In this document: in pieces, positions 1 through 64,000 of the stretch
How positions within the stretch are numbered: position 1 is the stretch's first letter
Layout: each line of letters begins with the position of its first letter
NCBI GenBank assembly: GCA_029906985.1
Contig: JARYMT010000001.1
Location: forward strand, 67,223-131,222
Length of the DNA: 64,000 nt
Source of the DNA: Microgenomates group bacterium
Lineage (GTDB): Bacteria; Patescibacteriota; Microgenomatia; UBA1406; GWC2-37-13
Direction: 5' to 3'
Translations under genes and position numbers: made by a program
Notes under the pieces: generated by a model
Databases searched by the model: none
Seen by the model: only the letters and a program-made list of their open reading frames with translations
What the model was told of the DNA's origin: nothing

Positions 1-1590
1 GACGCCGGCAATTTGGAAATCAAAAAAACCGAGCCGGCCACCGCCGCTGATTTTGTCTATCAGGCCCAAGCCGATCAAATGCGAAGCACTAGCTACAGTA
101 TTGAAGACGCTGTTAATGGTTTAATTGAGAGAATTGGTGTTTTTTCCCAAATTGCCAGCGCTAAAATAAAGACCGGCTTGTTGGACACTCAAGACGCCAT
201 TGTTAATAATACTTTGGCGGCCAAAAACATTGTCAGTGACAATATCAAAACTTTGACATTAAATGTAGAAAATTTAACGGCGAAAATATTAAACGTTAAC
301 GAAAAAATTACCTCGCCGATTGTCGAAACCGATAAACTTGAAGCAAACAATTTGACAACCAAGGAAATTGCTGCCAAAGAACAAAATTTGATTATTAATT
401 TAGCGCCAACGCCGGCTGCTGAAACTGGTCAATTATCAAAACTTATCATCAAAGGCTTGGCGGGAAAAACCGTGACAACGATCGACGCCGAAGGCAATCT
501 CATAACCGAAGGAGATATTGCCGGCCGGAATGCTTCATTCTCCGGTCAGCTGGCCGCCGATTCAATCCAGGCCATCAACGCCACTATTTCAGGTAATTTG
601 GCCGTCAATGGTTCTTTGACAGGTACCGAAGCCAGTCTTTCGGGAAAATTAACTGCCCAGCAAGTTGAGGCGGAAAATATAAAAAGCCTTGAAGAAAAAT
701 TATCCGATGTTGAAAATAATCAACTGACCACCGCCAGCTCTTCATCAATTTTGGCAAACGAAATTAATGAAATTCAGGCGCTTTTGGCGGAAATCAAAAA
801 CCAGCCTCTTCCCAATCCGGATTATTATCAAAATATCGCCAGCGATTCGGCTCTGATCGATGGAAACTTTTTATCATTAACCGCTCAAAATTTGTTGGTC
901 AGCGGCAATACCAATCTTTATAATCTTAATGTTTCCGGTTCATTTTTAGCTGGAAGTATTTTTATTGACAATAACAAAATTTTGTCTCTGGCAAGCGAAT
1001 TAAAATTATCTGCCCTCTCACAGATAAATTTTTTTGACGAAGCCGTCGTCATCGCCAAAGATGGCACTATTACCACCAAAGGCGCCCTGATTGCCCAAGG
1101 CGGAATCAAGACCAATCGCTTAAGCCCAATTTCTTCAACCGACAATCTGCAGGTTCAATTAAATTCCGCCAATAAATTACAAATTACCAACAATAATGAA
1201 GAAGTGGCATCAATTGATTCGCAGGGAGCGGCCCGCCTAAGCAGTCTTTCATTAACAAAAGTGGCGACGGCCAGTTCGATTATCGCCGCCACCGATAATT
1301 TTAATCGTAATGGAATTTATGCCCCGGCAATTGAAACGACGATTGAAACGGCTGGTGTGGCAACAATTCCAGAAAAAGAATCGGAAATAATTATTTATAA
1401 TCAAAATATCAAAGATAATACCCTCATTTACCTGACTCCAATTGCCACTTTGCCAAATAGCAGTTTAAGCGTCATTTCCAAAGAAACCTGTTGGGAAAAA
1501 TTAAATCAAAATTGTAAGCCGTACTTTAAAGTCGCCATTGATAAAAAAACCAATGTTCCTGTAAACTTTAATTGGTTGATTATAAATTAG
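1..1590 (+). CDS. C-terminal portion of a large fibre-like surface protein (5' end outside window)
   Basis: Frame is open from base 1 (track start at 13 is an internal TTG). Asn/Ala/Ser/Thr/Ile-rich, no TM helix, degenerate short repeats (e.g. SGQLAADSIQAINATISGNLAVNGSLTGTEASLSGKLTA), Cys only near the C-terminus. No family recognised. Lies directly upstream of a pilin-like gene. Confidence 0.5.
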   Translation, partial: DAGNLEIKKTEPATAADFVYQAQADQMRSTSYSIEDAVNGLIERIGVFSQIASAKIKTGLLDTQDAIVNNTLAAKNIVSDNIKTLTLNVENLTAKILNVNEKITSPIVETDKLEANNLTTKEIAAKEQNLIINLAPTPAAETGQLSKLIIKGLAGKTVTTIDAEGNLITEGDIAGRNASFSGQLAADSIQAINATISGNLAVNGSLTGTEASLSGKLTAQQVEAENIKSLEEKLSDVENNQLTTASSSSILANEINEIQALLAEIKNQPLPNPDYYQNIASDSALIDGNFLSLTAQNLLVSGNTNLYNLNVSGSFLAGSIFIDNNKILSLASELKLSALSQINFFDEAVVIAKDGTITTKGALIAQGGIKTNRLSPISSTDNLQVQLNSANKLQITNNNEEVASIDSQGAARLSSLSLTKVATASSIIAATDNFNRNGIYAPAIETTIETAGVATIPEKESEIIIYNQNIKDNTLIYLTPIATLPNSSLSVISKETCWEKLNQNCKPYFKVAIDKKTNVPVNFNWLIIN

Positions 1591-1673
1591 GATAAAGAAA
1601 ATTTTTAATTGCTGTCGACGTGCTAAAAGATAATAAAGAAACAGGAAAATATTTAATAAACTTTAATAAATCT

Positions 1674-2498
1674 ATGGGCTATCAAAAACTAAACAGAAAC
1701 AAAGACTCCTTTACTATCATAGAGCTTCTGATTGTTGTTACTTTAATCGTCTTGTTGGCAGCTGCCTCCCTTTCCCTACTTAATCCGGTCAAACAACTTA
1801 AGAAAGCGTGGGACAGCCGCCGGAAAGCTGATCTTTCGACGATGCAAAAAGCTTTTGAAGATTTCTACAATGATAAAAATCATTATCCTTTGGCTTCTGA
1901 CGTTTGTTATGGCCCCAATGTGATAAATGAAAATGGAGTTTGTTCCTGTTTTATTTGTGGCTGGGAAAAAGATACCCCGGATTTTTCTCCATATTTGAGA
2001 AAGCTTCCCTGCGATCCCCAACATCCGCAAAAAGCTTATTATTATCAATACGACTGCTCTGTTACTTTTCCCAACTGGTTTAAAATTTGCACCTTTTTAA
2101 ATGAACTGCCGGCATCAACCGTCTATAATTATGGAGTTGCCAGTCCTAATGTTAATGCCGATAGTTGTTTGACCGTCAGCTTGCCCCAACAGCCTGTAGG
2201 GCCAACTTCAACCCCCGCACCAATAACTCCCAGTTCGACTTTCCCGGCCGCTTCCCCAACTTCGGCAATCACCCATACGCCAACGCCAACTGTCAATCCA
2301 CCAACCCCAACGAGCGCCATAATTACTCCGAGTCCCACCAGTCAACCATTACCAACCTGTCCTCCAAATATTTATTGTTATAAAGGCATTGATTGTAAAA
2401 TTTGTGGCACGCTGGAAAATTGTTTAAAACCGGAAATTTGTGACAATCCAAATGAACTGTATTCGGTTCCCCATTGTCTCATTAGATGTTATTATTAA
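1674..2498 (+). CDS. type IV pilin-like / pseudopilin protein with Pro/Thr-rich tract and Cys-rich C-terminal knot
   Basis: Prepilin-type N-terminal motif ...NKDS|FTIIELLIVVTLIVLLAAA (class III signal plus hydrophobic helix). ATG at 1674 gives a 12-aa leader; the track's GTG at 1620 would give a 30-aa leader. About 45-aa P/T/S-rich tract, then many Cys (CPPNIYCYKGIDCKICGTLENCLKPEICD...). Confidence 0.7.
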   Translation: MGYQKLNRNKDSFTIIELLIVVTLIVLLAAASLSLLNPVKQLKKAWDSRRKADLSTMQKAFEDFYNDKNHYPLASDVCYGPNVINENGVCSCFICGWEKDTPDFSPYLRKLPCDPQHPQKAYYYQYDCSVTFPNWFKICTFLNELPASTVYNYGVASPNVNADSCLTVSLPQQPVGPTSTPAPITPSSTFPAASPTSAITHTPTPTVNPPTPTSAIITPSPTSQPLPTCPPNIYCYKGIDCKICGTLENCLKPEICDNPNELYSVPHCLIRCYY

Positions 2499-2627
2499 AA
2501 ATTCAAAGAAAAATTTTGTTAATTATTCTCTTTTATTCAAAAAATGCCCAATTTAATTTTGGCGGCGGCCTTAATTTAGAAGGAATTAACATTAATTAAT
2601 TAGTTTAAAATGTATTAAAATAACCAT

Positions 2628-4769
2628 ATGAGCCGAATAAAAAAAATATTAATTTTTTTTATCATCTTTCTTTTCCCGTTATTTTTTTTAACCATTACCC
2701 AAGAATTCTATTTAATTAATAAATTTTATTTTCTCGCTTTTGGTTCTCTTCTTTTGCTTCTTTCTCTTATTCCCGGGTTGTTGTCCGGAGAAACAATTGT
2801 TTGGCAAAAAAAGCCTCTTGATATGCCAATTATTCTTTTCAATTTAACAACTATTATTTCTGTCATCATAAGTTCTCCCAATAAAGTACAAGCTCTTTTA
2901 AACCCCAATTTTGGTCCGGTTTTGATTTTTTCTCTAACCGTGATGTACTTTTTTCTTTCCCGATTAACAAGCGATAAACCGGCCGTAAAAACTTCCCCCG
3001 ACCACTCAAGAAATATTTTAGAAGCTAGTTTTATTGACAACCGCTCCCGCCTAAATTTGCCATCAAAATCAAAAATTAAAGAAGATATCCGGGCAATTTT
3101 AAATATTTTATTTGCTTCTTCAATAATTATTTCTTTATTAACAATCGTTTTTTTCTTTAATCCTTTGAAAAATCTTTCCCTTTCTGAATCATTTCAGTTT
3201 TTAAAAAATTCTAACTTTACGCCATTAGGAACGCCGCTTAATTTGGTAATTTATCTTGGTTTTTTTGTTGTTTTGACACTCAATCAATTAATACAATCGG
3301 CAAAAAAAAATCAATCACCAACAACTCTGGAAGTTTTAACTTTTGTTTTGTCTTTTAGCGCTTTATCTTGTAGTCTTTATAATATTTTGAAGCCAAACCA
3401 AAATCCTTTTCTTTTGGGAATTGCCTTGCCTCCCTATCGCCTTTCTTGGTATGCCGCCGTGGAAACTTTTAAAAATCCTTTAACCGGCCTTTTTGGGGTT
3501 GGAGTTGATAATTTTAGTAATATTTTTACAAAAGTAAAAGATATCGCCTATAATCAATCTCCCTATTGGCAAGTTCGGATGATGTCTTTAAGCCACTCAT
3601 CTTTGCTTCAAATTCTGACGGAAGCGGGTTTATTTGGTTTGCTCGCTTTTATACTTATCTTGGTTTCTTTTACCAACTTAATCTTTTATACCGGTGATGC
3701 TGAAAAAAAACTAGCCGAAAATCAAACTCGATTTTGGTTGCCAATAGGAATTTATTTATTATTGATTTTTTTATTTTTCCCCCCAGGCCCGGTAGTTTTT
3801 TTTCTGTTATTTGTTTTTTTAGCTTTAATCAGCTTGGAGTATCCTACTAAAGAAAATGAAATGGTCGCTATTGATACCTCTGACAATATTTTAAGTTATG
3901 CTACCAGCATTTTTATTTTTATTTTCGCCAGTTTGAGTGGATATTTATTGGGCAGAAGTTATTGGGCGGAATTTGTTTATAAAAAATCCCTAAACGCTTG
4001 GAAAACTAATAATTTAGGGGAACTTTATAACGATCAAAAAGAGGCTATCCGCCTCAATCCCTTTCTTGAAAAATTGCATATCGATTTTAGTCAAACTAAT
4101 TTAATTTTAGCTAATAATGTGATTAGTAAATATACAAAACCCCAAAAAGAATCAACCACTTCAGCTCAAATTACCGATCAGGAAAAACAAATTATTGCCC
4201 AAGCAATTCAAGCGTCAATTGCCGAGGCAAAAGCTGCCTTAAGCCTCAATTCGGGAAGAGCGATCTACTGGGAAAATTTAGCCAATATTTATAAAAGTAT
4301 TATTGGCTTAATTCAAGGAGCAGAAACTTGGAGCATTTCTTCATACCAGCGGGCGATTGTAGCCGATCCAATCAATCCTACTTACTTTTTAGGTTTGGGC
4401 GGGCTATATTATTCTCTTAGACAATATGATGATGCCATTAGGATGTTTGAACAAACAGTCAATCTCAAACCCGACTGGGCTAACGCCTATTATAATTTAG
4501 CTTGGGCCAGCTATAATAAAGGTGATTATGTCAGAGCCGTCAACGAGATGCAAAACGCCATTAAATTAGTTGATCCTAAATTAGCCAAAGACGATTATGA
4601 AAAGGCAAAAAAAGAGCTTGAAGAATTTAAGAAAAAATTGCCGAAAAACGCTATTTCTCCCACTCCCTCACCGGCTCAAAACAAAGAATTGATTCTGCCA
4701 ACCCCCTTCCCAACCAGCTCTAAGCTGCCGATTACCTTACCAAAAGAAGCTAGTCCAGAAGCAAAATAA
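2628..4769 (+). CDS. O-antigen ligase (Wzy_C)-like polytopic membrane protein fused to C-terminal TPR repeats
   Basis: Many TM helices. Motif SLSHSSLLQILTEAGLFGLLAFILIL resembles the conserved H...E.G..G core of Wzy_C/O-antigen ligase/PglL enzymes. C-terminal TPR-like repeats (YFLGLGGLYYSLRQYDDAIRMFEQTVNLKPDWANAYYNLAWASYNKGDYVRAVNEMQNAIKLDP). P/T-rich tail. Confidence 0.65.
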   Translation: MSRIKKILIFFIIFLFPLFFLTITQEFYLINKFYFLAFGSLLLLLSLIPGLLSGETIVWQKKPLDMPIILFNLTTIISVIISSPNKVQALLNPNFGPVLIFSLTVMYFFLSRLTSDKPAVKTSPDHSRNILEASFIDNRSRLNLPSKSKIKEDIRAILNILFASSIIISLLTIVFFFNPLKNLSLSESFQFLKNSNFTPLGTPLNLVIYLGFFVVLTLNQLIQSAKKNQSPTTLEVLTFVLSFSALSCSLYNILKPNQNPFLLGIALPPYRLSWYAAVETFKNPLTGLFGVGVDNFSNIFTKVKDIAYNQSPYWQVRMMSLSHSSLLQILTEAGLFGLLAFILILVSFTNLIFYTGDAEKKLAENQTRFWLPIGIYLLLIFLFFPPGPVVFFLLFVFLALISLEYPTKENEMVAIDTSDNILSYATSIFIFIFASLSGYLLGRSYWAEFVYKKSLNAWKTNNLGELYNDQKEAIRLNPFLEKLHIDFSQTNLILANNVISKYTKPQKESTTSAQITDQEKQIIAQAIQASIAEAKAALSLNSGRAIYWENLANIYKSIIGLIQGAETWSISSYQRAIVADPINPTYFLGLGGLYYSLRQYDDAIRMFEQTVNLKPDWANAYYNLAWASYNKGDYVRAVNEMQNAIKLVDPKLAKDDYEKAKKELEEFKKKLPKNAISPTPSPAQNKELILPTPFPTSSKLPITLPKEASPEAK

Positions 4770-4792
4770 TAAAGTAAAAAATTCGACGCCAA

Positions 4793-7021
4793 CTATTTAT
4801 TAAATTTAATTTCTTTTTGTCGGTGTAAAATAAACCAGATAATAAAAACTGCCATCTCCAACCAAATGAGGGCTATTTTTAGACTATTAGGTTGATAAAT
4901 CGCCCTAACCGTATAGGTTCCCGCCCGCCTAATTGGAATTCCAATATAAAAAGGAAAGACTGGAAAAGATTCCCCTTTTTGGCCATTTATTGTCACCTGC
5001 CAATTAGGATGATAAGTCTGTTTTAAAACAACCACGCAGTTATCACAGTCATTTAATAAAGTAAAACTCGTTTGATAACCGGCAGGAAGAATTTCTTCTT
5101 TATCAAGATCAGTCCAAAAATTAGCTGGTAAAAATTCTATCGGTTTTTGCCAAATTGTACTAGTTTCTCCTTTTTCATCAATATAGGTTGTCATATCAAC
5201 TATTTTTATCTTTTTTCCTGTATAATTAGTTTGAACATTTGGGAAGTTTATTCTTGGGTACTGGTGGTTTTTAAAACCTACCTCTAGCCAAAATTTTACT
5301 AAATTAATCAGTTCATCTTTTTTACTGGTCACTTCAAAAGGAACTTTTCCAAAAGTAAACCAACCATCAGTCTTTATCTCATAAAGGTTGTATTTGCCAA
5401 ATTTTCCAAGGTGCTTGGCAAAGGAGGGAGCTTTAAAATTATTGGGTGTCACCAAATAACGACTATTAAATATATCATAATAGTCTATATCTGCCTCATT
5501 AAAAAATTGATCGCTTTCTGAAGTTGGCGACCAGCTCTCCGGAGCAAAACCAACAACAGGAAAACCATCTCGAGTCAAAGCCATATATAAAGCAGTGTGC
5601 CCAACTTTAAAATCTCGACCCCAATTCCCCGGCCGGCCGACATAAATTCTACCTCTGGGCAATTGTTTTAATTTATTTACCAACGCCTGATAATCTGGTA
5701 ATTCTTGACGATAGCTGTCGTTTGCTTGATTTAACCAAAGATCATTTTCCCAAGCATATTTTACAATCGGTTTTTCTGCCCTAATAACAATAATTAACAA
5801 AACGATTAAAATCAAATATTTAAAAAAGTTAGATAATTTTTGTCTTTTTAAATAATCTAAAAGCTTATTTACCAACCAGCCGGCCAAAAAAATACCGGAA
5901 AATTGGACCATGACAATAAACCGGTGAAGATGAAACTCCGACAAGCCGGGAATAAGGTCAATTAAATTTCCCCAAGTGGCTCGACCAAAAAAAATAAAAA
6001 AGTAAAAAACAAACAATAATCCAAATAATTTAAACAGTTTTTCTTTTGTTTTAAAAACCAAAATTGAGGCAAAAATGGCCAAAAAAGTGATCAGTTGCCA
6101 TCGGTTGAAATCAAAAAATTCTCCATTTAAAAGCCAAATAATTGCCTGTTTAACACCGAAAGAATTAAATTTCCACCAGGGATCCCAAAAAGAAAAATTA
6201 CGATAATTGTCAAAATAATAAAAAGGAATAATAAAATAACTCAAAGAAAAAAAGGTCAAAAAAGCCAAAATAAATAATTTTTTTAGCTTTTGCCAGCCTA
6301 CTAAAACTAATTCTCGGGTTTGCTTTTGCCATTCTTTAACTTTAACTCCTTCAACTATTTCTAAACCGGTTATCAATGGATAAGAAAGAGCCCCCATGTA
6401 AAAAATACCAAAATGAAACTCAGCAGTTAAGAAATTAAACAAAACTGCTTGAGCAAGATTTTTCCCCCGGGTTAAATAATTATAAGTATAGGCAAAGGCA
6501 ATCGGCAGGAAAAAAACCGCCATCTGTTGGGAAGATAATCCCCAGCCCCGCCATAGATAGCTTGAACTATCAATGCCGTAAAAACCATTGGTAAAAGTTA
6601 ATTGGGTTATCAAGGCAATAAGAGCGGCTAAAAGATGAGGCAGTCCGAGAATTAAACCGCCAAAAAAGAAAGAAACCGGCAAAAGAATTAAAAAAAGGTA
6701 TTTGACGATATTAAAAAAAAGATAAAGATCAATTCCGGTTATGGCGGCGCCAATGACCAAAAGCGCTTGAGGAAGATGAGCATAATAAGTTGAAAGAGCA
6801 AAGCCTTCGTTCCATCTTTCGTTAAAACTGTCAAAAAGATAAAAAATTGAAAGCTTCCCTTTTAAAACCTCTTGAAAAATGTTTTTTGCTTCATCGACTA
6901 AACTATACTGAAAAATGTTGTCATTAACATCAGCTAAAATTGTTAATTCACCCCGATAAAGGTAGGCGTTGAAAATGATGATTAAAATTAAAATTGTGTA
7001 AGCGATTATTTTCCTATTCAT
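4793..7021 (-). CDS. large polytopic membrane protein, possibly GT-C-like, with C-terminal extracytoplasmic domain
   Basis: 742-aa ORF with more than 10 hydrophobic segments followed by a roughly 300-aa soluble region and a terminal TM helix. Family not recognised. Located in the glycosylation cluster. Confidence 0.45.
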   Translation of the reverse strand: MNRKIIAYTILILIIIFNAYLYRGELTILADVNDNIFQYSLVDEAKNIFQEVLKGKLSIFYLFDSFNERWNEGFALSTYYAHLPQALLVIGAAITGIDLYLFFNIVKYLFLILLPVSFFFGGLILGLPHLLAALIALITQLTFTNGFYGIDSSSYLWRGWGLSSQQMAVFFLPIAFAYTYNYLTRGKNLAQAVLFNFLTAEFHFGIFYMGALSYPLITGLEIVEGVKVKEWQKQTRELVLVGWQKLKKLFILAFLTFFSLSYFIIPFYYFDNYRNFSFWDPWWKFNSFGVKQAIIWLLNGEFFDFNRWQLITFLAIFASILVFKTKEKLFKLFGLLFVFYFFIFFGRATWGNLIDLIPGLSEFHLHRFIVMVQFSGIFLAGWLVNKLLDYLKRQKLSNFFKYLILIVLLIIVIRAEKPIVKYAWENDLWLNQANDSYRQELPDYQALVNKLKQLPRGRIYVGRPGNWGRDFKVGHTALYMALTRDGFPVVGFAPESWSPTSESDQFFNEADIDYYDIFNSRYLVTPNNFKAPSFAKHLGKFGKYNLYEIKTDGWFTFGKVPFEVTSKKDELINLVKFWLEVGFKNHQYPRINFPNVQTNYTGKKIKIVDMTTYIDEKGETSTIWQKPIEFLPANFWTDLDKEEILPAGYQTSFTLLNDCDNCVVVLKQTYHPNWQVTINGQKGESFPVFPFYIGIPIRRAGTYTVRAIYQPNSLKIALIWLEMAVFIIWFILHRQKEIKFNK

Positions 7022-7100
7022 AATTTAATGTAAAAATAAAAAATTAAAAATCTACCAATCAATATCAAATAACAAAACATTTTTGAAATTTGTTATTTAT

Positions 7101-8888
7101 CTAATAACTAATAAGCACTGGGTTGAGCCAATCGGCATGATGACCATAATTACTGCTTCCTACTCGTTGAATTTTTAAAACCAACTGTTTAACATTGTCA
7201 ATTTTTAAATCGACGGTTGAAGGTTTATCAAAATGGCCTTTTTTTTCTGATCGAAAAATTTGCCGGCCGTCAGCTTCGACAATAAAAAAAGCCTCGGCGT
7301 TGGCATCGGCCTCGGTTTCGATGCCAAAATCAGATTTAAAACGGGAAAATTTTCCCCCCAAATTATAGATGATCGCAGAATTAGTGTGAGAGGCGATTGC
7401 TTGTTTGTAAAAATAATAATTGGAAGAAATGCGGCCAAAATTAAATGGGTTTAAAAAAGAATTAAGGTTTTTATTATAAGTTGGCGTCATATAATCTTGG
7501 GAAAAAGAATATGGTGGTATGCTGGTTAAATAAATTGGCTTTTTTAAAATATAATCTAAGTTTTTATAAATTAAACCGGTAAAAAAAATAATGATTAATC
7601 CGGTGAGATAAATTTTCTCATCGATTATCTCCGGCAAAAAGAATTTGACTAAAAAATAACCAAAAAGGCCAATATTAAGATAACTTAAATAAAGGGTAAA
7701 CAGCCGGGTTTGCTGCTGGTCAAAAAACCATAAAACCTGATCTGGATAATTAAAAAACATCGTTAAATAAAGATTAAGGAAAAATACCGCTGAAACAAGC
7801 CAGTAAAAAATAAACAATCGGCGATCTTTATATTTATCGTCTTGAAGATAAAATAAAAAAAGCAGGGGCAATAATCCCAACACGTGGTAAAGATAACGCT
7901 CGTGGCTTTGGGTTAATAGGTGAAAAAAGAAAAAAACTAAAGCGGTGGCCGACAACAAAAAGTTTTTCATTAAATTTTCTTTTTTTGATTTGATAATAAG
8001 CAAAACAACCAAGGCATAAAAAAAAGAAAAAAGCATAACCGAAAAATTCCTTGCGGTGGTGATTCCAAAAATTAGATTGGTATCATAAATTTTCATTCCG
8101 TCCAAGCCTGATAAAATCCACCAAAAATTAAAAGCGTAAAGACTGTAAAAAGGAAAATAATTATTATTGATTGTCAAAAGCTTAATCAGAAGATCGGCTC
8201 TTTTTGAGATTAAAAAAGGCAAATTAATAATTAATAAAGTCAAAGCGCTCCATTTTAAAGAATCAATCATTTTGGCTAAAGAGTATTTTTTCCAGACAAA
8301 AAGATAAAACAAAGGGATAAAAATAATGTTTTGAAATTTCATCATATACGAAAGGCTAAAAATAACGCTGGCTTCGGTAATTTTTTCTTTGATAAGAAAA
8401 AAAATGACTAAAAGAAATAGCAAAAGACCAAACTGATCTACCTGACCCCAATGGGCACCATCAAAAAAAGAAGCCGGATTTAAAAAATAAAACAACGGCA
8501 AAAATAAAACCCACTTAGATATTTTCTGATTGTTCTTTTTTTTCTGAGTAATTAATTTGCTGATTTTTATTAATAAATAAACAATCCCGATATCAGCCGC
8601 AATAAAAATTATTTTAAATAAAAAAAGGTAAAGCAAATTACCGTCAGACCAGTAAGATTCGATATTGTAGGGATCGGCAAATAATTTATAAATTTTATTA
8701 ATTAAAAACAAAACATAGGCAAATCCCGGAGGATAATTATAATTGGTGTTTTCGGCCAACCAAAGGATTCCTTTATCAGCTACCGCCAGCCCCCAGCCCT
8801 TCCAGAAAGCGATATCGGCTTTAAAACCGGAAAAAGGAATCAGTAACAGACGAATAAAAAAACCAATGAGCATTAAAAAGTAGAACAT
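7101..8888 (-). CDS. GT-C-type membrane glycosyltransferase-like protein fused to C-terminal NPCBM-like carbohydrate-binding module
   Basis: N-terminus GFKADIAFWKGWG...NYNYPPGFAYVLFLI resembles the first loop of DUF2029/PIG-V/GT87-type GT-C enzymes. The C-terminal about 110 aa (AIIYNLGGKFSRFKSDFGIETEADANAEAFFIVEADGRQIF...LVLKIQRVGSSNYGHHADWLNPVL) matches the NPCBM pattern (G.f..F....G.d....v.F.V..DG....L.L......DHADW). Confidence 0.55.
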   Translation of the reverse strand: MFYFLMLIGFFIRLLLIPFSGFKADIAFWKGWGLAVADKGILWLAENTNYNYPPGFAYVLFLINKIYKLFADPYNIESYWSDGNLLYLFLFKIIFIAADIGIVYLLIKISKLITQKKKNNQKISKWVLFLPLFYFLNPASFFDGAHWGQVDQFGLLLFLLVIFFLIKEKITEASVIFSLSYMMKFQNIIFIPLFYLFVWKKYSLAKMIDSLKWSALTLLIINLPFLISKRADLLIKLLTINNNYFPFYSLYAFNFWWILSGLDGMKIYDTNLIFGITTARNFSVMLFSFFYALVVLLIIKSKKENLMKNFLLSATALVFFFFHLLTQSHERYLYHVLGLLPLLFLFYLQDDKYKDRRLFIFYWLVSAVFFLNLYLTMFFNYPDQVLWFFDQQQTRLFTLYLSYLNIGLFGYFLVKFFLPEIIDEKIYLTGLIIIFFTGLIYKNLDYILKKPIYLTSIPPYSFSQDYMTPTYNKNLNSFLNPFNFGRISSNYYFYKQAIASHTNSAIIYNLGGKFSRFKSDFGIETEADANAEAFFIVEADGRQIFRSEKKGHFDKPSTVDLKIDNVKQLVLKIQRVGSSNYGHHADWLNPVLISY

Positions 8889-9037
8889 TCAATTATTTTA
8901 AATAATCAAAAATCATAAAACAAGAAAAAAACAGCCGTTGCCAAAGATGATATTAATTATTTAGGTATCTTATTTATCACCAAACCAGTAAATTATCTCA
9001 ATTTCAACCAGTAAAGAAGTATTTGCCGATTGGTCTT

Positions 9038-9703
9038 TTATTTGAATTCGACACTGTTGACAATCTGATTAAAAATATTTTCCGGAATCATCCCATTAAT
9101 CACCTGAAGGACATGATCTGGATCGTTGGGAACTTGAAAAAAATAATTAGTATTGGCCACGTTTCCCTTTTTATCAAGATAAATAGCCTTAAAACCTTTT
9201 AGCCCTTTGGAATTGGTATAAGGCTCAACTGATTTTGCGCCAGAGAGACCACTAAATCTTCGCCAATAATTGGCAGCAAATCCTTCTAAATCACCCTGAT
9301 ATTTTTTATTAAATTCTGAGATAGTTTCTACGGTAAAAGCAATATTTTGTTGGGGAGGAACAATGCCTGTAATCCAAGCAATTTTGTCCGATTGGTCATT
9401 GATAAAGGCAGTTATTTGTAGTTCGGCCGGATAGATAAATAAATATTTGTATATTTTTCCGCCCGACTGGAGCCATTTTCCTGATTTACCTAATTGAGTT
9501 AAATCAACTGTTGGCACCGGCGTTAATTGATTTGGCCCTAAATAGCTTACCCCGGCAGGAAAGACGACATTTCCTTTATTTTTTTTGCTTACCCAAAAAT
9601 ATACCCCGCCAACCAAAAGCAAAAAAACTAGTAAAACAACGACGCTGGTTAGAGCAAGACTATCTTTTTCTAATAAGTTAGAGTTAGATTTTGATTTTTC
9701 CAT
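9038..9703 (-). CDS. hypothetical membrane-anchored extracytoplasmic protein
   Basis: 221-aa ORF with a single N-terminal TM helix (LALTSVVVLLVFLLLVGGVYFWV). No motif recognised. TTGACA-17-TAAATT promoter-like sequence upstream at about 9712-9740 (minus strand). Confidence 0.5.
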   Translation of the reverse strand: MEKSKSNSNLLEKDSLALTSVVVLLVFLLLVGGVYFWVSKKNKGNVVFPAGVSYLGPNQLTPVPTVDLTQLGKSGKWLQSGGKIYKYLFIYPAELQITAFINDQSDKIAWITGIVPPQQNIAFTVETISEFNKKYQGDLEGFAANYWRRFSGLSGAKSVEPYTNSKGLKGFKAIYLDKKGNVANTNYFFQVPNDPDHVLQVINGMIPENIFNQIVNSVEFK

Positions 9704-9810
9704 AATAATTCAATTTAAAGAAAAATTTCTTATTTGTCAAGAGGATTAATGGTTTTTTTCTTTCTTTAGAAGATATATATTAAAATTTATTTTATACTTT
9801 TAAAAAGACG

Positions 9811-11472
9811 ATGAAAAATTATTTTTTAATATTGGTTTTTGCTTTTGGCTTTCTTTTTTTAAGTTATGTTCCCAATTTTTATGAAGTCTCGCTAGTTGAC
9901 CAAATTGCTTCCGACCGGACAATAATTTTGGGCGAACATATTTATCCTTATGATTATAATGTTTATCTTTCAAAAATCAGACAAGGGGCAGAGGGCCGTT
10001 TAACTGTGGTTGATAAGTATGATAATAATCCAAGTCAAAAAGGTGTTTTTTTACAAATGTTTTATCTGCTCTCTGGAAAAGTGGGTGGCTTTTTTAGACT
10101 TGAACCGGGCACAATTTATTTTTTAATGCGGTTGTTTGCTTCTGTTTTTTGGCTTTTAACGATCGTTTTTTTAAATATCTTGTTTCTTCGGCAAAAACGA
10201 TTTTATCTTTTGGGAATTATTTTATGTCTTTTAAGTGCCAGTTGGCCGGTAATTGCTAAAATTGATAATCAATTTTGGTTAAAAGGTTATATGGACTGGT
10301 GGCAGGAGATGGATGTCTTAAAAAGAATTAGTTTTTTGCCCCATGATGTTGTTAATTACCTAAATCTTGCCTTTTTAAATATTTTCCTTTATTTTTTTTC
10401 AATCACCAACCAGAAAAAATATTTCTTTTTTATCGCTGTGATATTGTTTTTTTCTTTTTTCATTCATCCGGCAGCCGGCTTGACTTTTTTGATTTCCTGG
10501 TTTTTGTTCCACTTTATAAAATTTATTTTCTTTAAGGAAAAAGTCAATCGATACAAAAAAAATAATTTAAAAAAATTTTTTCTTACGACTTTGGTTTTGG
10601 TTTTAGTAAGTTTAATCCCCCTTTTTTATATCAAAACAGTTGTCTCCGCTTACCCGTGGAAAACCTTGGTCGATTTTGATCAATACCAACGCCTGCCTTT
10701 TTCTTTAAAAGAATATTTTTTAGCTTTGGGGCCGATATTAATCAGTGGTTTTTTTGGCATCTTTCTGGTCTTCTTACAAAAAAATCGCCGGTTTTTAATT
10801 TTGACCAGCTGGTTTTTGTCTACTCTAATGGGGATGGTAATTTTCACCTTTTTCCCCTGGCAGTCGCCGATGCGTTTTGTCCAAACTGCCAATCATATTC
10901 CTTTGGCGATTTTGTCTGTTTATTTTTTTGAGGCAATGTTAAAAAGAAAAAAATTCTCGCTTAATTTAATCTTGTATATATTAATAACAATCACGATTGT
11001 TTCCGGTGGCCTGTTGACTTTTTATTCTTTGAAAAGCCAAAATCATTTCATTCATCAAAGGGTCGTAGCAACAATCCCTTTGGTTCCCTATCCTCCCCAA
11101 GTCATGTATCCTTTAACTGATTTTTATCAGGGATTAAAATGGCTTGAGAAAAATACTGATCGGCAGAGCATTGTTTTATCAAAAATTACTGCCGGTAATT
11201 ATATCCCCGCCTATGCCGGCAATTTTGTCTTTTTTGGTCATGTTGGAGAAACGCCCCATTTTTTTGAACGAGAAAAGTTGGTAAATAATTTCTTTTCTGG
11301 ATTAATGAATCCCGGGGAGGCTAAAGATTTTTTGAAAAAAGAAGGTATAAATTACATTTTTTATGGACCGCAGGAGAAAGATGGCGCTATTAGAGACATT
11401 GACCGATATGATTTTATAAAACCTGTTTTTAAATCAAATTATGTTACTATATATTCTTTTACAAAAGAATAA
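9811..11472 (+). CDS. polytopic membrane protein (GT-C-like candidate), paralogue 1
   Basis: 553 aa, many TM helices plus a C-terminal soluble domain. C-terminal region (..AKDFLKKEGINYIFYGPQEKDG..) parallels the next ORF (..ALNFLKKNHFDYVYFGYQEAYGGG..), indicating tandem paralogy. Confidence 0.5.
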   Translation: MKNYFLILVFAFGFLFLSYVPNFYEVSLVDQIASDRTIILGEHIYPYDYNVYLSKIRQGAEGRLTVVDKYDNNPSQKGVFLQMFYLLSGKVGGFFRLEPGTIYFLMRLFASVFWLLTIVFLNILFLRQKRFYLLGIILCLLSASWPVIAKIDNQFWLKGYMDWWQEMDVLKRISFLPHDVVNYLNLAFLNIFLYFFSITNQKKYFFFIAVILFFSFFIHPAAGLTFLISWFLFHFIKFIFFKEKVNRYKKNNLKKFFLTTLVLVLVSLIPLFYIKTVVSAYPWKTLVDFDQYQRLPFSLKEYFLALGPILISGFFGIFLVFLQKNRRFLILTSWFLSTLMGMVIFTFFPWQSPMRFVQTANHIPLAILSVYFFEAMLKRKKFSLNLILYILITITIVSGGLLTFYSLKSQNHFIHQRVVATIPLVPYPPQVMYPLTDFYQGLKWLEKNTDRQSIVLSKITAGNYIPAYAGNFVFFGHVGETPHFFEREKLVNNFFSGLMNPGEAKDFLKKEGINYIFYGPQEKDGAIRDIDRYDFIKPVFKSNYVTIYSFTKE

Positions 11473-11561
11473 AATTCAAGTCGCAAATCAATGATAAATG
11501 ATAAAAAAGTTTAGAAATTTGTTCGCTTTGCTTGATTACCAAAGCGGGTTATTTTTAACTC

Positions 11562-13151
11562 ATGCAAAAATTTACCAATCAGGAAAAAAATAACCTTTTT
11601 TGGTACTTTCTTGTCCCTGTTTTAATTAGCATCACTCTAATTATTTCCCTTTCTCCCTGGTTTTTTGAGTTTTTGGCAACACCGGTTAATCGGGTTTTTA
11701 GTGGAATCAACCGTTGGAGCGTTGATTATTTTCTATACCTTTCTTATGTAGAACTAGGCCGCCGGGGACAGCTTTTGACTAAACTTCTCTTTACCACTGC
11801 TCCGCAAAAACCTGTTTTTGCTCATCTTGTCTATACTCTTCCCGGTCTTGTTTTTGGTAAATTTTTGGGTTTAAGTAGTGTTTTTATCTATCATCTATTT
11901 CGCGGTCTTTACGGTTTAATGTTTTTAATTACTACCATTATTTTTTTCTATAGTTTTACTAAAAGTAAAATTATTACTTTATTGTCTTTTTTATTGACTT
12001 TTTATGTCTCTGGTTTTGCTAAAGTTGACTCCTGGTCGCCTTTAAAATTTTCCCGTCAGCTTGACTGGCTTCAGGAGCAAAATATCATAGAAAGGGCTAC
12101 CGGACCGCTCCATTATAGTTTGGGATTTGTCTTTTTTCTTTTGGCAATCGTTTGGTTTTTCCGAGTAAAGACAAAGCCACTGATAAAATTTTTAGTTTTC
12201 GGGCTTTTACTTAACCTGACTCTTTTTAGTAATCCTTTTTCTTATCTGGTGGCTGGTTTTACTTTTGTTGTTTACAGTTTATTTTTATTGATTGGCAATC
12301 ATAAAAATATTAAAGAATTATTAGCTATTATTTTGGGTTTTTTGACAACTTTACCTTTAATTTTTTATTACCAAATTGTTCTTTCGGGCGAGATTTGGGG
12401 GAAAACCGGTATGTCGCCAAAATATTATGTCGTCACTCATCCGCCACTTTATTTTTGGCCAACTATCTTATCGATCGGGCCAATTTTTTTCTTAGGCATC
12501 ACGGGAATAATATATTGTTGGCAGTCGAAAAAACAATTCTTGGGCAAAAAAGAGTTTATTTTTCTGGCTTTATGGCCAATTGTCCAGTCTCTCCTTTTCT
12601 TTTTTGGTGATTATTTAAAAATTCATCCTTTGCGAATTTTTAGCGGTCTTTATTATTTGCCTTTGGCTTTGTTCTCGGCTATTTTTGTTAAAGAAATTTT
12701 TCCGAAAAAATTTTGGCTGGTGATTTTTATTCTTTTTGTCATCACTTTCCCTAACTATTATTTGTCTTATATCGACCGCCTCTACGCCTTTACCAATTTT
12801 AAAGAATTTGGCCGGTTTTCTTATCCGACTAAAAAACAGGTGGAAGCACTAAGGTTTTTGGAAAAAAATAGTCCGGTCGGTAGCGGTCTTTTAGCGATGT
12901 ATGAAATTAGTTCATTAAGTATTGGTTTTTCCGGAAATTCATCCGAATTCAGCTTGGACCAACAAATAAAAGCTAGATTTTATAACAACCAAATGGATAA
13001 TCAAGAGGCTCTTAATTTTCTTAAAAAAAATCATTTTGATTATGTTTATTTTGGCTATCAAGAAGCTTATGGCGGCGGCAATCCTGAAAAATATCCTTTT
13101 TTAAAAAAAATTTTTGAAAATGAGGAAGCCAAAATTTATAAAGTGAAATAA
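11562..13151 (+). CDS. polytopic membrane protein (GT-C-like candidate), paralogue 2
   Basis: 529 aa with the same architecture and shared C-terminal motifs as 9811..11472. Confidence 0.5.
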   Translation: MQKFTNQEKNNLFWYFLVPVLISITLIISLSPWFFEFLATPVNRVFSGINRWSVDYFLYLSYVELGRRGQLLTKLLFTTAPQKPVFAHLVYTLPGLVFGKFLGLSSVFIYHLFRGLYGLMFLITTIIFFYSFTKSKIITLLSFLLTFYVSGFAKVDSWSPLKFSRQLDWLQEQNIIERATGPLHYSLGFVFFLLAIVWFFRVKTKPLIKFLVFGLLLNLTLFSNPFSYLVAGFTFVVYSLFLLIGNHKNIKELLAIILGFLTTLPLIFYYQIVLSGEIWGKTGMSPKYYVVTHPPLYFWPTILSIGPIFFLGITGIIYCWQSKKQFLGKKEFIFLALWPIVQSLLFFFGDYLKIHPLRIFSGLYYLPLALFSAIFVKEIFPKKFWLVIFILFVITFPNYYLSYIDRLYAFTNFKEFGRFSYPTKKQVEALRFLEKNSPVGSGLLAMYEISSLSIGFSGNSSEFSLDQQIKARFYNNQMDNQEALNFLKKNHFDYVYFGYQEAYGGGNPEKYPFLKKIFENEEAKIYKVK

Positions 13152-13190
13152 AGTGTTTCTCCCACAATAAAACTCTTTGGGAAAACACCA

Positions 13191-13832
13191 TTACTTTTCA
13201 AAAATCAAAAAGCTTTGTCGGCCGAAAAAATGCCAAAAAAACGGCAACTTTAAATAAAGTTTTACTAAAGAAATTGCTCTTGGAAAATTGCTTTTGGTAG
13301 TATAAGGAAGAAAACGAAGAATCCTTTTTTTAAGTTTAAAACCAAAAGTCAGAAAAATTTCTTCCAAAGCGCGGTCGTCAATTGGGGTTAAATGATCAAA
13401 AAACTGCCAATAATCATTGGGAATAAGTCGGATATTGGGCTGAAGAATTAATACTTGTCCGCCTTTTTTCAAAATCCTTTTAAATTCTTTTATCGTCGCG
13501 ATTATATCACTTCTTGTTAAGTGTTCAAAAAAATTACTGACAAAAATCTTGTCAATAGAATTTTTCTTCAAAAAAGGCATTTTTGTTGACGAGGCTCGAT
13601 AAAAAATAATTTCCTGTTTTAGGTGTTTTTTTGCCTCGGTGTTTAAATCAACCGCCAATTTTTTCCGGCAACGAATTTGATTAATAAATTCTCCATAACC
13701 GCAGCCAATATCAACAACGGTATCTTTTTTATTAATAAACTGTTGGAAAAATGATTCCACCAAAACCTGCCAGAGTTTTTGGCGCCACTTTAAATCATCG
13801 TATCTTTCTTGGTAAATTTTTTTTAAGTTCAT
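13191..13832 (-). CDS. class I SAM-dependent methyltransferase
   Basis: Motif I VVDIGCGYGEF, post-I acidic residue, later GGQVLILQPN. Size typical of Methyltransf_11-like proteins. Confidence 0.75.
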   Translation of the reverse strand: MNLKKIYQERYDDLKWRQKLWQVLVESFFQQFINKKDTVVDIGCGYGEFINQIRCRKKLAVDLNTEAKKHLKQEIIFYRASSTKMPFLKKNSIDKIFVSNFFEHLTRSDIIATIKEFKRILKKGGQVLILQPNIRLIPNDYWQFFDHLTPIDDRALEEIFLTFGFKLKKRILRFLPYTTKSNFPRAISLVKLYLKLPFFWHFFGRQSFLIFEK

Positions 13833-13916
13833 ATTTTTTTATTAACCGTCTACTTTAAAACAATCGGCTTGATAAATCCTAGCCCCGGTTGTGAGAGCAA
13901 AATGGTTTAAAATGGT

Positions 13917-14618
13917 TCAAGTTTTTAATAAATAAAAATACCATTTTATATATTTTGGTAACCATTTTATCAATTTAAATTTTGATTTCCCTTCCGTTCG
14001 ATCTTGCCAACTGGTTGGTATTTCTGTTATTTTATACCCTTTTTTAAAAGCTTTAACTATTATTTCAAAGTTGTACTCAAAACCGCCGGTGCTTTCGATG
14101 TTAATTTCATCAACAACCTTTTTTTTATACATTTTAAAAGCATTAGTAACATCATGAGTAGGGATTTTAAATAAAAAATGGGCGCTTAATCCCGCCAATC
14201 TTGATAAATTTTTTTTAACAAAAGGGCCACCAATCATCTGCCCTCCAGGCATATAACGACTGCCGCAAACAATATCATAACCTTTTTTGATTTGCTGATA
14301 CATTAAATCAATTTTGCTGATATCATCGGACAAATCTGCCATAACGACGGCAATCGCTTTTCCTTGAGCTTTTTTAAATCCGGTTTTTACGGCATTGACT
14401 ACTCCCCGACCATTACCAAAAGAATTTTTTATTAATTTGATGTTAAAGTCTTTGGTTTCTTTTAAATATTTTTTGACCACCGGAATGGTCGGATCTTTTT
14501 CAAAATCGTAAATAAGTAAAATTTCACAAGCGGTCTTAACTTTTTTTTTAATTTCGTTAAGAGTTTTAATGATGTTTTTTTCTTCCCAGAAAACGGGAAT
14601 AATGATTGAAAGATCCAT
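13917..14618 (-). CDS. family 2 glycosyltransferase, polyprenyl-phosphate sugar synthase-like (Dpm1/ArnC type)
   Basis: N-terminus MDLSIIIPVFWEEKNI, acidic motif VVMADLSDD, soluble about 230-aa size typical of dolichyl/undecaprenyl-phosphate glycosyltransferases. Confidence 0.7.
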   Translation of the reverse strand: MDLSIIIPVFWEEKNIIKTLNEIKKKVKTACEILLIYDFEKDPTIPVVKKYLKETKDFNIKLIKNSFGNGRGVVNAVKTGFKKAQGKAIAVVMADLSDDISKIDLMYQQIKKGYDIVCGSRYMPGGQMIGGPFVKKNLSRLAGLSAHFLFKIPTHDVTNAFKMYKKKVVDEINIESTGGFEYNFEIIVKAFKKGYKITEIPTSWQDRTEGKSKFKLIKWLPKYIKWYFYLLKT

Positions 14619-14730
14619 ATAATAGCCAATTTACAAATATTAATCAAAAAATCATAAATGATCAATCAAACTTAAATTATAAATATCAAATTATCAACTT
14701 GTTGTTTGATGTTTGTCATTGATTTGCTAT

Positions 14731-15753
14731 TTAAAGTTTTCCAGTTGTTGATTTTATCCATAAAATTACTTCGTCTAAAATTTCATCAAGAGTGGTTTTT
14801 GCTTCGAAATTTAAGATTTTTTTGGCTTTTCTGACATCGGGAATCCTCTTTTGAACATCATAGGTAAATGGCTTTTCGCTGATATAACGAAAAGGTTTAT
14901 GGGGATTAATTTTTTTCCAAATTAACTTGGCTAATTCAAGGACAGTGGTCGATTTATCGGTAGCAATATTAAAATCTTCATTCTTTGCTTTGGGAGAGAA
15001 AATTGCTTTGACAATCCCTTTGGCAATATCTCCGCCATAGGTATAATGTCTGATTTGTTTTCCGTCGCCAAAAATATGAACCGGGTCTTGCCCGTTTAAA
15101 ATTTTATAAACCAGGTCAGGAACTACATGACTTAAAGCTAGTTTGATATTACCACTTTTTACCTCTTTTTCGGCCGCCGCCCTCATTTCACCGATTCCAA
15201 CACAATTAAATGGCCGAATAATTGTATATGGCAATTGGTATTGTTCCCAAGCCCCTTTGGCAAAATATTCGCTACTTAACTTTTGAAAGCCATAAGTTGA
15301 TTTTGGTGGCGGCGATGTTAAAACAGCTGTTTCGGGTGTAGGAAAAATATCAGTTGATTCAAAAACCATGCTTGAGGAAATAACAATAATTTTTTTAAGT
15401 TTAAATTTTTTAGAGGCTTTTATGGCAGCATCAAAAGTTGAAGCGGTAATTCTTTCATTTTCGGCTAACAGATCATAAGCATAGCGGTGAAAATAAGCAA
15501 TGCCGCCAATCATGGCCGCTCCAGCAACCAAATAATCACAATCTTTGAGGAGCCTTACTAATAAATAAGTGTTTTTAACATCGCCTTTGACAAATTTATA
15601 GTTCGGATTGTCATCATAACTTTTTTTAATTGGACCATATTTTGAATAATTATCGATGCCCACGACAAAGTGACCCTGTCTAAGCAGCTCTTCCACTAAA
15701 TAACCGCCGATAAATCCGGCTGAGCCGGTGACTAAAATTTTGGATTTTTTCAT
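14731..15753 (-). CDS. NAD-dependent nucleotide-sugar epimerase/dehydratase (extended SDR)
   Basis: Rossmann motif KILVTGSAGFIGGYLVEELLRQGH, catalytic YxxxK (STYGFQKLSSE). Confidence 0.8.
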   Translation of the reverse strand: MKKSKILVTGSAGFIGGYLVEELLRQGHFVVGIDNYSKYGPIKKSYDDNPNYKFVKGDVKNTYLLVRLLKDCDYLVAGAAMIGGIAYFHRYAYDLLAENERITASTFDAAIKASKKFKLKKIIVISSSMVFESTDIFPTPETAVLTSPPPKSTYGFQKLSSEYFAKGAWEQYQLPYTIIRPFNCVGIGEMRAAAEKEVKSGNIKLALSHVVPDLVYKILNGQDPVHIFGDGKQIRHYTYGGDIAKGIVKAIFSPKAKNEDFNIATDKSTTVLELAKLIWKKINPHKPFRYISEKPFTYDVQKRIPDVRKAKKILNFEAKTTLDEILDEVILWIKSTTGKL

Positions 15754-15799
15754 ATTTTATTTGAAAAAAGCTTAAACTTTTACTCTTTTTGTAAAACAG

Positions 15800-17044
15800 C
15801 TAGACCCGAAAAATTAACTTATTTGTTCTAAAAATATTCCAAATATCAACAACATAAGTCTTCCGAGCCAACCAGCCAAGGATTTTTTCTTTTTCTTTAA
15901 TATACTGTTTATGACGAGTGGCAACAACTACCACATCAATATTTTTTAGTGCTTTTTTAAGATCGGTAACAATCTCCTGATGACGATAAAATTTGACATA
16001 AGGGTCATGAAGAATTACTTTGGCTTGCTCACGAAGAAGGGCTTTTCTGATTTTAAAGCTTAAAGATTCTCGAATATCATCAATCTCTGGTTTAAAGGCT
16101 AATCCCAAAATCGTCACTTTTTTGTTTTGAAGTTTAATCCGCTCGCGGAGTTTTTTGATTAAAAATAAAGGCAATGCCTCATTGATTTTCCAACTGGCAA
16201 CAATCAAATCCAAAAAGGGATTTTCATTGATTAAAAAAAAGCCGTCTTTGAAAAGACATGGACCAGCGGTCAAGCCCGGTAAAACCAACCCTCCCCGTTT
16301 ATAATCCCGGTTAACCAATTCAATAATTTCATAAATATTGCGATGGAAGTTCTCGGCAATCACCATAAATTCATTGGCGATGGCAAAAGAAATATAGCGG
16401 TACATATTGGTAAAAAGTTTGGCTAGTTCGGCCGAGACCGAATCGGTAATAAAAGATTTGATCCCTAAATCAGTAAAAAAAGAAAAAGCTTTTTTTGTTG
16501 ACTGATTGTCTATGCCGCCAATAATTTGGGGGATTTCTTTTAACTCCTTAAGGGCTTTTCCTTCAGCAATCCTTTCCGGGCAAAAAGCAATGAAAAAATT
16601 TTCCCCAATTTTGAATTTTGTTTTTTTTTCAATAAATTCGCCGGCATAAAGGGTGGTTCTTGGAGCCACTGTGCTTCTTAAAATTAAAAGCTGGTTTTTT
16701 TTAAGAAATGGGGAAATTTTTTCTAAAGTATTATCAATTTGATCATATTCAGGATTCATATTGGCATCAACCGGCGTTCCCAAGGTTAAGATAATGTTTT
16801 CTACTTCTTTTGCTTTTTGGTAGTCGGTAGTTGGAAAAAATGATCGATTAATATATTTTTTTAAAATTCTTTCTGCTCCTTCCTCCATAAACGGCATGGT
16901 TCCTTTTTTCAGAAGATTAATTTTTGCTTGATCAATATCTATACCAATTACTTGATGCTGGTGATCGGCCAAAAATAAAGCCATTGGCAGGCCTACCCGA
17001 CCAAGGCCGATTACCGCCGCTGTTTTCTTTTTCATAATTGACAA
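15800..17044 (-). CDS. nucleotide-sugar dehydrogenase (UDP-glucose/GDP-mannose dehydrogenase family)
   Basis: N-terminal AVIGLGRVGLPMALFLAD Rossmann fold, catalytic-Cys region LTAGPCLFKDG, three-domain length of about 410 aa. Confidence 0.8.
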   Translation of the reverse strand: MSIMKKKTAAVIGLGRVGLPMALFLADHQHQVIGIDIDQAKINLLKKGTMPFMEEGAERILKKYINRSFFPTTDYQKAKEVENIILTLGTPVDANMNPEYDQIDNTLEKISPFLKKNQLLILRSTVAPRTTLYAGEFIEKKTKFKIGENFFIAFCPERIAEGKALKELKEIPQIIGGIDNQSTKKAFSFFTDLGIKSFITDSVSAELAKLFTNMYRYISFAIANEFMVIAENFHRNIYEIIELVNRDYKRGGLVLPGLTAGPCLFKDGFFLINENPFLDLIVASWKINEALPLFLIKKLRERIKLQNKKVTILGLAFKPEIDDIRESLSFKIRKALLREQAKVILHDPYVKFYRHQEIVTDLKKALKNIDVVVVATRHKQYIKEKEKILGWLARKTYVVDIWNIFRTNKLIFRV

Positions 17045-17111
17045 AATAATTTTCGTGAATAAAATTTGTTTAGCTCTATTATACTATGTTTTAAGATTGC
17101 TCAAATTTTTT

Positions 17112-17948
17112 ATGAAATGCCCTTTGTGCCGAAAAAATAATTTTCGATTAATCATCAAGACTAAATGGCCGATTAAAAAATGTCTTTACTGTGGTCTGGT
17201 TCAGGTTAATCCCCTACCAAGCCGAAAAGAAATTAATTCTCTTTATCAGGGAGATTATTATAAAAATTTTCAACCCTATTTTTCTCAATTAAACAATCAC
17301 CGAAAATATTTTAAAAAACAGATAAAAGAAATTAAAAAATATTTTAAAACAGGCAAAATTCTTGATGTTGGCTGTGCTTTAGGTCCTTTTTTGGAAGTTG
17401 GCCGCCGGGAGGGGTTTCAGGCCGAAGGAGTGGAAATTTCTGATTATGCGGTGGCTTATTGCCGGAAAAAAAACCTGACAGCCTATACGGGAACAATTTT
17501 TTCAATAAAAAAACCAAATTATTATGATATTATCACTGCTTTTGAATTAATTGAGCACGAGAGAGAGCCTTTGAAAATGCTTTCGGCGGCATATAAATTG
17601 CTGAAAAAAAACGGTTTATTAGTTATAACTACGCCAAATTATGACTCTTTTTGGCGGAAAATTTTTGGTCGGTTTTGGATTGGTTATCGTCATCGCGAAC
17701 ACTTATTTTTTTTCTCGCCAAAAACTTTGACAATTATTCTCAAAAAAGTTGGTTTTAGAAATATTATCATTAAAAAAGATATTCCACGTCCGTATAGTTT
17801 TGATTATTTTTTTCGTCGGTTGGCAGATTATATTCCGATAATTTTTTTAAAACGTATTCTGTTTTTTATGGGAGAACTTGTCAAACGAATCAATTTTAGC
17901 CCCCCTCTTAATCCCTGGGAAAATATGATAGTTTATGCTTATAAATAA
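17112..17948 (+). CDS. SAM-dependent methyltransferase with N-terminal Cys4 zinc-ribbon
   Basis: MKCPLCRKNNF...CLYCGL zinc ribbon, motif I ILDVGCALGPFLE, GLLVITTPN. The track ORF starts at GTG 17055; ATG 17112 is more plausible. Confidence 0.7.
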   Translation: MKCPLCRKNNFRLIIKTKWPIKKCLYCGLVQVNPLPSRKEINSLYQGDYYKNFQPYFSQLNNHRKYFKKQIKEIKKYFKTGKILDVGCALGPFLEVGRREGFQAEGVEISDYAVAYCRKKNLTAYTGTIFSIKKPNYYDIITAFELIEHEREPLKMLSAAYKLLKKNGLLVITTPNYDSFWRKIFGRFWIGYRHREHLFFFSPKTLTIILKKVGFRNIIIKKDIPRPYSFDYFFRRLADYIPIIFLKRILFFMGELVKRINFSPPLNPWENMIVYAYK

Positions 17949-18009
17949 ATCTTTTTTTTTGGGAAAAATTTTCTCGATAAGAATTAAAAGACAATGATAT
18001 AATTTTCCC

Positions 18010-19017
18010 ATGAAAAAAATTATTCTCTCGATTGTTGTCCCCGCTTATAATTGTCAAAACTCGATTAAAAACTTGCTTTTCTCTATTAACCGATCAAAAT
18101 TTCGTCATTTTGGGCAAATCGAGACCATCATTGTTGATGATCGATCAACGGATAAAACTATCGAAGTAATAAAAAAAATTGCTCCCCAATTAAAATTTCC
18201 TCTTCGTTTAATTAGGTTAAAAAAAAATGCTGGACCGGCGAGAGCTCGTAATTTAGGAGTTAAAAAATCACGCGGTAATTATATTTTATTTCTGGATTCT
18301 GACGTCGAACTTTTTCCCAAGACCTTAGATTTTGCTTTTCAATTGGTAAAAAAACATCAGGTCAAAGCTTTTACCGGCCTTTGGCATTATCGGCAAAAAA
18401 GCCAAAAATTTTTTCCCCAATTTAAGGCTTTAAGAGACTGGGGGTATTGGACGATTGAAAGAAACCGGGGTTGGCGGTATTATCTTTTTTCCACCCGGAT
18501 TGCCGGAATCGAAAAAAAACTTTTTCAAAAAATTGGCGGTTTTTCTGAAAGTTATAAAGGGCCGACTGTTGAAGATATTGAATTAACCTACAAAATTGAA
18601 AAGTTGGCCCCGATTAAATTTTATCACCGACTGATGGTTGGCCATGAATTTGAAGATTTTGCCACCATTGCTAAAAAATATTTTTTAAGAAGCCGCGATT
18701 GGATTGCTCTTTACCGCAAAAGATTAAGGTTTGATCCGGTCGCTACCACTCCTAAAGAAGCATTAAAACCAATTGTTGCCAGTCTTTTAATTTTTTCTTT
18801 AATGATAAGTTTATTTTATTGGCCCTTTCTTTATTATTCATTCTGGCTCTTTCTGATTTATGGATTTCTCGAACGATATTTCTGGCGGTTTTTGATCAAA
18901 AAAAAGGGGTTCTGGTTTTTTTTAAAAAGTCTCCCGGTGGCAATTTTTTTATATTTAATTATTGCCTTAGGAAGCGTTTACGGCTTAATTTTATCGATTA
19001 TTAAATCTCAAAAATAA
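18010..19017 (+). CDS. family 2 glycosyltransferase with C-terminal TM helices
   Basis: LSIVVPAYNCQNSI, IIVDDRSTD, GPARARNLG, FLDSDV (DxD) motifs. The last about 90 aa are hydrophobic. Confidence 0.75.
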   Translation: MKKIILSIVVPAYNCQNSIKNLLFSINRSKFRHFGQIETIIVDDRSTDKTIEVIKKIAPQLKFPLRLIRLKKNAGPARARNLGVKKSRGNYILFLDSDVELFPKTLDFAFQLVKKHQVKAFTGLWHYRQKSQKFFPQFKALRDWGYWTIERNRGWRYYLFSTRIAGIEKKLFQKIGGFSESYKGPTVEDIELTYKIEKLAPIKFYHRLMVGHEFEDFATIAKKYFLRSRDWIALYRKRLRFDPVATTPKEALKPIVASLLIFSLMISLFYWPFLYYSFWLFLIYGFLERYFWRFLIKKKGFWFFLKSLPVAIFLYLIIALGSVYGLILSIIKSQK

Positions 19018-19020
19018 TTT

Positions 19021-20622
19021 TCAGCGTAATTTTTTAATATACGTCATCGGGACACCAAGGTGGGTAACCAGATGAATAGGTTCTCCCGGAAAAGCCAAAT
19101 GTAAATCCCATCGGGTTAAAGAAATTAGATAGTCTGCCTGATTTAAATCATCGGTTAAATAAAAATTTTTCGGGAAATAATAACTGGCGGTAAAAGGTTC
19201 GCCGACGACAAAAATCCGATAAATAACCTGATTTTTCTTCGTGTGTTTTGCCAACCAACCAACTGCTTCTTTGTAAGAAAGACAATTGTATTCAGTTTCA
19301 TAATCTTTATAAGCATTTTTTACCCCGCCAACTAACTGATTAAAATATATATATTCGTAAGGATGGTACAAGCTCATTTCCCAACCGGTATAAATCATTG
19401 TGCTAACAATCAGAATTAAAAATATCATCTTTACCAGCTTAATTTTTATATTCAATATCGCCGCTAAACCAAAACTGGCAATGATAATTATTGGCACGGT
19501 TAAAAAAAGCATTTGCCGCCAACTATCATAAAGTGTCGGCCTTAACCAAACCACTAAAAAAACTGGTATAAAAAAAGCCATTAAAAAATAAAAATAAAGC
19601 CATTTATTAACCGGATCATTTTTTTCTTGAAAAAAATGTTTAATGAGAGAATAAACACCAAGGAAAAAAAGAAACAAGGTCATTAAAGGAGAGGTAATCA
19701 GCAGCAGTTTAGGTAAATAATACCAAGGTAAGTCATAAGCCCAAATTCGCCGTCCCTCAAAAAGCACCGTCGCTGTCCAAGCATAATTTTTTGCCGCCAT
19801 TAGTTGGTCATAAATCCCCTTGATGGGGTGTTTTAATAAATAAGGATGACTCAAATGCCAAAATAAAATTGTTGCCAGAAAAATTAACAATATTTCTGAA
19901 AAAATTTTTTTTAAGGATTTTTTTTGTGAAAGATCAATAATTAAAATTGTCAACAAACTCAAAATAAAAAGATAGCCTAAAACAATTCTTTGGCTTATAC
20001 CAACCGCCGTCACCAAAGCCAGTCCCAATTTTTTGATCAAATCTTTATTGCTTTTTTGATAATAAACAAAAAAGGCAATGATTAAAGCGGTCGATAAAGT
20101 TGTCATTGTATCAATTGAGTTATTAAACATATCACCAAAAAATTTTGGAAATAAGGCAAGAAGAAGCATTGACCCTAAAGAAACTTCTGGACCAAAAAAA
20201 TTATTAACTACCAGCCCGATAAAAATAAAAGTCGGTAAAGCAAATAAAGCTTTTATTAAATGAAAAGATTCGAAATTAAAATTTTTGAAAAAAAGAGTCG
20301 ACAAAGTAATTAAAATGTCAAAAATTACTCCATGTCCTTTAAGGTGCATTTCTTTGGTGTCTATCTTTACCACGGTTAAATTGGTTTTTAAATTAAGAAG
20401 ATTAAAAAGAGAGTTGACAAAATCCCGGCCGTAATTAGCGTAATAAGGTTCATCCCAAGCAATTCCATAATCCCGGTAAATAAAAAATATTAAAAAAATT
20501 AAAGCGGTGACAAACAAAAAATGCAGCCAGTATTTTTTAATCCGCTTTAACCAAATTCTTTTATCGTAAAATTGGGAAATCTCAGTTTTTTTAAACACTT
20601 TTTTATTATATAAAAAAATCAA
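19021..20622 (-). CDS. GT-C glycosyltransferase (ArnT/PMT, GT39/GT83-like)
   Basis: 533-aa polytopic protein. First extracytoplasmic loop YRDYGIAWDEPYY carries the acidic DE motif typical of ArnT/PMT-type enzymes. C-terminal soluble domain. Confidence 0.6.
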   Translation of the reverse strand: MIFLYNKKVFKKTEISQFYDKRIWLKRIKKYWLHFLFVTALIFLIFFIYRDYGIAWDEPYYANYGRDFVNSLFNLLNLKTNLTVVKIDTKEMHLKGHGVIFDILITLSTLFFKNFNFESFHLIKALFALPTFIFIGLVVNNFFGPEVSLGSMLLLALFPKFFGDMFNNSIDTMTTLSTALIIAFFVYYQKSNKDLIKKLGLALVTAVGISQRIVLGYLFILSLLTILIIDLSQKKSLKKIFSEILLIFLATILFWHLSHPYLLKHPIKGIYDQLMAAKNYAWTATVLFEGRRIWAYDLPWYYLPKLLLITSPLMTLFLFFLGVYSLIKHFFQEKNDPVNKWLYFYFLMAFFIPVFLVVWLRPTLYDSWRQMLFLTVPIIIIASFGLAAILNIKIKLVKMIFLILIVSTMIYTGWEMSLYHPYEYIYFNQLVGGVKNAYKDYETEYNCLSYKEAVGWLAKHTKKNQVIYRIFVVGEPFTASYYFPKNFYLTDDLNQADYLISLTRWDLHLAFPGEPIHLVTHLGVPMTYIKKLR

Positions 20623-20651
20623 TCGTCATCAAATTAAAAAATGAGTCGTTT

Positions 20652-21710
20652 TTATTTAAGAAAATTAAGAGGATTAAGCAGACTTCCGCCCGAACGGATT
20701 TCAAAATGGAGATGAGGACCAGTTGAATGACCAGTTGAACCAACATTGCCAATCTTTTGTCCTTGAGTCACTCCTTGACCAGGAGAAACATCTATATTTG
20801 CTAAATGAGCATAAAGTGTTTGGTACCCGTTGGCGTGATCAATAATAATATGGCATCCATAACCATAGCGAACGCAGCCAGCAAAAACTACGGTCCCAGT
20901 ATCAGAGGCTAAAACCGGTGGATAACTTGGGTTGGCGATATCAAGAGCCATATGATACCAAACTGGATATTGGGTAATTAATCCTGATGTTGGCCAAATA
21001 AAATTAGATGACCCTTTGACTCCGGCTTGAATTTGAGCATAAAATTTTGGCGAAGCAATCGCCGGAGCTTCTTCGATTACCCCATCAGGGACATAAAGGA
21101 TTTGACCAACAGTCAAACTAAAGGTGTCTAGGTCGGCAAAATCATTAAAAGGAAAGTTAACGATTTTCTGCGGATCAGTTTTATACTTTTTAGCAATGGT
21201 ATAAATTGTTTCACCCGAGGCGACTTTATGAACAATGCCAGTAACCGGCGGAATCTTCAAAATTTGGCCCGGCTTAATCGTATCCGTCTTTAAATTATTA
21301 GCCCATTTGATTGTGTCAACCGAAATATCAAATTTTTTGGCAATTGAGGCTAAAGTATCGCCGGCCGCCACCTGATAATCAACGATGCTATCTCGAGGTT
21401 TGGAAGAAATTGTTGTTGATAAAGAATTTTCATAAGGATTATAGGCGACCATCGCCGCCTGATATTTTGAATCGGCTTCTAAATTAGGAAGAAAGGGGTT
21501 GTTTTCGGCAATAATTGGTCCACCAACAAAAGCCGATAACACAATTAAAAAAAATGAAGTGTTTAAAAAAGAACTGGAATATTTTCCTCTTTTTACGATT
21601 AAAAAAGCGACAATAATATCTTTTATGCCCTCAAACCATTGGCCAAAATTCAAAAACCGGCTCTTCAGATAATTTTTGATAAACAAAAAATAATCTCTTA
21701 TATCTTGCAT
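20652..21710 (-). CDS. LysM-domain M23 family metallopeptidase (peptidoglycan hydrolase)
   Basis: Two LysM repeats (YQVAAGDTLASIAKKF...; HKVASGETIYTIAKKY...) and the M23 signature YAHL...GNVGSTGHSTGPHLHFEIR. N-terminal TM anchor. Confidence 0.85.
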   Translation of the reverse strand: MQDIRDYFLFIKNYLKSRFLNFGQWFEGIKDIIVAFLIVKRGKYSSSFLNTSFFLIVLSAFVGGPIIAENNPFLPNLEADSKYQAAMVAYNPYENSLSTTISSKPRDSIVDYQVAAGDTLASIAKKFDISVDTIKWANNLKTDTIKPGQILKIPPVTGIVHKVASGETIYTIAKKYKTDPQKIVNFPFNDFADLDTFSLTVGQILYVPDGVIEEAPAIASPKFYAQIQAGVKGSSNFIWPTSGLITQYPVWYHMALDIANPSYPPVLASDTGTVVFAGCVRYGYGCHIIIDHANGYQTLYAHLANIDVSPGQGVTQGQKIGNVGSTGHSTGPHLHFEIRSGGSLLNPLNFLK

Positions 21711-21794
21711 AGAATAGTCATCTATATTTTACCATTTTATCGCCCGGGGGGGGTTTTTCCCGGCCAAAATAACTTAATTGTTATCCTCCTTTGT

Positions 21795-23051
21795 TTATCT
21801 CATCGCCGCCACAATTCTTTCAATCGCCGTCTCAAATGCCGCCTGTTTAAGGGAAATTTTTTTAGATTGCGATTTTTGCCAAATGCCGGCAAAAGCTTTT
21901 TCTAAAGAATCTTTTAATCTCTGATTAACTTCTTCTTCGGTCCACCAATATCCCTGCTTTCCCTGTACCCATTCCAAATAAGAGACAGTCACTCCACCGC
22001 TGTTGGCCAGAACATCGGGGACAATAATTACTCCTTTTTCATTTAAATATTCATAAGCTTCTTCTGTTAAAGGACCATTGGCCATTTCAATGATTATTTT
22101 TGCTTTAATTTTTTTCATGTTTTTTTCATTAATGACGTTTTCCAAAGCGGCAGGAACCAAAACATCAACCGGTAATTCTAAAAGTTCTTCATTGGAAATT
22201 GGCTGGCCAAAACTAAGATCGCAAACTGAGCCTCGGCAATAACAACCAGCCACGCTACCTTTTTCGTTTTTACATTTTAAGGTTGTTTGTGGATCTAAAC
22301 CATCTTTAACCAAGACACCACCCCGGCTATCTGAAACTGCCACCACTTTAAAACCGGATTCAGCAGCAATTTTCGCAAAATAATAACCCACATTACCAAA
22401 ACCCTGAACCGCAATGGAATGGGATTTTTTTCTTAATTTTGAAAGGAGGGCATTCAAAATTATTACTCCCCCTCTTCCTGTCGCCTCTGTCCTCCCTAGG
22501 CTTCCTCCTTTTTCAATCGGCTTGCCGGTAAAAGTCGCCGGACTTTTACGACCAATGATTTTTTCATATTCATCAAGCATCCAGGCCATAATTTTGGGAT
22601 TGGTGTTGACGTCTGGCGCCGGAACATCAATATTCTCGCCGATAAAGGCGGCTATCTGATCAACGTATTTTCTTGACAATCTTTCTAGTTCATCCTCCGA
22701 AAGTTCTTTGGGATTAAGCACCACCCCACCTTTGCCGCCGCCGTAAGGTAGTCCGGCCACCGAACACTTGATTGACATTAAAGTGGCTAAAGCCTGGGAT
22801 TCTTCTCGGTTAACCTGGGGGTGAAATCTGATCCCGCCTTTATATGGTCCTAAGGCGCTATTGTGCTGAATACGAAATCCTTTAAAAAGTTTTATTTCTC
22901 CATTATCCATTTTTACCGGAAAATTAAATTCATGAACCATTTCCGGTTCAATTAAGCGCTTGATAAGTTGATTATCCAAACCCAGTTTTTTTCCGGTTTT
23001 AATAATTAATGACTGGGCGCTTTCCAGCATTTTTTTTCCTTGGTTTTCCAT
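21795..23051 (-). CDS. gdhA: Glu/Leu/Phe/Val dehydrogenase family, glutamate dehydrogenase
   Basis: Signatures GPYKGGIRFHP, LPYGGGKGG, Rossmann VQGFGNVG. Confidence 0.9.
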   Translation of the reverse strand: MENQGKKMLESAQSLIIKTGKKLGLDNQLIKRLIEPEMVHEFNFPVKMDNGEIKLFKGFRIQHNSALGPYKGGIRFHPQVNREESQALATLMSIKCSVAGLPYGGGKGGVVLNPKELSEDELERLSRKYVDQIAAFIGENIDVPAPDVNTNPKIMAWMLDEYEKIIGRKSPATFTGKPIEKGGSLGRTEATGRGGVIILNALLSKLRKKSHSIAVQGFGNVGYYFAKIAAESGFKVVAVSDSRGGVLVKDGLDPQTTLKCKNEKGSVAGCYCRGSVCDLSFGQPISNEELLELPVDVLVPAALENVINEKNMKKIKAKIIIEMANGPLTEEAYEYLNEKGVIIVPDVLANSGGVTVSYLEWVQGKQGYWWTEEEVNQRLKDSLEKAFAGIWQKSQSKKISLKQAAFETAIERIVAAMR

Positions 23052-23099
23052 AAATAAAAGTTTTTAAAAAAAATAAATTTATAATATTTTTTAAATTTT

Positions 23100-24059
23100 T
23101 TAGTCTGATTTTTTTTCCAACCACCTTTTTATTTCTAAAGCGGCCGCCACCCCAGCACCAACAGCGGTTGCTAATTGGCGATAAACTGAATCAACACAAT
23201 CCCCAGCGGCAAAAACACCGTCAACCGAAGTCAAATAATTTTTAGTTAAGATATAGCCTTTTTCATCCATTTTAATCTGATTTTTAAAAATTTCTGTTGC
23301 TGGCCGATGACCAATTGCCACAAATAATCCATCGATTTTTAAAATTTGGTTGTTTGGTTTATTTTGAGAGCTTTTTTGCTGACTTTTATTTACTGGGGAG
23401 AAATTTTCAGTGGTTTTTAATTTTACCGCTTCTACTTTGTCTTTACCCAATACTTCAACAACTTGAGAATCCCAAATGATTTTAATTTTAGGATGATTTA
23501 AGGCTCTTTTTTGCATAATTTCTGTTGCCCGAAATTGATGACGACGATGAATAATATAAACCTTTTTTGCAAATTGGGTTAAACTTAAAGCTTCTTCTAA
23601 AGCGGTATCACCGCCGCCAACGACAGCAACGACTTTATCTTTATAAAAAAATCCATCACAATTAGCGCAAGTCGACACCCCGCGGCCAATAAACCGTTTT
23701 TCAGAAGGTAAACCAAGCCACACTGGTTTAGCGCCAGTGGCGATTAACACTGCTTGGGCTAAATATGTTTGATCAGTGGTAAAAATTTTAAATGGTTTTT
23801 GGCTAAAATCAACTCTAATTACTAATTTATCAGTGATTTTTGCTCCGAAACTTTTAGCTTGTCTTCTTATTTTTTCTGCCAATTCTGGTCCAGAGATTTT
23901 TTCGTGACCAGGAAAATTTTCTACATATGAAGTTAAAATTGGTTGACCACCTGGCAGATCGCCGGAAAAAACCACCGGCGACAATCCCGCCCGTCCCAAA
24001 TAAATGGCCGCCGCCAATCCTGCTGGCCCACCACCGATGACGATCACTTTTTCTACCAT
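23100..24059 (-). CDS. trxB: thioredoxin-disulfide reductase
   Basis: VIVIGGGPAGLAAAIY FAD motif, redox-active CANCDG, second Rossmann VAVVGGGDTALEEA, C-terminal GVFAAGDC. Contains a Q/S/N-rich insertion (NKSQQKSSQNKPNNQ). Confidence 0.9.
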   Translation of the reverse strand: MVEKVIVIGGGPAGLAAAIYLGRAGLSPVVFSGDLPGGQPILTSYVENFPGHEKISGPELAEKIRRQAKSFGAKITDKLVIRVDFSQKPFKIFTTDQTYLAQAVLIATGAKPVWLGLPSEKRFIGRGVSTCANCDGFFYKDKVVAVVGGGDTALEEALSLTQFAKKVYIIHRRHQFRATEIMQKRALNHPKIKIIWDSQVVEVLGKDKVEAVKLKTTENFSPVNKSQQKSSQNKPNNQILKIDGLFVAIGHRPATEIFKNQIKMDEKGYILTKNYLTSVDGVFAAGDCVDSVYRQLATAVGAGVAAALEIKRWLEKKSD

Positions 24060-24085
24060 AAAAATTAAGTAAAAAATTAATAATT

Positions 24086-24313
24086 TTAAAGGCTAATGAC
24101 CCTTTCAACCATTCTTTCAATTTTTTTTGCTTCGGTTTTTGGCATAATTTGACACATTTCCGAAACAACTATCTCTTTGGAAAGGCTGTCGATGGCTTTT
24201 TTTATGGCTGAAATTTGTTGAAGCACCTCACTGCAGTCACGCTTTTCGCCAACCATCTTTTCGATACCGCGAAGCTGTCCGACTATCCGGTTGACTCTTT
24301 TTTTAATATCCAT
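24086..24313 (-). CDS. CsoR/RcnR/FrmR-family metal- or redox-sensing transcriptional repressor
   Basis: 75 aa. RVNRIVGQLRGIEKMV...C..VLQQISAIKKAIDSL matches the DUF156 helix-bundle pattern, including the conserved Cys. Confidence 0.75.
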   Translation of the reverse strand: MDIKKRVNRIVGQLRGIEKMVGEKRDCSEVLQQISAIKKAIDSLSKEIVVSEMCQIMPKTEAKKIERMVERVISL

Positions 24314-24351
24314 AATTGTAAATTTTTGATTTTTAATTAAATATTTTCTCT

Positions 24352-24400
24352 TATATACTCCTTACCAGTATATAGTATACTGCTTTGGTCTGATTGTCAA
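24352..24400 (-). promoter_or_regulatory. promoter (TTGACA-17-TACTAT) with overlapping inverted-repeat operator for the csoR-like gene
   Basis: On the minus strand, TTGACA lies at 24395-24400, followed by a 17-nt spacer and TACTAT at 24372-24377. The inverted repeat TATATACT-N7-AGTATATA (24352-24374) overlaps the -10 element and the predicted TSS. Confidence 0.45.
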
Positions 24401-24552
24401 GAGGAATTATCAAATATCGTTTGAGCTTATTTTTTAAGACTTCTGCCTAAACAGGGTTTTGGTGATGTGAAATTTAAATCTAATCAAGCAATATTTATGT
24501 AATAAAGAAGCATCAGTTATGACGATTAATTTTTCCTAAATTTTCTCCAGAT

Positions 24553-25851
24553 TTAACCGGTTTTTAATGATTCTAAAAATTCTTGATTGTTTTTAGTCTT
24601 TGATAGTTTTTCAATTAGGGCAGTCAGGGCTTCTTCCGGTGTCAAAAGTGATAGCATTCTTCTTAAAGTGGCGACTTTTTTTAACATTTCTTTATCAAAC
24701 AGCAATTCTTCGTGGCGCGTCCCTGATTTTAAGATATCAATCGCTGGAAAAATTCTTTTATCGGCAAATTGCCGCTCAAGGTGAATTTCCATATTGCCTG
24801 TTCCTTTGAATTCTTCATAGATCAAATCGTCCATTCTTGATTCTGTCCCCACTAGGGCAGTGCCAATGATCGTCAAACTTCCGCCTTCTTCACAGTTTCG
24901 GGCGGCCCCGAGAAATTTTTTCGCCGGATAAAGAGCTGATGGATCAAAACCACCGGATAAACTTCTTCCAGTATTATTTACGGAAAGATTTAAGGCGCGC
25001 GCCAGCCGAGTCACCGAATCCAAAAGAATAATGACATCTTCACCCATCTCTACTAACCTTTTAGCTCTTTCTAAAGCTAAATTAGCCACTTTTACTTGCT
25101 GGCGGGGTGACTCATCAAAATTTGAGGCCGCCACCTCTCCTTTAATAAATCGTTTGATTTCAGTTACTTCCTCTGGTCTTTCTCCAATTAAAATCGCCAT
25201 AATTTTTACTTTGGGATAATTGATAGCGATTGCTTCGGCAATTTCTTTAAGAAAAGTAGTTTTCCCTGCTTTTGGCTGAGAGACAATTAAAGCTCGTTGA
25301 CCAAAACCGATTGGCGCCAGAAGGTCAATAATTCTGGTTGACAAAACTTCTTTATTAGTCTCCAGTTTAATTTGTTTGTTCGGGTGAAGTGAAGTGAGTT
25401 GGTCAAAATTTTTTCTCTGTCGGCTTTCTTCCTCGGTCATTACCTGATTGTTGATTTTTTTGATTAAAAGCAAGCTATGAAATCTTTCTCCTTCTTTGGG
25501 AGGCCGAGCTAAACCTTCAACTTCATCGCCTCGACGCAACCAAAATCTTCTAATTTGTGAGGTAGAAACATAAATATCCTGGTTTGGGTCGATAAAATAA
25601 TCCTTTCGTAAAAAACCATAACCCCCAAAGGTAATATCAAGAATCCCCTTGGCCGGATAACTAATTTTTAAATCTTCCTTTAATCTTTCTTCTAAAGGAA
25701 TTTCTTTTTCCATTGTAGACGAGGAGGTAAGATTTTCTTCGGGGACAATTGGCTTTTCTTCATATTTGTCGAGAATTTTTGCTACATCTAGCTCTTCACT
25801 TTCAATTTTAGTTTTTTTCCCTGATGTCCGGGTAGTTTTTCTGGGGAGCAT
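24553..25851 (-). CDS. rho: transcription termination factor Rho
   Basis: Rho N-terminal domain plus cold-shock-like RNA-binding domain (GYGFLR), Walker [16 protein letters not shown], full-length similarity pattern. Confidence 0.95.
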
Positions 25852-25969
25852 AAATAGAATATAAAATTATAATAAATAAAAAAATAATAATAACCCTAAA
25901 TTTTAAAATTAAACCAATTCATACTTTTTGATTTTTTCTTCTAAGAAGGCCATTATGAGGTAATATAAT

Positions 25970-26147
25970 GATCCTCCCGAATGAGCAACAAGGAACTTTT
26001 TCCCTGTAAATAAATGGGGAGAAAGGCTCCGAACCCTTAAGGATCCGGAGACGCTATCTCATTTCAGGCGCCGATTGGTGCCCGATTACCCTTAAGTTTG
26101 ATAGCGTAGAGAAAAAGTTTTCAAAGTTTTTCCTCATCAGGAGGATC
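25970..26147 (-). ncRNA. 178-nt structured RNA (unclassified): rho 5' leader element or independent small RNA
   Basis: The ends pair over about 14 bp (GAUCCUCCUGAUGAG / CUCAUUCGGGAGGAUC). The stem continues as AACUUUUUCUC/GGGAAAAAGUU. Internal perfect 8-bp stem ACGCUAUC/GAUAGCGU and a 10-bp hairpin CUCCGGAUCC-UUAA-GGGUUCGGAG. GC visibly above the flanks. A minus-strand TTGACA-18-TATACT promoter (26154-26183) places the TSS at about 26147, the first base of the closing stem. Confidence 0.4.
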
Positions 26148-26314
26148 AGTCAAAGTATACTAAATTTAAATATCGCTTGTCAAGCCGAATATTTTTATCA
26201 TCTTTTGGGGATGATTCTTATCGAGTTTGCGGTTTTAAATTTTAATTTCGGACTTTCTTTATTTTTTTTAGCAGAGAATTAATGAATTTTGATTTTAAAT
26301 TATATAATTAATTT

Positions 26315-27097
26315 ATGCTCAAATATTGGACGGTTTTTAAATTGACAATAAAAGAATATTTTGTTTATCGTTTAAATTTTCTCCTTTGGCGTCTGCGGGT
26401 TTTTTTAAGTTATTTGGTAATTTTTTTTATCTGGTTAACCGTCTTTGAATCAAAAACAAACTTTGCCAGCTATAATAAAGCTTTACTTTTAACTTATCTT
26501 CTTATCTCCAATCTGATTTCCAGTTTTGTCCTTGGAACAAGAACAGCTGATATCGGAGCGGAAATCAATTCTGGAAAAATCATTAATCTTCTTCTTAAGC
26601 CGATCTCTTTTTTCAAATATTATTTAACCCTCGACTTGGCTGACAAGTTCCTTAATTTTTTTTGTGCGTTTTTTGAAATTACTTTGTTAGTAATCATTTT
26701 TAAAATTCCCATTATTGACCTAAAAAATCCGCTCCTTTTCCTAATTTTTTTTATTAATGGCGTTGCCATTTCTTTTTTTCTTAGCTTAATCATTTCTTTT
26801 TTAGGCTTCTGGACAACAGAAACTTGGGCGCCGCGGTTCATTTTTACCACCTTAATTTTTTTTCTCTCGGGTGCTTATTTTCCTCTTGATCTTTTGCCTT
26901 TTAATCTTTATTTTTTCTTTCTGATCAGCCCTTTCCCCTATTTATTTTACTTACCAACAAAAATCCTTATTGGAAAAATTGATCAATTAATTTATTTTCA
27001 GTTTATTATGTCATTTATCTGGGTTTTGTTATCTTATAAAATAAGCTATAAGATGTGGGTTAACGGCAATAAAAGTTTCTCTTTTTTTGGCCGCTGA
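26315..27097 (+). CDS. ABC-2 family transporter permease
   Basis: 260 aa with six hydrophobic segments. Translationally coupled to a second permease, followed by an ABC ATPase. Confidence 0.6.
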   Translation: MLKYWTVFKLTIKEYFVYRLNFLLWRLRVFLSYLVIFFIWLTVFESKTNFASYNKALLLTYLLISNLISSFVLGTRTADIGAEINSGKIINLLLKPISFFKYYLTLDLADKFLNFFCAFFEITLLVIIFKIPIIDLKNPLLFLIFFINGVAISFFLSLIISFLGFWTTETWAPRFIFTTLIFFLSGAYFPLDLLPFNLYFFFLISPFPYLFYLPTKILIGKIDQLIYFQFIMSFIWVLLSYKISYKMWVNGNKSFSFFGR

Positions 27098-27098
27098 T

Positions 27099-27881
27099 AT
27101 GAAACATTCTTTAAAAATATTTTTTTACTTAACCAAACTCTCTTTAAAAACGATTTTTCAAAATAAAATTGGTTCGATGTTTTTTATTATTGGAAAACTA
27201 ATCCGATTTGTTTTCTTTGTTTTTTTTATTTATATTCTTTTTAGTCAAACCAAATTAATTCGGAACTATAATTTTAATCAAATTATAATTTTTTATCTCA
27301 CTTTCAATTTGATTGACACTCTGTCTCAAGCTCTTTTTCGCGAAGTTTATCGTTTTCGGCCCTTAATTCTTTCCGGAAATTTTGATTTGGTTTTAACTAA
27401 GCCTCATCATCCTTTTTTAAAAATTCTTCTTGGCGGAGTTGATTTTCTTGATGTTTTTTTATTTATTCCTTATATTGGGCTAATAATTTATTTTGGATTA
27501 AAAATTCCCAACATCCATCTTATTTCTGTTTTTCTTTATATTTTATTTATTTTTAACTCCCTTTTAATTACCACGGCTTTTCATATCGCTGTTTTGGCTT
27601 TTGGTATCTTAACCACTTCGGTTGACCATATAATTTTTATTTATCGCGATCTTATGTCGGTTGGTCGATTTCCTATTGATATTTATAAATCGCCGGTGCG
27701 GGAAATTTTTATTTTTTTTATTCCCACGGCGGTAGTGATGACTTTTCCTGCCAAAATTCTTTTGGGAATTTTAACTTGGCCGTTTTTTCTTTGGTCTTTT
27801 TTTGTATCATTATTATCATTATTTTTAGCCTTAAGGCTTTGGGATTTTGCTTTAAGAAAATATCAAAGTTATGGAGGATAA
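27099..27881 (+). CDS. ABC-2 family transporter permease (second subunit)
   Basis: Polytopic protein of about 260 aa. ATG 27099 lies 1 nt after the upstream stop (27095-27097); the track start is TTG 27087. Confidence 0.6.
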   Translation: MKHSLKIFFYLTKLSLKTIFQNKIGSMFFIIGKLIRFVFFVFFIYILFSQTKLIRNYNFNQIIIFYLTFNLIDTLSQALFREVYRFRPLILSGNFDLVLTKPHHPFLKILLGGVDFLDVFLFIPYIGLIIYFGLKIPNIHLISVFLYILFIFNSLLITTAFHIAVLAFGILTTSVDHIIFIYRDLMSVGRFPIDIYKSPVREIFIFFIPTAVVMTFPAKILLGILTWPFFLWSFFVSLLSLFLALRLWDFALRKYQSYGG

Positions 27882-27960
27882 CTGATTTTCAACTTTAAAT
27901 TTTAAATACCAAATTGATAAATTTATTAGAAATTTAAAAAAGAAATTAAAAAATTAACAA

Positions 27961-28920
27961 ATGATTACTGTCCGGAATTTAACCAAGGTTTATCAGGTCC
28001 CAATTAAGGGAAAATCTTTTTTGTCTGATATCTTCAACCGCCAGTACCAGGAAAATGTCGCCTTGAATAAAATTTCATTTGAAATTGCCGAAGATGAACT
28101 GGTTGGTTTCATCGGTCCCAACGGCGCTGGAAAAACAACCACTTTAAAAATTCTTGCCGGTATTTTGTATCCAACCGCCGGTCAAGTAAGCGTCGTCGGC
28201 TATACCCCTTTTGAAAAAAAAGCCGCTTTTCTTAGACAGATTTCTTTTATCGCCGGTCAACGGAATCAGCTTATTTGGGATTTGCCGGTAATCGATAGTT
28301 TTTACCTAAATAAAGAAATTTACCAAATCAGTAATCCCGATTTTAATAAACGAATTGATGAATTGTCTTCGCTTTTAAACTGCCGCCACCTTCTTAATAA
28401 GCCGGTCAAAATGCTTTCTTTAGGCGAAAGAATGAAGATGGAATTAATCGCCGCGTTAATTCACCAACCAAAAATAATTTTTTTTGACGAACCAACCATC
28501 GGTTTGGATATTTTTTCTCAAGAAACTATTCGCCACTTTATCAAAAATTATCAAAAAAATTACCGGGCGACAATTGTCCTTACCAGTCATTACCTTGAAG
28601 ATGTCAAAAGAATGGCAAAAAGATTGATTATTATTGATAAAGGAAAAATTATTTACGACGGCAGTTTAAAAAGAATTCTCCAAGAATATTCAAAAGGAAA
28701 AAAAGTAAGTTTGTTTTTAGAAAATGAGGCTAAACCTGAATTAATTTATGCAATCGGCCGGCCGGTAACTTATGAGTATCCTAAAGTGGTTTTTTTTATA
28801 AAAAAAGAGGATCTGCCGGAAAAAATCAAATTAATCACCAAAACCCTGCCTTTTACTGATTTGACCGTTGAAGACGAATCGATCGAAAGAATAATAAAGA
28901 ATTTTTTTAAAAACCAGTAA
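27961..28920 (+). CDS. ABC transporter ATP-binding protein
   Basis: Walker A GPNGAGKTTTLKIL, signature LSLGERMK, Walker B IIFFDEPTIGLD. Confidence 0.9.
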   Translation: MITVRNLTKVYQVPIKGKSFLSDIFNRQYQENVALNKISFEIAEDELVGFIGPNGAGKTTTLKILAGILYPTAGQVSVVGYTPFEKKAAFLRQISFIAGQRNQLIWDLPVIDSFYLNKEIYQISNPDFNKRIDELSSLLNCRHLLNKPVKMLSLGERMKMELIAALIHQPKIIFFDEPTIGLDIFSQETIRHFIKNYQKNYRATIVLTSHYLEDVKRMAKRLIIIDKGKIIYDGSLKRILQEYSKGKKVSLFLENEAKPELIYAIGRPVTYEYPKVVFFIKKEDLPEKIKLITKTLPFTDLTVEDESIERIIKNFFKNQ

Positions 28921-28946
28921 AGTTTATTTTATGCTAAACTTTATCT

Positions 28947-29219
28947 ATGAAAAAACCATATTTGTTTTTAGTTTTTCTTATTGTCGTTTTAAGCTTTGTC
29001 CTCGGCGTCCGCTATGGTCAGCAGGTGGAAAAAACCAATAAATTCATTGACTACCTAACTAGTTTGTCGCCAACCAAACCGTCTTCCCCCACTCCGACTC
29101 CCTGGATAATAGAAAACTATCGCAGCAAAAAATGGGGGCTTCGCTTTTATTTTCCTTCTTTTTTGTCTGTCAAAGAAGATCCGACCAGTCCAGCAGTTTA
29201 TATCGAATTGAAAAAATGA
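28947..29219 (+). CDS. small membrane-anchored hypothetical protein
   Basis: 90 aa with an N-terminal TM helix and a PTKPSSPTPTP linker. Its stop overlaps the fmt ATG (ATGA). Confidence 0.4.
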   Translation: MKKPYLFLVFLIVVLSFVLGVRYGQQVEKTNKFIDYLTSLSPTKPSSPTPTPWIIENYRSKKWGLRFYFPSFLSVKEDPTSPAVYIELKK

Positions 29220-30265
29220 ATAAGCCTGCTCTTATTTATTTTGGTTCGTCTTATTTTTCGGCAATTTTTTTGGAAAAGCTTCTATCCGACTCTGATTTAA
29301 AACAAATTATTAAGATAAAGTGTGTTATCACCCAACCTGATAAACCAGTCGGCCGAAAACAGATTTTAACGCCAACCAAAGTAAAACTTATGGCTCAAAA
29401 ATATAATATTCCAGTCTGCTATTATAGTCTTAGATTTCAAAAGTCAAATCTCAAAATCATATCTAAAAACCTAAATCAAAATAAAAAGACTTTAGATTTA
29501 AGATGCGGGTTTGACATTTACGATTTGGGAGCCAACGTAGATTTATGTCTGGTCTTTGCCTTCGGTGAAATTATTCCTAAGAAACTATTAGCTCTCCCAA
29601 AATATGGATTTATTAATATCCACCCCTCATTGTTGCCCAAATACCGCGGGCCATCGCCAATCGCCTATCCGCTGATAAACGGCGATACCGTAACCGGAGT
29701 TACCTTGATTCAAATGGATGAGAAGATTGATCACGGTCCGATCATCAGTCAGGAAAAACTGGATATTTTACCCGGCGACCGTCGTCCTGATTTAGAAATA
29801 AAACTCACTGATTTGGCGTTTTTGTTATTTAAGAAAACAATTACTCAATTACGAATTGCGGATTGCGGATTAAAAACAAGAAGCCAAAATCATAAAGAAG
29901 CCACTTATACAAAACTCCTCAAAAAATCCGACGGTTTTATTTCCTTTTCTGTTCTTAAAAAAGTTTTAAACAATCAACCAATTAGTCCTAAAGAGCTTCC
30001 ACCGATTATTAAGAATTTGAAATTAGAAATTAGAAATTTACCGAAAATTATTTTTGATTATTTTCGGGGTTTATATCCTTGGCCCGGCCTCTGGACCACC
30101 ATCCGTGTCAATCCGTTATCAATCCGTGAGAATCTTATCAATAAGAGATTGAAAATAACTGATTTGCAGTACAAAGATGAAAAGTTAATAATCCGTCGTG
30201 TCCAACTGGAAGGCAAAAAAGAAGTCGACTTTGAGACCTTTAATAGGGCTTATAAAGTTTTTTAA
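29216..30265 (+). CDS. fmt: methionyl-tRNA formyltransferase
   Basis: From ATG 29216 (MNKPALIYFGSS...). Motifs VITQPDKPVGRK, INIHPSLLPKYRGPSPI, TGVTLIQMDEKIDHGPI. Several extra segments relative to the E. coli Fmt pattern. The track start at 29132 overlaps the upstream gene. Confidence 0.85.
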   Translation: MNKPALIYFGSSYFSAIFLEKLLSDSDLKQIIKIKCVITQPDKPVGRKQILTPTKVKLMAQKYNIPVCYYSLRFQKSNLKIISKNLNQNKKTLDLRCGFDIYDLGANVDLCLVFAFGEIIPKKLLALPKYGFINIHPSLLPKYRGPSPIAYPLINGDTVTGVTLIQMDEKIDHGPIISQEKLDILPGDRRPDLEIKLTDLAFLLFKKTITQLRIADCGLKTRSQNHKEATYTKLLKKSDGFISFSVLKKVLNNQPISPKELPPIIKNLKLEIRNLPKIIFDYFRGLYPWPGLWTTIRVNPLSIRENLINKRLKITDLQYKDEKLIIRRVQLEGKKEVDFETFNRAYKVF

Positions 30266-31428
30266 AAGCGGCCACTAACATCAAAATCTTCTGCTTTCTC
30301 GGTTTTCCCTGATTTAACTTCGGTGACAATTATCTTCCCGCCTCTTTGTTTTATCCATTCTTGGATAAGCGGATCAGCGATTAACTGTTGAGCAATTCTT
30401 TTCGATTCCTCAAGACTTGATGTTTCGATAATTAGTGTTTTTGTGTCAAAAAAGCTTTGACCTTCATTGGCATAAATTGCATGTTTGATTGGATAATAAA
30501 GTTGGGTAATCGCTTGTTTTAGGTCTTTGGCTCTGATTTTGACCCGTGGGGATGAGGCGATTTCGGTTAGTTTTTCAATCGGTAATCTGACAACAAAAGC
30601 AGTATTGGGACAACCAAATAATGGTGGATACCTTAAACCGATAGGAATTGGTGATGTTGATAATACAACTGCTCTGGGATTTTGGACTTTTTGCCTTTCA
30701 GCAAAGCCTGGATCAGCCATCAGCCTTGCGGTCGTCAATTGGGTATTCTTTTCAATAATTTCTAGAAATTCTGTCGTTAGGCTACCCTCTTCTAGGGCAG
30801 GAATTTGTCCCAATTCTCCTTCATTGTCGATAATTTGCGGATAAATAATTGCTCTTTCTTTTCTTTCATTCACTATTGATTGAGCAATCGGCGCCGCCAT
30901 TAATGTCAAATGATCAACGGCAATTCCGTATACTGGTTTATCTCCAGCCAAGCGCGATACTTGTTTAACAATTGCCACTGTTTGCTTTAATGAATCCGGC
31001 TGAATCCGGGAAATAAAAGCCGTCAACTCATCGGCCGGTGGCTGATCTTCGTTGGTAATTTGTTGTCTGGCATCAACGCCGCCACAACCAGCTATTACTC
31101 CGTTTTCTTCTAATTTTTTTCCATCATAATGGCCAACAACTACTACCCGACCGACTCCTTTATGTCTAATTAGATATTTGAACGGCTCTGTCTCACCATT
31201 TGCAGCAATATTCGATACCGAAGCTACTAAAATATTACCACCCATGATCCATATCGAATTTAGTCTGGCATCAGAACATAAGATCACCAAAGTCAACTCG
31301 CCTTGCTTCCTTTCTTTTGCCTCTTGCCATAATCTCAAATTTATTTGAGCTTCATCTTCTTGGTTTACTTCCAATAAAGTTTTTGCTGTTATCGGCAAAT
31401 CTTTTTGCCGCGGAACCTCAGGTGTCAT
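30262..31428 (-). CDS. hypothetical protein with beta-carbonic-anhydrase-like N-terminal domain
   Basis: LVILCSDARL... and VVVVGHYDGKKLEENGVIAGCGGV resemble the beta-CA zinc motifs CxDxR and GHxxCGG, but with about 12 residues inserted between His and Cys. The C-terminal about 200 aa are unrecognised. Confidence 0.35.
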   Translation of the reverse strand: MTPEVPRQKDLPITAKTLLEVNQEDEAQINLRLWQEAKERKQGELTLVILCSDARLNSIWIMGGNILVASVSNIAANGETEPFKYLIRHKGVGRVVVVGHYDGKKLEENGVIAGCGGVDARQQITNEDQPPADELTAFISRIQPDSLKQTVAIVKQVSRLAGDKPVYGIAVDHLTLMAAPIAQSIVNERKERAIIYPQIIDNEGELGQIPALEEGSLTTEFLEIIEKNTQLTTARLMADPGFAERQKVQNPRAVVLSTSPIPIGLRYPPLFGCPNTAFVVRLPIEKLTEIASSPRVKIRAKDLKQAITQLYYPIKHAIYANEGQSFFDTKTLIIETSSLEESKRIAQQLIADPLIQEWIKQRGGKIIVTEVKSGKTEKAEDFDVSGRF

Positions 31429-31519
31429 TTTTATCTTTTAAAACTAAAAAAAATTGAAAAAGAAATTATATTAACAAGGAATTTTTTTGTCAACTAGATA
31501 ATGAAATTCAAATATCTTT

Positions 31520-32005
31520 TCAATAAAAAAGAGGTGGTCGAAGTCCGGGCATTCCATTTTCCATGTAAGCTTGTAAAATTTCTAATGTTTTGGGACCGTC
31601 TATTTGTAACGGCAGTCGTCGGCCGCCAATTTGTATTGTCCTCAGTGGTGGTCCGAAACCTCCATGGGGGATTTTAAACCAACCCGAGCCATCCGAGCCA
31701 AAACGATCCAAACAAAGAAATCGGTCAGGGCCTTTTGGGGTTGTTCGCATCATTTCTTGATAAAGAAAAACCATTGGTAAAGTTGGCTGTTGATCACCCC
31801 TATCTTTACTATCTTTATCTTCTAAAGGAAGAGCAACAAAAGCAAACATATATTCCTTCTTTCCTGTTGGGTTTCCAAACCAAACGCCAACCGCCATATC
31901 TGGCACCCTTTCTTCTACTGAATGACTCGGTTGATTACCTAAAGAAAAACCTACCGCTGCCAGTCCGTTTGCGGAAAATGGGACAAATAAACAAGCAGTC
32001 ATCAT
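31520..32005 (-). CDS. hypothetical Gly/Pro-rich protein; possibly the 3' part of a frameshifted gene
   Basis: 161-aa ORF, visibly GC-richer than its neighbours. The same frame is open upstream to 32143 without a start codon. A 33-codon ORF (32077..32178, MGIIETTIYFDKPG...) begins 5 nt after the upstream gene's stop, and its frame differs by one base (the 161-aa ORF is reached by a -1 shift). Confidence 0.3.
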   Translation of the reverse strand: MMTACLFVPFSANGLAAVGFSLGNQPSHSVEERVPDMAVGVWFGNPTGKKEYMFAFVALPLEDKDSKDRGDQQPTLPMVFLYQEMMRTTPKGPDRFLCLDRFGSDGSGWFKIPHGGFGPPLRTIQIGGRRLPLQIDGPKTLEILQAYMENGMPGLRPPLFY

Positions 32006-32182
32006 TAATTCGCTATAACACCATTTCCCCCAATCACCCTCATCTGACCGGCGGGGGAGTTTGATACCAAGGGTTATTAATAAATTGATAGCACGTTGGA
32101 GCCCGCTGATACCCGGGTTTCCATTTTGGTAATTATTCCGGGTTTATCAAAATAAATTGTCGTTTCAATTATCCCCATATTT

Positions 32183-32962
32183 TTACACCTTAAACAAACT
32201 TCCCACCAAATATCCAACCAAAGCCGAAAGCATACCGATCGCCATCATCTCAAATCCCATTTTAAGAAAATTCCGGCCAAGGGTGATTTTTGCTTTGTAA
32301 TAACCGATACCAAAAAGAATTAATGAGGTGATTATTACCGATAGCCAGACGCTGACAGTGACCGGCAGGAAAAAAAACGGCAATAGTGGGGTTAACGAAC
32401 CAATTAAAGCGGCCACACCAACAATTAAAGCGTCTGGAAAAGCTTGTCTTCTATCAACTTTTTCCAGTTTTAGTTCCTGTTCCATCATTACCTGCAACCA
32501 GTTTTTTTTGTCGCTGGTAATTTTTTCAATAATTTCCTCCAGCTGTTTTCCTTGAAAACCATAATTTTCATAAAGAGCTTTGATTTCTTCTTTTTCACCA
32601 TTTGGATTATTTTCAATCTCCCATTTTTCTCTCTCCAGTTCCGATTGATAATAGTCTGCCTCGGCCAGCTTGCTGTTGTAGGCAACCGCCGCCATGGAAA
32701 AACTTTCGGCAAAAGTCATTGCCAGACCAGAAATAATCACCAGACGCGAATCGGAAGTTGCGGCCGCCACCCCTAAAATTAAACCTAAGACATTAACCAG
32801 TCCATCCTGACCACCAAGAATAATTTGAGGTAAAATAAAACTGTTGTTTTTCTTTTCACCATTATGAATTGCCCGATGGACCAAGCGGGGGGCATGAAAT
32901 AATTTCATTTTTTTTAAATCTTTTTTCAAAAACGCCTCGCGGGCCTTATCTATTCTGGGCAT
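32183..32962 (-). CDS. VIT1/CCC1-family iron/manganese transporter
   Basis: GGQDGLVNVLGLILGVAAA motif, central acidic helical region (EADYYQSELEREKWEIENNP), C-terminal TM helices. Confidence 0.75.
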   Translation of the reverse strand: MPRIDKAREAFLKKDLKKMKLFHAPRLVHRAIHNGEKKNNSFILPQIILGGQDGLVNVLGLILGVAAATSDSRLVIISGLAMTFAESFSMAAVAYNSKLAEADYYQSELEREKWEIENNPNGEKEEIKALYENYGFQGKQLEEIIEKITSDKKNWLQVMMEQELKLEKVDRRQAFPDALIVGVAALIGSLTPLLPFFFLPVTVSVWLSVIITSLILFGIGYYKAKITLGRNFLKMGFEMMAIGMLSALVGYLVGSLFKV

Positions 32963-33020
32963 AAAAAATTAAAAAATATTAAAATTTAATCTTGTTTTTT
33001 CCTACAATCAAACTTAACTT

Positions 33021-34403
33021 TTATATCTTATTATTGATAATTAATTCTCTAATTATATCAAAAAATCTCTCCATCACCAATAAATTATGATATGTTGCTA
33101 AATTATAAGCCAAAATTTCTTTTTGTTTAAATAAATGGTGAAGATAAGATTTACTAAAATTTTGACAAACATAACAATAACAATTTTCATCAACCGGTGA
33201 CAAATCATGTTTATATCGATTTTTAAAAATATCAACTTGTCTGGAAATTGTTTTTTTAAAATTGGAAACTTGGTGAGAATTTAGAAAATTGAAACTTGAG
33301 ATTTGGTATAACCTCCCCATTCTTGCTAATCTCGTCGGTTCAACGCAATCAAAAGTATCAATCCCATATCCTACTAGATCTAAAATATCATCAAATTGGC
33401 CAACACCAAGAAGATGAACCGGCCGATCAGCGGGCAGATAATCGGCAACCCAGTCAACCTGATCTCGCATCTCTTTTTTGCTTTCGCCGACAGAGACGCC
33501 GCCAATCGCTACTCCATCGGTGTTTTGGGAAACAACAAATTTGGCCGACTCTTTCCGTAAATCCTCAAAAGTGGCCCCCTGAATAATGCCATAAAGAAAC
33601 TGTTGTTTTTGTTTGAGAGGCAAAGCAGCCCCAACTGGAGGTTTGGCCGACGAAGCCTTAGTGACTTTGGTAAACGAATCCAAAACAGGAGTCGCTAACC
33701 GATTATTAAAATATTTGATGCATCTTTTTAACCATTCATGAGTTCTCTCCATCGCTTTTCTAGCATATTTGTATTGCGCAGGATAATATGTGCATTCATC
33801 AAACGCCATCATTATGTCTGCTCCAATTTTTATCTGATGCTCCATTGATTTTTCCGGAGTAAACTCGATCAGCTGGCCATCATAGGTCGACCGAAACCTT
33901 ACCCCATCGTCGGAAATTTTTATCACCAGCGGCTCTTCCTCGCCTCTAATATCGGCTTTTCTTATTTTGTTTTGACCATGAAGAAATACCTGCTTTTGTG
34001 ACAGTCGCCCGGGTGAGGCGGTCGAAAAAACACGGTGTCGAGCATCATTATTTTCAGAAAGGTCCGCCTTCGCAGTAAATCGCTGCTTTGTCGAGGCGAG
34101 GGAAAACACCTGAAACCCTCCTGAATCACTCATTAAAGGAAGATTTAATTTTGCCCATTGATGGATCCCTCCGGCTTTCTGGATTAAATCAGCCCCCGGA
34201 TGAGAGACTAAATGATAAGTATTGACAAAAGCCGCTTGGGTTTTGATTTGATTAAGTAAAAATGGAAAAGTTGTTTTAATTGTCCCTTTTGTCCCAACGG
34301 CTACAAATGCCGGCGTTTTGATTATCCCATGGCTGGTTTTAATTTCCCCAACTCGGGCGTGAGATTTTTTAGATCGATATAGTAATTTAAAAAATTTACC
34401 CAT
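33021..34403 (-). CDS. tgt: tRNA-guanine transglycosylase (queuine tRNA-ribosyltransferase)
   Basis: ARVGEIKTSHGIIKTPAFVAVGT, DSGGFQVFSL, MAFDEC, zinc site CYCYVC...H. Carries extra segments, including about 50 aa after FSL that contain the repeat at 34000-34043. Confidence 0.9.
   Translation of the reverse strand: MGKFFKLLYRSKKSHARVGEIKTSHGIIKTPAFVAVGTKGTIKTTFPFLLNQIKTQAAFVNTYHLVSHPGADLIQKAGGIHQWAKLNLPLMSDSGGFQVFSLASTKQRFTAKADLSENNDARHRVFSTASPGRLSQKQVFLHGQNKIRKADIRGEEEPLVIKISDDGVRFRSTYDGQLIEFTPEKSMEHQIKIGADIMMAFDECTYYPAQYKYARKAMERTHEWLKRCIKYFNNRLATPVLDSFTKVTKASSAKPPVGAALPLKQKQQFLYGIIQGATFEDLRKESAKFVVSQNTDGVAIGGVSVGESKKEMRDQVDWVADYLPADRPVHLLGVGQFDDILDLVGYGIDTFDCVEPTRLARMGRLYQISSFNFLNSHQVSNFKKTISRQVDIFKNRYKHDLSPVDENCYCYVCQNFSKSYLHHLFKQKEILAYNLATYHNLLVMERFFDIIRELIINNKI
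34000..34043. repeat. GC-rich repeat inside the tgt coding sequence (copy 1)
   Basis: GACAGTCGCCCGGGTGAGGCGGTCGAAAAAACACGGTGTCGAGC matches 52335-52402 inside tatD, apart from a 23-nt hairpin present only there, a 1-nt A-run length difference and a few substitutions. Confidence 0.7.
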
Positions 34404-34543
34404 TAAGATAATATTATACCCGGGATTTGATTGACAAAAAAAGCAAAAGGGAAGTTTATTTTTTTAACTTTAAAAATTTTATTGAAATTTTTGGCGTTAA
34501 ACCGGCGATGAAAACGACTGCTTCTTTAATTAAACTTTAAAAA

Positions 34544-35023
34544 TTATTTATAATACTCTCGCACCTGAAATAAACAATAAAATGAAATGGCGCCGCCGAT
34601 GATCAAGCCGCCAAGATTAAAAAGAATCAAATTTTGTAAAACGCCAACCAAACTGGCATAGAACATATAATTCCAACCAGCTTTCGTTCTTTTCATTAAT
34701 CCGGAAATCGAAAGAGCTTGAAGAATTACGATAACGATTAAAAACGCCATATTGATATAATATCCAGTCCCCCAAAAAATTCTTCCGGTTGCCCAACCGC
34801 CCATCATCCCCCATGGAGCAAAAGCCGCTCCAATTCCCAAAATCGCCAAAATAGCCGGAATCGATAAAATAACGCCAAGGATCGCTAAATAAGGCGCTAA
34901 GTTAACGATTAATTCTTTGATATTGGTTGGTAGAGCCGGTGCTTTTTTGCCAAAATATAAATTTAATGTTTCCTCGAGGCTTTTTAAGGATGATTTTAAA
35001 TCTGCCTCTGTTTTTTGTACCAT
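34544..35023 (-). CDS. hypothetical integral membrane protein
   Basis: 159 aa with three or four TM helices after an N-terminal amphipathic segment. No family recognised. Confidence 0.5.
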   Translation of the reverse strand: MVQKTEADLKSSLKSLEETLNLYFGKKAPALPTNIKELIVNLAPYLAILGVILSIPAILAILGIGAAFAPWGMMGGWATGRIFWGTGYYINMAFLIVIVILQALSISGLMKRTKAGWNYMFYASLVGVLQNLILFNLGGLIIGGAISFYCLFQVREYYK

Positions 35024-35086
35024 AGTTTTTTAAAAATTTTTAATTAATACCATCATATTATTTAAATTAAAACTTGTCAATCTAAA

Positions 35087-36181
35087 CTATTTTATCAGCA
35101 TCGCGTCTCCAAAAGAATAAAAACGGCAGTGATTATCAATGGCAATCTGGTACAATTCCTCAAGCGTCTTTTTGGCTTTTTTGAACTTTAAAAAAGCTTC
35201 AACTAATAATCTTAACGAAGAACCGGGTAAATGAAAATTGGTAATCAGACAATCAACCGCTTTAAAATTATAAGGGGGAAAAATAAAAATCCGGGTGTTG
35301 CCAAAGATTTTTTTGTTTTTAGAAATTATTTCACTAAATTGGTTATAGCATTTTTGGCAAGAACCGGAAATAAATTCAGGCGGATATAAAAATATCGATT
35401 CCAAAGTTCTGACAACGGTTGTTCCCACTGCCACTAGTTTTTTGCCATTTTTTTTCCATCTCTGGCAGTTTTTCAATGTTTCTTTTTCCATCTCAAAATA
35501 TTCTTGATGAAGTTTTTTTTCTTTTATATTTTTTTCCGATACCGGCGCAAAAGTTCCCAGTCCAACATGAAGGGTAATAAAAAATTTTTTAATTCCTTTT
35601 TTTTCTAATTTTTTAAAAACCCGGTCGGTAAAGTGCAGCGAGGCGGTCGGCGCCGCCATCGAGCCAATCAACCGGGCGCCGACTGGCGTCCCGGAGAAAA
35701 TGGTCTGATATTTTTTTCTCAACTCCTGTTCTGTGAGCGGTGTGTTTTTAATATACGGCGGAATCGGCATAGATCCGGCATTTTCTAAAAGTCTAAATAA
35801 CTTTTCCCGGGTAAAGTTTAATTTAAATGTAAAAATATTATTTTCCTGTCTTACTGCGGTTGCCAAGTTTTTATTATCAAAAAATAGCTTGTCTCCGATG
35901 TTTATTTTTCGATCAACCATTCCCCTAATTTTTTTGTCAGACCTATTAGTCTCATTCACTAAAAACAACACCTCCACCACTCCACCGTTTTTCTTTTTTA
36001 ACCTGATTCTCGCCGGCAATACCTTAGTATTGTTGAAAACCAAAAAAGATTTTTTAGGCAGATATTTATCCAAGTTATAAAACCGGTCAAAGAAAATCTC
36101 ATCGGTTGAGGTATCATAAACCAAAAGTTTTGCCCAGTCGCGCGGACTGGCTGGTTGTTGGGCAATAATAATATTTTTCAC
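35087..36181 (-). CDS. queA: S-adenosylmethionine:tRNA ribosyltransferase-isomerase
   Basis: PASPRD...KLLV, SMAAPTASLHFT, HVGLGTF, VAVGTTVVRTLES motifs. Confidence 0.9.
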   Translation of the reverse strand: MKNIIIAQQPASPRDWAKLLVYDTSTDEIFFDRFYNLDKYLPKKSFLVFNNTKVLPARIRLKKKNGGVVEVLFLVNETNRSDKKIRGMVDRKINIGDKLFFDNKNLATAVRQENNIFTFKLNFTREKLFRLLENAGSMPIPPYIKNTPLTEQELRKKYQTIFSGTPVGARLIGSMAAPTASLHFTDRVFKKLEKKGIKKFFITLHVGLGTFAPVSEKNIKEKKLHQEYFEMEKETLKNCQRWKKNGKKLVAVGTTVVRTLESIFLYPPEFISGSCQKCYNQFSEIISKNKKIFGNTRIFIFPPYNFKAVDCLITNFHLPGSSLRLLVEAFLKFKKAKKTLEELYQIAIDNHCRFYSFGDAMLIK

Positions 36182-36714
36182 CTAACCAATTCGACAAACC
36201 TAAACTTGTATCCACCGCTTTGATGAGATTGATCAAAGATGACTTTTTTGAATTCCGAATAATCAGGGAAAAAAGTATCGGCGTCAGCCGGAGAATCAAC
36301 GATTGTCAGATATAGTTTATCAGCAATTTTAATTGCCTGTTGGTAAATCTGCCCTCCACCGATAATAAATATCTCCGAACTATCGATTTTTAAAAAATTT
36401 GAGACACCAACCGGCCACTTTTCTTTTTTAGCGACAATTAAAGCTTCACCAAGCGAGTTGACAACCACTGTTTTGCTATGGCTTAGGTTATTATATTGAT
36501 CGGTTTTATAGCGTCGATTTCGGGTAATCACAATGTTTAGTCGATGCTGAAGAGGGCCTCCAATCGATTCAAAAGTCTTTCTTCCCATGATGACTGGATG
36601 TGCTTCGGTAATTTTTTTAAATCTTTTTAAGTCGGCGGGAATATGATAAAGAAGCTTATTGTCTTTTCCCAGTTCCCGGTGAGGGCCAATAACGGCAATT
36701 AAGCTGATTTTCAT
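36178..36714 (-). CDS. folA: dihydrofolate reductase
   Basis: MKISLIAVIG...LGKDNKLLYHIPADLKRFKKIT..HPVIMGRKTFESIG. ATG at 36714; the track extends to 36732. Overlaps the queA start by 4 nt. Confidence 0.85.
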   Translation of the reverse strand: MKISLIAVIGPHRELGKDNKLLYHIPADLKRFKKITEAHPVIMGRKTFESIGGPLQHRLNIVITRNRRYKTDQYNNLSHSKTVVVNSLGEALIVAKKEKWPVGVSNFLKIDSSEIFIIGGGQIYQQAIKIADKLYLTIVDSPADADTFFPDYSEFKKVIFDQSHQSGGYKFRFVELVR

Positions 36715-36764
36715 AGATATATTACAGGTCATCCTGAAATCAGGTTCGGTATGACTAGAATATT

Positions 36765-37706
36765 TTATATTTTTTTAAAATATCCGCCGGCAACGGTTAA
36801 TTTAGCTTTAATTGGCGGGTAAGGATTATAGTTTTTCAAAATCACATCCTCTGGCCGAAAATCATCGATCGTCTTAAATTTTTTAATAAATTTAATTTGG
36901 GGAAATGGTCTAGGATTTCTTCTTATCTGTTCTTTTGCTTGAAGAAGATGATTTTCATAAAGGTGGACATCGCCAAAAGTATGAATAAATTCACCCGGCC
37001 GATAACCAGTCACCTGACAAATAATTAAAGTTAGAAGGGCATAACTTCCGATATTAAAAGGAACGCCCAAAAAAACATCGGCTGACCGCTGATAAAGCTG
37101 AAGGGATAATTTGCCGTTGTTGACATTTAATTGATACATATTGTGGCAAATGGGGAAATAAGAAGTTTCATTTTTTTTAGCCATTGTATAAAGATATTCT
37201 GGATTCCAAGAGGTAACAATGGCATTGTGACAAGCCGGATCTTCAATTACTTCGTTAATTGCCCATTTTAATTGATCAATGGTTCGGCCTTTTTCTTTGG
37301 TGGGCCAGCGACGCCAAAGCTCGCCATAAATTTTAGGTAATTCTCCCCATTTTTTGGCAAATTTTGCCTCGGTTTTTATTTTTTCGATAAACTCCTCTTT
37401 GGAAATTTTCGATCGGGGATTTTTAATTTGGTAAATTTTATAGGGATAATCATCCCAGATATGGACATTGTTGTCTACCAAATATTTGATATTCGTCTGC
37501 CCGGAAATAAACCAATATAGTTCGTATAAAACTCCTTGCCAATAGACTTTCTTTGTTGTCAAAAGAGGAAAACCTTGGGATAAATCAAATCTTATCTGCC
37601 GGCCAAAAACCGAATAAGAAGCCACTCCTGTCCCCCGATCGACCTTGCGGACGCCATGTTTTAAAATATCTTTGAGAAGGTTGAGATATTGTTGTTCCTG
37701 GTGCAT
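36765..37706 (-). CDS. thyA: thymidylate synthase (ThyA)
   Basis: DRTGVGT-like DRGTGVAS, PLLTTKKV, catalytic PICHNMYQ, YQRSADVFLGVPFNIGSYALL. Confidence 0.95.
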   Translation of the reverse strand: MHQEQQYLNLLKDILKHGVRKVDRGTGVASYSVFGRQIRFDLSQGFPLLTTKKVYWQGVLYELYWFISGQTNIKYLVDNNVHIWDDYPYKIYQIKNPRSKISKEEFIEKIKTEAKFAKKWGELPKIYGELWRRWPTKEKGRTIDQLKWAINEVIEDPACHNAIVTSWNPEYLYTMAKKNETSYFPICHNMYQLNVNNGKLSLQLYQRSADVFLGVPFNIGSYALLTLIICQVTGYRPGEFIHTFGDVHLYENHLLQAKEQIRRNPRPFPQIKFIKKFKTIDDFRPEDVILKNYNPYPPIKAKLTVAGGYFKKI

Positions 37707-37875
37707 AACGATAATTTGTAATTGGCTTAATTAATTTAATCAATTTCTAAATTAGTATTAATCATCGTTTTTTAGATCAATTCTGATTTAATTAGAGTTA
37801 ATTACATTAAATAGTAGAATAATTAGTAATTATACAAAATTTTTATCTGAATAAATTTGTTATACTTTTTGCAAG

Positions 37876-39828
37876 ATGCTCTCCCAATTTTTGATTAAAC
37901 AAAAAAAAATCCTTCTTCTTTCTTCTTTTTTTATTATCTTTTTTTCAGTTACCGCCATAACAATAAATGAAATTAATAAACCTAAAACATTCAAATCCAA
38001 AGCTAGCGAGATTTCACCAACGCCTCCTTCGGCCGGACACTCACCAAAAAAAGGCGTTGCCGGAACCAAAGCGTTTGAACCGCCAAGATTTAATACAACC
38101 GCCGCTGAAATAAAAGCTTCCTGGTATTACAACTGGTCCTGGGTGCCCTTTGATCGCAGTCTTGGTGACACTGTTGCTTTTAATAGCAATTATTGGACAA
38201 GTCCAGAGTTTGTTCCTACTTTTCTTTCTCGAGGACAAAACTGTGGCTGTCAGACTGAGGCAAAAAGGACCGCATTAACAAATTCCGTTGTTTATCGTAT
38301 GAATCTTATCTGTTCAAAAGGATTTTGTAATCAGGGTCGCTATTACTTAGTTGGAAATGAGCCTGAAATTCCCGGTCAAGATCTTTGCCCAAACAGTCCT
38401 GATCCTGTTCAGGATGCAGTCAACTGTTATGGGGTTATTGCTAAAACGATTAAAATAAAAGATCCGACTGCTAAATTAATTATGCTTGGCCTGGGTTCAG
38501 ACAACGCCGCCTTTATTAGATCCTATATCCAAAAATGGAAAATTGCCTGGGATGGAACTGAAATTGCTGATCTTTCGCAGGTGGCCAACGGCTGGCATTT
38601 TCATGATTATGGTAGTTATAACCGCTGCCCAACCGATGACGTCCGGGCCCGCAATCTTAAAACAGCGGTTGATCAAGAGATGCAGGCAAACTTTGGACGA
38701 ACCATTAATAATCAAGAAATCTGGATAACCGAGATGGGAAGCTTGTCTCCCCCAAATCCTTCAAATACCGTTGAAAGGCAAAAATTCCTTAATCTTATGG
38801 AATGTTTGGTTAATGTATATGAGGCTTCACCGATCGTAAATCGTTATGCCTGGTTTTATACCGGGGACCTTACTCAAGATTGGCCCCTAACCAGTCTTTA
38901 TATTCCGAATGCTTCAGGTGGCTACAACATCACCGATCTTGGAATTAAATACGGCCTTCTCCCTCCCGGTCCTTCCCCATCCCCAACTCCTCTGCCTGAA
39001 AATTGTCAGACCTTTGGTCAGTCGACAGTTGATCAAAAACAAGAAAATAAATGGCGTTATCAAATAATAAATTCTGGTTGGGGCTATGGAGGACCCCTAA
39101 CATTTTATCCTCAAGTTATGGGCAAGCTTGACAAGGTTGAACTTTATGTTGCCGGCTCCGGGAAAATTCAGGTGAAAATAGTTAATCAATCAGGAGTTGA
39201 TATTAGCGATACGATTGAAAAAAATATCGCCGGTGAAGGCTGGCTTGAGTTTGACTTTTTAACCGAAGAGGTTGTTGTCCCTGGTAATTTGTATACAATT
39301 CTTTTTCGAGATTCTGGATCGTCTAATGACGTCAGGCTGTATCGAGGCGACTCATGGAACTGGGCGTATCGGCAGTATGTCAAACCTTGTCAATCCGACG
39401 CCATTACTCCGACTCCAACTCAAAGTCCTACCCCGACTCTCACCGGCCAACCAACCCAGCCTCCATCAACCCCCACCCCGACTCCACCTGCTTCTGCTAA
39501 CCGGGCTCCAGTAATTACCACCTTTGGCTTTTTTCCAGATGGCTATGTTGGACAAATATACAGACCAAACGGAAGAATTTTTTATGTTGAAGGCTATGAT
39601 GAAGATGTTAACGATAATTTAATAATGAAATATTATGGTCCACCTCCGGGGATATCTTTACAAAACTGTAGTCAATTTTTGGTTAATAATAAACGAATGA
39701 TAAAATGTGAAATTTCTGGCACTGTTGATGCCAATACAATTGTTAAAACCTACTATGGACGAATCATTCTTGTTGACTCCCGGGGCGGCCAGACAGAAAA
39801 AAATGTCGCCATTAGAATCACTAATTAA
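37876..39828 (+). CDS. secreted clan GH-A-like glycoside hydrolase (Glyco_hydro_cc-like) with PT linkers and C-terminal Ig/cadherin-like domain
   Basis: N-terminal TM/signal. ASWYYNWSW motif, acid/base-like VGNEPE and nucleophile-like IWITEMGS. PSPSPTP and TPTPTQSPTPT linkers. Confidence 0.55.
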   Translation: MLSQFLIKQKKILLLSSFFIIFFSVTAITINEINKPKTFKSKASEISPTPPSAGHSPKKGVAGTKAFEPPRFNTTAAEIKASWYYNWSWVPFDRSLGDTVAFNSNYWTSPEFVPTFLSRGQNCGCQTEAKRTALTNSVVYRMNLICSKGFCNQGRYYLVGNEPEIPGQDLCPNSPDPVQDAVNCYGVIAKTIKIKDPTAKLIMLGLGSDNAAFIRSYIQKWKIAWDGTEIADLSQVANGWHFHDYGSYNRCPTDDVRARNLKTAVDQEMQANFGRTINNQEIWITEMGSLSPPNPSNTVERQKFLNLMECLVNVYEASPIVNRYAWFYTGDLTQDWPLTSLYIPNASGGYNITDLGIKYGLLPPGPSPSPTPLPENCQTFGQSTVDQKQENKWRYQIINSGWGYGGPLTFYPQVMGKLDKVELYVAGSGKIQVKIVNQSGVDISDTIEKNIAGEGWLEFDFLTEEVVVPGNLYTILFRDSGSSNDVRLYRGDSWNWAYRQYVKPCQSDAITPTPTQSPTPTLTGQPTQPPSTPTPTPPASANRAPVITTFGFFPDGYVGQIYRPNGRIFYVEGYDEDVNDNLIMKYYGPPPGISLQNCSQFLVNNKRMIKCEISGTVDANTIVKTYYGRIILVDSRGGQTEKNVAIRITN

Positions 39829-39916
39829 ATGATAATAAAAAACTCCCTGTAGCAGCTAAGAAAATTGATGGAAAAATTATCTTTGAAGTTTGAATTTAGT
39901 TTGTCTTTTTGATTGA

Positions 39917-40459
39917 TTAAATCTGTTTTTCTCTTTTTTTGGTGGTTATTCGTCCACCTTGCCATTGCCCTCGATAAAGGCTTCCCCCTCCTTTAACTTC
40001 CTCAAACTGGGCATGGACAATCCGACAGCCCATCTCTAAAGTAACCGCCATTGGGCCATCGTTTTTGATGGCAAAAGTTAGTTTTCCGCAATAACCGGGG
40101 GCGACATTGCCTGTCCTTATGATTAGCCCACAACGAAAAGTGGTCGTCCTTGGTTTAAAATTAACCGTGATATTTTTGGGGGTGTTGACTTTTTCAATTG
40201 TTGTTGCTAAATAATATGCTTGCGGTTTTAAGGTAATTGTTTGACTTTTGTCAGGCTGGTAAGCGGCGACTAATTTGATTTTGGGTGTCTCTCTTTCTTC
40301 TTCTCCCAAAAAAGCTTTTCCGCCGCTGATTTGATAAATTTCTCCCAGTCTTAGGTCAAAACCAGCCCCTTCGGGATTAGTTAACTCGCGTTTTGCCAAC
40401 CCCTCAACTAGTTTTTTTTCTTTGACTAATTTTAAAAGTATTTTTGGTCCTAAAATCAT
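39917..40459 (-). CDS. dcd: dCTP deaminase / dUTPase-superfamily protein
   Basis: GAGFDLRLG, LATTIEKVNTP, FKPRTTTFRCGLII, APGYCGKLTFAIKNDGP follow the Dcd pattern. Confidence 0.7.
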   Translation of the reverse strand: MILGPKILLKLVKEKKLVEGLAKRELTNPEGAGFDLRLGEIYQISGGKAFLGEEERETPKIKLVAAYQPDKSQTITLKPQAYYLATTIEKVNTPKNITVNFKPRTTTFRCGLIIRTGNVAPGYCGKLTFAIKNDGPMAVTLEMGCRIVHAQFEEVKGGGSLYRGQWQGGRITTKKREKQI

Positions 40460-40603
40460 AGAAAAAAATTATACCATCAATTATTAGAAAAAATAATTAC
40501 CGGAGAAATTTTAATAAATCTAAAATAAAAATACAAACCACGATAGTAAATTAGACTCGTTGGGTTATTAGTTAATAATTCAACAATCTGTTAGAATTGT
40601 ATA

Positions 40604-41140
40604 ATGCTTAAACGTTCTCTTCGCACCGATATTTTCTTGGCTTTTATTTTGTTATTTGCCGGCGTCAATCTTACTGGTTGGAAAAATGTTCTTCCCTTTT
40701 TAACAAAAAATTTTACCTTAGCTTTTTATCCTCTTTTGACAATCGCTTTTCTTCTTTTAATTGTTTTTTATTTTATTGGCAAAAAAAGGAAAAGCGGTTT
40801 TCTTTTTGGTTTTCATTTTTGGCTGACTTTGCTGGTTTATCCGCTTTGGGCATTGATTCAACAGTTAATTGTAATCTTATTGGTCTATCTTCCGGTTTTT
40901 AAATTAAGTAATTCACCTTTGGTGGCGGTTTTTTTTGGCTCATTATTTTTTGCCGCTCTTCATCTTCCTAATTTTAAATTTTTTTTGGCGACGCTATTTG
41001 GAGAACTGATATTCCTAACTGTTTTCAGTCAAACTGGTAATATCCTGGCTGTTGCCATTTGCCACAGTCTTATTGCTCCGAGCTATTACTTCTGGGTCCA
41101 CGGCGACGACGTTCTTAAACGAAGATTTGCGGGAAGATAA
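40604..41140 (+). CDS. CPBP (CAAX protease/Abi)-family intramembrane protein, possibly catalytically degenerate
   Basis: Polytopic. FFAALHLPN and CHSLIAP motifs are retained, but the usual EExxxR position reads IQQLIV. Confidence 0.45.
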   Translation: MLKRSLRTDIFLAFILLFAGVNLTGWKNVLPFLTKNFTLAFYPLLTIAFLLLIVFYFIGKKRKSGFLFGFHFWLTLLVYPLWALIQQLIVILLVYLPVFKLSNSPLVAVFFGSLFFAALHLPNFKFFLATLFGELIFLTVFSQTGNILAVAICHSLIAPSYYFWVHGDDVLKRRFAGR

Positions 41141-41230
41141 TTTTTAATTTTTACATCACTCATAATACCTACCTACCGGCAGACAGGTTTAAACATTAGA
41201 AATTAATTCATTGAAAATTCATTAGAAATT

Positions 41231-42016
41231 TTAGACAATCCCTATCTCTTTAATCTCAAACCCTCCATCAGCCTCAAAGTTAACCTGATAGATCGGCAAG
41301 CCCTTAGCTAGTCTTCTTGAGGTTTCCATTAAATGATTCTCCGCCATTTCCGACAAAACCTGATAAAGATATTCTCCGTTTAGGCTTTTATAAAGCTTGA
41401 CTGCTTTTTGTTTAACTAATTCTTCTGCCAGTTTTTTATATCTTTCCTGGGCTAGGCTCTGATGATAAACAAAAACCTGAACTTCAATTTTGCCTTCTTG
41501 ACTGTCTAAGTTATAACGGGGATAAAGGCTGTAGGGGCCAGAAACGATTAACACCGCCCCCTCAAGATGTTCGCCGTGAAGAATAATTTCTTTCGCTCCT
41601 TTTTTTTTGGCGCTGGTAAATTTTGCTCGTATTTTTTCGACCTGTTTTTTGTCAAGATTATAAGCTTGGGAGTCAAGGGTCATTTGTTTGAAATGACCGC
41701 AGCCTCCAAGCGTGAGATTTTTTTCGGCGTGAGAATCGGTATGGAACTGGAGATTTTTTTCTCCGCCAACCATTTCCACCAAGACTTGATATGCTTTATC
41801 AAGATCAACTTCAAAGCCATAAGAATTGCCTGTGGCTAAAATCAAGGCTAGATCTCCGGCATCCGCCCCCGGCACCCCGATAGGCGCCAACTGACCTTGA
41901 ACCTGGTATCTACCGTCTATGCATCTACTCGCCAGCCTCATCTTAGCTTCAACTTTATAATGATTGTCCGAAACAATTTTCCTCACCTGTTCAATTGAAA
42001 GAATATATTTTTTCAT
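41231..42016 (-). CDS. hypothetical protein (CIDGR ... HTDSH ... GGCGH motifs)
   Basis: 261-aa soluble ORF, no family recognised. The Cys/Asp/His motif spacing is loosely beta-CA-like. Confidence 0.4.
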   Translation of the reverse strand: MKKYILSIEQVRKIVSDNHYKVEAKMRLASRCIDGRYQVQGQLAPIGVPGADAGDLALILATGNSYGFEVDLDKAYQVLVEMVGGEKNLQFHTDSHAEKNLTLGGCGHFKQMTLDSQAYNLDKKQVEKIRAKFTSAKKKGAKEIILHGEHLEGAVLIVSGPYSLYPRYNLDSQEGKIEVQVFVYHQSLAQERYKKLAEELVKQKAVKLYKSLNGEYLYQVLSEMAENHLMETSRRLAKGLPIYQVNFEADGGFEIKEIGIV

Positions 42017-42101
42017 ATAAGAAAAAATTATATCACATGTTTCTAAAACCTTTGGGGTTTTATTGAAAAGTAAAAATCAAAGATTGAATTATTAACAAAA
42101 G

Positions 42102-42130
42102 TTGACTTTTTTCCCCTAGTTTTATATAAT
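42102..42130 (+). promoter_or_regulatory. near-consensus sigma-70-type promoter TTGACT-17-TATAAT
   Basis: TTGACT at 42102-42107, a 17-nt spacer, TATAAT at 42125-42130. No coding gene for about 490 nt downstream. Confidence 0.55.
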
Positions 42131-42136
42131 TTGCTA

Positions 42137-42620
42137 TAGGCTATTTTATCGCCTGAAGTGCGGTTTAATAAAGTTCGTAAAACAAGCAAACGAACTAACA
42201 AAAAAACAATTAAACCGCTTTTTTGATGTTCTTAAAATCAAAGCTTGAGTCAAGCATTCAGGCTTCAAAAATAAGGATTTTAAGCGCGCACCTTAACAAC
42301 CAGCAGCAACTTGAGGTTCCACACAAATTCCTAATAGGGATTTAATCTATTAAGGTTTGTTGGGAACCGAAATCCAGCCGTAGCGATTAACTCTCTATAT
42401 CTAAAATTAGATGTTTGAGATTATTCGCGTAGGCGGATCAAAAAGGTTATCTCCTTTTAAAAGTTGCCTTCCACTTTAAATCGGTCCAAAAGACGGGTTT
42501 AGAGAGGAAGCGCAACTTATATCGAATAAACAACGAGGAGGTGATGGAGTGATCAAATAAAAAACAACTGAATACGGATCAATTCGTGCAGTATCTAGTT
42601 CCATAGGGAGAAAAAGACCA
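42137..42620 (+). ncRNA. about 0.5-kb hairpin-rich non-coding transcript (large ncRNA or long structured leader of 42624..43001)
   Basis: No ORF of 60 aa or more on either strand. Successive imperfect long hairpins at about 42170-42228, 42315-42368, 42378-42436, 42441-42458 and 42464-42515. GC visibly above the genome background. Confidence 0.35.
42170..42234 (+). terminator. intrinsic-terminator/attenuator-like hairpin plus T-tract about 35-100 nt after the predicted TSS
   Basis: GCGGTTTAAT...(inner GTTCGT/ACGAAC)...ATTAAACCGC followed by TTTTTT (42229-42234). Confidence 0.45.
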
Positions 42621-42623
42621 ACT

Positions 42624-43001
42624 ATGAGAAAGAAAGTAGCTTACTTGATACTTGTCGCGGTGCTCCTCGTCGTTCTCGTGCCAACCTTCACGGACGACAC
42701 TTTTGCCGCCGGCCCAACCCTCAAGCCCGGAACGCTTGTCCGGATCACTGGACGAGGGTACTATAACCCTGAATGCGTCGGGTTTAGAGGGTGGCTATGG
42801 GAAGGTTCTAACCCCCAACAGTTCTACCGAATTTGCGGGTTGCCTCACGGCTATGACCATGGCATAGGAGTAGTTACTCCGAACAATTCGGGAGGTTACT
42901 ACTTTAACAAATGCTATCGAGTCTGCTTCGCATACGAAATTTGCGCATGGTACCCAACAAAATCTCTGGTGCCACTACCGTGGCAACCGGCGATCAGGTA
43001 G
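42624..43001 (+). CDS. small secreted Cys-rich protein, compositionally foreign
   Basis: 125 aa. Signal peptide MRKKVAYLILVAVLLVVLVPTFTDDTFA|AG. The mature part of about 95 aa has 5 Cys and many Gly/Tyr/Trp. Codon choice is GC-rich (CTC, GTC, GCC, CGG), unlike the neighbours. GGGAG lies 14 nt upstream of the ATG. Confidence 0.6.
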   Translation: MRKKVAYLILVAVLLVVLVPTFTDDTFAAGPTLKPGTLVRITGRGYYNPECVGFRGWLWEGSNPQQFYRICGLPHGYDHGIGVVTPNNSGGYYFNKCYRVCFAYEICAWYPTKSLVPLPWQPAIR

Positions 43002-43041
43002 ACTCACCTCTGGGAGAAGAATGAGCGTAACAACGCTCAGA

Positions 43042-43087
43042 GTGGAGAGACGATGTCGTCTCTCCACCTCCCTTTCGGGGGTTTTTC
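43042..43087 (+). terminator. intrinsic terminator (two hairpins plus T-tract)
   Basis: 12-bp perfect stem GTGGAGAGACGA-TG-TCGTCTCTCCAC, then CCC-TTTC-GGG followed by GTTTTT. Confidence 0.65.
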
Positions 43088-43164
43088 CGTAGTTGTTGCT
43101 GCTGGTGTTTGTTGTTTAGGCTTAATCTTTTAAACCTAAACAACAAGCTAATTTAAGTCTGTTT

Positions 43165-44352
43165 TTACTCTTGCTTAAAAAAGGTAGAAATGAGTGCCAA
43201 CGTTTTTGGCCCAAGTCCTCTTATTTTTCGACCATTGTCTCCCTTTAGCCATTGTTTAAGATCTTCGATACTTGTTATTCCTCCTCTTATTAACATCCGT
43301 ATAATCCTTGTCGCCTGACTCTGGTTTGTTTGCCCTAACAAAAATGCCTGAAGCAAAGCAAGAGGGTTTTGGTCTTTTCTTAAACAATGTTTATCAAGCC
43401 TGTTTATCATTCTTTTTATGGTATTTTTTACCTCCTTAAAAGTTAATCCAAGCTCTTCTGCGATCTGTTTATAATTTTTTTTCTCAAATAAATATTTTTG
43501 TAAAATTATCCGCTCAAATTCACTAGTTAATTGATCAATAATTCCCTCTTCGGCTGCTTGTTGATAAATTCTGAGGAATTGTTCCCGGATTTTCGGAACC
43601 AGACCAAGAAAATACATCCGTTTGGCTATCCATAGATATTTGTCTCCAACCCCATATTCATAAGCTAAAGTTTTTAAACTCCAACCGCGCCGTACTGCCT
43701 CTTCATAAACAGCTTCTACTGGTCTGCCAAAAACTGCTTTCAGTTGAGCCTTATATTTTTCTCTTCTTTGCTCATCGGTCATTTTTTTATAAAGACGTTG
43801 TTTCCTTGACTTTGGCCAATTTTGATAATCTATTCCAAATTTCCTAAACCAGCCACAAACTGTTTGAAAATTAAGCCCTAATAAGTTGGCCAAAGCCGCC
43901 GGCCTCATCCTCATTCTTATAATAAATTGTCTAAGCGACTCCCCCGGTTGCCTCAGTTCTTCCAATTTAGGAGATTTTACTCTCTGTGAAAATCTTTTTT
44001 TAGAGGGAGGCAATGATTTCCAGTCTGCTCCAACACGCTTTAACAAAGCTTTCGCTTCATCGTAGGGAATATTAAATAAGTCGGCGATTTCATTTGGTCT
44101 CATTCCAGAATAAAGTATAACCTCCTCAACCGTCTCACCGGCGACTCTTAGGGCTTCTGCTGTTTCTTGAATCTTTCCTGGTTTTAATGGTTTTGTAATT
44201 TTTTCTTTGTTGGGAGGAGTTATTCCATGGGTCGATAAGTAATCTGCTCTTGTATTTAAAACCCGAATCATTGCTTGGACCAAGCTGCCAACAGATTCTT
44301 TTGAAACTGGTGGTGCCTGATCTGCTTCCGGCCGACAAAAAACTTTTTCCAT
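43165..44352 (-). CDS. multi-HTH protein with sigma-70 region-4-like HTH and RNAP alpha-CTD-like HhH domain (paralogue A)
   Basis: 395 aa. Three repeated HTH-like modules (MRPNEIADLFNIPYDEAKALLKRVGADW; MRPAALANLLGLNFQTVCGWFRKFGIDY; WSLKTLAYEYGVGDKYLWIAKR). Sigma-r4-like ERIILQKYLFEKKNYKQIAEELGLTFKEVKNTIKRMINRL. C-terminal RMLIRGGITSIEDLKQW...IRGLGPKTLALI. Confidence 0.55.
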   Translation of the reverse strand: MEKVFCRPEADQAPPVSKESVGSLVQAMIRVLNTRADYLSTHGITPPNKEKITKPLKPGKIQETAEALRVAGETVEEVILYSGMRPNEIADLFNIPYDEAKALLKRVGADWKSLPPSKKRFSQRVKSPKLEELRQPGESLRQFIIRMRMRPAALANLLGLNFQTVCGWFRKFGIDYQNWPKSRKQRLYKKMTDEQRREKYKAQLKAVFGRPVEAVYEEAVRRGWSLKTLAYEYGVGDKYLWIAKRMYFLGLVPKIREQFLRIYQQAAEEGIIDQLTSEFERIILQKYLFEKKNYKQIAEELGLTFKEVKNTIKRMINRLDKHCLRKDQNPLALLQAFLLGQTNQSQATRIIRMLIRGGITSIEDLKQWLKGDNGRKIRGLGPKTLALISTFFKQE

Positions 44353-44477
44353 ATTTAATATTATACCTTATAATACTATAAGATAAATGTGATGTCACCT
44401 GTTAACTATTTACTGACTTCTCCCCATACCGACTAGTGCGGGCAATATTTTAGCTCCATACCAAACGGTGCGGGACT

Positions 44478-44705
44478 TAAAAAGACCATATTTTATTATT
44501 CAAACCTATCAAGATTTCTCCCCAGTTATTATTCGAGTAAGCGGAGGGTGTCAAGAACTATTCCCGGTTACTGTTCGAGCTTGTCAAGAAACATCCTTGG
44601 TTATTATTTAAGCTTGTCAAGAATCTTTATGTTGTTTAAGCAATCCCAGATAAGAAGAGTCCAATAATTAAAAAAATAAACTTTTAAATAATACAAATTG
44701 TAGTG
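44478..44705. repeat. 228-bp direct repeat, copy A (four tandem TTGACA-containing units plus A/T-rich tail)
   Basis: By eye, identical to 46735-46969 except one substitution (44538 t versus 46795 c) and a 7-nt TTAATTA indel near the end. Internal units GTTAYTRTTYRAGC..TTGTCAAGAA have motif starts at 44507 (degenerate), 44549, 44582 and 44615, giving spacings of 42, 33 and 33 nt. Confidence 0.9.
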
Positions 44706-44905
44706 GGGAAAAGGGGGGCGTTCACGTATTAAACCTTTTTAACCTAAAAAGCTATTTAAAAAAAGCAGGTGTCGGAAAGAAAGAAGAAATATTAAGAACT
44801 AAAAATATCACAAACTTTTAAAAGACCACCTTAATTAGAATTAATAAATAACCAATTTCTTAAACTTAATCAACTTTTAGTAAAGCGTTTTATCTCATAA
44901 AAGCT

Positions 44906-46627
44906 TCACGTATTCTTGCTGTTTTCCCAATCATTGACCTGGTCTCTTATTTTTTGTAACTGTTCTTTTATCTTATCAATCTGATGCGGTTTGATGCCTA
45001 AATTTCTCAATTCAGAATCATTACAGGATAATAAAAATTCTAGGGTAGTTTTTTTGTTGTCTCTTAAAAAACGATTAGATATTCTTGCGCCGGCGATTAA
45101 CCGGATTTCCCCCCATTCAGCTGATTGACTGGAAATAATATTTTTTTCAAATAATTTCCGCCTTAACTCATTAATCTGAGTAGGTTTTAATCCTTTGGTT
45201 ATTAATTCGTCATCACTTAGCGTGGCCACTTCTGCTGGTGAGATCTTTAAACGATATAGTCTATTACTAAGTCTTGGTCGAAGCTTAAAATCTGACCATT
45301 TTGCCTCTCTCTTTAGGTCTTCTTGCCAGAGGATAAATTTTTGATAATTAAATTTGGTTTGCAAAGTTAAAGACAAAGTTCCTTCGATCGCTCTAGCCAA
45401 ATTTAAACCATGATCGTTTAACCAGTCTTTAATATCTTGAAGAGTTTTGTTTCCGATCCCTCTTATGCGCCGTAATTGTTGCGGAGTTAGCGCTTTTAAC
45501 TCATCTATAGTAGTAATTCCCCCCCTCAATAAGGCGTTTCTGGCCCGAATTGGTAATCCGGAAAATGGGTCGACTACTCCTAGTTCCACCGCTCCCCAAG
45601 ATTTATTAATATTAATAGCTTTAAGAATTTTTGTTTTTATGCTTTGAAGATGTTGAAGAATTCTTTGTCTGGTGACTCGACCAAATTTTTCCTGATATTT
45701 TTCTAGAAGTTCGCTAATATTGGTAACTAATCCCTTTTTTAATAGATCGAAAATAAATTCTTGTTTGGGCGATAAAGATAAAGACAAATCAGGATATTTT
45801 CCAATTACCCATTTAAATACTCCAACTCGTCCTAATTGACTTATTTCTCTGGTCTTTTCTAACCAATCTCTTAAAGTATCAGGATTTATTCCTTTTTTAT
45901 GAGCAATGTCTCTTAAACTAAGGTTGTTAAAAAAAATTTGTTTTATGATTGTATCGAGATAATCTTTACCAAAGTAGCCCTCCAGTTTTGTTTTTGCTTT
46001 ACCCCTTTTTACCTCGGGAGGCGTTTTTTCTTTTATTGAGACTTCATCTTTGGGAAAATCTGAAAAAGGTATTCCCAATCTTCGATAAAGATAATAAACC
46101 AATGCCTTTCGTTGCCGAGGCAAATGAAGCATTCTACATAATTTATCTGGTCTTAATTGATTACTTATAATATATGTTGTTAATTCTTCTTCCCTGTCGG
46201 GAAAACCGTATTTTTGTAATAATTCTTTTGTTTTTTCTTTTAGACGAAACGGTCTTTCAAAAAACGGCCAATCAGCCCCAACTCCTTCTAATAAAGCTCT
46301 TGCCCGGGACGGACTTACTTTTAATATTCGTGCCAACCTTCCGATGGTTGGTTGTGCCGCCGCCAGCCATTCTTCTGGCGTTTGACCGGGAGTTCTTTGG
46401 ACTCTTATTTTATCAAGTTCAACAGGACTAAAAACTCCCGACAAAGGTTTAATCCCGGTTATAGGCGGACCATCAAGACCTTTTGATCTTAAAAAATTTA
46501 TTCTTGTAGCTACTATGGACACTATTTGAAGAACTAACCCGAGCGCATTATTATCTGGCTTAACTTGTTCGTCATTTTCTTTTGGGGGTTCAACAAGATT
46601 TTGTCCTAATGAACATATTCTTTCCAT
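44906..46627 (-). CDS. multi-HTH protein with three RNAP alpha-CTD-like HhH repeats (paralogue B)
   Basis: 573 aa. The N-terminal about 350 aa are collinear with 43165..44352 (e.g. IGRLARILKVSPSRARALLEGVGADW; LSLRDIAHKKGINPDTLRDWLEK). GLPIRARNALLRGGITTIDELKALTPQQLRRIRGIGNKTLQDIKDWLNDHGLNL closely follows the alpha-CTD pattern. Two further degenerate copies follow. Confidence 0.6.
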   Translation of the reverse strand: MERICSLGQNLVEPPKENDEQVKPDNNALGLVLQIVSIVATRINFLRSKGLDGPPITGIKPLSGVFSPVELDKIRVQRTPGQTPEEWLAAAQPTIGRLARILKVSPSRARALLEGVGADWPFFERPFRLKEKTKELLQKYGFPDREEELTTYIISNQLRPDKLCRMLHLPRQRKALVYYLYRRLGIPFSDFPKDEVSIKEKTPPEVKRGKAKTKLEGYFGKDYLDTIIKQIFFNNLSLRDIAHKKGINPDTLRDWLEKTREISQLGRVGVFKWVIGKYPDLSLSLSPKQEFIFDLLKKGLVTNISELLEKYQEKFGRVTRQRILQHLQSIKTKILKAININKSWGAVELGVVDPFSGLPIRARNALLRGGITTIDELKALTPQQLRRIRGIGNKTLQDIKDWLNDHGLNLARAIEGTLSLTLQTKFNYQKFILWQEDLKREAKWSDFKLRPRLSNRLYRLKISPAEVATLSDDELITKGLKPTQINELRRKLFEKNIISSQSAEWGEIRLIAGARISNRFLRDNKKTTLEFLLSCNDSELRNLGIKPHQIDKIKEQLQKIRDQVNDWENSKNT

Positions 46628-46633
46628 TCTTGT

Positions 46634-46662
46634 ATTATACTTTTAAAAATACTATAAGTCAA
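46634..46662 (-). promoter_or_regulatory. consensus promoter TTGACT-17-TATAAT placed for a leaderless mRNA of 44906..46627
   Basis: On the minus strand, TTGACT lies at 46657-46662, followed by a 17-nt spacer and TATAAT at 46634-46639, then ACAAGA and the ATG (46625-46627). The expected +1 therefore coincides with the A of the ATG. The homologous sequence upstream of 44352 reads CTTATAGTATTATAAGGTATAAT-N7-ATG. Confidence 0.55.
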
Positions 46663-46734
46663 TTATAATTAACTTATCAGTGGCGAAATTTTTCCATGAA
46701 TAGTTTTTATTAAGTGGCCTTAGGTAATTTGTGG

Positions 46735-46969
46735 TAAAAAGACCATATTTTATTATTCAAACCTATCAAGATTTCTCCCCAGTTATTATTCGAGCAAGCG
46801 GAGGGTGTCAAGAACTATTCCCGGTTACTGTTCGAGCTTGTCAAGAAACATCCTTGGTTATTATTTAAGCTTGTCAAGAATCTTTATGTTGTTTAAGCAA
46901 TCCCAGATAAGAAGAGTCCAATAATTAAAAAAATAAACTTTTAAATAATACAATTAATTAATTGTAGTG
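46735..46969. repeat. 235-bp direct repeat, copy B
   Basis: See copy A. Same orientation, offset 2257 bp, located upstream (in the minus-strand sense) of 44906..46627. Confidence 0.9.
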
Positions 46970-47209
46970 AAAAAATAAGTTATTGTTTAGGACTAGTTTA
47001 GAATTAAAATTGGGCAGCAAACTTTGTTATGAAGCGAGAATTTCACACCTCAACCTTGTTTCGTCAAAAGTTTAAAGAAACATTATTAAAAGATCCCTTA
47101 CGCGGTGTCCTATAAATTTGGGGTTGGCTTATCAATCAATAATAATTTAATCTAAATTATTTGGGTTAATCAGAATAATTAAGCTAGTTAAATCTGTTAA
47201 AATTTCTTT

Positions 47210-48361
47210 ATGGCCGCTTCAGTGATTGTCTTTGATCCAACCGCAAATGATGAATTAAGCCGTGTCCGCGGTGTTGGCCGCTACCTACAAATTCTAAAAG
47301 AAAATTTTTCCGGAGAATGGATTTTTACCAACAATTTAACCACAAAGCAATTGAGCTATTCAACAATTTTCATTAACCCATTTTTTAACTTCCTTCAACC
47401 GCCTCTAACTCTCAAACGCCTTGCCAAAAAACAGATCGCCGTTATTCATGATCTTATTCCCTTAAAATATCCCGGGCATTTTCCCGCCGGAATCAAAGGA
47501 AAGATAAATGTCTTTTTAAACAAACTGACTTTAAAAAATTATGACTTAATAATAACCGACTCTGAGGCCTCAAAAAAAGACATTATTCAAATACTTAATC
47601 AACTGCCGGAAAAAGTTAAGGTAGTTTATCCTTGTTTACCAACAGTTTTTAGGGAAAATAAAAATCGGAAAGAGGCTGTGACAGCGAGCCAAAAAAATTT
47701 AAGCAAAATTTTGTTTCCAGACCCACCTCCTAACTTTTGTATTTATGTCGGCGACGCTACCTGGAATAAAAATTTAGTCAACCTGGCAAAGGCAATAAAG
47801 ATAATAAATGTTCCGTGTGTTTTCGTCGGGAAAGTTTTTAGCGCGGGTGGTGAGCGACGGGGGGACCCAACGAGCCGAGCGACATTATCCGCACGGAAGC
47901 ATTTACCAAGTGAGGCGAGCGAGGCTGGGGCTGGCGCGAACCAAGACCCGCCGAAAAATCCATGGTTAAACGAACTCAATCAATTCCTTTTTGAAGCCAA
48001 AAACGACCAACGCTTTATTTTTCCCGGTTTTGTACCTGATGAAAGGCTAATCCAACTCTATAAGCAGGCGAGATTAAACATTCTTGTTTCCCGTGACGAA
48101 GGCTTCGGTTTCTCCTACTTTGAAGCCGCCTCCCAAGGCTGCTCATCAGTTCTTTCCGACATTCCGGTTTTTCGCGAAACCGCCGATAGTGCTGCTTTAT
48201 TTGCCAACCCAAATAATCCAAATGAGATTGCCGATCAAATCGGCGAACTTTATTTTAATGAAGAATTAAGAAATAATTTTAGTCAAAAAGCAAAAAAGCG
48301 CTTCCGTCAATTTTCTCCAGAGAAATTCAAAAGAGAGTTTCTTAATTCGCTTAATTTTTAG
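47210..48361 (+). CDS. family 4 (GT-B, group 1) glycosyltransferase with GC-rich internal insertion
   Basis: C-terminal GT1 core ..VSRDEGFGFSYFEAASQGCSSVLSDIPVFRE.. (EX7E-type). The segment 47841-47955 encodes SAGGERRGDPTSRATLSARKHLPSEASEAGAGANQDPP and is strikingly GC-rich. Confidence 0.8.
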   Translation: MAASVIVFDPTANDELSRVRGVGRYLQILKENFSGEWIFTNNLTTKQLSYSTIFINPFFNFLQPPLTLKRLAKKQIAVIHDLIPLKYPGHFPAGIKGKINVFLNKLTLKNYDLIITDSEASKKDIIQILNQLPEKVKVVYPCLPTVFRENKNRKEAVTASQKNLSKILFPDPPPNFCIYVGDATWNKNLVNLAKAIKIINVPCVFVGKVFSAGGERRGDPTSRATLSARKHLPSEASEAGAGANQDPPKNPWLNELNQFLFEAKNDQRFIFPGFVPDERLIQLYKQARLNILVSRDEGFGFSYFEAASQGCSSVLSDIPVFRETADSAALFANPNNPNEIADQIGELYFNEELRNNFSQKAKKRFRQFSPEKFKREFLNSLNF

Positions 48362-48373
48362 CTTGTTTTTGCC

Positions 48374-48424
48374 ATAAAGGTTGACCGTGGGGGTCAAATT
48401 TATGGCGTCAATATAATCCAAAAT
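48374..48424. repeat. 51-nt hairpin-containing repeat, copy 1 (downstream of GT4)
   Basis: ATAAAGGTTGACCGTGGGGGTCAAATTTATGGCGTCAATATAATCCAAAAT versus 51678-51728, with 4 mismatches by eye. Contains the TTGACC/GGTCAA stem extended by ATAAAGG/TTTATGG. Confidence 0.8.
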
Positions 48425-48488
48425 TTGCTAAAAATTGACTTTTTTTGTTCTTGTTTTTTTTATTGAAATTTATTATTCTAAATAATTA

Positions 48489-51400
48489 ATGCCTATTTTA
48501 AAATCAATTTCAAAATCAACTTGGTTGATTTTTTCTTTCTTTTTTTTAATTGTCGTTATTGCTGCCGGAGTTCATCTTGATCAAAAAGCAAGGATTTTAA
48601 AAAATAGAGCCCAGGAAAAAGTACCTCCTGAATTTGAATTAAAAAAACCGGAATATGCTAAAGGAGAAGTAATTATAAAGCTCAAAACGGGCAGTTTAAA
48701 TTTGAAATCGAGTGGCGGACAAGCTCTTTCTGATAAAATACCCAACCCACTAAATGAAATTGAAGAAACAATACTTCCTGAGTCATTAAAATCATTTAAG
48801 AAAAAACACCCGGAAGCAAAAATAAAAAAAGTTTTCACAAACTATACTAATCCTTCAGACGAATTAAAAACTTTTAAACAAAAATTTTCAGAAGATCTCA
48901 AAACTGGTAAACGAAAAATCAACGAGCAAGGAATCTTAAAAATTGATTTAGGAGGAATTTATCTACTTAGTTTTGATCAAAATGTGCCAGTTGAATCAAT
49001 AATCTTAGAACTCATTAATCATCCAGAGGTTGCCTATGCCGAACCAAATTATATTTATACAATTAACGCAGAATCTAATGATCCCTATTACTTAGATAGT
49101 TACCCTGATAATATAGCCAATCGGGACCCTGCCTGGAACCCAAGCTACGACTATCAATGGAACCTTAAAAAAATCAATGTTCAACAGGCTTGGGATATTC
49201 CCTTAACCCATGAAACAATTGTGGCAGTTATTGATACCGGAGTTGATTATACCCACGAGGAATTCGGTAACTGCACTTTAACAATGATTAATAATAATCA
49301 ATGCCAAAAAATTACAGCTGGCTTTAATTATATAGACCTATCTGACGATCCAATTGATGATCATGGCCACGGCACCCATGTCGCAGGAATTATCGCCGCA
49401 GCCACCAATAATAATAAAGGCGTTGCCTCTCTTGATAGAAATAATAATTTAAGAATTATGCCAATTAAATCCCTTGCTAAAGACGGCGCTGGTTATCTTG
49501 ATGACGTAGCAAGTTCTATCGTGTTTGCTTCTCAAAATGGAGCAAAAGTAATCAACATGAGTCTTGGTTCTGGTCCTTATGAAGTAGAGGAAGAAACCGA
49601 AAGAGAGGTTATAGAATTTGCTTTTAATTTTGGTGTGACTATAGTTGCCTCCGCTGGTAATAAAAATATTGATGTGGCTGATGGCTACTGGCCAGCTAAT
49701 AATCAGTATGTTATTTCTGTTGCCGCTACCGATCAAAATGACAACAAGGCTCTCTACTCTAATTTTGGAAACATAGATGTAGCTGCCCCGGGAGGAGAAA
49801 AACCATACAATTTATTATCTTTAAATGCCCATGACCCGGCTAATTCATCAAGTTTTTTAAATTTAGGCAACCTCCCTGTTGGGAATGGTTATCTACGTCT
49901 GGCTGGGACATCAATGGCCGCTCCCCATGTTGCTGGTTTAGCTGGATTAATTTTATCCAAAAATCCAAATTTAAATCCATTAGAGGTCAGGTCAATTATT
50001 GAATTATCTGCTGATTCAATGGGAGATCCAGGAATAAATAGTTATTTCGGTTGGGGAAGAATTAATGCTTTTAAAGCGCTTTCTTTTAACGGTTCTCCAC
50101 CTGTGGCGGAAATTTACTCGCCGACAAGAAATCAAATAGTTCACGGTGTTTGTGAAATTATCGGTACGGCTACCGCAGTTAATTTTTCCAGTTTTAATCT
50201 CTCTGTCGGTCTCGGCGCCCACCCAACTCAGTGGTCAAGTCTTGGAATTACCCAAACTACTAATAATTCTGTTGAAAATGGCTTGTTGGGGACAATTGAT
50301 GTTTCCTATTACAAAAACCAACAATTTACTATCAGACTACAAACAAATACTTTAACAGGCCAAACAAAAGAAGCCTATGTTTTTGTTTCTAATTTCATCT
50401 ATAGTGTCCCGTCTTTACCATCATCGCCTGAATGTCCCTACCCAACAAGACGGTTTTCTATTTATTATGGTTATGCCTACATTAATAATCAATTGGCGCC
50501 AGAAGGAACAAAAATCTGGGCAGTCACCCCCCGAGGCGAAATTGCTGGTTGCCAAACCGTTATAGAAAATGGGATGATTCAATTTATGCATGTTTATGGA
50601 GAAGATGAACCGAATATGCCGGGAATGAGAACAAATGAACCAATTAGTATTTATGTCAACGATTCTTATGCTACTACTGTTCCTTCAACTTTGTTTTGGC
50701 AAAATGATTGGAATACTCATATGATAGAAGTTTATGCCCCAGCTCCGGGCCAGCAAATAAGTTTAAACACTGGTTGGAATTGGATAACTCAAAGAACACT
50801 TATTCCTGATCCAGCTATTGCTGGAGCCCTATCAAGCATCTCTGGCAAATATGATCAAGTTTTGGCCGAAAACGGTATCTATTCTTCCTGGTTGCCGCCG
50901 GTATACAATACGCTTAATAACTTATCAGCTGGCGCCATGTATATGATTCATGCCACTGACATTGCCGAACTAAAACTATATGGAGAGCCTATCCCCGTTT
51001 CCCAACCCATATCTCTTCATCAGGGATGGAATTGGATTGGGTACTATGGTCAAAGCCCGATGTCAATAACAGTGGCTTTAAGTTCTATTTCCGGTCAATA
51101 CTCAAGTGTCTTAAGCGAAGATGAATACTACGATCCTCTTAATCCTGATTATTCTTCTTTACAAACCCTGATACCAAATAAAGGATACCTTTTAAAATCA
51201 AAAATTAATCAAACTCTAATCTACCCTTCCTCAACTACTCAAGCCGCTAATCAAGCCACTAATTCTGTGTTGGGGGTAGCATCAACTTCCCTTTGTAAAA
51301 AAACAGTCACCAATATCTACACCAATGTTTATGCTAAAATTCCTAAATCAGTTTTTAATGCCAAAGATGATTTGACAGCAAAATTTATAACACCAAGCGG

Positions 51401-51662
51401 TGTCATCGCCGGTTGTGGGACCATCCAAAGAAATTTATTAAAAATAACTCGTTTGTTTGGTGAGGAATCAATTAATGGAAAAATTTACCCCGGTTTTAAA
51501 AAAGACGATTTGGTTAGAGTAGAAATAATTAATAACCGAACTCAAAAATCAATAGGGACCTTTGCCACAAATTTTAAGTTCACTCCCGATGATCAAGCTC
51601 ATTTTATTGAAATTGTTACTTCCTCACAGTCTCCAACCCCAACCCCAAGACGAAAAAAGTAA
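48489..51662 (+). CDS. S8 family subtilisin-like serine protease with I9-like propeptide and about 500-aa C-terminal extension
   Basis: N-terminal TM/signal. Catalytic triad motifs VIDTGVD, HGHGTHVAGII, GTSMAAPHVAGLAGL. Internal duplications in the C-terminal half. The protein ends in SPTPTPRRKK. Confidence 0.9.
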   Translation: MPILKSISKSTWLIFSFFFLIVVIAAGVHLDQKARILKNRAQEKVPPEFELKKPEYAKGEVIIKLKTGSLNLKSSGGQALSDKIPNPLNEIEETILPESLKSFKKKHPEAKIKKVFTNYTNPSDELKTFKQKFSEDLKTGKRKINEQGILKIDLGGIYLLSFDQNVPVESIILELINHPEVAYAEPNYIYTINAESNDPYYLDSYPDNIANRDPAWNPSYDYQWNLKKINVQQAWDIPLTHETIVAVIDTGVDYTHEEFGNCTLTMINNNQCQKITAGFNYIDLSDDPIDDHGHGTHVAGIIAAATNNNKGVASLDRNNNLRIMPIKSLAKDGAGYLDDVASSIVFASQNGAKVINMSLGSGPYEVEEETEREVIEFAFNFGVTIVASAGNKNIDVADGYWPANNQYVISVAATDQNDNKALYSNFGNIDVAAPGGEKPYNLLSLNAHDPANSSSFLNLGNLPVGNGYLRLAGTSMAAPHVAGLAGLILSKNPNLNPLEVRSIIELSADSMGDPGINSYFGWGRINAFKALSFNGSPPVAEIYSPTRNQIVHGVCEIIGTATAVNFSSFNLSVGLGAHPTQWSSLGITQTTNNSVENGLLGTIDVSYYKNQQFTIRLQTNTLTGQTKEAYVFVSNFIYSVPSLPSSPECPYPTRRFSIYYGYAYINNQLAPEGTKIWAVTPRGEIAGCQTVIENGMIQFMHVYGEDEPNMPGMRTNEPISIYVNDSYATTVPSTLFWQNDWNTHMIEVYAPAPGQQISLNTGWNWITQRTLIPDPAIAGALSSISGKYDQVLAENGIYSSWLPPVYNTLNNLSAGAMYMIHATDIAELKLYGEPIPVSQPISLHQGWNWIGYYGQSPMSITVALSSISGQYSSVLSEDEYYDPLNPDYSSLQTLIPNKGYLLKSKINQTLIYPSSTTQAANQATNSVLGVASTSLCKKTVTNIYTNVYAKIPKSVFNAKDDLTAKFITPSGVIAGCGTIQRNLLKITRLFGEESINGKIYPGFKKDDLVRVEIINNRTQKSIGTFATNFKFTPDDQAHFIEIVTSSQSPTPTPRRKK

Positions 51663-51677
51663 AGTGGTTTTTTTGTT

Positions 51678-51728
51678 ATAAAGGTTGACCGCGGGGGTCA
51701 AACTTATGGCGTCAATATAGTCTAAAAT
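51678..51728. repeat. 51-nt hairpin-containing repeat, copy 2 (between the convergent S8 protease and tatD genes)
   Basis: See copy 1. Confidence 0.8.
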
Positions 51729-51731
51729 ATA

Positions 51732-52628
51732 TTATTTTATTAAAAAAAGTTTTTGGGCGTTTTTTGTTGTTTTTTTGATTAATTGACTTGTTTGAATGTT
51801 TAATGTTTTGGCGATAAATTCGGCGATGAGTTTGATATTTTTTGGGACATTTGGTCCGTCACCAACGCTGATTTTATTAATTTTTGGCATCATAAAGGGG
51901 GCATCGGTTTCTAAAACCAAAAGATCCAACGGCACTTTTTTGATAAACTCCTGCTTTTTCTTTTTATATGTAATATCACCATCAATCCCGATATATATTT
52001 TGTGTTTGATTGCATAATCTAATAGTTTATCATCAGCCTCGCAGCAGTGAAAAACCGTCCGTCCCGCTAGTTTTTTATCCCAGACTTGATTTAAAATATG
52101 GAGCAAATCATCAGTTGCCTGTCGGTTATGAAGAATCAGACTTTTATTATATTCTTTTGCCAAATTAATCTGCTCAATTAATATATTTTTTTGCAGATCT
52201 ATAAATTCTTCATCTACTTTGTAATTTAAATATTTGGTTTTCTCATAATAATATCTATCAATCCCCACCTCACCAATCGCCACGACTTTTTTGTTTGCCA
52301 ATAAGCTCTCAATTGGCGAAGATATTTGTTTTGAGACAATCGCCTGGGGGACCCCCCATGCGAAGCGTGGGGGTGAGGCGGTCGAAAAACACGGTGTCAA
52401 GCCAATAGAATAAGACTTTACAAATTTATATACATGATGCGGATGTATTCCTACCGCCGCATAAACCTCTTTATATTTTCCCGCAACCTCCACCGCCCTC
52501 TTTGAACTTTCAATATCCGTCCCTGGGACAATAATTCTGTCGACGCCGGCTTTTTTGGCATCAGCAATAATTTGGTCGAGATTATTTTTAAATATCTTGA
52601 AGTTTAAATGACAATGCGTATCAACCAT
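51732..52628 (-). CDS. tatD: TatD-family metal-dependent hydrolase/DNase
   Basis: MVDTHCHLNF, AAVGIHPH, VVAIGEVGIDRYY, LILHNR, ETDAPF motifs. About 30 extra residues (..LTPCFSTASPPRFAWGVPQAIV..) are encoded by the repeat at 52335-52402. Confidence 0.85.
   Translation of the reverse strand: MVDTHCHLNFKIFKNNLDQIIADAKKAGVDRIIVPGTDIESSKRAVEVAGKYKEVYAAVGIHPHHVYKFVKSYSIGLTPCFSTASPPRFAWGVPQAIVSKQISSPIESLLANKKVVAIGEVGIDRYYYEKTKYLNYKVDEEFIDLQKNILIEQINLAKEYNKSLILHNRQATDDLLHILNQVWDKKLAGRTVFHCCEADDKLLDYAIKHKIYIGIDGDITYKKKKQEFIKKVPLDLLVLETDAPFMMPKINKISVGDGPNVPKNIKLIAEFIAKTLNIQTSQLIKKTTKNAQKLFLIK
52335..52402. repeat. GC-rich repeat inside the tatD coding sequence (copy 2, with extra hairpin)
   Basis: GACAATCGCCTGGGGG[ACCCCCCATGCGAAGCGTGGGG]GTGAGGCGGTCGAAAAACACGGTGTCAAGC. 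The bracketed part forms an 8-bp stem (CCCCATGC-GAA-GCGTGGGG) that is absent from the tgt copy. Confidence 0.7.
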
Positions 52629-52726
52629 TTTTATAGATTAACATCGATTGGTTGCGAATTTACACGGATTAATGATCCGTAAAAATCTGTTATTAATCTA
52701 TGAAATTCTATTATATAATAAATTGT

Positions 52727-53170
52727 ATGCCTATCTTCATTGGCGCTGACCATCGCGGTTTTGATTTAAAAAATAAGCTTATTGAATATCTTCAAGAAAA
52801 TAATATCCGCGTCGAAGATATGGGTAATTATGATTACGACCCTCAAGATGACTATCCTGAATTTGCTAAAAAAGTGGCTCAAGCGGTTTTGCAAAATCCC
52901 CATGACTCGTTGGGAATTATTATTTGTGGTTCGGGTGTTGGCGTTGCTATCGCCGCCAATCGCTTCAAAGGAATCCGCTGCGGAGTTGGTTTTAACGAGG
53001 CTCAAGTAAAGCATATTCGAGAAAATGATAATATCAATGTTTTGGCTTTGCCCTCTGATTTTATCACTTTTGATCAGGCAAAAAAATTAGTCGATGTTTT
53101 TCGGCGAACCGAAGCAAAAAAAGAAGAAAAATACTCTCGTCGACGAAAAATGCTTGATGAATTAATTTAA
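52727..53170 (+). CDS. rpiB: ribose-5-phosphate isomerase B (RpiB/LacA/LacB family)
   Basis: MPIFIGADHRGFDLKNKLIEYL, GIIICGSGVGVAIAANR, GVGFNE motifs. ATG 52727 preferred over the track start at 52700. Confidence 0.85.
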   Translation: MPIFIGADHRGFDLKNKLIEYLQENNIRVEDMGNYDYDPQDDYPEFAKKVAQAVLQNPHDSLGIIICGSGVGVAIAANRFKGIRCGVGFNEAQVKHIRENDNINVLALPSDFITFDQAKKLVDVFRRTEAKKEEKYSRRRKMLDELI

Positions 53171-53583
53171 ACTCTATTATTAACCAAGTCATCGGCTACT
53201 TTATTTTTTTCTCTGGGAATCAAATGATAGCTTATCGGTATATTTATTTCCTGCTCAAGAATCCTAATTTTAAAAATAAATTCGCGAATTTTAGCATTTT
53301 TTACTTTAAATAAGCCGTTTAATTGATTGACTAATAAGCTTGAATCAGAATACAACTCAATTTTTGATATTTTTGTCCATGGAACGATAGGTCTTTGACC
53401 AAGATTTTTAATTTTCTCAAGGGCAGTAATGACTGCCTGATATTCTGCTTCGTTATTGGTTTTAATTCCAATATCTTCTCGATAAGAAAAAATTTTCTTT
53501 TCCTCGAGATAAAAAACCATCCCAATTGAGGCTGGACCGGGATTGCCTTTAGCTCCACCGTCGGTATAGATTTTAAGAATCAT
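53167..53583 (-). CDS. rnhA: ribonuclease HI
   Basis: IYTDGGAKGNPGPASIG, NNEAEYQAVITAL, YSDSSLLVNQL, ...NKVADDL follow the DEDD RNase H1 pattern. Confidence 0.85.
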   Translation of the reverse strand: MILKIYTDGGAKGNPGPASIGMVFYLEEKKIFSYREDIGIKTNNEAEYQAVITALEKIKNLGQRPIVPWTKISKIELYSDSSLLVNQLNGLFKVKNAKIREFIFKIRILEQEINIPISYHLIPREKNKVADDLVNNRV

Positions 53584-53591
53584 AAAAAAAT

Positions 53592-54659
53592 TTAAATACC
53601 TATTTTAAATTCCAAAACATCTTTATCGGCAACCAAATAATCTTTTCCGTGAAGGCCAATTTTTCCTAATTCTTTGGCTTTGTGCCACGAACCAATCTTA
53701 ATTAATTCTTCCGCATTAATTGCCTCTACTTTAATAAATTTTTGGGCAAAATCAGAATGAACTTTGCCAGCGGCGGCGACTGCTTTTGCTCCCCGACTTA
53801 AAGGCCAAGCTCTCGCCTCATTTCTTTTGGCAATCGTATAAAAAGTAATTAAATCTAAGGCCTGGTAACAACTTAGTATCAGATTTTCTTTGGCGGGTTT
53901 TTCCAAGCCATATTCTTTAAGAAATTTGGTTTGATCGGCCGGCGGCAGTTGACAAATTTCCGCCTCCAGCCGGGCGCAGATAGATAAAATTGGTTGATTA
54001 TTAAACTTTTTTGGCGGGCCGGCAATTTCTTTTTCATCAATATTGGCTAAAATAAGTTGTTTTTTAAAACTTAACAAATTAAGCGATTTAACTATATTTT
54101 CTTCTTCTTCTGCCAAGCTGGGTTTGACCGCCGCGGTCAAAAAGGGATGGCCCGGAGGCGCTTGATTTAAATGATTGATTAATTTTTTGATAATTTCTTT
54201 TTGTTTATCAGTTAATTTTTCCTTTTTCAATTTTTTCTCCAAATTTTCCAAATCGGCAAGAATTAATTCCTGATTAACAATCGCCAGATCTTCTTTCGGA
54301 TCAACATTACTATGAACATGGGGGACGTCGGGGTTTTTAAAAAATCTTAAAACATGCAAAATCAAATCGACTTCCCGAATATGATGCAAAAATTGATTGC
54401 CTAAACCCTCACCTTGATGAGCCCCTTTAATCAAACCGGCGATATCGATAAAAGTAATTGTTGTTGGAGTAACTTTTTTGATTTTTTCAATTTCTGCCAG
54501 TTTAAATAAAATCGGGTCGGGGACTTCAACCACGCCGATATTTTTATCAATGGTGGTAAAAGGGTGAATCGCCACCGCCGCTTTTGTCCCCGAAACCAGA
54601 GCATTAAACAAAGTGGATTTTCCGGCATTAGGCAGACCGACAATTCCGATTTTTAACAT
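53592..54659 (-). CDS. ychF: redox-regulated ribosome-binding ATPase YchF
   Basis: MLKIGIVGLPNAGKSTLFNAL, DIAGLIKGAHQGEGLGNQFL, C-terminal TGS-like ..AWPLSRGAKAVAAAGKVHSDF.. Confidence 0.9.
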   Translation of the reverse strand: MLKIGIVGLPNAGKSTLFNALVSGTKAAVAIHPFTTIDKNIGVVEVPDPILFKLAEIEKIKKVTPTTITFIDIAGLIKGAHQGEGLGNQFLHHIREVDLILHVLRFFKNPDVPHVHSNVDPKEDLAIVNQELILADLENLEKKLKKEKLTDKQKEIIKKLINHLNQAPPGHPFLTAAVKPSLAEEEENIVKSLNLLSFKKQLILANIDEKEIAGPPKKFNNQPILSICARLEAEICQLPPADQTKFLKEYGLEKPAKENLILSCYQALDLITFYTIAKRNEARAWPLSRGAKAVAAAGKVHSDFAQKFIKVEAINAEELIKIGSWHKAKELGKIGLHGKDYLVADKDVLEFKIGI

Positions 54660-54677
54660 AGCAAAAATTATAACAGA

Positions 54678-55352
54678 TTAGTTTGAATTCATTTTTCTTA
54701 AAAAAAGCTGGCGGTGAAAGGGGGTGGGCCCGTGTTTTTTGATGGCTAAGCGATGTTTTAAAGTGCCGTATCCTTTGTTCTTTTCCCAAAAGTAATGAGG
54801 AAATTGACGGCTAAGTTTTATCATCAGCCGGTCGCGCTCAACTTTAGCGATAATTGAGGCGGCGGCAATCGATATTGATTTTTGGTCGCCTTTGATAATT
54901 GCCTTTTGATTTTTCAAACCGACACCCTTTATATATTTAAACCAAAAACCATCGATTAAAAGAAAAATTTTTTTATTCTTTAATCTCTGTTTTATTAAGA
55001 AAATTAATTTTCTGATTGCTAAAGCTTCGGCTTTTTGTAATCCAAGTTTATCAATTTTTTTCGGCTCGATGTTTAAGCTTTTGGCAATTATGGCCTCTTT
55101 TTTGATTAATTGATAAAGCATTTGCCTTTTTGGCAAAGAAAGACGTTTGGAATCATCCACTTCCAAACCTTCTAAAAACTTTTGTTTGTCTTTATTTCTA
55201 ATCATGGGAAAGATCACTCCAGCAACTGTCAAAGGCCCTGCCAAAGCCCCTCGCCCTACCTCATCGATCCCAATAGCAAAAAATTTTTTTTGCCATAATT
55301 TTTTTTCTTCTTTAAAATCAGGCAGTTTTTTTGCCATTTTTTTATTTAGCAA
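54678..55352 (-). CDS. rnhB: ribonuclease HII
   Basis: GIDEVGRGALAGPLTVAGV, DDSKRLS, ASIIAKVERD motifs. Confidence 0.9.
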   Translation of the reverse strand: MLNKKMAKKLPDFKEEKKLWQKKFFAIGIDEVGRGALAGPLTVAGVIFPMIRNKDKQKFLEGLEVDDSKRLSLPKRQMLYQLIKKEAIIAKSLNIEPKKIDKLGLQKAEALAIRKLIFLIKQRLKNKKIFLLIDGFWFKYIKGVGLKNQKAIIKGDQKSISIAAASIIAKVERDRLMIKLSRQFPHYFWEKNKGYGTLKHRLAIKKHGPTPFHRQLFLRKMNSN

Positions 55353-55416
55353 TAATTAACAACCCAAGACACACCTCGTAGGTGTGTTAATTGTATTGTA
55401 AAATATTATTAAAAAA

Positions 55417-56157
55417 ATGGCGAAGATTTTTATTGGCACTTCCGGCTTCTTTTATCCTCATTGGCAAGATATTTTTTACCCTCTTGGTCTAAAAAAAGAA
55501 GATTTTTTTTCTTTTTATTGTCGCTATTTTACAACTGTCGAAATTAATTCGTCTTTTTACCGACTCCCCCAAACAAAAATTGTTGAAAATTGGTTTAATC
55601 GGGCACCGAAAAATTTTGTTTTTTCTTTTAAAATGTCAAGAACTATTACCCATTTAAAAAAATTAGTTTTTGATTCTGTTGGTTTAAGTTTTTTAAATAA
55701 TTTTTTCCGCGTTCTTAAACCTCTAGAAAAATCAGCCAATCGTCATTTGATCCTTTTTCAACTGCCCCCTTTTTTAAAAGCCAACCCGAAAAAATTAAAT
55801 AAAATCTTTTCTCTCCTTCCTAAAAATTTTCTTTATGCTTTTGAATTTCGTCATTCAAGTTGGTTTGACAAGGCTATTTATAAAGTTCTGAAAAAATATA
55901 ATACGGCGGTTGTTTTATCTGATAATCCCGGCCTTTGGCCAAAAATTAATATAGAAACCGCTAATTTTTTTTACCTCCGTCTCCACGGCTCAAAAGAACT
56001 TTTTACTTCCTCCTACACTGATAATGAACTAAATTTTTATGCAAAATTAATGAAAAATAAATTCAAAAAAGGTCTTGATGTTTTTTGCTATTTTAACAAT
56101 GATGCTGGCGGCGCAGCCGTGGTTAATGCTCAAAAATTAAGCAGGCTGGTGCTGTAG
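55417..56157 (+). CDS. DUF72 (UPF0759) family protein
   Basis: IGTSGFFYPHWQDIFYP, TVEINSSFYRLP, FEFRHSSW, YLRLHG motifs. Confidence 0.8.
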   Translation: MAKIFIGTSGFFYPHWQDIFYPLGLKKEDFFSFYCRYFTTVEINSSFYRLPQTKIVENWFNRAPKNFVFSFKMSRTITHLKKLVFDSVGLSFLNNFFRVLKPLEKSANRHLILFQLPPFLKANPKKLNKIFSLLPKNFLYAFEFRHSSWFDKAIYKVLKKYNTAVVLSDNPGLWPKINIETANFFYLRLHGSKELFTSSYTDNELNFYAKLMKNKFKKGLDVFCYFNNDAGGAAVVNAQKLSRLVL

Positions 56158-56261
56158 TGGTGCTCCAAAATATCGACCTACAAAACTTTTTTGCTCTGCT
56201 TAACTTTCCATAAGAAACTGTGTTTGTCGGAAAAGCGGCTGTTTAACAAGTTTAAAAAAAT

Positions 56262-57347
56262 TTATAAAATAATCTGGTATCGGCCGTTTTGATTTTTTTG
56301 GACAATTCCTTTTATTTCAAGAGCCGAAAGCAAATTTAAAATTATGTTGACAGAAATTTTAGTTTCTTCGACTAGCTCGTCGACCAATTTAGGTTGGAAT
56401 TTTAATCGCTTGTAAATTTCTTTTTCTTTTGGAGTCAGCTTGGCTTCGGTTTCTTTGGTTTTTTGGGGCAAAAATCGCAAATTAAATTCTTCTAAAATAT
56501 CTTCAACCGAAGTCACCAGTTTGGCGCCCTGCTTTAACAGGATGTTGGGAGCCTCTGACATTTGAGAAGTAATTGGTCCCGGTGTGGCGAAAACTACTCT
56601 TCCTTGTTCGGCCGCATAACGGGCGGTAATTAAAGATCCAGAATCCCTCGCTCCTTCGACCACTAAAACTCCTTTTACTAAACCGGAAATAATTCTGTTT
56701 CTGGCGATAAAAAGGCCTTTTAAAACCGTTTGGCCCGGCGGAAATTCCGAGATAATCAAACTTCTTTTTTTTATAATTTCTTGATAAAGTTGAAAGTTTA
56801 AGGCCGGATAAACAATATCTACCCCGCAGCCCAAAACCGCGATTGTTTTTGCTTTAGCTTCTAAAGCTGCCCGATGGGCTAAAGCATCAATCCCCAACGC
56901 CATTCCTGAAACAATATTAAAACCAGCAGCTCCTAAGTCGGCCGTCAGCTTTCTCACTATTTGTTCACCATAACTCGTTGGTCTTCTGGTGCCAACTATT
57001 GCCAAAAAAAACTCTTTTTCAAAATCAAAAAACTCCACATTGCCCTTGATATATAAACAAATTGGCGGGTCGCTGATATTTTTTAAAGTTGGCGGATATC
57101 TTTTGTTGTCGCAATCAATGACAGTAATATTTTTTTCTCGAAGCTCTTTTAATTTTTTTTGACTATCGAAATGTCGACGAAAATGGATAAATTTTTCTGT
57201 CAGTGAATTGCCCAAAATTTCTTTTAGGTCTTTTTGTTTTGCCCAGTAACCTTTATCAACTTGCCCAAATTTATCTTTAATCGCCTTAAATTTCATTGGT
57301 CCGATGCCTAAAAAATGCGAAAAAGCCAGATAAGATAAATTAGTCAT
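56262..57347 (-). CDS. dprA: DNA-processing protein DprA (Smf)
   Basis: LAIVGTRRPTSYG, SGMALGIDALAHRAAL, VLGCGVDIVYP, RNRIISGL, C-terminal winged-helix-like tail. Confidence 0.9.
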   Translation of the reverse strand: MTNLSYLAFSHFLGIGPMKFKAIKDKFGQVDKGYWAKQKDLKEILGNSLTEKFIHFRRHFDSQKKLKELREKNITVIDCDNKRYPPTLKNISDPPICLYIKGNVEFFDFEKEFFLAIVGTRRPTSYGEQIVRKLTADLGAAGFNIVSGMALGIDALAHRAALEAKAKTIAVLGCGVDIVYPALNFQLYQEIIKKRSLIISEFPPGQTVLKGLFIARNRIISGLVKGVLVVEGARDSGSLITARYAAEQGRVVFATPGPITSQMSEAPNILLKQGAKLVTSVEDILEEFNLRFLPQKTKETEAKLTPKEKEIYKRLKFQPKLVDELVEETKISVNIILNLLSALEIKGIVQKNQNGRYQIIL

Positions 57348-57495
57348 TTTTTATTGTCAAAAATAATAAATTTCGCTAAAAAATTCGTTGCCAGTTTTTC
57401 TGGAACCTCTCACTATTTTAAAACAGATGATAAAAAAAGTCTGTCGACTATAATCGACAAAATTATTGTTTTTTTGATTGTAGTAAAATAATTTT

Positions 57496-58155
57496 ATGCA
57501 AATCGTCCCGGCTATTTTGGAAAAAACTCCCCAGGATTTTAAAAGACAAATAGACCGTCTTCGTCCTTATTTTAATTACTTTCAAATTGATGTTGCCGAC
57601 GGGCTGTTTGTCCCAAATAAAACTTTAATCATTGAAAAAATTATTTCCTCGTTAATAACTACTGATTCCCGCTTGGTTTTTGATTTTCACCTGATGGTTA
57701 AAAATTATGAGGAAGAAATTAAAAAGTTAGTTTCTTTTAAGAAAAGAGTTAATCTTAAAAATGTTTTTGTCCATTATTCTTTGTTTCCCAAATACCTGGT
57801 TCTTAAAAGTCGTTATCGTTTTATTACTATCGGCTTAGTTATCAATCCCGAAGATCAGATCAGTGATTTAGAGCAAAAATATGATCTAAAATCTATTGAC
57901 GTTCTCCAAATTATGTCAGTTAAGCCAGGCTTTCAGGGACAACCTTTTATCCCCAAAACGCTCAATAAAATTGAGCGGTTAAGAAAGCTTGGTTATAGGA
58001 ATAAAATTTATCTGGATGGGGGGATAAATGAAAAAACTCTCCCGATTATTTTGAAAAAAAAATATCAACCGGATGTTTTATGTGTTGGTGGTTTCTTAAC
58101 AAAGAATACCAATTTAGAAAATAAACTTCGGGTATTTAAAAAAAATTATGGATAA
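57496..58155 (+). CDS. ribulose-phosphate 3-epimerase-like TIM-barrel protein
   Basis: IVPAIL...FQIDVADGLFVPN, MSVKPGFQGQPF, LDGGIN resemble the Rpe family, but the protein is divergent. Confidence 0.55.
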   Translation: MQIVPAILEKTPQDFKRQIDRLRPYFNYFQIDVADGLFVPNKTLIIEKIISSLITTDSRLVFDFHLMVKNYEEEIKKLVSFKKRVNLKNVFVHYSLFPKYLVLKSRYRFITIGLVINPEDQISDLEQKYDLKSIDVLQIMSVKPGFQGQPFIPKTLNKIERLRKLGYRNKIYLDGGINEKTLPIILKKKYQPDVLCVGGFLTKNTNLENKLRVFKKNYG

Positions 58156-59885
58156 AATAGGTTAATAAACCTCGGGTTTTTAAAGAAGGTAATTATATCG
58201 CTTCCGCTCCACTTTCCATCTTGGTTAAAATCTAAAGGAATCATTTTTTCAAACCTCACCTGATTGGCCTCTTTTTTTTGAAAAGTAATAAAAGCCTGGC
58301 GCGGTAAATAATATGGTTTAAGGATGACCACGCGGTATTTTTTGCCAAAAGCGATATTTTGAATGTCTTTGATTTCTCCAAAACTTTTTTGAATTTTTAC
58401 ATTTTTTTTCCGGAAAACCATTTCCTCTTTCTGATCAAAAATTTGAATTTCGAAATCTTCTCCTTCTGTCGTTAATTTTGGATAAAGATTGACTTTAATT
58501 TTAAGGCTTGGGAGAGGAAAAATTTCCAACAACCATGGCCGACTTTCTAAAATTTTCTCTTTGTTTTTAAAAAGAGCGATTTTTGCCGCTTTTTTGCCCA
58601 AATTCCCATTGGTTTTAAAATATAAGTCTACCTCGGTCTCGTCAAAGGGTTTGAGTTTGTTTAAGTCGCTGATGATATAACGATCATAGGGAAAATCCGT
58701 CAACTGTAAAGTATAACCAGCTTCTTTATCCCAAAATCCCTGACCAAAATTTTTTATTTTAAAAGTTAAGTGATAATTTGAATGGGCAACAATTTCTTTG
58801 GGAAAATCAGCAATAATAATGCCTTTTTCCTCCTGCTCTGGCTCGCCTTTAACCTTGGTTATTGATTGAACGCTAAAATATTGAGGGAAAAAAATCTCTT
58901 GATCAGAAACAATTGATGAGGGAAGTTTCCAAGAAAATCCCAAAAAAGGCGGTCCCTGATAATCAAAAACAAAAGGAGTGACCGCCATCACCCGACCATC
59001 GGGTAGCCAAACATTTTCATAAGCCAGACGAAAATTTTGGGCAATTGTTTCTCGGGAAAGTTTATCAGCGCTCCAGCCAGTCTCGGTGATAAAAACCGGT
59101 AGATCTTTAGCCACACCAAGACTTTTTAATAAAGACAGCTCCCATAAATAGGTTCTTATTGTCCCTCTTCCTTGATCCCAGGGGCTACCGGAAAAACCGG
59201 GATTAGGATATGAGTGGGAACTCCAACCATTAATTAAATCATTATTTATACATTCGATAAGATTTAAACAATTGGATCGGCCATCAGAAGAAGAATCTCC
59301 GAGGGGACTAAGTAGTGCTTTTTCTAAAAATAATTTTTCATCTTCGAAAACCGGCGGACTTTGGGGCGCAGACGCATCCAACCCGGCCAACATCACAAAA
59401 AAATCCGGATTTTTTTCTTTCAATTTTTTAATAAACTCAAAAGCTACTTGAGCATAATCTTCGGCATCAACCTCTCCGCCCCATTCAGAACCATGATTGG
59501 GCTCATTAAAAAGAACAAGATAACGATTTTTTACCACCCAGTTCAATGAGGCTAAAAAATTGGCCCAATTTTCTGCCTCTTCTTTTTTTGGTCTTCGCCA
59601 AACCTCACCTTCAGGCTCAGTCGCCAAACGGACAATTGGGATTAAATGTTTTTCCCGAAGCAGATCAAAAATTTCTTGCCATTTTTTAATATTTCTATCA
59701 TTTTCTTGAATAATAACCGTCACATATCCCCAGTCGCCTCCTGACGAATTAACCAATTCTTTTATTGATTGTAAATCATTAAGATGCGGCTGGGCCAGAT
59801 GAATTCCCACTTTATTGTTGGCCGCCGCCAAAACCGAAACCGGCAATAAAAGCAAAATCAATAATAAGCCTAGACGATAAATCAT
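58146..59885 (-). CDS. secreted clan GH-A-like glycoside hydrolase with C-terminal beta-rich region and a dockerin/EF-hand-like loop
   Basis: Signal peptide MIYRLGLLLILLLLPVSVLAAA. LFNEPNHGSEW (acid/base-like) and VFITETGW (nucleophile-like). C-terminal LDFNQDGKWSGSDIITF resembles a single dockerin-type Ca-binding loop. Confidence 0.5.
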   Translation of the reverse strand: MIYRLGLLLILLLLPVSVLAAANNKVGIHLAQPHLNDLQSIKELVNSSGGDWGYVTVIIQENDRNIKKWQEIFDLLREKHLIPIVRLATEPEGEVWRRPKKEEAENWANFLASLNWVVKNRYLVLFNEPNHGSEWGGEVDAEDYAQVAFEFIKKLKEKNPDFFVMLAGLDASAPQSPPVFEDEKLFLEKALLSPLGDSSSDGRSNCLNLIECINNDLINGWSSHSYPNPGFSGSPWDQGRGTIRTYLWELSLLKSLGVAKDLPVFITETGWSADKLSRETIAQNFRLAYENVWLPDGRVMAVTPFVFDYQGPPFLGFSWKLPSSIVSDQEIFFPQYFSVQSITKVKGEPEQEEKGIIIADFPKEIVAHSNYHLTFKIKNFGQGFWDKEAGYTLQLTDFPYDRYIISDLNKLKPFDETEVDLYFKTNGNLGKKAAKIALFKNKEKILESRPWLLEIFPLPSLKIKVNLYPKLTTEGEDFEIQIFDQKEEMVFRKKNVKIQKSFGEIKDIQNIAFGKKYRVVILKPYYLPRQAFITFQKKEANQVRFEKMIPLDFNQDGKWSGSDIITFFKNPRFINLFYP

Positions 59886-59983
59886 AATAATAAAATAACA
59901 AATTTAAATTATTAATCTGGAGTTGTTTTTCTTAATTGTTGATAATTTGCGTTTATTAATTATTTAAAATAAGTTGCTTTAAG

Positions 59984-60475
59984 TTACTTGCCCTTCAGCC
60001 AGACGACAGCTATTTTAGCTTTTTTAAGGAGAGCCAACCCTCCTTCTTCATGAAATTTTTCTTGATAAACCACTCTTTTTATCCCGGAATTGATAATCAT
60101 TTTGGCGCAGCTGGAACAGGGAGCGTTGGTGGTGTAAAGAGTGCCGCCGTTGGTGGAAATCCCCAGATAAGCCGCCTGAATAATGGCGTTTTGCTCGGCA
60201 TGAATACAAATACAGCTCTCTTCATACTCATACCAGTCTATCTTCCCCTCGTCTCTTTTTTTACAGCGTTCGCAGCCTCCCTCGGAACAATTTTTTATCC
60301 CGTGCGGGGTGCCATTGTAACCGGTAGCAATGATGCGCAAATCCTTGACAATCAGGGCGCCGACCCGCCGCCTGGTGCAGTCCGCCCGACTTCTGACCAC
60401 TTTTGCCAATTTCATAAAATATTCATCCCAAGTCGGTCTTAAAATTTTTTTCATATTTTCATAATTTATAGCCAA
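59984..60475 (-). CDS. comEB: deoxycytidylate (dCMP) deaminase
   Basis: Zinc motifs HAEQNAI and PCSSCAKMI. Size and context fit dCMP deaminase. Confidence 0.85.
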   Translation of the reverse strand: MAINYENMKKILRPTWDEYFMKLAKVVRSRADCTRRRVGALIVKDLRIIATGYNGTPHGIKNCSEGGCERCKKRDEGKIDWYEYEESCICIHAEQNAIIQAAYLGISTNGGTLYTTNAPCSSCAKMIINSGIKRVVYQEKFHEEGGLALLKKAKIAVVWLKGK

Positions 60476-60941
60476 TTTTTCTTAAAAATTCTTTTCTTTC
60501 TTTTTTGTCTTTCTCGTCTTCAACGGCTTTTGGCGAACCGCCATCAATTACCCCTAAAATTCCCCTTCCTTGTTTGGTTTGGGCGACAATTACTTCCACA
60601 GGGTTGGCAGTGGCACAATAAACATTGACAATCTCCGAAACATTTTTTAACCGATTTAAAATATTGATTGGAAAAACATTTTTAAAAAAAATAAAAAGTG
60701 AGTGGCCGCAGCCGATTTTTTTTGCATTGTTAATTGCTAGTTTAATCATCTCTTCATCAGTCCCTTGATAACGAATCTTTCGCGGCCCCGAGGACTCGCA
60801 AAAAGCCAAACCAAATTTAATTCCCGGGACTGCTTCAACCAATGTCTCATAAACATCCTCTACGGTTTTGATAAAATGTCCCTGGGCTAAAATAAAATTT
60901 ACCTCGGCGGGTTTATTTATTGATATCGTTTTAAATTTCAT
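60459..60941 (-). CDS. adenosine-specific kinase family (PF04008-like) protein
   Basis: NFILAQGHFIKTVEDVYETLVEAVPGIKFGLAFCESSGP matches my recollection of this family. Overlaps the downstream gene by 17 nt. Confidence 0.6.
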   Translation of the reverse strand: MKFKTISINKPAEVNFILAQGHFIKTVEDVYETLVEAVPGIKFGLAFCESSGPRKIRYQGTDEEMIKLAINNAKKIGCGHSLFIFFKNVFPINILNRLKNVSEIVNVYCATANPVEVIVAQTKQGRGILGVIDGGSPKAVEDEKDKKERKEFLRKIGYKL

Positions 60942-61107
60942 AAATTAATTATACAATAATTTTTTATAACCAAATAAAAATATGACCATAATAATCTAAA
61001 ATTAAAAATTTTGGTTAGATAATTTATCAGTTTTTTTTATTTATTAATTAGCGTTTTTAATTAGGTTATTAATTAATAAATAATAAATTTAGTAAAATAT
61101 AGATAAC

Positions 61108-61181
61108 GGAGTGTAGTTCAGATGGCTAGAACGTCAGGCTGGGGGTCTGAAGGTCGCCGGTTCAAGTCCGGCCACTCCGAC
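61108..61181 (+). tRNA. tRNA-Pro (anticodon GGG), CCA not encoded
   Basis: Manual cloverleaf. Acceptor CGGAGTG/CACTCCG plus discriminator A. D arm GTTC-AGATGGCTA-GAAC. Anticodon arm TCAGG-CTGGGGG-TCTGA (anticodon GGG, G37). Variable loop AGGTC. T arm GCCGG-TTCAAGT-CCGGC. Confidence 0.9.
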
Positions 61182-61380
61182 TATTCTAAGCATTGCCAAT
61201 TTTATGGGCCTTATCCGCGATACGAAGCTTGGATCGCCAGGAGGTTTATGCTCTCATCGGGGCAGAAATTCTTGTTAAAAAAAATTTACCCTTCATTTAG
61301 TAAATTACAATCAGAGTTTTTTAAAAACATTAACTATAACAGTATAAAAAAATATAAAAACGCCCTATCAAACCCACTAA

Positions 61381-61415
61381 AAAACTCACTACAATTAATT
61401 AATTAATTGTAGTGA
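61381..61415 (-). terminator. intrinsic terminator of pyrH (A/T palindrome plus T-tract)
   Basis: Perfect palindrome CACTACAATTAATTAATTAATTGTAGTG (61388-61415), followed on the minus strand by AGTTTTTT. Confidence 0.5.
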
Positions 61416-61525
61416 AATTGGGAGTTGGTTTATTAAAAATTAATATGTTTTTTTATTGATTTAAACAATTAAAGAATTGTTTAAATTGTACAAATAAATT
61501 CTAAGGGAGTTTTTGAAATAATTAT

Positions 61526-62239
61526 TTAGCAGATGGTGGTTCCAACCTTTTCTCCCATGACTGCTTTTTTGAGAGCGCCTTTTTCGTAGATATTAAAAAC
61601 CACGATGTGAATTTTGTTGTCGCGGCACAATGAAATTGCCGCTTTATCAATTACCTGAATTTTATCGTCTTTAAAAGCTTCTTCAAAGCTTAAATAATCA
61701 TATTTTTTTGCCTCCGGGTTTTTAATTGGATCTTCGTGATAGACGCCACTGACTTTTGTCGCCTTAAAAACCGCTTCACATTTCAATTCCAAAGCCCGCA
61801 TCGCTGCTGTCGTATCGGTGGTAATAAAAGGCAGGCCTGTTCCTCCACCTAAAATAACAACTCTTTTTTTCTCTAGATGCCTGACCGCTCTTCTTCGAAT
61901 AAAAGGCTCGGCCACCTGCTCCATTTTTATCGCCGTCATCAGTCGGGTTTGGACGCCAACTCTTTCCAAAACCTCCTGTAGCGCCATGGCATTGAAAATT
62001 GTCGCCAGCATTCCCATATAGTCGCCGGTCGCCCGATCCATACCCTGTTTGCTGGCCGCCAAACCACGGAAAATATTGCCGCCGCCGGAAACAATCGCCA
62101 CCTCAACTCCAATCTCATAAATTTCTTTAATCTCATTGGCTAAATATAAAAGAAAGTCCGGATCAATGCCAAATTCCTTTTTGCCTTTGAGAGCTTCACC
62201 TGATAATTTAAGAAGGATCCTTTTGTATTTTGGTTTCAT
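61526..62239 (-). CDS. pyrH: UMP kinase
   Basis: KRILLKLSGEAL, VSGGGNIFRG, GDYMGMLATIFNA, ILGGGTGLPFITTDTTAA motifs. Confidence 0.95.
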   Translation of the reverse strand: MKPKYKRILLKLSGEALKGKKEFGIDPDFLLYLANEIKEIYEIGVEVAIVSGGGNIFRGLAASKQGMDRATGDYMGMLATIFNAMALQEVLERVGVQTRLMTAIKMEQVAEPFIRRRAVRHLEKKRVVILGGGTGLPFITTDTTAAMRALELKCEAVFKATKVSGVYHEDPIKNPEAKKYDYLSFEEAFKDDKIQVIDKAAISLCRDNKIHIVVFNIYEKGALKKAVMGEKVGTTIC

Positions 62240-62370
62240 ATCGTTTTTTAATCATAGCAAAAAAATAAAACCGATGCAAAACTTTTTTGAAAAACTTTCT
62301 TAAAGGAAGAATAAATAATGTAAAATTATTTATCCTCAGCGGTTTTTGTTTTTTTAAATTATAAAAAATT

Positions 62371-64000
62371 ATGAAAATAAAAAAACTGCCTTTTTTTGAA
62401 AAAGGCCATCAGGGTAATATGAATTTTGATAAAAATTCTTCCGATAGTGGATGGTTTTTTTATTTTTATATTTTTTTTATCGCGGCTTTCTTTTTTGTTT
62501 TGCTTATCCGTCTTTTCCAGTTGACGGTGGTTAAAGGAACTTATTATTTAAGTTTGTCCGAACAAAACCGATTAAGGGAGGTAATTATCGAAGCTCCCCG
62601 GGGAAAAATTATCGACAGAAAAGGGTTTGTTTTGGCAGAAAGCAGTGATCCTGATCTTGATATTTTCAGTCAAAGAATTATCTCTAAAAGACATTATTTT
62701 AATCCCGAATCAATTGCCCATCTGGTTGGATACCGACAGTTGGCTGATGCCAATGATTTAAAAAATGATGATTGTCTAAATAAATTAAAGCTGGGAGACA
62801 AGGTGGGGAAAAAAGGAGTAGAAAAACTTTTTGACTGCGATTTACGCGGTCGCAACGGTAAAAAACTCATTGAGGTTGATGCTTTTAATCGGCCGGTAAA
62901 AAACGGCTTGATTAATATCATTGCTCCAGAACAGGGAAAAACTATTCAATTGGCCTTAGATTCGGAACTTCAGCAAAAAGCTTTCGCCCTTTTATCGGGA
63001 AAAAAGGGGGCCATCATTGCCTTAAAGCCTAAAACCGGTGAAATTTTAACCATGGTTTCTTCTCCAAGCTTTAATCCCCAAGATTTCGAAGATCAAAACC
63101 ACGAGGCGCTCGAAAACTATCTAAAAGATGAAAATCATCCTTTTTTTAATCGCGCCAGCGAAGGCGCTTATCCGCCGGGGTCTGTTTTTAAGCTGGTGGT
63201 CGCCACCGCCGCCCTGGAGGAAAAATTAATCGATGAAAAAACCGTTTTTGAAGACACGGGAAAAATTACCGCCGGCCCCTTGACTTTTGGCAACTGGTAC
63301 TTTTTACAATACGGAAAAACCGAGGGGATGGTTGATGTAGTTAAGGCTTTGCGGCGGTCTAATGATATATTTTTTTATCATACCGGGGCGCTTCTTGGTC
63401 CGGAAAAAATTAAATTCTGGGCAGAAAAAATGGGTTTGGGGAAAAAAACCAATTTTGGTCTTGAGGAAAATGCCGGGGTTATTCCTTCTTCTTTTTGGAA
63501 AGAAGAGGTTTTAAAAGAACGCTGGTATTTGGGTGATACCTATAATTTGTCAATCGGTCAGGGATATCTTTTGGTTTCCCCTCTTCAGCTGGCCCAACTA
63601 ACCTCAATTTTTGCCAACGACGGCTATCTTTGCCAGCCCCAACTTTTAAAAAACCGCCGGCCAAATTGTCAAAAAATTGGTCTTTCCGAAAAAACCCTAT
63701 CCCTTATTAAAGAAGGTATGAAACAAGCTTGTTTTCCGGGTGGAACCGGTTGGCCGCTTTTTGACTTTAAAGTTAATGTTGGTCAAGAGGCAAAACCTCG
63801 CGCCTCAAATCAATCACCTAAAGAGTCAACTAACGAGGCCGATCAGACAAAAAAACCGCCTTCGGCTTTCTTGCCGATTCAGACCGCCTGCAAGACCGGC
63901 ACGGCGGAATTTTATTCTTATTCAAAAACTCCTCACGCCTGGTTTACTGTCTATGCGCCGGCTGATAATCCGGAAATTGTTTTAACGATTTTGGTTGAAC
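62371..64000 (+). CDS. mrdA: penicillin-binding protein 2 / peptidoglycan D,D-transpeptidase (3' end outside window)
   Basis: Not in the ORF track because no stop lies in the window. I read the frame as open from ATG 62371 to base 64000. TM anchor, LFQLTVVKGTYY..APRGKIIDRKGFVLAE, SxxK (GSVFK), SIGQG, KTGTAE motifs. Confidence 0.85.
   Translation, partial: MKIKKLPFFEKGHQGNMNFDKNSSDSGWFFYFYIFFIAAFFFVLLIRLFQLTVVKGTYYLSLSEQNRLREVIIEAPRGKIIDRKGFVLAESSDPDLDIFSQRIISKRHYFNPESIAHLVGYRQLADANDLKNDDCLNKLKLGDKVGKKGVEKLFDCDLRGRNGKKLIEVDAFNRPVKNGLINIIAPEQGKTIQLALDSELQQKAFALLSGKKGAIIALKPKTGEILTMVSSPSFNPQDFEDQNHEALENYLKDENHPFFNRASEGAYPPGSVFKLVVATAALEEKLIDEKTVFEDTGKITAGPLTFGNWYFLQYGKTEGMVDVVKALRRSNDIFFYHTGALLGPEKIKFWAEKMGLGKKTNFGLEENAGVIPSSFWKEEVLKERWYLGDTYNLSIGQGYLLVSPLQLAQLTSIFANDGYLCQPQLLKNRRPNCQKIGLSEKTLSLIKEGMKQACFPGGTGWPLFDFKVNVGQEAKPRASNQSPKESTNEADQTKKPPSAFLPIQTACKTGTAEFYSYSKTPHAWFTVYAPADNPEIVLTILVE

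Follow-up and report, generated by a model that had tools for sequence, protein, structure and literature searches.

Why do two unrelated housekeeping genes carry the same GC-rich sequence? In the window (the whole stretch of 64,000 nucleotides analyzed here) the first-pass annotation had noticed a sequence common to two ORFs, at 34000-34043 and 52335-52402. We saw that the matches, both on the plus strand, indeed fall within ORFs, 33021-34403 (minus strand) and 51732-52628 (minus strand); the 17-mer GTGAGGCGGTCGAAAAA is identical, with no mismatch, at both sites, and in a blastn search inside the window the two copies are each other's sole significant match (29 nt, 96.6%, E ~3e-6). By chance one would expect ~0.17 matches to this 17-mer with ≤3 mismatches, and the observed count was reached in 0/100 shuffles. 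The proposed host genes were identified as such by PDB alignments: tgt (33021..34403, minus strand; PDB phmmer E = 1.5e-72; Pfam PF01702) codes for a queuine tRNA-ribosyltransferase of 460 aa, compared with ~375 aa in canonical enzymes, and tatD (51732..52628, minus strand; PDB phmmer E = 4e-34; Pfam PF01026) codes for a TatD-family hydrolase of 298 aa.

The common sequence turned out to be part of a longer element, with copies at 33978..34043 on the plus strand in tgt (nhmmer E = 2e-12; covariance model 44.1 bits, E = 2.6e-9) and at 52314..52402 on the plus strand in tatD (nhmmer E = 7e-18; covariance model 62.2 bits, E = 3.5e-14). Its left arm, GAAGAnACCTGnTTTTGAGACAATCGCC, had been missed. 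The inverted partner suggested at 34062-34071 was wrong: GAGGCGGTC truly pairs with GACAGTCGCC at 34000-34009, and the segment 34044-34120 folds no better than its shuffles (z = -0.14). The tatD copy is intact, with an unusually long apical hairpin (DNA fold z = -2.85), and its orthologue in L133 is 94% identical. The tgt copy is partly decayed; its apical hairpin is deleted, its left arm is mutated, and its fold as single-stranded DNA does not surpass that of shuffled sequences. Translated on the minus strand, the copies give ARHRVFSTASPGRLSQKQVFLH (Tgt aa 121-142) and GLTPCFSTASPPRFAWGVPQAIVSKQISSP (TatD aa 76-105). Sharing of the same frame holds for the middle of the element, read as ..FSTASP.. 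in both proteins; the outer parts are in different frames because a T-run differs by one base and the apex differs as well. Both copies sit where extra residues had been expected (∼50 in Tgt, ∼30 in TatD): Tgt aa 105-160 are unmatched between residues 102/103 of E. coli Tgt, and TatD aa 72-104 are unmatched between residues 72/77 of 2gzx.

A search for further copies produced many. The element, with a consensus of 78 nt and copies of ~78-95 nt, is a GC-rich, long imperfect hairpin of 27 base pairs, the whole of it being an inverted repeat. We found 127 copies (nhmmer, E < 1e-3) in contigs of Patescibacteria and from metagenomes that total ~0.9 Mb, at a low density of about one per 30-40 kb; they occur in Roizmanbacteria/Patescibacteria genomes, three named genomes among them, as well as in metagenome stretches, at least 120 in all. 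The host genomes are those of Roizmanbacteria-like Patescibacteria, compact and AT-rich (~35% GC), and the top homologues carry the name Candidatus Roizmanbacteria. Between genomes the core, GAGACAATCGCC..GGCGGTCGAAAAA, hardly varies, bulges of the hairpin are conserved on one arm, and subfamilies with distinct outer arms are present at several unrelated sites. Flanks extend the palindrome (AAAGC/GCTTT, GGGT/ACCC, GGTTC/GAACC) or consist of an A-run and a T-run only; since they prolong it, no direct-repeat target-site duplication is visible at the ends, and one of 2-3 A/T bases might go unnoticed there.

No Rfam family matches the element at either gathering or permissive thresholds. The only match in a viral contig was a chance one, in DNA of 61% GC. 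The 5' GCGAAGA / GAGC 3' junction resembles a Kt-7 kink-turn; however, pairing in the Watson-Crick register leaves behind a 3x2 loop, and this candidate was rejected. A profile of the insert peptide, compared with 1.84 billion representative proteins, had three matches only and carries little information on host range.

Of the 127 copies, 62 are located deep in long ORFs, 17 at ORF edges and 48 in spacers. The host genes are unrelated (Tgt at three sites, QueA, TatD, M16 peptidase, P-type ATPase, glycosyltransferase, membrane proteins), and copies lie in them in several frames and in both orientations. All 62 deep intragenic copies are in-frame and free of stop codons, internal indels being always compensated; frame-breaking copies were not found, and 0/48 spacer copies have on their two sides long open frames that are out of register with each other. 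The frames used are three of one strand, along with two peptide series of the other strand. The usual coding strand is stop-free in all three frames, whereas the opposite strand has two TGAs and one open frame; this difference is by itself sufficient to produce the 48:14 ratio of orientations observed within genes. As the host frame is open in every intragenic copy found, the simplest reading is that the copies are translated through; judging by frame conservation, they would add ~22-30 loop residues to the host proteins.

The predicted structures agree with such a role. In the AF2 model of TatD (mean pLDDT 91.9) the single low segment covers aa 71-100; in the model of Tgt the low segments 106-156, 241-267 and 371-389 coincide with the three insert sites, and there are no others. 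The inserts are therefore predicted to be low-confidence loops in otherwise confident AlphaFold models, at positions compatible with the fold, as the idea of tolerated surface loops would have it.

Equivalent loops of relatives show the element present, decayed or absent. We saw this in the three Tgt sites, QueA, TatD, the M16 peptidase and further proteins, where the state depends on the relative chosen. Among 120 homologues the TatD spacer varies from 30 to 89 aa; the three Tgt sites range over 15-70, 4-70 and 21-72 aa, and the total length of Tgt over 365-508 aa. In some copies, such as those in tgt of the window and in tatD of L052, the center was lost by a hairpin-type deletion. A copy has one of three fates: it remains intact, loses its center by such a deletion or decays into a lineage-specific loop extension; taken together, these fates account for a large part of the differences in length among the proteins in question. 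Among orthologous sites no clean empty site was found, the emptiest being still remnant-like, and insertion by transposition is to be taken as putative.

Several more segments of the window may have the same origin. At Tgt site 1 the entire extra segment (aa 104-160; 33924..34094, minus strand) includes the element copy and flanking extra residues; its upstream part, STKQRFTAKADLSENND, is common only to the orthologues in L032 and L074 and may be older insert material. The extra segment at site 2 (aa 233-267; 33603..33707, minus strand) takes the position at which L035, P0172 and others have an intact element in the orthologous loop. For site 3 (aa 368-389; 33237..33302, minus strand) intact elements are present in the orthologous loop of L032, L074, L035 and L114, and of 8/120 homologues. 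The QueA segment that follows ..VGTTVVRTLES (aa 263-293; 35303..35395, minus strand) likewise corresponds to a site with intact elements in L031, L052, L092 and L114. Neither nhmmer nor the covariance model found nucleotide similarity to the element in Tgt sites 2 and 3, in the Tgt upstream segment 34044-34120 or in the QueA insert; from their position, sites 2 and 3 and the QueA segment may be decayed copies. The GC-rich insert in a glycosyltransferase gene of the window (47824-47962) is unrelated to the element.

What is being preserved in the copies? On an alignment that was itself fitted to the structure, and for copies related by descent, 98.2% of 2438 cells are paired, with 218 compensatory cells and 21/27 pairs altered on both sides; the observed pairing was reached by 0/500 shuffles, and slid controls were paired at ≤60%. 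The two strands are not equivalent. G.U pairs number 156 on one strand versus 21 on the other, the plus strand is more stable in 90/92 copies, and in the outer stem G.T exceeds A.C by 47 to 11. The element also evolves more slowly than its surroundings. Between tatD of the window and that of L133, 85/90 nt of the element are identical as against 596/801 in the remaining gene (Fisher p = 2.9e-6), third-codon identity is 87% in the element versus 57% in the rest, and the two copies have a unique long apex in common. In a set of 40 orthologous pairs the element is 88% identical and the flanks 74%, with the element ahead in 38/40. Gene conversion between copies, instead of selection on each of them, could be responsible for this high conservation. 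One covarying pair, T-A or A-T, is uniform within a contig (25/25 within-locus pairs, 12 independent loci, p ~4e-5); its state varies between genomes at orthologous sites.

Orientation of the element follows strand asymmetry. For 96/103 copies the flanks have a negative GC skew when read along the plus strand of the element; 50/54 independent sites agree (p = 4e-11), and so do 18/21 when only intergenic sites are taken (p = 0.0015). In the window, GC skew is independent of gene direction. Intergenic copies show no bias with respect to the direction of neighboring genes (10 co/co versus 13 anti/anti), which makes selection on RNA less likely than selection on DNA; the mRNA mostly carries the weaker-folding strand. 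Atypical GC skew has been reported for Microgenomates (PMC7143001). The orientation is tied to the skew itself rather than to an assigned lagging-strand template.

The reading that we prefer, with a probability of about 0.85, is that these are dispersed GC-rich palindromic elements, which are read through in-frame as protein loops and of which a single-stranded hairpin of one strand is maintained, with spread of a REPIN/RAYT- or IS200/IS605-like kind. The compensatory stems, the G.T wobble on one strand, the slow evolution even at third codon positions and the orientation that is fixed for intergenic copies too are the grounds on which we infer that maintenance would act on single-stranded nucleic acid, namely on the hairpin that one given strand forms, and most likely on DNA at the replication fork. 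Together with the uniformity of the covarying pair within a contig they suggest a strand-specific process acting on single-stranded DNA, and the spread would be closer to that of REPIN/RAYT or to the 'peel and paste' of IS200/IS605 than to classical double-strand MITE transposition. As to a responsible enzyme, no transposase, recombinase or HUH enzyme was seen in the 64-kb window (Pfam), and a crude regex scan of ~0.9 Mb of loci from incomplete genomes returned no Y1-transposase motif; an autonomous partner with split arms was not found in the loci examined.

A fuller version of the preferred reading is tentative: the element could be an actively maintained, strand-specific ssDNA hairpin replicator living mainly in coding sequence, subject to purifying selection and within-genome homogenization, repeatedly recolonizing permissive loops and served by an unrecognized enzyme, RAYT-like or new. 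If so, the loop insertions that are typical of Patescibacteria proteins and differ from lineage to lineage would stem mainly from it, and it would correspond to REPINs, with coding sequence as its place.

The excess conservation could be understood in another way, with the host as the user. The element would then act in cis, for example as a site that a genome-maintenance protein binds or nicks or as a DNA or RNA hairpin with a regulatory role, and be under purifying selection everywhere, coding sequence included. Such a site would fit with orthologous copies whose conservation greatly exceeds that of the gene around them, third codon positions included, with a core near-invariant across genomes, with a covarying T-A/A-T pair that is uniform per contig and different between genomes, and with uniform orientation relative to strand asymmetry. 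Nevertheless, we think it unlikely. At many orthologous sites the copy is decayed or deleted while the gene is still present; the copies share no functional context, being in loops of unrelated enzymes and in spacers of all gene arrangements; one copy per 30-40 kb is a low density, and no trans-acting factor was identified. The within-genome uniformity would also be produced by a recently active master copy or by gene conversion.

An origin as a classical MITE, i.e. as a deletion derivative of an IS that is mobilized in double-stranded form when a transposase binds its terminal inverted repeats, appears to be improbable. An element that is wholly an inverted repeat, with outer-arm subfamilies at several unrelated sites, is what one would expect from it, and in-frame fusions made by MITEs are known (PMC10969869, PMC5896051). 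However, direct-repeat target duplication was not seen, and what the covariation preserves is pairing and not a constant sequence to be bound. Tolerance of G.T wobble on one strand only, conservation of bulges on one arm and the link between orientation and strand asymmetry are further points against such an origin; a parent IS or transposase was found neither in the window nor in the loci.

Could the segment be absent from the protein, having been excised from RNA in an intron-like manner or bypassed by the ribosome? GC-rich 'byp' inserts of the yeast mitochondrion undergo ribosomal bypass, and a GC-rich hairpin under selection inside AT-rich coding sequence calls them to mind. Still, all of the 62 or more intragenic copies are in-frame and stop-free, in three frames and both orientations, which would be unnecessary if they were removed or skipped; the element is too short, also for an intein, it has no known intron or ribozyme signature and no Rfam match, and the mRNA mostly has the weaker-folding strand. 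We consider removal or skipping very improbable.

Finally, an ancient protein motif ..FSTASP.. (kept by descent or reached by convergence) or a chimeric assembly, either of which could put an identical peptide into two proteins of the window, is refuted by the fact that other hosts read both strands of this DNA and use three frames of it, by the 48 copies outside ORFs, by the lack of the segment in canonical Tgt and TatD and its variable presence among close relatives, and by recurrence of the element in three named genomes as well as in contigs of dozens of independent assemblies.

Proteins of Patescibacteria (CPR) are noted for odd insertions. We see here one concrete source of them, a hairpin repeat whose copies arrive in-frame in housekeeping genes and then decay to loop extensions; in close relatives it contributes to variation in the length of Tgt (365 to 508 aa) and of the TatD loop (30 to 89 aa). 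Annotators gain a DNA signature for such inserts, as well as a warning that in metagenome-assembled genomes repeats of this sort give rise to chimeric ORFs and perhaps to misassemblies. To our knowledge, evidence for selfish DNA within protein-coding genes came until now largely from Rickettsia; the phenomenon is thus extended to a distant phylum, likewise with small AT-rich genomes. As far as we know, the mode of spread of the Rickettsia palindromic elements (RPEs) was never settled, and the strand-specific features of the present element (wobble on one strand, orientation with respect to GC skew, conservation above that of the host gene) make a mechanism of spread testable.

Among known systems, REPINs are doublets of REP sequences, hairpins moved by RAYT Y1 transposases, and are more conserved than drift predicts (PMC3116915). 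Our element has in common with them a hairpin of ~70-110 nt built of two highly conserved inverted units and a variable spacer, compensatory changes, predicted folding of ssDNA and an unusually high conservation. Unlike it, REPINs are almost wholly extragenic, while 62-79 of the 127 copies described here are in ORFs; the GTAG/CGTC tag (or its complement) is absent from the 78-nt consensus, the halves of the element are not palindromes themselves, and a RAYT gene was not found (Pfam for the window, regex for the loci of incomplete genomes).

Elements of the IS200/IS605 family recognize imperfect hairpins on one strand, and their chromosomal orientation follows the direction of replication (PMC5027513, PMC6006769). 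The one-strand imperfect hairpin and the fixed orientation (here relative to GC skew, at 50/54 sites) are shared features. On the other hand, an IS200/IS605 element encodes TnpA, has one hairpin at its left end and another at its right end, and targets a specific tetranucleotide, whereas here there is a single long hairpin with no ORF, and neither a target motif nor an enzyme was identified. Also, if GC skew is interpreted in the customary way, the strand that folds better would be on the leading-strand template, opposite to IS608. Integron attC sites were rejected as relatives: the R''/R' motifs (RYYYAAC ... GTTRRRY) are absent from the consensus, and copies are inside housekeeping genes.

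Small non-coding inverted repeats that are sometimes located in ORFs and add residues include QMITE1/2 of Coxiella, intragenic ERIC and Correia elements (PMC5896051, PMC10969869); in a census of prokaryotic MITEs ~90% were intergenic (PMC11602168). Terminal inverted repeats are present in our element as in MITEs; in contrast to the bacterial in-frame MITEs, which are mostly intergenic and have direct-repeat target duplications, no such duplications are visible in it and it is intragenic in ~50-60% of cases. In fungal mitochondria, GC-rich palindromic clusters and double-hairpin elements have spread in very AT-rich genomes, sometimes in-frame in protein genes; these belong to organelles and are not known to be related to the element in sequence.

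A close parallel is the one drawn by the first-pass annotation, which had proposed a small mobile palindromic repeat inserted in-frame into ORFs in the manner of RPEs; apart from the detail of the palindrome, the proposal is supported. Like RPEs, the copies are short dispersed palindromic repeats of a small AT-rich genome, situated between genes as well as inside unrelated metabolic and housekeeping genes, where they are in-frame, give a conserved peptide and take positions compatible with the fold; a known transposase is lacking in both cases. Lineage-specific proliferation and old decayed inserts have been described for RPEs (PMC10969869, PMC1779305), as observed here. The differences are in phylum (Rickettsiales versus a Patescibacterium) and in size (~78-95 nt versus 100-150 bp), and the parallel is drawn on features, not on sequence comparison with the RPE-1 to RPE-10 consensus. 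One-strand wobble, above-host conservation, within-genome uniformity of the covarying pair and GC-skew orientation are seen here in addition to the RPE-like features, no contrast with RPEs being claimed in these respects. It is essentially right, then, to assign the element to RPE-like in-frame palindromic repeats as a kind, with features that go further than those of a plain Rickettsia-like element.

In the AT-rich window (GC ∼35%), the GC-rich stretch reported in the first-pass annotation was found at 34000-34043 and 52335-52402, inside two ORFs of the minus strand: 33021-34403, encoding Tgt (PDB phmmer E = 1.5e-72), and 51732-52628, encoding TatD (E = 4e-34). The 17-mer GTGAGGCGGTCGAAAAA is matched exactly in both; with up to three mismatches its chance expectation is ∼0.17, and the observed number was reached in 0 of 100 shuffles. 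In a search within the window each of the two copies was the sole significant match of the other. The extra residues claimed for both proteins are there: aligned with E. coli Tgt, residues 105-160 of Tgt form an unmatched block between its residues 102 and 103, and residues 72-104 of TatD likewise find no match between residues 72 and 77 of 2gzx. The observation of a shared sequence was thereby confirmed.

The element is larger than first described: its left arm had been missed, and was revealed by aligning true copies. Five of these came from scanning genomes with a portion of the right arm: in Candidatus Roizmanbacteria GW2011_GWC2_34_23 (two contigs) and GW2011_GWA2_35_19, in one Patescibacteria MAG and in one contig of 35% GC labelled Gammaproteobacteria; six other matches, in GC-rich genomes, were rejected as chance. 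Contig CAYWJV010000021.1 (locus L006), labelled ‘uncultured Gammaproteobacteria’, has 35% GC and Roizmanbacteria-like queA and tgt genes with the element; it was probably mis-binned. With the 78-nt consensus, AAGCGAAGATACCTGTTTTTGAGACAATCGCCTGGGGCCCCTTTGGGGTGAGGCGGTCGAAAAAACACGGTGTCGAGC, HMM and covariance model delimited an intact copy with a long apex in tatD (52314-52402) and a copy with lost apex and mutated left arm in tgt (33978-34043); the covariance model gave no further confident copies in the window. The ‘inverted partner’ proposed at 34062-34071 is not part of the element, and the stretch that contains it has no significant fold. Weak covariance-model matches on the minus strand at 57334-57378, 62338-62393 and 32908-32991 (E = 0.4-0.5) are AT-rich hairpins that look like outer arms lacking the core; they may be copies eroded completely, or else plain terminators.

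Further copies were plentiful: a metagenome scan gave at least 120 stretches, and with nhmmer we counted 127 copies (E < 1e-3) in the 0.92 Mb of loci retrieved. Deep in long ORFs were 48 copies with the gene antisense to the + strand of the element and 14 with the gene in sense; 17 were at ORF edges and 48 in short spacers. Three frames of the − strand are in use, read as ARHRVFSTASPQRGPRRLSQKQVSSL, LDTVFFDRLTPKGPQAIVSKKVSS and LDTVFFRPPHPKGAPGDCLKNRYLRF; the + strand is read as KAKIPFLRQSPGAPLGVRRSKKTVSS or GENTFFETIARGPLGGVAVEKNGIE. As no − strand frame contains a stop codon, while two TGAs close two frames of the + strand, the observed 48:14 fits an expected ratio of 3:1. No frame-breaking copy was seen within genes, none of the 48 non-ORF copies was situated between two long open frames differing in frame, and no copies were found in viral contigs. 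Recurrent host sites are in QueA (after VGTTVVRTLES), Tgt (three loops), TatD (after HPHHV), M16 peptidase, P-type ATPase (just after DKTGT..VTDVV), glycosyltransferase and membrane proteins.

Presence and absence at orthologous loops varied: a loop may hold an intact, a recognisably decayed or an internally deleted copy, or little at all. Only the outer stem is left of the tatD copy in locus L052, and site 1 of Tgt is almost empty in L114. Among the best 120 TatD homologues, many of them named Roizmanbacteria, the HPHH..VVAIGE spacer ranges from the canonical 30 aa to 89 aa. The 120 Tgt homologues are 365-508 aa long, with spans of 15-70, 4-70 and 21-72 aa at sites 1, 2 and 3; the element peptide is recognisable in six, six and eight of them, respectively, and many more inserts look decayed. 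At the nucleotide level, no similarity to the element could be detected in the inserts at Tgt sites 2 and 3 and in QueA of the window; judged from position only, they may derive from it. The surface-loop idea agreed with AlphaFold2 models. In TatD (mean pLDDT 91.9, pTM 0.90) the sole low-confidence stretch, residues 71-100, is a coil with a helix on each side; in Tgt (mean pLDDT 79.8) the low-confidence stretches 106-156, 241-267 and 371-389 coincide exactly with the three insert sites. In two loci an intact copy adjoins the terminus remnant of an older one: GGTATCTTCGCTTTC in tatD of L059 (∼690-830) and, duplicated, AAGCTCGA in queA of L052 (∼9225-9320). This suggests repeated insertion at or beside existing copies.

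The copies fold into a hairpin whose base runs on into the flanks as AAAGC/GCTTT, covarying with GGGT/ACCC, GGTTC/GAACC and GGAGAC/GTCTCC. Toward the tip follow a GAA/GA internal loop, an outer stem of 6-8 bp, a T5/A5-6 stem, GAC/GTC, a conserved AAT bulge in the 5′ arm, CGCC/GGCG, a T-A or A-T pair, conserved unpaired GGGG and TG, and a variable apical hairpin. In the covariance-model alignment of 109 copies, which is fitted to the structure and holds copies related by descent, 98.2% of cells were paired, 21 of 27 pairs had changes on both sides and 218 cells were compensatory; 0 of 500 shuffles scored as high, and slid controls were at most 60% paired. Rfam has no family matching the element. 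G.U pairs numbered 156 on the + strand versus 21 on the − strand, in 90 of 92 unique copies the + strand had the higher stability, and outer-stem columns had G.T 47 times versus A.C 11 times. We infer that selection maintains the hairpin, and that of one strand. It could act at the level of RNA or of DNA. As intergenic copies have no orientation preference relative to neighbouring genes, and as mRNA carries the weaker strand in most intragenic copies, the DNA-level reading is the more likely.

Orientation does follow GC skew, measured over 3 kb on each side with the element excluded. The flank skew of the + strand was negative in 96 of 103 distinct copies (p = 4e-21), at 50 versus 4 of 54 independent sites after clustering of flanks (p = 4e-11), and at 18 versus 3 intergenic-only sites (p = 0.0015); the direction was the same in 20 of 21 within-contig copy pairs. 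Cumulative GC skew falls steadily across the window (1-64000), and a comparable disparity between strands is reported for some Microgenomates (PMC7143001); since the window's genes of both strands share the skew sign, the asymmetry does not come from coding direction. The G-rich strand carries 61% of coding bases, consistent with the common assumption that this strand is the leading one. Because the skew of Microgenomates is reported as atypical (PMC7143001), the lagging-strand template was assigned to neither strand. One could read the bias in two ways: insertion might be coupled to replication, as in IS608 (PMC5027513), or copies exposing the weaker-folding strand at the fork might survive preferentially. 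Internally deleted copies would be the kind of product expected from hairpin slippage.

The element evolves differently from its hosts. The closest relative's tatD (L133; protein 71% identical to the window's) holds an orthologous copy, and the long apex is unique to these two copies; nucleotide identity is 85/90 (94%) in the element and 596/801 (74%) in the rest of the gene, third-codon identity 87% and 57% (Fisher p = 2.9e-6 for element versus rest). Over 40 orthologous pairs from eight host sites, mean identity was 88% for the element and 74% for coding flanks, with the element better conserved in 38. At the covarying pair of model positions 33/51, 80 copies have T-A and 44 have A-T. The state of this pair agrees in 25 of 25 within-contig copy pairs (12 independent contigs, none mixed, p ∼4e-5), varies between genomes at orthologous sites and roughly tracks the TatD tree; at one and the same site, outer-stem subfamilies are found with T-A as well as with A-T. 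This mosaic pattern suggests gene conversion, or else that sites were re-colonised more than once. Between L074 and L032, with flanks 99% identical, the differing patch, the element's right part plus ∼15 nt beyond, looks like a recombination tract.

In three assemblies (L006:1714-1790, L064, L124) a single ORF joins the N-terminal part of QueA, the element and the C-terminal part of Tgt; the element itself is chimeric, its right arm of queA-site and its left arm of tgt-site-3 type. Either recombination of two copies deleted ∼2 kb or the assembly collapsed at the repeat. Protein P0122 is a second such chimera, with a TrxB-like N-terminal part, the element peptide and a NadE-like C-terminal part. 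It seems that these repeats give rise to deletions, or to misassembly, in metagenome-assembled genomes.

There are other GC-rich inserts. On the plus strand, a 139-nt in-frame insert (47824-47962, SAGGERRGDPTSRATLSARKHLPSEASEAGAGANQDPPKNP) in the glycosyltransferase ORF 47210-48361 is not detectably similar to the element and lies exactly at the site after VFVGKVF where the orthologues in L080, L120, L052 and L124 carry the element. Eleven homologues (P0015, P0016, P0023, P0033, P0056, P0076, P0080, P0085, P0090, P0094, P0098) have other peptides in the TatD loop (VIPAKAGIQ/H, LRSAQDDM, GIEGLGMT, SLARMT), which resemble the translation products of GC-rich repeats from other families; hairpin elements of several kinds apparently find a permissive hotspot in this loop. 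Another short GC-rich indel that is polymorphic in a housekeeping gene is a stretch of 18-21 nt encoding PVGARLI in queA (35666-35686): the window, L052, L092 and L108 have it, whereas L031, L114 and L118 do not.

We saw no transposase or recombinase in the 64-kb window and, in the loci, no split arms around a gene and no Y1 motif; no direct-repeat duplication was seen at element ends. The element's existence and in-frame tolerance are well supported; a single-stranded DNA mechanism is what we infer, and the strand-specific features make the mechanism of in-frame palindromic selfish repeats testable. In anatomy the element is like a REPIN, with two conserved inverted units and a variable spacer, and shares with it compensatory changes and a single-stranded DNA fold (PMC3116915). 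It differs from REPs in not being confined to extragenic locations and in lacking a GTAG or CGTC tag, and from MITEs in lacking their type of duplication; Patescibacteria go unmentioned in a census of prokaryotic MITEs (PMC11602168), and our literature search found no published description of such elements in this phylum. The parallel drawn earlier with Rickettsia palindromic elements held: these, 100-150 bp long, occupy intergenic and coding regions, in-frame, with lineage-specific proliferation (PMC10969869, PMC1779305), and the present element behaves like them. We file it among in-frame palindromic selfish repeats, in a phylum new for them.

Follow-up and report, generated by a model that had tools for sequence, protein, structure and literature searches.

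The gene-poor 5.2-kb block at positions 42017–47209 of the window (the whole 64-kb stretch of Microgenomates DNA analysed here) may consist of two unrelated, lineage-specific fillings: a putative regulator pair, encoded by two paralogous genes, and an independent orphan unit. This explanation is preferred with somewhat less than even confidence. The permissive, variable slot that they occupy would normally be a short (≤ ~100 bp) divergent promoter region between a GT4 glycosyltransferase gene and a gene for a 261-aa protein, within a syntenic Microgenomates backbone.

A variable chromosomal slot

Thirteen related Roizmanbacteria/Microgenomates contigs carry both the GT4 gene (in the window at 47210) and the conserved 261-aa gene (at 42016). 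In eight of the 13, the two are divergent direct neighbours, with a spacing of up to ~100 nt; 42017–47209 is therefore a variable slot, and this synteny comparison agrees with the accessory character that the first-pass annotation had suspected. Elsewhere, the slot is occupied by guaA/guaB (contig L012) or by an 830-aa protein and an OmpR-type regulator (L013 and L014). The window shares with contig L002 the backbone RpiB-TatD-GT4-(HTH genes)-261aa-DCD-ThyA-DHFR-QueA-TGT. Identity to counterparts in relatives is 49–64% for the flanking genes, but only ~27% for the HTH proteins.

The block was described as having three non-coding gaps of about 550–600 nt; they measure 607 nt (42017–42623), 553 nt (44353–44905) and 582 nt (46628–47209). 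With ORFs of at least 100 aa considered, these are the three largest gaps in the window that are free of RNA genes. The gap at 60942–61525 is of comparable size, but contains a tRNA at 61107; further long gaps lie at 24169–24552 and 25852–26314.

The view of the whole 5.2 kb as compositionally odd holds for the 1.1-kb orphan unit, but not for the paralogue genes, whose composition is native (tetranucleotide ranks 15–36, GC3 0.26–0.30). The oddity is confined to ~42.0–43.2 kb: among 125 scan windows ranked by tetranucleotide distance, 41501–43500 comes first and 42501–44500 third. The deviant segments 38001–40000 and 49001–51000 are likewise inserts relative to L002. The proteins encoded by these two window-specific inserts, a glycosyl hydrolase and an S8 protease, are both read as secreted.

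Integrase, transposase, relaxase and replication genes are absent from the block and from ~10 kb around it, and phage genes from the block and its vicinity, in keeping with the earlier judgement that this is not an obvious prophage, IS or plasmid remnant. The idea of one self-contained module, in contrast, has to be given up: contigs L001 and L002 hold multi-HTH genes in the slot, but neither the RNA/ORF unit nor the 219-bp repeat discussed below, and both the native composition of the multi-HTH genes and the different cargo in L012–L014 also oppose it.

The putative orphan transcription unit

The stretch 42102–43150 would be transcribed as a unit of its own and was probably gained by horizontal transfer; its strong promoter would drive a long leader of many hairpins, the first of which is attenuator-like. 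On the 3' side of the leader would follow the coding sequence of a small, secreted protein rich in Cys and Tyr, and then strong terminators. In this, the unit would resemble the two other deviant inserts with their presumed secreted products.

The promoter (42102–42130, + strand; TTGACT-17-TATAAT) is of near-consensus sigma-70 type and is aimed at the leader and the small ORF; with 11/12 consensus matches it is the joint best in 41000–48500. The ~490 nt that follow (42137–42623, +) can be read as a multi-hairpin leader or as the 5' half of an ncRNA. Folding of 488 nt gives z = −8.06 (+) and −4.7 (−), which confirms the earlier description of ~0.5 kb of hairpin-rich sequence behind a consensus promoter. 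A terminator-like interrupted hairpin followed by U6 occupies 42160–42218, and long hairpins lie at 42229–42277, 42315–42368, 42372–42438 and 42461–42518; single hairpins have z from −2.8 to −7.9. In a fold scan of the window (638 pieces of 200 nt), the most extreme piece is 43001–43200 on the + strand (z = −9.6; −6.3 on the − strand), followed by 42401–42600 (+, z = −7.3). The convergent terminator zone (43013–43148, +) comprises three stacked hairpins (43013–43089) that finish in CCCUUUCGGGGG and U5, and then a 14-bp hairpin (43107–43148), with z = −4.9 and −5.4; terminator-like sites are found at 43066–43082 and, on the − strand, at 43039–43022. No tRNA or tmRNA was found in the leader.

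The putative ORF at 42624–43001 (+) has 125 codons, a GC content of 0.52 and a GC3 of 0.57, as against ~0.26–0.40 in neighbouring genes. Its N-terminus is signal-peptide-like (MRKKVAYLILVAVLLVVLVPTFTDDTFA/AG), and the predicted mature part has many Tyr, Gly, Pro, Cys and Trp residues. Three-base periodicity is weak (signal 1.4), the Shine-Dalgarno sequence is badly spaced, and the AF2 model of the product has a pLDDT of 50. The product has no homologue or family in any collection searched, and its sequence is absent from the protein collection. NCBI does not call the ORF and annotates nothing over 1148 bp (locus tags 00505, then 00510). The 'GC-rich gene for a small secreted protein' of the first-pass annotation thus keeps its GC richness and its signal-peptide-like start, while weak periodicity and the lack of a homologue count against it.

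Like long structured 5' leaders and attenuators and the large GC-rich ncRNAs of the OLE/GOLLD/ROOL class, the orphan unit lies behind a strong promoter, folds far more than shuffled controls do and stands out by its high GC content from the other intergenic regions of this AT-rich genome. It differs in that neither the stretch nor its leader matches any of 4227 Rfam families, even at E = 10, and in being a single occurrence without homologue, and so without covariation support. It also appears as a string of long near-perfect hairpins, not as an obviously complex tertiary architecture.

Architecture of the paralogous proteins

H395 (43165–44352, − strand; 395 aa; NCBI MDH7475940, annotated 'hypothetical') and H573 (44906–46627, −; 573 aa; MDH7475941, annotated 'helix-hairpin-helix domain-containing protein') had been recognised as paralogous multi-HTH proteins, and BLASTP agrees (26% identity over 417 columns, E = 2e-18). 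In H395, ~3 HTH units precede a sigma-70 region-4 HTH (sigma4; aa 272–320) and an alpha-CTD-like helix-hairpin-helix (HhH) domain (aa ~345–392). H573 has the same architecture plus a 165-aa C-terminal extension that carries more HhH/SAM-like units. HMMs built in this analysis find both core domains in both proteins.

H395 matches Sigma70_r4 in Pfam with E = 2e-5 and a score of 24.5 bits (cut-off 24.1), and its residues 168–321 match TIGR02937 with E = 9.6e-9, which is under the NCBIfam cut-off. A region-4.2-type HTH is also present in H573 (e.g. VTRQRILQ); the sigma4 recognition helices of the two proteins are not alike. The AF2 model of H395 is all-helical and modular, but weak (pLDDT 63, pTM 0.31); Foldseek returns local sigma4 matches (3hug and 8jzt) and no match at E ≤ 0.001.

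The alpha-CTD-like domain is clearest in H573, where aa 358–404 match RNA_pol_A_CTD (PF03118) with E = 7.5e-11 and aa 358–412 are matched by rpoA models; in a comparison of the family profile with the PDB, the B. subtilis alpha-CTD 3gfk is matched at E = 8.7e-10. Alignment with the E. coli alpha-CTD is gapless (34% identity, 59 aa). The '265 determinant', which binds the UP element, is largely retained (R265, N268, G296 and K298 unchanged, T in place of S299). The copy in H395 gives no pairwise match to the E. coli domain and is too diverged.

The HTH parts give weak matches to HTH_23, HTH_28 and HTH_Tnp_1, to PHROG 'HNH endonuclease' and 'transposase' families, and to KorA/KorB-type folds. 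The first-pass annotation could name no family beyond domain-level resemblance; matches indeed stay at the level of domains, but the sigma-70 region-4/alpha-CTD core places the proteins in part.

Several known systems share components with the pair. The HhH fold signature is that of the RNA polymerase alpha-CTD (PF03118; PDB 3gfk, 1lb2), but the alpha N-terminal (dimerisation/assembly) domain is absent, and the alpha-CTD-like domain stands behind HTH modules in proteins of 395–573 aa. The region-4.2-type HTH is shared with sigma-70 region 4 (PF04545; ECF-type TIGR02937); since region 2 is absent, neither core binding nor −10 recognition is expected. To judge from sequence, H395 and H573 would hence read DNA in a sigma-like way but lack sigma function. 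Their tandem short HTH units recall the multi-HTH arms of homing endonucleases and transposases (NUMOD/HTH_23/HTH_28/HTH_Tnp_1) and could, as in those arms, each read one segment of a long target; unlike those enzymes, H395 and H573 have no nuclease or transposase catalytic domain anywhere.

Relatives of the paralogues

Among 1.84 billion representatives, only two clear relatives of H395/H573 were found, and both adjoin the same GT4 gene. The proteins in L001 and L002 belong to the same family and occupy the same chromosomal position. L002, in which segments of the paralogues are 72–89% identical, shows frequent recombination of paralogues at this locus.

The sigma4-then-alpha-CTD core is widespread in metagenomic proteins: it is present in 72 of 152 tested proteins (the 150 matches listed plus two flanking proteins) according to our own HMMs, and in 39 of 80 according to Pfam. 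Proteins with this core often occur as tandem paralogues, in some cases on a conjugative element; in L146–L148, paralogue triplets adjoin genes for a T4SS coupling protein, an NlpC/P60 hydrolase and RelB/ParE, and an IS605-type gene. The uncharacterised metagenomic proteins P0046 and P0157 and their neighbours (L145–L148) resemble the H395/H573 pair in core domain order and in forming sets of two or three tandem paralogues. They differ in being mostly either 110–400 aa long without N-terminal tandem HTH, or 700–1200 aa long with three alpha-CTDs first. Identity is negligible outside the HhH, and some of the genes lie on a conjugative element, whereas those of H395 and H573 lie on the chromosomal backbone. 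In the literature, no paper was found that names the sigma4 and alpha-CTD Pfam families together.

Promoters and upstream repeats

In the H395 promoter region (44360–44398, −), TATAAT (44365–44360) stands 7 nt ahead of the ATG and would make the mRNA near-leaderless; an alternative promoter, GTGACA-17-TATTAT, lies further upstream. The H573 promoter (46634–46662, −; TTGACT-17-TATAAT) has 11/12 consensus matches, and its −10 box ends 6 nt before the ATG, so this mRNA is probably leaderless. It is kept in L001 (ATTGACTTATAGTATnnnAAAAGTATAAT; 90% identity over 31 nt), and the motif CTTATAGTAT...GTATAAT is common to the H395, H573 and L001 promoters.

The near-identical repeat of ~230 bp noted earlier upstream of each paralogue is real. 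Copy 1 (44478–44706) and copy 2 (46735–46970) share a 219-nt core (44478–44696 and 46735–46953) with one mismatch (99.54% identity), and ~10 further matching nt lie beyond a 7-nt indel; edges are sharp and flanks unrelated. With the H573 gene between them, the copies form 2257-bp direct repeats; they lie at nearly equal distances from the start codons (108 and 126 nt) and are the only two in the window. Copy 1 is less folded than its shuffled versions (z = +1 to +2.3).

Each copy contains three boxes phased by 33 bp: at 44549, 44582 and 44615 in copy 1 (TGTCAAGAA, or TTCTTGACA on the gene strand; spacing exact), and at 46806, 46839 and 46872 in copy 2. Two of the three in copy 1 sit within a 9-bp palindrome, CTTGTCAAG. 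The window has eight such boxes where 0.49 are expected, six of them in the two repeats. From this pattern, we infer that the TTCTTGACA boxes are candidate operator arrays. TTCTTGACA arrays are missing from L001 and L002, which leaves a single genome as the basis for the operator idea, and its two copies are not independent of each other as support.

Alternative explanations

It is possible, if rather unlikely, that the ORF at 42624–43001 is spurious and that 42137–43090 is one ~950-nt GC-rich structured ncRNA of a new class, transcribed from the consensus promoter as far as the stacked terminators. GC-rich islands within AT-rich genomes are a classic signal of RNA genes. Folding z is −10.5 for the whole 965 nt and −7.5 for the half that holds the ORF and the terminators, folding differs between strands, and the unannotated 1148 bp, the weak periodicity and the product without homologue all fit. 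The ORF body, however, folds only moderately (z = −2.1 and −3.7), with the extremes in the flanks. Its frame runs for 146 codons without a stop, while none of the other five exceeds 72, and includes 10 Tyr codons (TAY) without an earlier in-frame stop; the N-terminus looks like a canonical Sec signal peptide, and neither an Rfam match nor a second copy or homologue backs an RNA family.

The repeat itself might be functionless, as a sequence recently duplicated in place, a small repeat of non-autonomous type or a MAG assembly artefact; near-identity, razor-sharp edges between unrelated flanks, the restriction to two copies and the recombination seen in L002 would all suit this. It is nonetheless improbable given the similar start-codon distances, the 33-bp phasing of a 9-mer, not expected from neutral duplication, and the absence of terminal inverted repeats and target-site duplication. 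Quite unlikely, too, is the remnant of a mobile element or genomic island that arrived in one piece and whose regulators would be the sigma4/alpha-CTD proteins. Most relatives have an empty slot, the orphan unit is foreign in composition, and the L146–L148 triplets have mobile-type neighbours; but no mobility or replication genes lie within ~10 kb, there is no tRNA, the block ends have no att-like direct repeats, the paralogues are compositionally ordinary, and L001 and L002 keep family and position without the other parts, with the promoter conserved. It is very unlikely that the repeats are iteron-type replication or centromere-like partition sites and the HTH proteins Rep- or ParB-like factors instead of transcription regulators: the three 33-bp-phased direct repeats do adjoin an A/T-rich tract, and KorA/KorB-type folds are among the weak matches, but cumulative GC skew is monotonic across the region, Rep, ParA and DnaA-type genes were not found nearby, both copies lie precisely upstream of two promoters on the chromosomal backbone, and relatives that have the proteins lack the repeats.

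Proposed mode of action

If the block does hold two unrelated fillings, H395 and H573 are proposed to be resident, fast-evolving, sequence-specific DNA-binding transcription regulators. With neither sigma region 2 nor an alpha N-terminal domain, they cannot be polymerase subunits; of the polymerase, they have just the two modules with which it reads −35 and UP elements. The near-identity of the repeats, beside proteins that share only 26% identity, would stem from a control region that was recently copied or underwent gene conversion. Each protein may bind the three 33-bp-phased TTCTTGACA boxes upstream of their own promoters, and binding to both repeats would result in auto-regulation and cross-regulation of the pair.

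Layout and composition of the block

The block between the gene for a 261-aa protein (41231-42016, minus strand) and that for a GT4 glycosyltransferase (from 47210, plus strand) spans 42017-47209 and had been described in the first-pass annotation as one self-contained, compositionally odd module. Its three large gaps and other listed features are borne out by the ORF map, composition, folding, the repeat and paralogy. The single module proved wrong; the block splits into a paralogue branch with a candidate operator array and a separate RNA/ORF unit. The 64-kb window comes from a 299-kb contig of a Microgenomates-group (CPR) metagenome-assembled genome. In the ORF map the gaps at 42017-42623, 44353-44905 and 46628-47209 measure 607, 553 and 582 nt; counting ORFs of 100 aa or more, no other RNA-free gap in the window is as large, and a gap of similar size (60942-61525) contains the window's sole tRNA.

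The RNA/ORF unit, here called unit B (42102-43150), lies on the plus strand. It starts with a near-consensus promoter (42102-42130), followed by an ORF-free leader of 490 nt, a 125-codon ORF (42624-43001) and a cluster of hairpins. The multi-HTH paralogues H395 (395 aa; 43165-44352) and H573 (573 aa; 44906-46627) are both encoded on the minus strand, with the GT4 gene on the far side. In NCBI, the 261-aa protein, H395, H573 and the GT4 enzyme have, in that order, the accessions MDH7475939 to MDH7475942.

Foreign composition is not block-wide; the deviation is limited to about 42.0-43.2 kb, i.e. the promoter-to-terminator unit. The 125-codon ORF has a GC content of 0.52 and a GC3 of 0.57, compared with a GC3 of about 0.26-0.40 for the other window genes (two exceptions lie elsewhere), and 2-kb windows over 41.5-44.5 kb rank 1, 3 and 5 of 125 in tetranucleotide distance. 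The claim of odd composition thus holds for this unit and fails for the paralogue genes, which are native in composition (GC3 0.30 for H395 and 0.26 for H573; tetranucleotide ranks 15-36). A local GC spike (0.54 at 46300-46400) stands out near the 5' end of the H573 gene; the segment 46201-46400, likewise within its coding sequence, folds with z = -4.4 on the sense (minus) strand, and may be a structured mRNA segment.

Two other segments deviate strongly, 38001-40000 and 49001-51000 (ranks 2 and 4 of 125). They correspond to a 650-aa glycosyl hydrolase with Pro/Thr-rich linkers (37876-39828, plus strand) and a 1057-aa S8 protease (48489-51662, plus strand), both of which we read as secreted. 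Both genes are insertions relative to the syntenic backbone of L002, a metagenome contig carrying distant relatives of the paralogues, and as a pair they suggest a lineage-specific secretome whose genes were probably acquired.

A variable slot in a chromosomal backbone

Synteny was examined in 14 loci from GTDB species representatives, collected via the 261-aa protein, and in two metagenome contigs (L001 and L002), collected via distant relatives of the paralogues. The GT4 and 261-aa genes abut in 8 of the 13 contigs that have both (L003, L004, L005, L007, L009, L011, L015 and L016), where they are divergent and at most about 100 nt apart. The space between them is therefore a variable slot, and the earlier view of the block as accessory stands. 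Other occupants of the slot are guaA, guaB and a deaminase-like gene in L012, three multi-HTH genes in L002 and, in L013 and L014, an 830-840-aa protein together with small membrane-like proteins and a regulator of about 400 aa whose C-terminus is of OmpR type. The multi-HTH gene of L001 is divergent from GT4. The L013/L014 content forms a conserved cassette (L013 3833-9962; L014 5133-9957), in which the regulator is convergent and ends in Trans_reg_C, the small proteins measure 155 and 138 aa, and the 830-840-aa protein is without any Pfam domain.

The order RpiB-TatD-GT4 ... 261aa-DCD-ThyA-DHFR-QueA-TGT is common to the window and L002, and the backbone around the slot is chromosomal. The first-pass annotation had seen no integrase, recombinase, replication or structural phage gene in the block; Pfam, NCBIfam, PHROGs and PADLOC scans that took in some 10 kb to either side found no integrase, recombinase, transposase, relaxase, replication or phage gene. 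The ends of 42017-47209 share no direct repeat, and there is no tRNA or tmRNA in 41000-48000. Trees of the GT4 and 261-aa proteins are star-like, with the window grouped with L001 and L002 placed elsewhere, and do not separate vertical from patchy inheritance of the HTH genes.

Searches of Pfam, NCBIfam, PHROGs and the PDB gave no match for the 261-aa protein. It is 43-52% identical across Roizmanbacteria/Microgenomates (L002-L016). A dCTP deaminase gene follows, directly or past a short insert, in each of the 13 related loci long enough to show it; still further along, the window and L002 also carry thymidylate synthase and DHFR. The blocks CIDGRY, PGAD.G, HTDSHA and GGCGH[FW]KQ do not vary between the window protein and its homologue in L002, and hint at an enzyme that has so far escaped recognition, perhaps one of deoxynucleotide metabolism.

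Domain architecture of the paralogues

H395 aligns with H573 over its full length (26% identity, E = 2e-18). Both paralogues combine a sigma-70 region 4 HTH with at least one following alpha-CTD-like helix-hairpin-helix (HhH) in one polypeptide. For H395, the region 4 HTH is recognised by Pfam at aa 273-319 (PF04545; 24.5 bits, cut-off 24.1), and for H573 by an HMM built here at aa 284-328. Two relatives, P0030 (from L002) and P0055, match PF04545 with E = 2e-9 and E = 8e-20, respectively. Several weaker Pfam HTH matches occupy the N-terminal halves of both paralogues. The ECF-sigma model TIGR02937 matched at profile positions 59-163 only, i.e. the linker and region 4, with 35 bits against a cut-off of 42.9, and neither paralogue has a Pfam match to Sigma70_r2 at E <= 0.1.

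The alpha-CTD of RNA polymerase is clearest in H573 (PF03118, aa 358-404; E = 7.5e-11, 42 bits, cut-off 23.8). A family profile built from four sequences matched alpha-CTD chains in the PDB with E-values down to 8.7e-10; in H395 the alpha-CTD-like copy is seen solely by profile and paralogy. The HhH of H573 aligns with E. coli alpha-CTD without gaps at 34% identity over 59 aa and retains R265, N268, G296 and K298, which belong to the DNA-binding determinant of the E. coli domain. The NCBIfam rpoA models matched H573 in the CTD only (aa 358-412; 12-38 bits, cut-offs 227-523), and Pfam finds no alpha N-terminal domain (RNA_pol_A_bac or RNA_pol_L) in either paralogue. Because they lack sigma region 2 as well as the alpha N-terminal domain, H395 and H573 count neither as sigma factors nor as alpha subunits. 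AF2 models H395 as a succession of small helical modules (pLDDT 63, pTM 0.31); for this model Foldseek found local similarity to sigma4/LuxR-type HTHs alone and nothing at E <= 0.001.

Relatives and the wider sigma4/alpha-CTD class

A word-indexed search of 5.8e9 proteins returned only the paralogues themselves. Full HMMER against 1.84e9 representatives gave 178 matches, nearly all via the HhH alone; only P0005 (L001) and P0030 (L002) align across the HTH-sigma4-HhH span, and P0055 has the repeated HTH unit and sigma4 in common with H395 and H573. The multi-HTH proteins are about 27% identical to their relatives, compared with 49-64% for the products of the flanking genes, and so the family evolves fast. 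In L002, three multi-HTH/sigma4/alpha-CTD genes stand in tandem (6752-11389; 925, 100 and 462 aa) and have common DNA segments of 215-300 nt with 72-89% identity. Such similarity shows that recombination inside the locus is ongoing, and points to recent duplication or gene conversion.

As a core arrangement, sigma4 ahead of alpha-CTD is not uncommon. Among the best 80 of the 178 matches, Pfam recognises Sigma70_r4 in 39 and RNA_pol_A_CTD in 78; with HMMs constructed for this analysis, both domains were detected in 72 of 152 proteins (150 listed matches and two flanking proteins). Tandem sigma4/alpha-CTD pairs or triplets occur in L145 (1958-3701), and tandem copies also in L146 (5417-13156), L147 and L148. 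In L146-L148, small sigma4/alpha-CTD genes directly follow genes for a T4SS coupling protein (TraG/VirD4-type) and an NlpC/P60 hydrolase, with RelB/ParE and an IS605 OrfB/TnpB gene nearby, neighbours which place these copies on a conjugative element. The source annotations give these proteins no informative names, and a literature search found no paper naming both Pfam domains. The first-pass statement that the proteins match no nameable family thus remains correct at family level; the domain-level matches of the paralogues place them in an uncharacterised sigma4/alpha-CTD protein class, of which H395 and H573 are a small, fast-evolving branch.

Promoters and the 219-bp repeat

The H573 promoter, TTGACT-17-TATAAT, ends 6 nt before the ATG; its motif ATTGACTTATAGTATnnnAAAAGTATAAT also occurs upstream of the L001 gene. 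The H395 promoter retains the CTTATAGTAT...GTATAAT part. The mRNAs of both genes would probably have no leader, or next to none.

Upstream of both promoters, at 126 nt (H395; 44478-44696) and 108 nt (H573; 46735-46953) from the ATG, lies a 219-nt repeat with sharp edges and one mismatch between its copies, of which there are only two within the 64-kb window. Each copy contains three boxes, TGTCAAGAA, at a spacing of exactly 33 bp. The gene-strand form of the boxes is TTCTTGACA, which resembles a -35 hexamer and lacks a usable -10; two of the three form part of the palindrome CTTGTCAAG. The repeat is less folded than shuffled controls and is therefore a feature of the DNA, not of an RNA. These repeats are candidate operator arrays for the paralogues. 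Because they are 99.5% identical beside proteins with 26% identity, the control region appears to have been recently copied or converted. The two copies also bracket H573 as 2257-bp direct repeats, from which deletion or amplification variants are predicted.

The repeat appears confined to this genome among the sequences compared. L001 and L002 have no such box arrays, and blastn against all 148 fetched loci found no homologue of the repeat; with the 1.1-kb unit B and the repeat as queries, the sole match was the 31-nt promoter in L001. A search of metagenome and viral contigs for three TGTCAAGAA boxes with 20-28-nt gaps gave more than 120 matches, all unrelated tandem or coding repeats. As regards known element types, the sharp edges show no terminal inverted repeats or target-site duplication of the kind expected for a MITE. 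With regard to an iteron-type origin or partition site, phased repeats are seen, and neither a Rep or ParA gene nor a GC-skew switch was found. An integron attC site was rejected on the low folding. Plus-strand ORFs across the repeats (44468-44611, 47 codons; 46731-46868, 45 codons) begin with GTG just outside the repeat and have neither a ribosome-binding site nor a family; they were judged spurious. In them, the sole mismatch between the copies changes Val to Ala.

A putative structured transcription unit

Unit B is a single-copy structured RNA/ORF unit without relatives. The 488 nt after its promoter fold with z = -8.06 on the plus strand and -4.7 on the minus strand; 42600-43100 gives z = -7.5 and the whole 965 nt z = -10.5. 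In a scan of 200-nt pieces over the entire window (638 values), the two most extreme were 43001-43200 (z = -9.6) and 42401-42600 (z = -7.3), both on the plus strand; the latter has z = -2.0 on the minus strand. Long hairpins in series (z down to -7.9) make up the leader; the first of them (42160-42218), with U6 after it, resembles an attenuator. At the 3' end are three stacked hairpins, the last a GC stem with U5, and an additional 14-bp hairpin. The ORF body reaches z values of only -2.1 and -3.7. The fourth most extreme piece of the window (26001-26200, minus strand; z = -5.5) lies in the 463-nt gap (25852-26314, minus strand; z = -3.0 overall) upstream of the gene for termination factor Rho (24553-25851). 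This gap, which has no Rfam match, is probably a long autoregulatory rho leader.

The Rfam comparison proposed for the non-coding parts gave no match to unit B at gathering score (best sub-threshold hits E ~0.5 or higher, well short of that score and biologically irrelevant), and blastn of the 1.1-kb unit against phages and plasmids found none. Group II intron, tmRNA, retron and CRISPR readings of the structured part were discarded for want of an Rfam or ARAGORN signal and of an RT or Cas gene.

Whether the 125-codon ORF is a gene is a matter of balance, and we consider that it rather probably is. Its frame is stop-free for 146 codons, compared with at most 72 in the other frames, and it contains 10 Tyr codons (TAY) and no earlier in-frame stop. 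Its N-terminus (KK, 15 hydrophobic residues, then TFA|AG) is by eye a textbook-looking putative signal peptide; AF2 predicts a confident helix at aa 2-18, with an overall pLDDT of 50 from the single sequence that is uninformative. These features speak against reading unit B as pure RNA with no gene, which seems unlikely, if by no means far-fetched: the period-3 signal is weak (1.4; window genes 0.6-6.3, leader 0.5) and the Shine-Dalgarno sequence poorly spaced. No homologue was found in a word search of 5.8e9 proteins, in viral or metagenome contigs or among PDB sequences, nor any family in Pfam, NCBIfam, PHROGs or PADLOC, and the NCBI locus tags pass from 00505 to 00510 across the ORF, so that nothing is annotated there. 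A horizontally acquired gene for a secreted protein is nevertheless the simpler reading, because the proteins encoded by the two other foreign-looking inserts are also read as secreted.

Possible function and significance

CPR bacteria have few recognisable regulators. It is conceivable, but improbable on present evidence, that H395 and H573 belong to a widespread, unstudied class of polymerase mimics, which would use free-standing copies of the domains that read the -35 element (sigma region 4) and the UP element (alpha-CTD). Such mimics would occupy -35-like/UP-like arrays, here the three phased TTCTTGACA boxes, and at selected promoters would thereby occlude polymerase or act as a decoy for it; at the present locus they would autoregulate, and on conjugative elements they would control element genes.

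Both the paralogue branch and unit B are single-genome observations, whose value now is as leads and not as a discovery. Unit B would be one of two things: a secreted effector gained by horizontal transfer, whose leader is unusually elaborate, or a large RNA that has no relatives. The wider sigma4/alpha-CTD class, including the copies on a conjugative element, has no described function. The rapidly diversifying, paralogue-forming reuse of the promoter-reading domains of RNA polymerase would be a new form of transcription control in reduced CPR genomes.

Follow-up and report, generated by a model that had tools for sequence, protein, structure and literature searches.

The stretch of DNA analysed here, which we call the window, is 64,000 nucleotides long and comes from a Roizmanbacteria (CPR) genome. 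Within it, a long hairpin-rich leader separates a near-consensus promoter at 42102 from a small secreted-protein gene that starts at 42624, and further hairpins follow the stop codon of this gene. The features are listed below in order of position. P1 to P7 are the hairpins of the leader, and L004 and L008 are two syntenic relatives that carry the same leader RNA.

42102 to 42130, + strand: sigma-70-type promoter TTGACT-17-TATAAT, 11/12, predicted TSS at about 42137
42133 to 42159, + strand: P1, 5'-terminal hairpin, core AGGCTAT-TTT-ATCGCCT (42138-42154), with compensatory changes
42160 to 42224, + strand: P2, terminator-like compound hairpin, then U6 (42219-42224), kept in 3/3 copies
42224 to 42290, + strand: P3, predicted, with inner hairpin P3a (42241-42265), part of the most conserved block
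42299 to 42310, + strand: 5' box ACCAGCAGCAAC, in a predicted single-stranded invariant linker (42291-42314), 12-nt perfect complement of 43095-43106
42315 to 42368, + strand: P4, hairpin, an insertion found in the window only and absent from L004 and L008
42372 to 42438, + strand: P5, long hairpin of variable length, five pairs changed on both sides in its base and middle stems
42441 to 42458, + strand: P6, small hairpin, three pairs changed on both sides where the alignment is uncertain
42461 to 42518, + strand: P7, long hairpin, 92% identical in L004
42535 to 42545, + strand: SD-like GAGGAGGTGAT, about 80 nt before the start codon, read from the sequence
42624 to 43001, + strand: gene encoding a secreted protein of 125 aa, with signal peptide and SH3-like beta-barrel
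43042 to 43086, + strand: 3' hairpin A (43042-43067), then terminator-like CCTCCC-TTTC-GGGGG with U5 (43066-43086), both conserved in L004
43095 to 43106, + strand: 3' box GTTGCTGCTGGT, complementary to the 5' box and extending imperfectly to about 43125
43109 to 43148, no strand assigned: hairpin B, flanked by the 3' box and by the stop codon of a convergent 395-aa gene; its stem changes relative to L004 are compensatory, read directly

The consensus promoter reported by the initial annotation is indeed present. Its -35/-10 pair scores 11/12 against the consensus, and just one other site in the 38-47 kb region reaches this score (46662-46634, - strand). It is retained in the relatives, as TTGACT-17-TATACT in L004 and TTGCTT-17-TATAAT in L008. 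For 487 nt after the promoter there is no ORF of at least 60 aa, in agreement with the annotation, and the longest in 42017-42623 is 52 aa. A missed protein-coding gene had been considered, and no open frame is kept: a 40-aa TTG frame (42223-42345) is broken in L008 by a 1-nt deletion inside a conserved block. Given the small size of the largest ORF and this indel, we take the leader to be non-coding.

The annotation also described a 600-nt gap as exceptional in this genome, which does not hold, as five other gaps in the window are at least 460 nt long. The leader gap is, however, the only long one with so strong a fold. Its + strand has an MFE of -146.3 kcal/mol compared with -98.7 +/- 5.7 for dinucleotide shuffles (z = -8.4; 0/100 as good), and its - strand has z = -4.6; the remaining long gaps fold at z +0.9 to -4.9 (mononucleotide shuffles). 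Searches of the window with blastn, nhmmer or covariance model R1 gave no further copies of the leader.

The initial annotation had made its RNA reading depend on conservation and covariation in relatives, and both were found in L004 and L008. The alignment consists of three type-A sequences (window, L004 and L008), one of which is truncated. In the consensus structure of 102 pairs, 97% of cells are paired across the three sequences, and 12 pairs are changed on both sides, compared with 4.9 +/- 1.7 in shuffles (0/500 as high) and 1-3 in slid controls. The covarying hairpins are P1, P2a (the inner hairpin of P2), P5, P6 and P7, and several G.U pairs in the leader are allowed on the + strand only.

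Taken from the 5' end, P1 has a C-G pair in the window that is A-U in L004 and L008, a U.C mismatch that becomes U-A and an outer G.U that becomes G-C. P2 comprises a 10-bp base stem (42160-42169 with 42209-42218) and P2a (42172-42196), in which two pairs are altered on both sides; the base stem shows U-A versus U.G, a wobble that is feasible on the + strand only. The stem GCGGTTTAAT...ATTAA(A/G)CCGC with T6 is present in the window, L004 and L008. P2 thus has the stable stem, the immediately adjoining U-tract and the conservation in relatives that are expected of an intrinsic terminator. This hairpin with its U6 is a real element, conserved in all three copies with compensatory changes, and we describe it as a putative terminator. 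The early compound hairpin with T6 of the initial annotation therefore exists, but it lies at 42160-42218 with its T-run at 42219-42224, about 10 nt to the left of the 42170-42234 originally given. A simple terminator scanner overlooked P2 because its loop exceeds 8 nt; the interior of P2 is large, at 39 nt. Neither the MFE nor the consensus folds contain an antiterminator pairing exclusive with P2.

The block that follows is the most constant part of the leader. A run of 82 nt (42231-42312) is identical between the window and L004, and L008 differs at 3 positions in 42263-42268. Since the P3 pairs and the 5' box are invariant across the three copies, they offer no covariation evidence and P3 is a predicted fold, in which four G.U pairs are compatible with the + strand only. 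The next four hairpins, P4 to P7, were essentially as the initial annotation had noted them. Hairpins are gained or lost between close relatives: P4 occurs only in the window, and P5, whose 3x3 internal loop is conserved (GUA/GUA; in L004 GAA/GUA), is shortened in L004. In P7, a C-G pair becomes A-U in L008; in its base extension (42464-42467 with 42513-42516), one L004 G-C pair reads G.U by inspection, which was excluded from the covariation count. After the SD-like element there is only ATG-GAG-TGA, and L004 has AAGGGAGGT at the corresponding site; the element may be a site for stand-by or stabilisation. In the MFE fold, the real SD (42605-42611) is left unpaired. A long-range closing helix between 42142-42154 and about 42536-42550, which includes the SD-like run, appeared in the single-sequence MFE fold and was rejected, as L004 and L008 lack the partner and form the compensated local P1.

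Identity between the window and L004 is unevenly spread across the locus. It is 90% from the promoter to the 5' box and 88% over the 3' hairpins and 3' box (43042-43130), compared with 71% in the flanking genes, 70% in the spacer upstream of the -35 element and 60% in the secreted-protein CDS. At the amino acid level, the secreted protein is 25% identical, whereas the neighbouring genes are 64-68% identical. The non-coding flanks are thus far better conserved than the gene they enclose, a feature absent from the initial annotation. The leader also surpasses the surrounding genes by far in conservation, and this points to the non-coding parts of the mRNA being under strong selection. Among the loci reached through the 261-aa neighbour, only L004 and L008 have the leader RNA; at L001, L003, L005/L006, L007 and L009, where aa identity is 47-67%, the intergenic region lacks it. 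A metagenome scan with GCGCGCACCTTAACAACCAG returned only L010 and L011, from one GC-rich non-CPR organism in which an ECF sigma gene lies downstream; the rest of the sequence does not align, and we judged the match to be a chance 20-mer.

The downstream ORF is real and belongs to a rare family of secreted proteins. Its GC3 is 0.57, against 0.33 for the other window genes. A first protein search with the 125-aa ORF gave no matches; an exhaustive HMMER search revealed the family, with 15 hits among 1.84 billion representatives, 13 of the 15 being small secreted proteins. LysM is present in three of the 15 aligned members, and the downstream protein of L004 carries it (E = 1.9e-10); the window protein has none. 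The type-A leader always lies upstream of, and co-oriented with, a member of this same family. Every family locus that we examined has a strong promoter and a 140-490 nt leader with long hairpins before the start codon.

The family loci also share a pair of complementary boxes, one on each side of the CDS. Boxes homologous to the 5' box were found in L004, L015, L016, L012 and L013. At the five loci that can be read at both ends, representing four independent lineages, the 5'-UTR box and a box that follows the stop codon are complementary over 10-16 nt without a mismatch. The longest perfect run is 16 nt in L013 and 15 nt in L015 (0/300 shuffles as long in each case), 12 nt in the window (0.3% of shuffles as long) and in L012 (0.7%), and 10 nt in L004 (7%). 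In a sixth locus, L016, the boxes match at 11/12 positions, which is not significant, and the longest perfect run there (8 nt; 25% of shuffles) is a different, chance segment. The pairing is kept as the boxes change: AAC/GTT in the window is AGA/TCT in L015, and between L012 and L013, ACAG/CTGT becomes AAAG/CTTT and GCAGG/CCTAC becomes GCAAA/TTTGC. At every locus, the 5' box has a long hairpin after it and the 3' box has hairpins before it. The box beyond the stop codon had been overlooked in the initial annotation.

The energy of the box duplex favours the + strand in the window, L015 and L013 and the - strand in L012 and L016, where the + strand duplex has an A.C mismatch, and is about equal in L004. 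This asymmetry gives no consistent preference between RNA and DNA pairing. Whole-UTR RNAduplex energies are uninformative here, as long sequences always pair. A good intrinsic terminator (43066-43086) ends 8-12 nt before the 3' box in the window and L004; in the window, 8 nt separate its U-run from the box. The box would therefore be carried by read-through transcripts only.

On balance, and with moderate confidence, we read the region as a long, structured 5' untranslated leader belonging to the mRNA that encodes a small secreted SH3-like protein. In this mRNA, pairing between the 5' and 3' boxes would bracket the CDS and set processing or stability. Transcription would start near 42137 from the near-consensus promoter, giving an RNA that begins with the 5'-terminal hairpin P1. 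P2 and its U6 would then terminate a share of transcripts, probably as an early attenuator or to release an RNA of about 88 nt. Read-through RNA would bear the near-invariant module of P3 and the single-stranded 5' box, followed by a variable number of stable hairpins (P4-P7), the SD-like element and the real ribosome-binding site. Where both boxes are on one transcript, they could pair into a long-range stalk around the CDS that sets processing or shields both mRNA ends from RNases. Of the possibilities raised by the initial annotation, a leader controlling the secreted protein is thus the best supported, being conserved with compensatory changes in two relatives with the same family downstream; its riboswitch-like layout was not borne out, as the terminator-like hairpin lies upstream of the core. 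More tentatively, mRNAs of a CPR-restricted SH3-like/LysM secreted family may share a conserved 5' module with an early attenuator and a co-varying UTR stalk that closes the mRNA around the CDS, an architecture that would be previously undescribed.

The closest parallel is the hbs mRNA of Bacillus subtilis, in which a 14-bp interaction of the 5' UTR with the 3' UTR modulates RNase Y cleavage (Braun, Durand and Condon 2017, PMC5737220). Both have a highly structured 5' UTR, and the leader described here would likewise pair with a box after the stop codon, through helices of 10-16 bp (11/12 in L016), and it contains an SD-like element. As expected of hbs-type pairing, the complementarity between the UTRs is longer than chance and is kept through two-sided changes. 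Here, however, the organism belongs to the CPR, and the gene and sequence are different. The putative pairing is also found again, with co-variation, throughout a gene family, and its 3' box comes after a terminator-like hairpin. The early element resembles an intrinsic-terminator attenuator in having a GC-based stem and then U6 within the first 90 nt in 3/3 copies, but there is no upstream sensor domain or detectable antiterminator, and the conserved core is downstream of the terminator. Long-distance pairing between the flanks of a functional RNA also forms the RNase III processing stalks of pre-rRNA and phage early mRNAs. Cleavage of the proposed stalk would similarly leave hairpin-protected ends, although the helix here is short (12-17 bp with bulges).

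The boxes may instead act as DNA, either as sites at which a segment recombines and is inverted or exchanged (giving phase variation, or cassette swaps of the fast-evolving secreted protein) or as operator-like sites, with the leader hairpins still functioning as RNA. We consider this unlikely, but it is the most probable of the alternatives. Inverted repeats of 10-16 bp perfect (11/12 in L016) flank the CDS in six loci, 541-964 bp apart, and co-vary as expected of recombination sites, and the window repeat extends imperfectly to about 31 nt, taking in hairpin and box on both sides. The arrangement recalls an inverton, with short co-varying inverted repeats around a 0.5-1 kb segment downstream of a fixed promoter. 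The inconsistent strand preference, the placing of the 3' box beyond the terminator and the extreme divergence of the CDS between conserved flanks point the same way. However, no recombinase was found among the eight window genes spanning 37876-48361, within about 5 kb (Pfam on all eight, NCBIfam on four), and the adjacent 395-aa protein is sigma-70-like. No recombinase domain was reported among the called neighbours at the other loci either; several of them have no Pfam hit, and a trans-acting enzyme could still serve. All six lineages are assembled gene-ON, without an inverted variant among the assemblies, and six contigs that carry P0122, out of 11 read, are identical over 709 nt (575 nt in the shortest), none of them flipped. 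The repeats enclose a whole gene and conserved RNA hairpins, and they do not mark the edge of conservation, since P7, hairpin A and the terminator lie inside them and the promoter module outside. Should the boxes prove to be DNA recombination sites, the locus would encode, in an episymbiont lineage, a surface protein subject to phase variation or swapping.

P1 and P2 could also form an independent trans-acting sRNA of about 88 nt (42137-42224, ending in U6), with the conserved downstream part being a different unit. The layout is a classic one, consisting of a strong promoter, a 5' hairpin and a GC-based stem with U6, and it is kept with compensatory changes. We nevertheless find this improbable: it leaves the better-conserved P3, box and P7 and the gene itself without a promoter (no promoter-like site was found on the + strand in 42224-42624), the 39-nt interior should slow folding of the terminator, and the leaders of L012, L013 and L016 have no early U-run like that of P2.

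Less probable still is a ligand-sensing riboswitch. In this gene context, three unrelated lysM motifs are candidate cis-regulators; they are structured orphans located in the 5' UTR where a LysM-domain gene follows, and one of them occurs in the CPR phylum TM7 (2017, PMC5737381). The near-invariant 82-nt block belongs to the 5' UTR in a gene family that is cell-wall-associated (SH3-like/LysM), and the leader copy in L004 precedes a LysM-domain protein, yet the leader here is much longer and modular, the window protein lacks LysM, and no lysM covariance model matches. An expression platform of the usual riboswitch kind was not found, as the terminator-like P2 (42160-42224) comes before rather than after the conserved core and the predicted structure does not sequester the real SD. 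Neither a junction nor a pseudoknot has support, and the leaders differ in distant family members.

For a large stand-alone structured ncRNA of the ROOL, GOLLD or OLE kind, as floated in the initial annotation, the length of about 490 nt and the very strong fold score would be fitting, but we regard it as highly improbable. Rfam at the gathering threshold found only a tRNA in the whole window, and at E <= 10 it gave only six chance-level hits in 41900-43250, none of them to ROOL, GOLLD, OLE, raiA, HEARO, lysM-TM7, lysM-Actino or lysM-Prevotella; the suggested Rfam check thus assigned no family. The hairpins are strung together as independent units, the window-only insertion of P4 marks the leader as modular, and the RNA is always directly upstream of the same gene family. 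The remnant of a foreign element, also proposed, found no support: two viral-contig pattern scans and phage/plasmid blastn gave no matches, and L004 and L008 share synteny with the locus.

To our knowledge, almost nothing is known of RNA-level gene control in CPR bacteria. Pairing between 5' and 3' UTRs has been seen in a few single genes, icaR being another case besides hbs. Pairing that recurs and co-varies across a gene family would turn these cases into a conserved design principle. On the more tentative reading of a shared mRNA architecture, this would be the first family-wide, covariation-supported example of a bacterial mRNA being closed by its UTRs, and the conserved arms would let the coding part be swapped or diverge extremely fast.

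Other family members have structured leaders of their own. Neither nhmmer nor covariance model R1 links the type-A leader to those of L012, L013 or L016; the motif CTTAAAATC(A/T)AAAGCT, which is common to the window and L016, is only suggestive.

Taken whole, the reading that we hold to be slightly better than even is that the region is a cis-acting leader, with a stalk, of a small secreted-protein gene. Its parts are as follows:

42102-42130 (+), promoter TTGACT-17-TATAAT
42133-42159 (+), hairpin P1
42160-42224 (+), P2, a compound hairpin (42160-42218) followed by T6 (42219-42224)
42224-42290 (+), P3
42299-42310 (+), 5' box ACCAGCAGCAAC
42315-42368 (+), P4
42372-42438 (+), P5
42441-42458 (+), P6
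42461-42518 (+), P7
42535-42545 (+), SD-like GAGGAGGTGAT (AAGGGAGGT in L004)
42624-43001 (+), 125-aa secreted-protein gene
43095-43106 (+), 3' box GTTGCTGCTGGT

The promoter scores 11/12, which bears out its initial annotation as near-consensus, and its hexamers are retained in all three copies of the leader (the window, and L004 and L008, contigs of relatives). Past it, the first plausible start codon, that of the 125-aa ORF, is an ATG at 42624; as had also been claimed, no ORF of at least 60 aa was found on either strand of 42017-42623. The hairpins listed in the initial annotation are present, nearly at the coordinates proposed, and its early hairpin with a T-run exists, about 10 nt to the left of where it had been placed; the complementary boxes had been missed. 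The description of the 600-nt gap as exceptional did not hold, since the window has five more gaps of at least 460 nt. These fold with z from +0.9 to -4.9, none close to the leader's score: the RNA of 42137-42623 has an MFE of -146.3 kcal/mol versus -98.7 +/- 5.7 in dinucleotide shuffles (z = -8.4; 0/100 as good), and the opposite strand folds more weakly (z = -4.6).

The 125-aa gene is genuine. A word-index search found no homologues of the ORF; when 1.84 billion representatives were searched exhaustively with HMMER, there were 15 matches, 13 of them small secreted proteins of 112-200 aa with 28-44% identity, sharing the motif G..V...G.GYYNP.C.G..G..W.F..P...C...NG..RVC...CGWYP. Of the 15 aligned sequences, three have a C-terminal LysM domain, including the L004 protein, and an AlphaFold2 model of the 125-aa protein (pLDDT 87) weakly resembles SH3-like barrels; an association of the product with the cell wall or surface is probable. 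The gene has a GC3 of 0.57 and an overall GC of 0.52, the 21 other window genes having a GC3 of 0.33 +/- 0.04 (maximum 0.40). GC3 is raised over flanking genes in every family member examined (0.51-0.66: window 42624-43001; L004 1419-2060(-); L012 1263-1640; L013 2062-2430; L015 106-486; L016 2501-2839), for which high expression, transfer or selection for mRNA structure are possible reasons.

The 5' box lies in an invariant linker 3' of P3 that is predicted to be single-stranded. The 3' box is its exact complement and begins 8 nt past a terminator-like hairpin located 3' of the stop codon. We surveyed all fetchable family loci, and five with both ends readable have a perfect run; these represent four independent lineages, L004 being the ortholog of the window locus and not counted separately.

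Complementary boxes at loci of the secreted-protein family (5' box / 3' box; perfect run; shuffles with a run as long)
Window: ACCAGCAGCAAC / GTTGCTGCTGGT; 12 nt; 0.3%
L004: ACCAGCAGCA / TGCTGCTGGT; 10 nt; 7%
L015: AAAACCAGCAGCAGA / TCTGCTGCTGGTTTT; 15 nt; 0/300
L012: ACAGTCAGCAAG / CTTGCTGACTGT; 12 nt; 0.7%
L013: AAAGTCAGCAAGCAAA / TTTGCTTGCTGACTTT; 16 nt; 0/300
L016: AAGCCAACAGCG / CGCTGCTGGCTT; 11/12 with one A.C; not significant

Boxes from different loci resemble one another in sequence, and where they differ, both sides change together: the window's AAC/GTT is AGA/TCT in L015, and ACAG/CTGT and GCAGG/CCTAC of L012 correspond to AAAG/CTTT and GCAAA/TTTGC in L013. Selection has therefore acted on complementarity itself. 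Each locus has a long stable hairpin immediately 3' of its 5' box and one or two hairpins ahead of its 3' box.

Complementarity could also be kept at the level of DNA, with the boxes serving as repeats for inversion or cassette exchange, which we consider unlikely. The pairing shows no strand preference (duplex energies are better on the + strand in three loci, on the - strand in two and about equal in L004), the enclosed gene is extremely diverged, and the 3' box lies downstream of a good terminator in the window and L004; the window repeat reaches about 31 nt, imperfectly. Against this, no recombinase was found within about 5 kb of the window locus, nor is one reported for any called neighbour at the other loci; the gene is in the ON orientation in all six lineages, no flipped variant was found among six identical contigs, and the repeats contain conserved hairpins.

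A homologue search, proposed in the initial annotation, returned two syntenic copies with covariation, in L004 and L008, on the strand equivalent to the window's +. Among relatives of the 261-aa neighbour (47-67% amino acid identity), which belong to Candidatus Roizmanbacteria, of the CPR Microgenomates group, most lack the RNA at the corresponding position. The leader element is rare, with three type-A copies in the collections searched, where the Roizmanbacteria clade is thinly sampled. Neighbouring proteins of L004 are 64-68% identical to the window's, and the downstream protein 25%; the L008 copy ends with its contig, inside the last hairpin.

Window versus L004, nucleotide identity by segment
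Promoter to 5' box (42102-42312): 90%
Hairpin P7: 92%
3' hairpins and 3' box: 88%
Two flanking genes: 71%
Spacer 5' of the -35: 70%
Downstream coding sequence: 60%, about the floor of global alignment

The 82 nt of 42231-42312 are without any difference between the window and L004, and three positions near 42263-42268 are different in L008. This block is not a hidden peptide, because a 1-nt deletion that falls within it in L008 disrupts its only frame. If the promoter made an independent sRNA, neither the gene nor the downstream part of the leader, which is the better conserved, would have a promoter; we regard this as quite improbable.

Rfam 15 gave one tRNA and nothing else for the whole window at gathering thresholds. 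The Rfam check suggested initially assigned no family to the leader: matches to 41900-43250 at E <= 10 were at chance level, with no ROOL, GOLLD, OLE, raiA, ydaO or lysM motif. Phage, plasmid and viral collections held nothing resembling the leader, and no described family matches it. A ligand-sensing riboswitch would suit the gene context, which is like that of orphan lysM motifs (PMC5737381), but with no matching Rfam model and a terminator that comes before the conserved core and not after it, we find it very doubtful.

RNAalifold, applied to the window, L004 and L008, recovers P1, P2 (with inner P2a), P3 (with P3a), P5, P6 and P7, together with an invariant helix 42306-42312 / 42461-42467; 97% of cells are paired. 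Across these three sequences only, both-side pair changes number 12, versus 4.9 +/- 1.7 in shuffles (0/500 as high) and 1-3 in controls where the partner was shifted by 1-3 columns. Compensatory pairs occur in P1, P2a, P5, P6 and P7; P3, P3a and the linker are invariant, so covariation neither supports nor contradicts their structure. Several U.G or G.U pairs in P2, P3, P3a and P7 are feasible on the + strand only. P4 is missing in both relatives and P5 is shorter in L004; hence the RNA is modular, a chain of separate elements and not a single large fold, and such gain and loss of parts makes a ROOL/GOLLD/OLE-like RNA barely credible. The long-range closing helix of the single-sequence fold was rejected, the 5' segment of L004 and L008 being a local hairpin with compensatory changes.

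The leader also contains GCAACTT twice and AAGTTGC once (42306-42312, 42461-42467, 42513-42519). Pairing with the upstream GCAACTT would enclose P4-P6, and pairing with the downstream one would lengthen P7; the upstream copy overlaps the 5' box, which matches the 3' box (43095-43099 involved). These mutually exclusive pairings are retained in L004 and might constitute a switch.

Bacterial RNA decay and SD-like stabilisers are well established, and it is on this general knowledge that we draw for P1 shielding, box exposure, the part played by RNases in box pairing and the stabiliser. The elements, their covariation and their linkage to the gene are observed; the steps that follow are proposed from them. 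In the leader-plus-stalk reading, P1, at the extreme 5' end, would shield the transcript against 5'-end-dependent decay. P2 and its U6, kept in all three copies, would end some transcripts early, either as an attenuator or to yield a roughly 88-nt RNA. On read-through RNA the invariant box may be exposed and pair with the 3' box of mRNAs that read through, closing the message; closure might guide endonucleolytic processing to leave hairpin-protected ends, or block RNase access. The SD-like element may act as a stabiliser by holding a 30S subunit. Structured leaders with an attenuator-like hairpin and 5'/3' UTR interaction have precedents; in the B. subtilis hbs mRNA, a 14-bp 5'/3'-UTR pairing blocks RNase access (PMC5737220). 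What is notable here is that the non-coding parts are far more conserved than the gene and its neighbours, that box complementarity is family-wide and co-varying, and that the host is a CPR lineage.

Several minor observations were made alongside. The 20-mer GCGCGCACCTTAACAACCAG matches metagenomes only at L010 6347-6366 and L011 9187-9206 (- strand), about 110 nt 5' of an ECF sigma-factor gene in a GC-rich, non-CPR organism; with no alignment outside the 20-mer, we judged this chance. A covariance model spanning P1 to the box weakly matches a gene junction at 11522-11640 (+; 16.7 bits, rough E 0.014), probably an AT-rich terminator-like hairpin. Among the window's remaining long gaps, just one has a clear fold signal: 25852-26314 (463 nt, between divergent genes), with z of -4.9 and -4.4 versus shuffles on its two strands. 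The 1.5 kb of 62240-63739 have no ORF of at least 80 aa on either strand, a GC of 0.42 in the right-hand 1 kb (window mean 0.36), a fold z of about -3 to -4 and only noise against Rfam at E <= 1; adjoining a 237-aa ORF (61526-62239, -) that we take to be UMP kinase-like, they may represent a decayed gene or a further RNA.

Past the family gene, L012 (1640-2129) and L013 (2430-2792) have a second strong promoter (e.g. CTTGAC...TATACT), then a long hairpin-rich leader ahead of a 136-aa gene; small genes of these genomes may commonly have long structured leaders. Beyond the window's 3' box lie two unusual transcription-related proteins, one of 395 aa (43165-44352, -), sigma-70 region-4/ECF-like in its C-terminal part only, and one of 573 aa (44906-46627, -) with an RNA polymerase alpha C-terminal domain/HhH motif. 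A second TTGACT-17-TATAAT (46634-46662, -) ends 6 nt 5' of the latter's ATG (46627), a spacing that points to an mRNA that is leaderless or nearly so.
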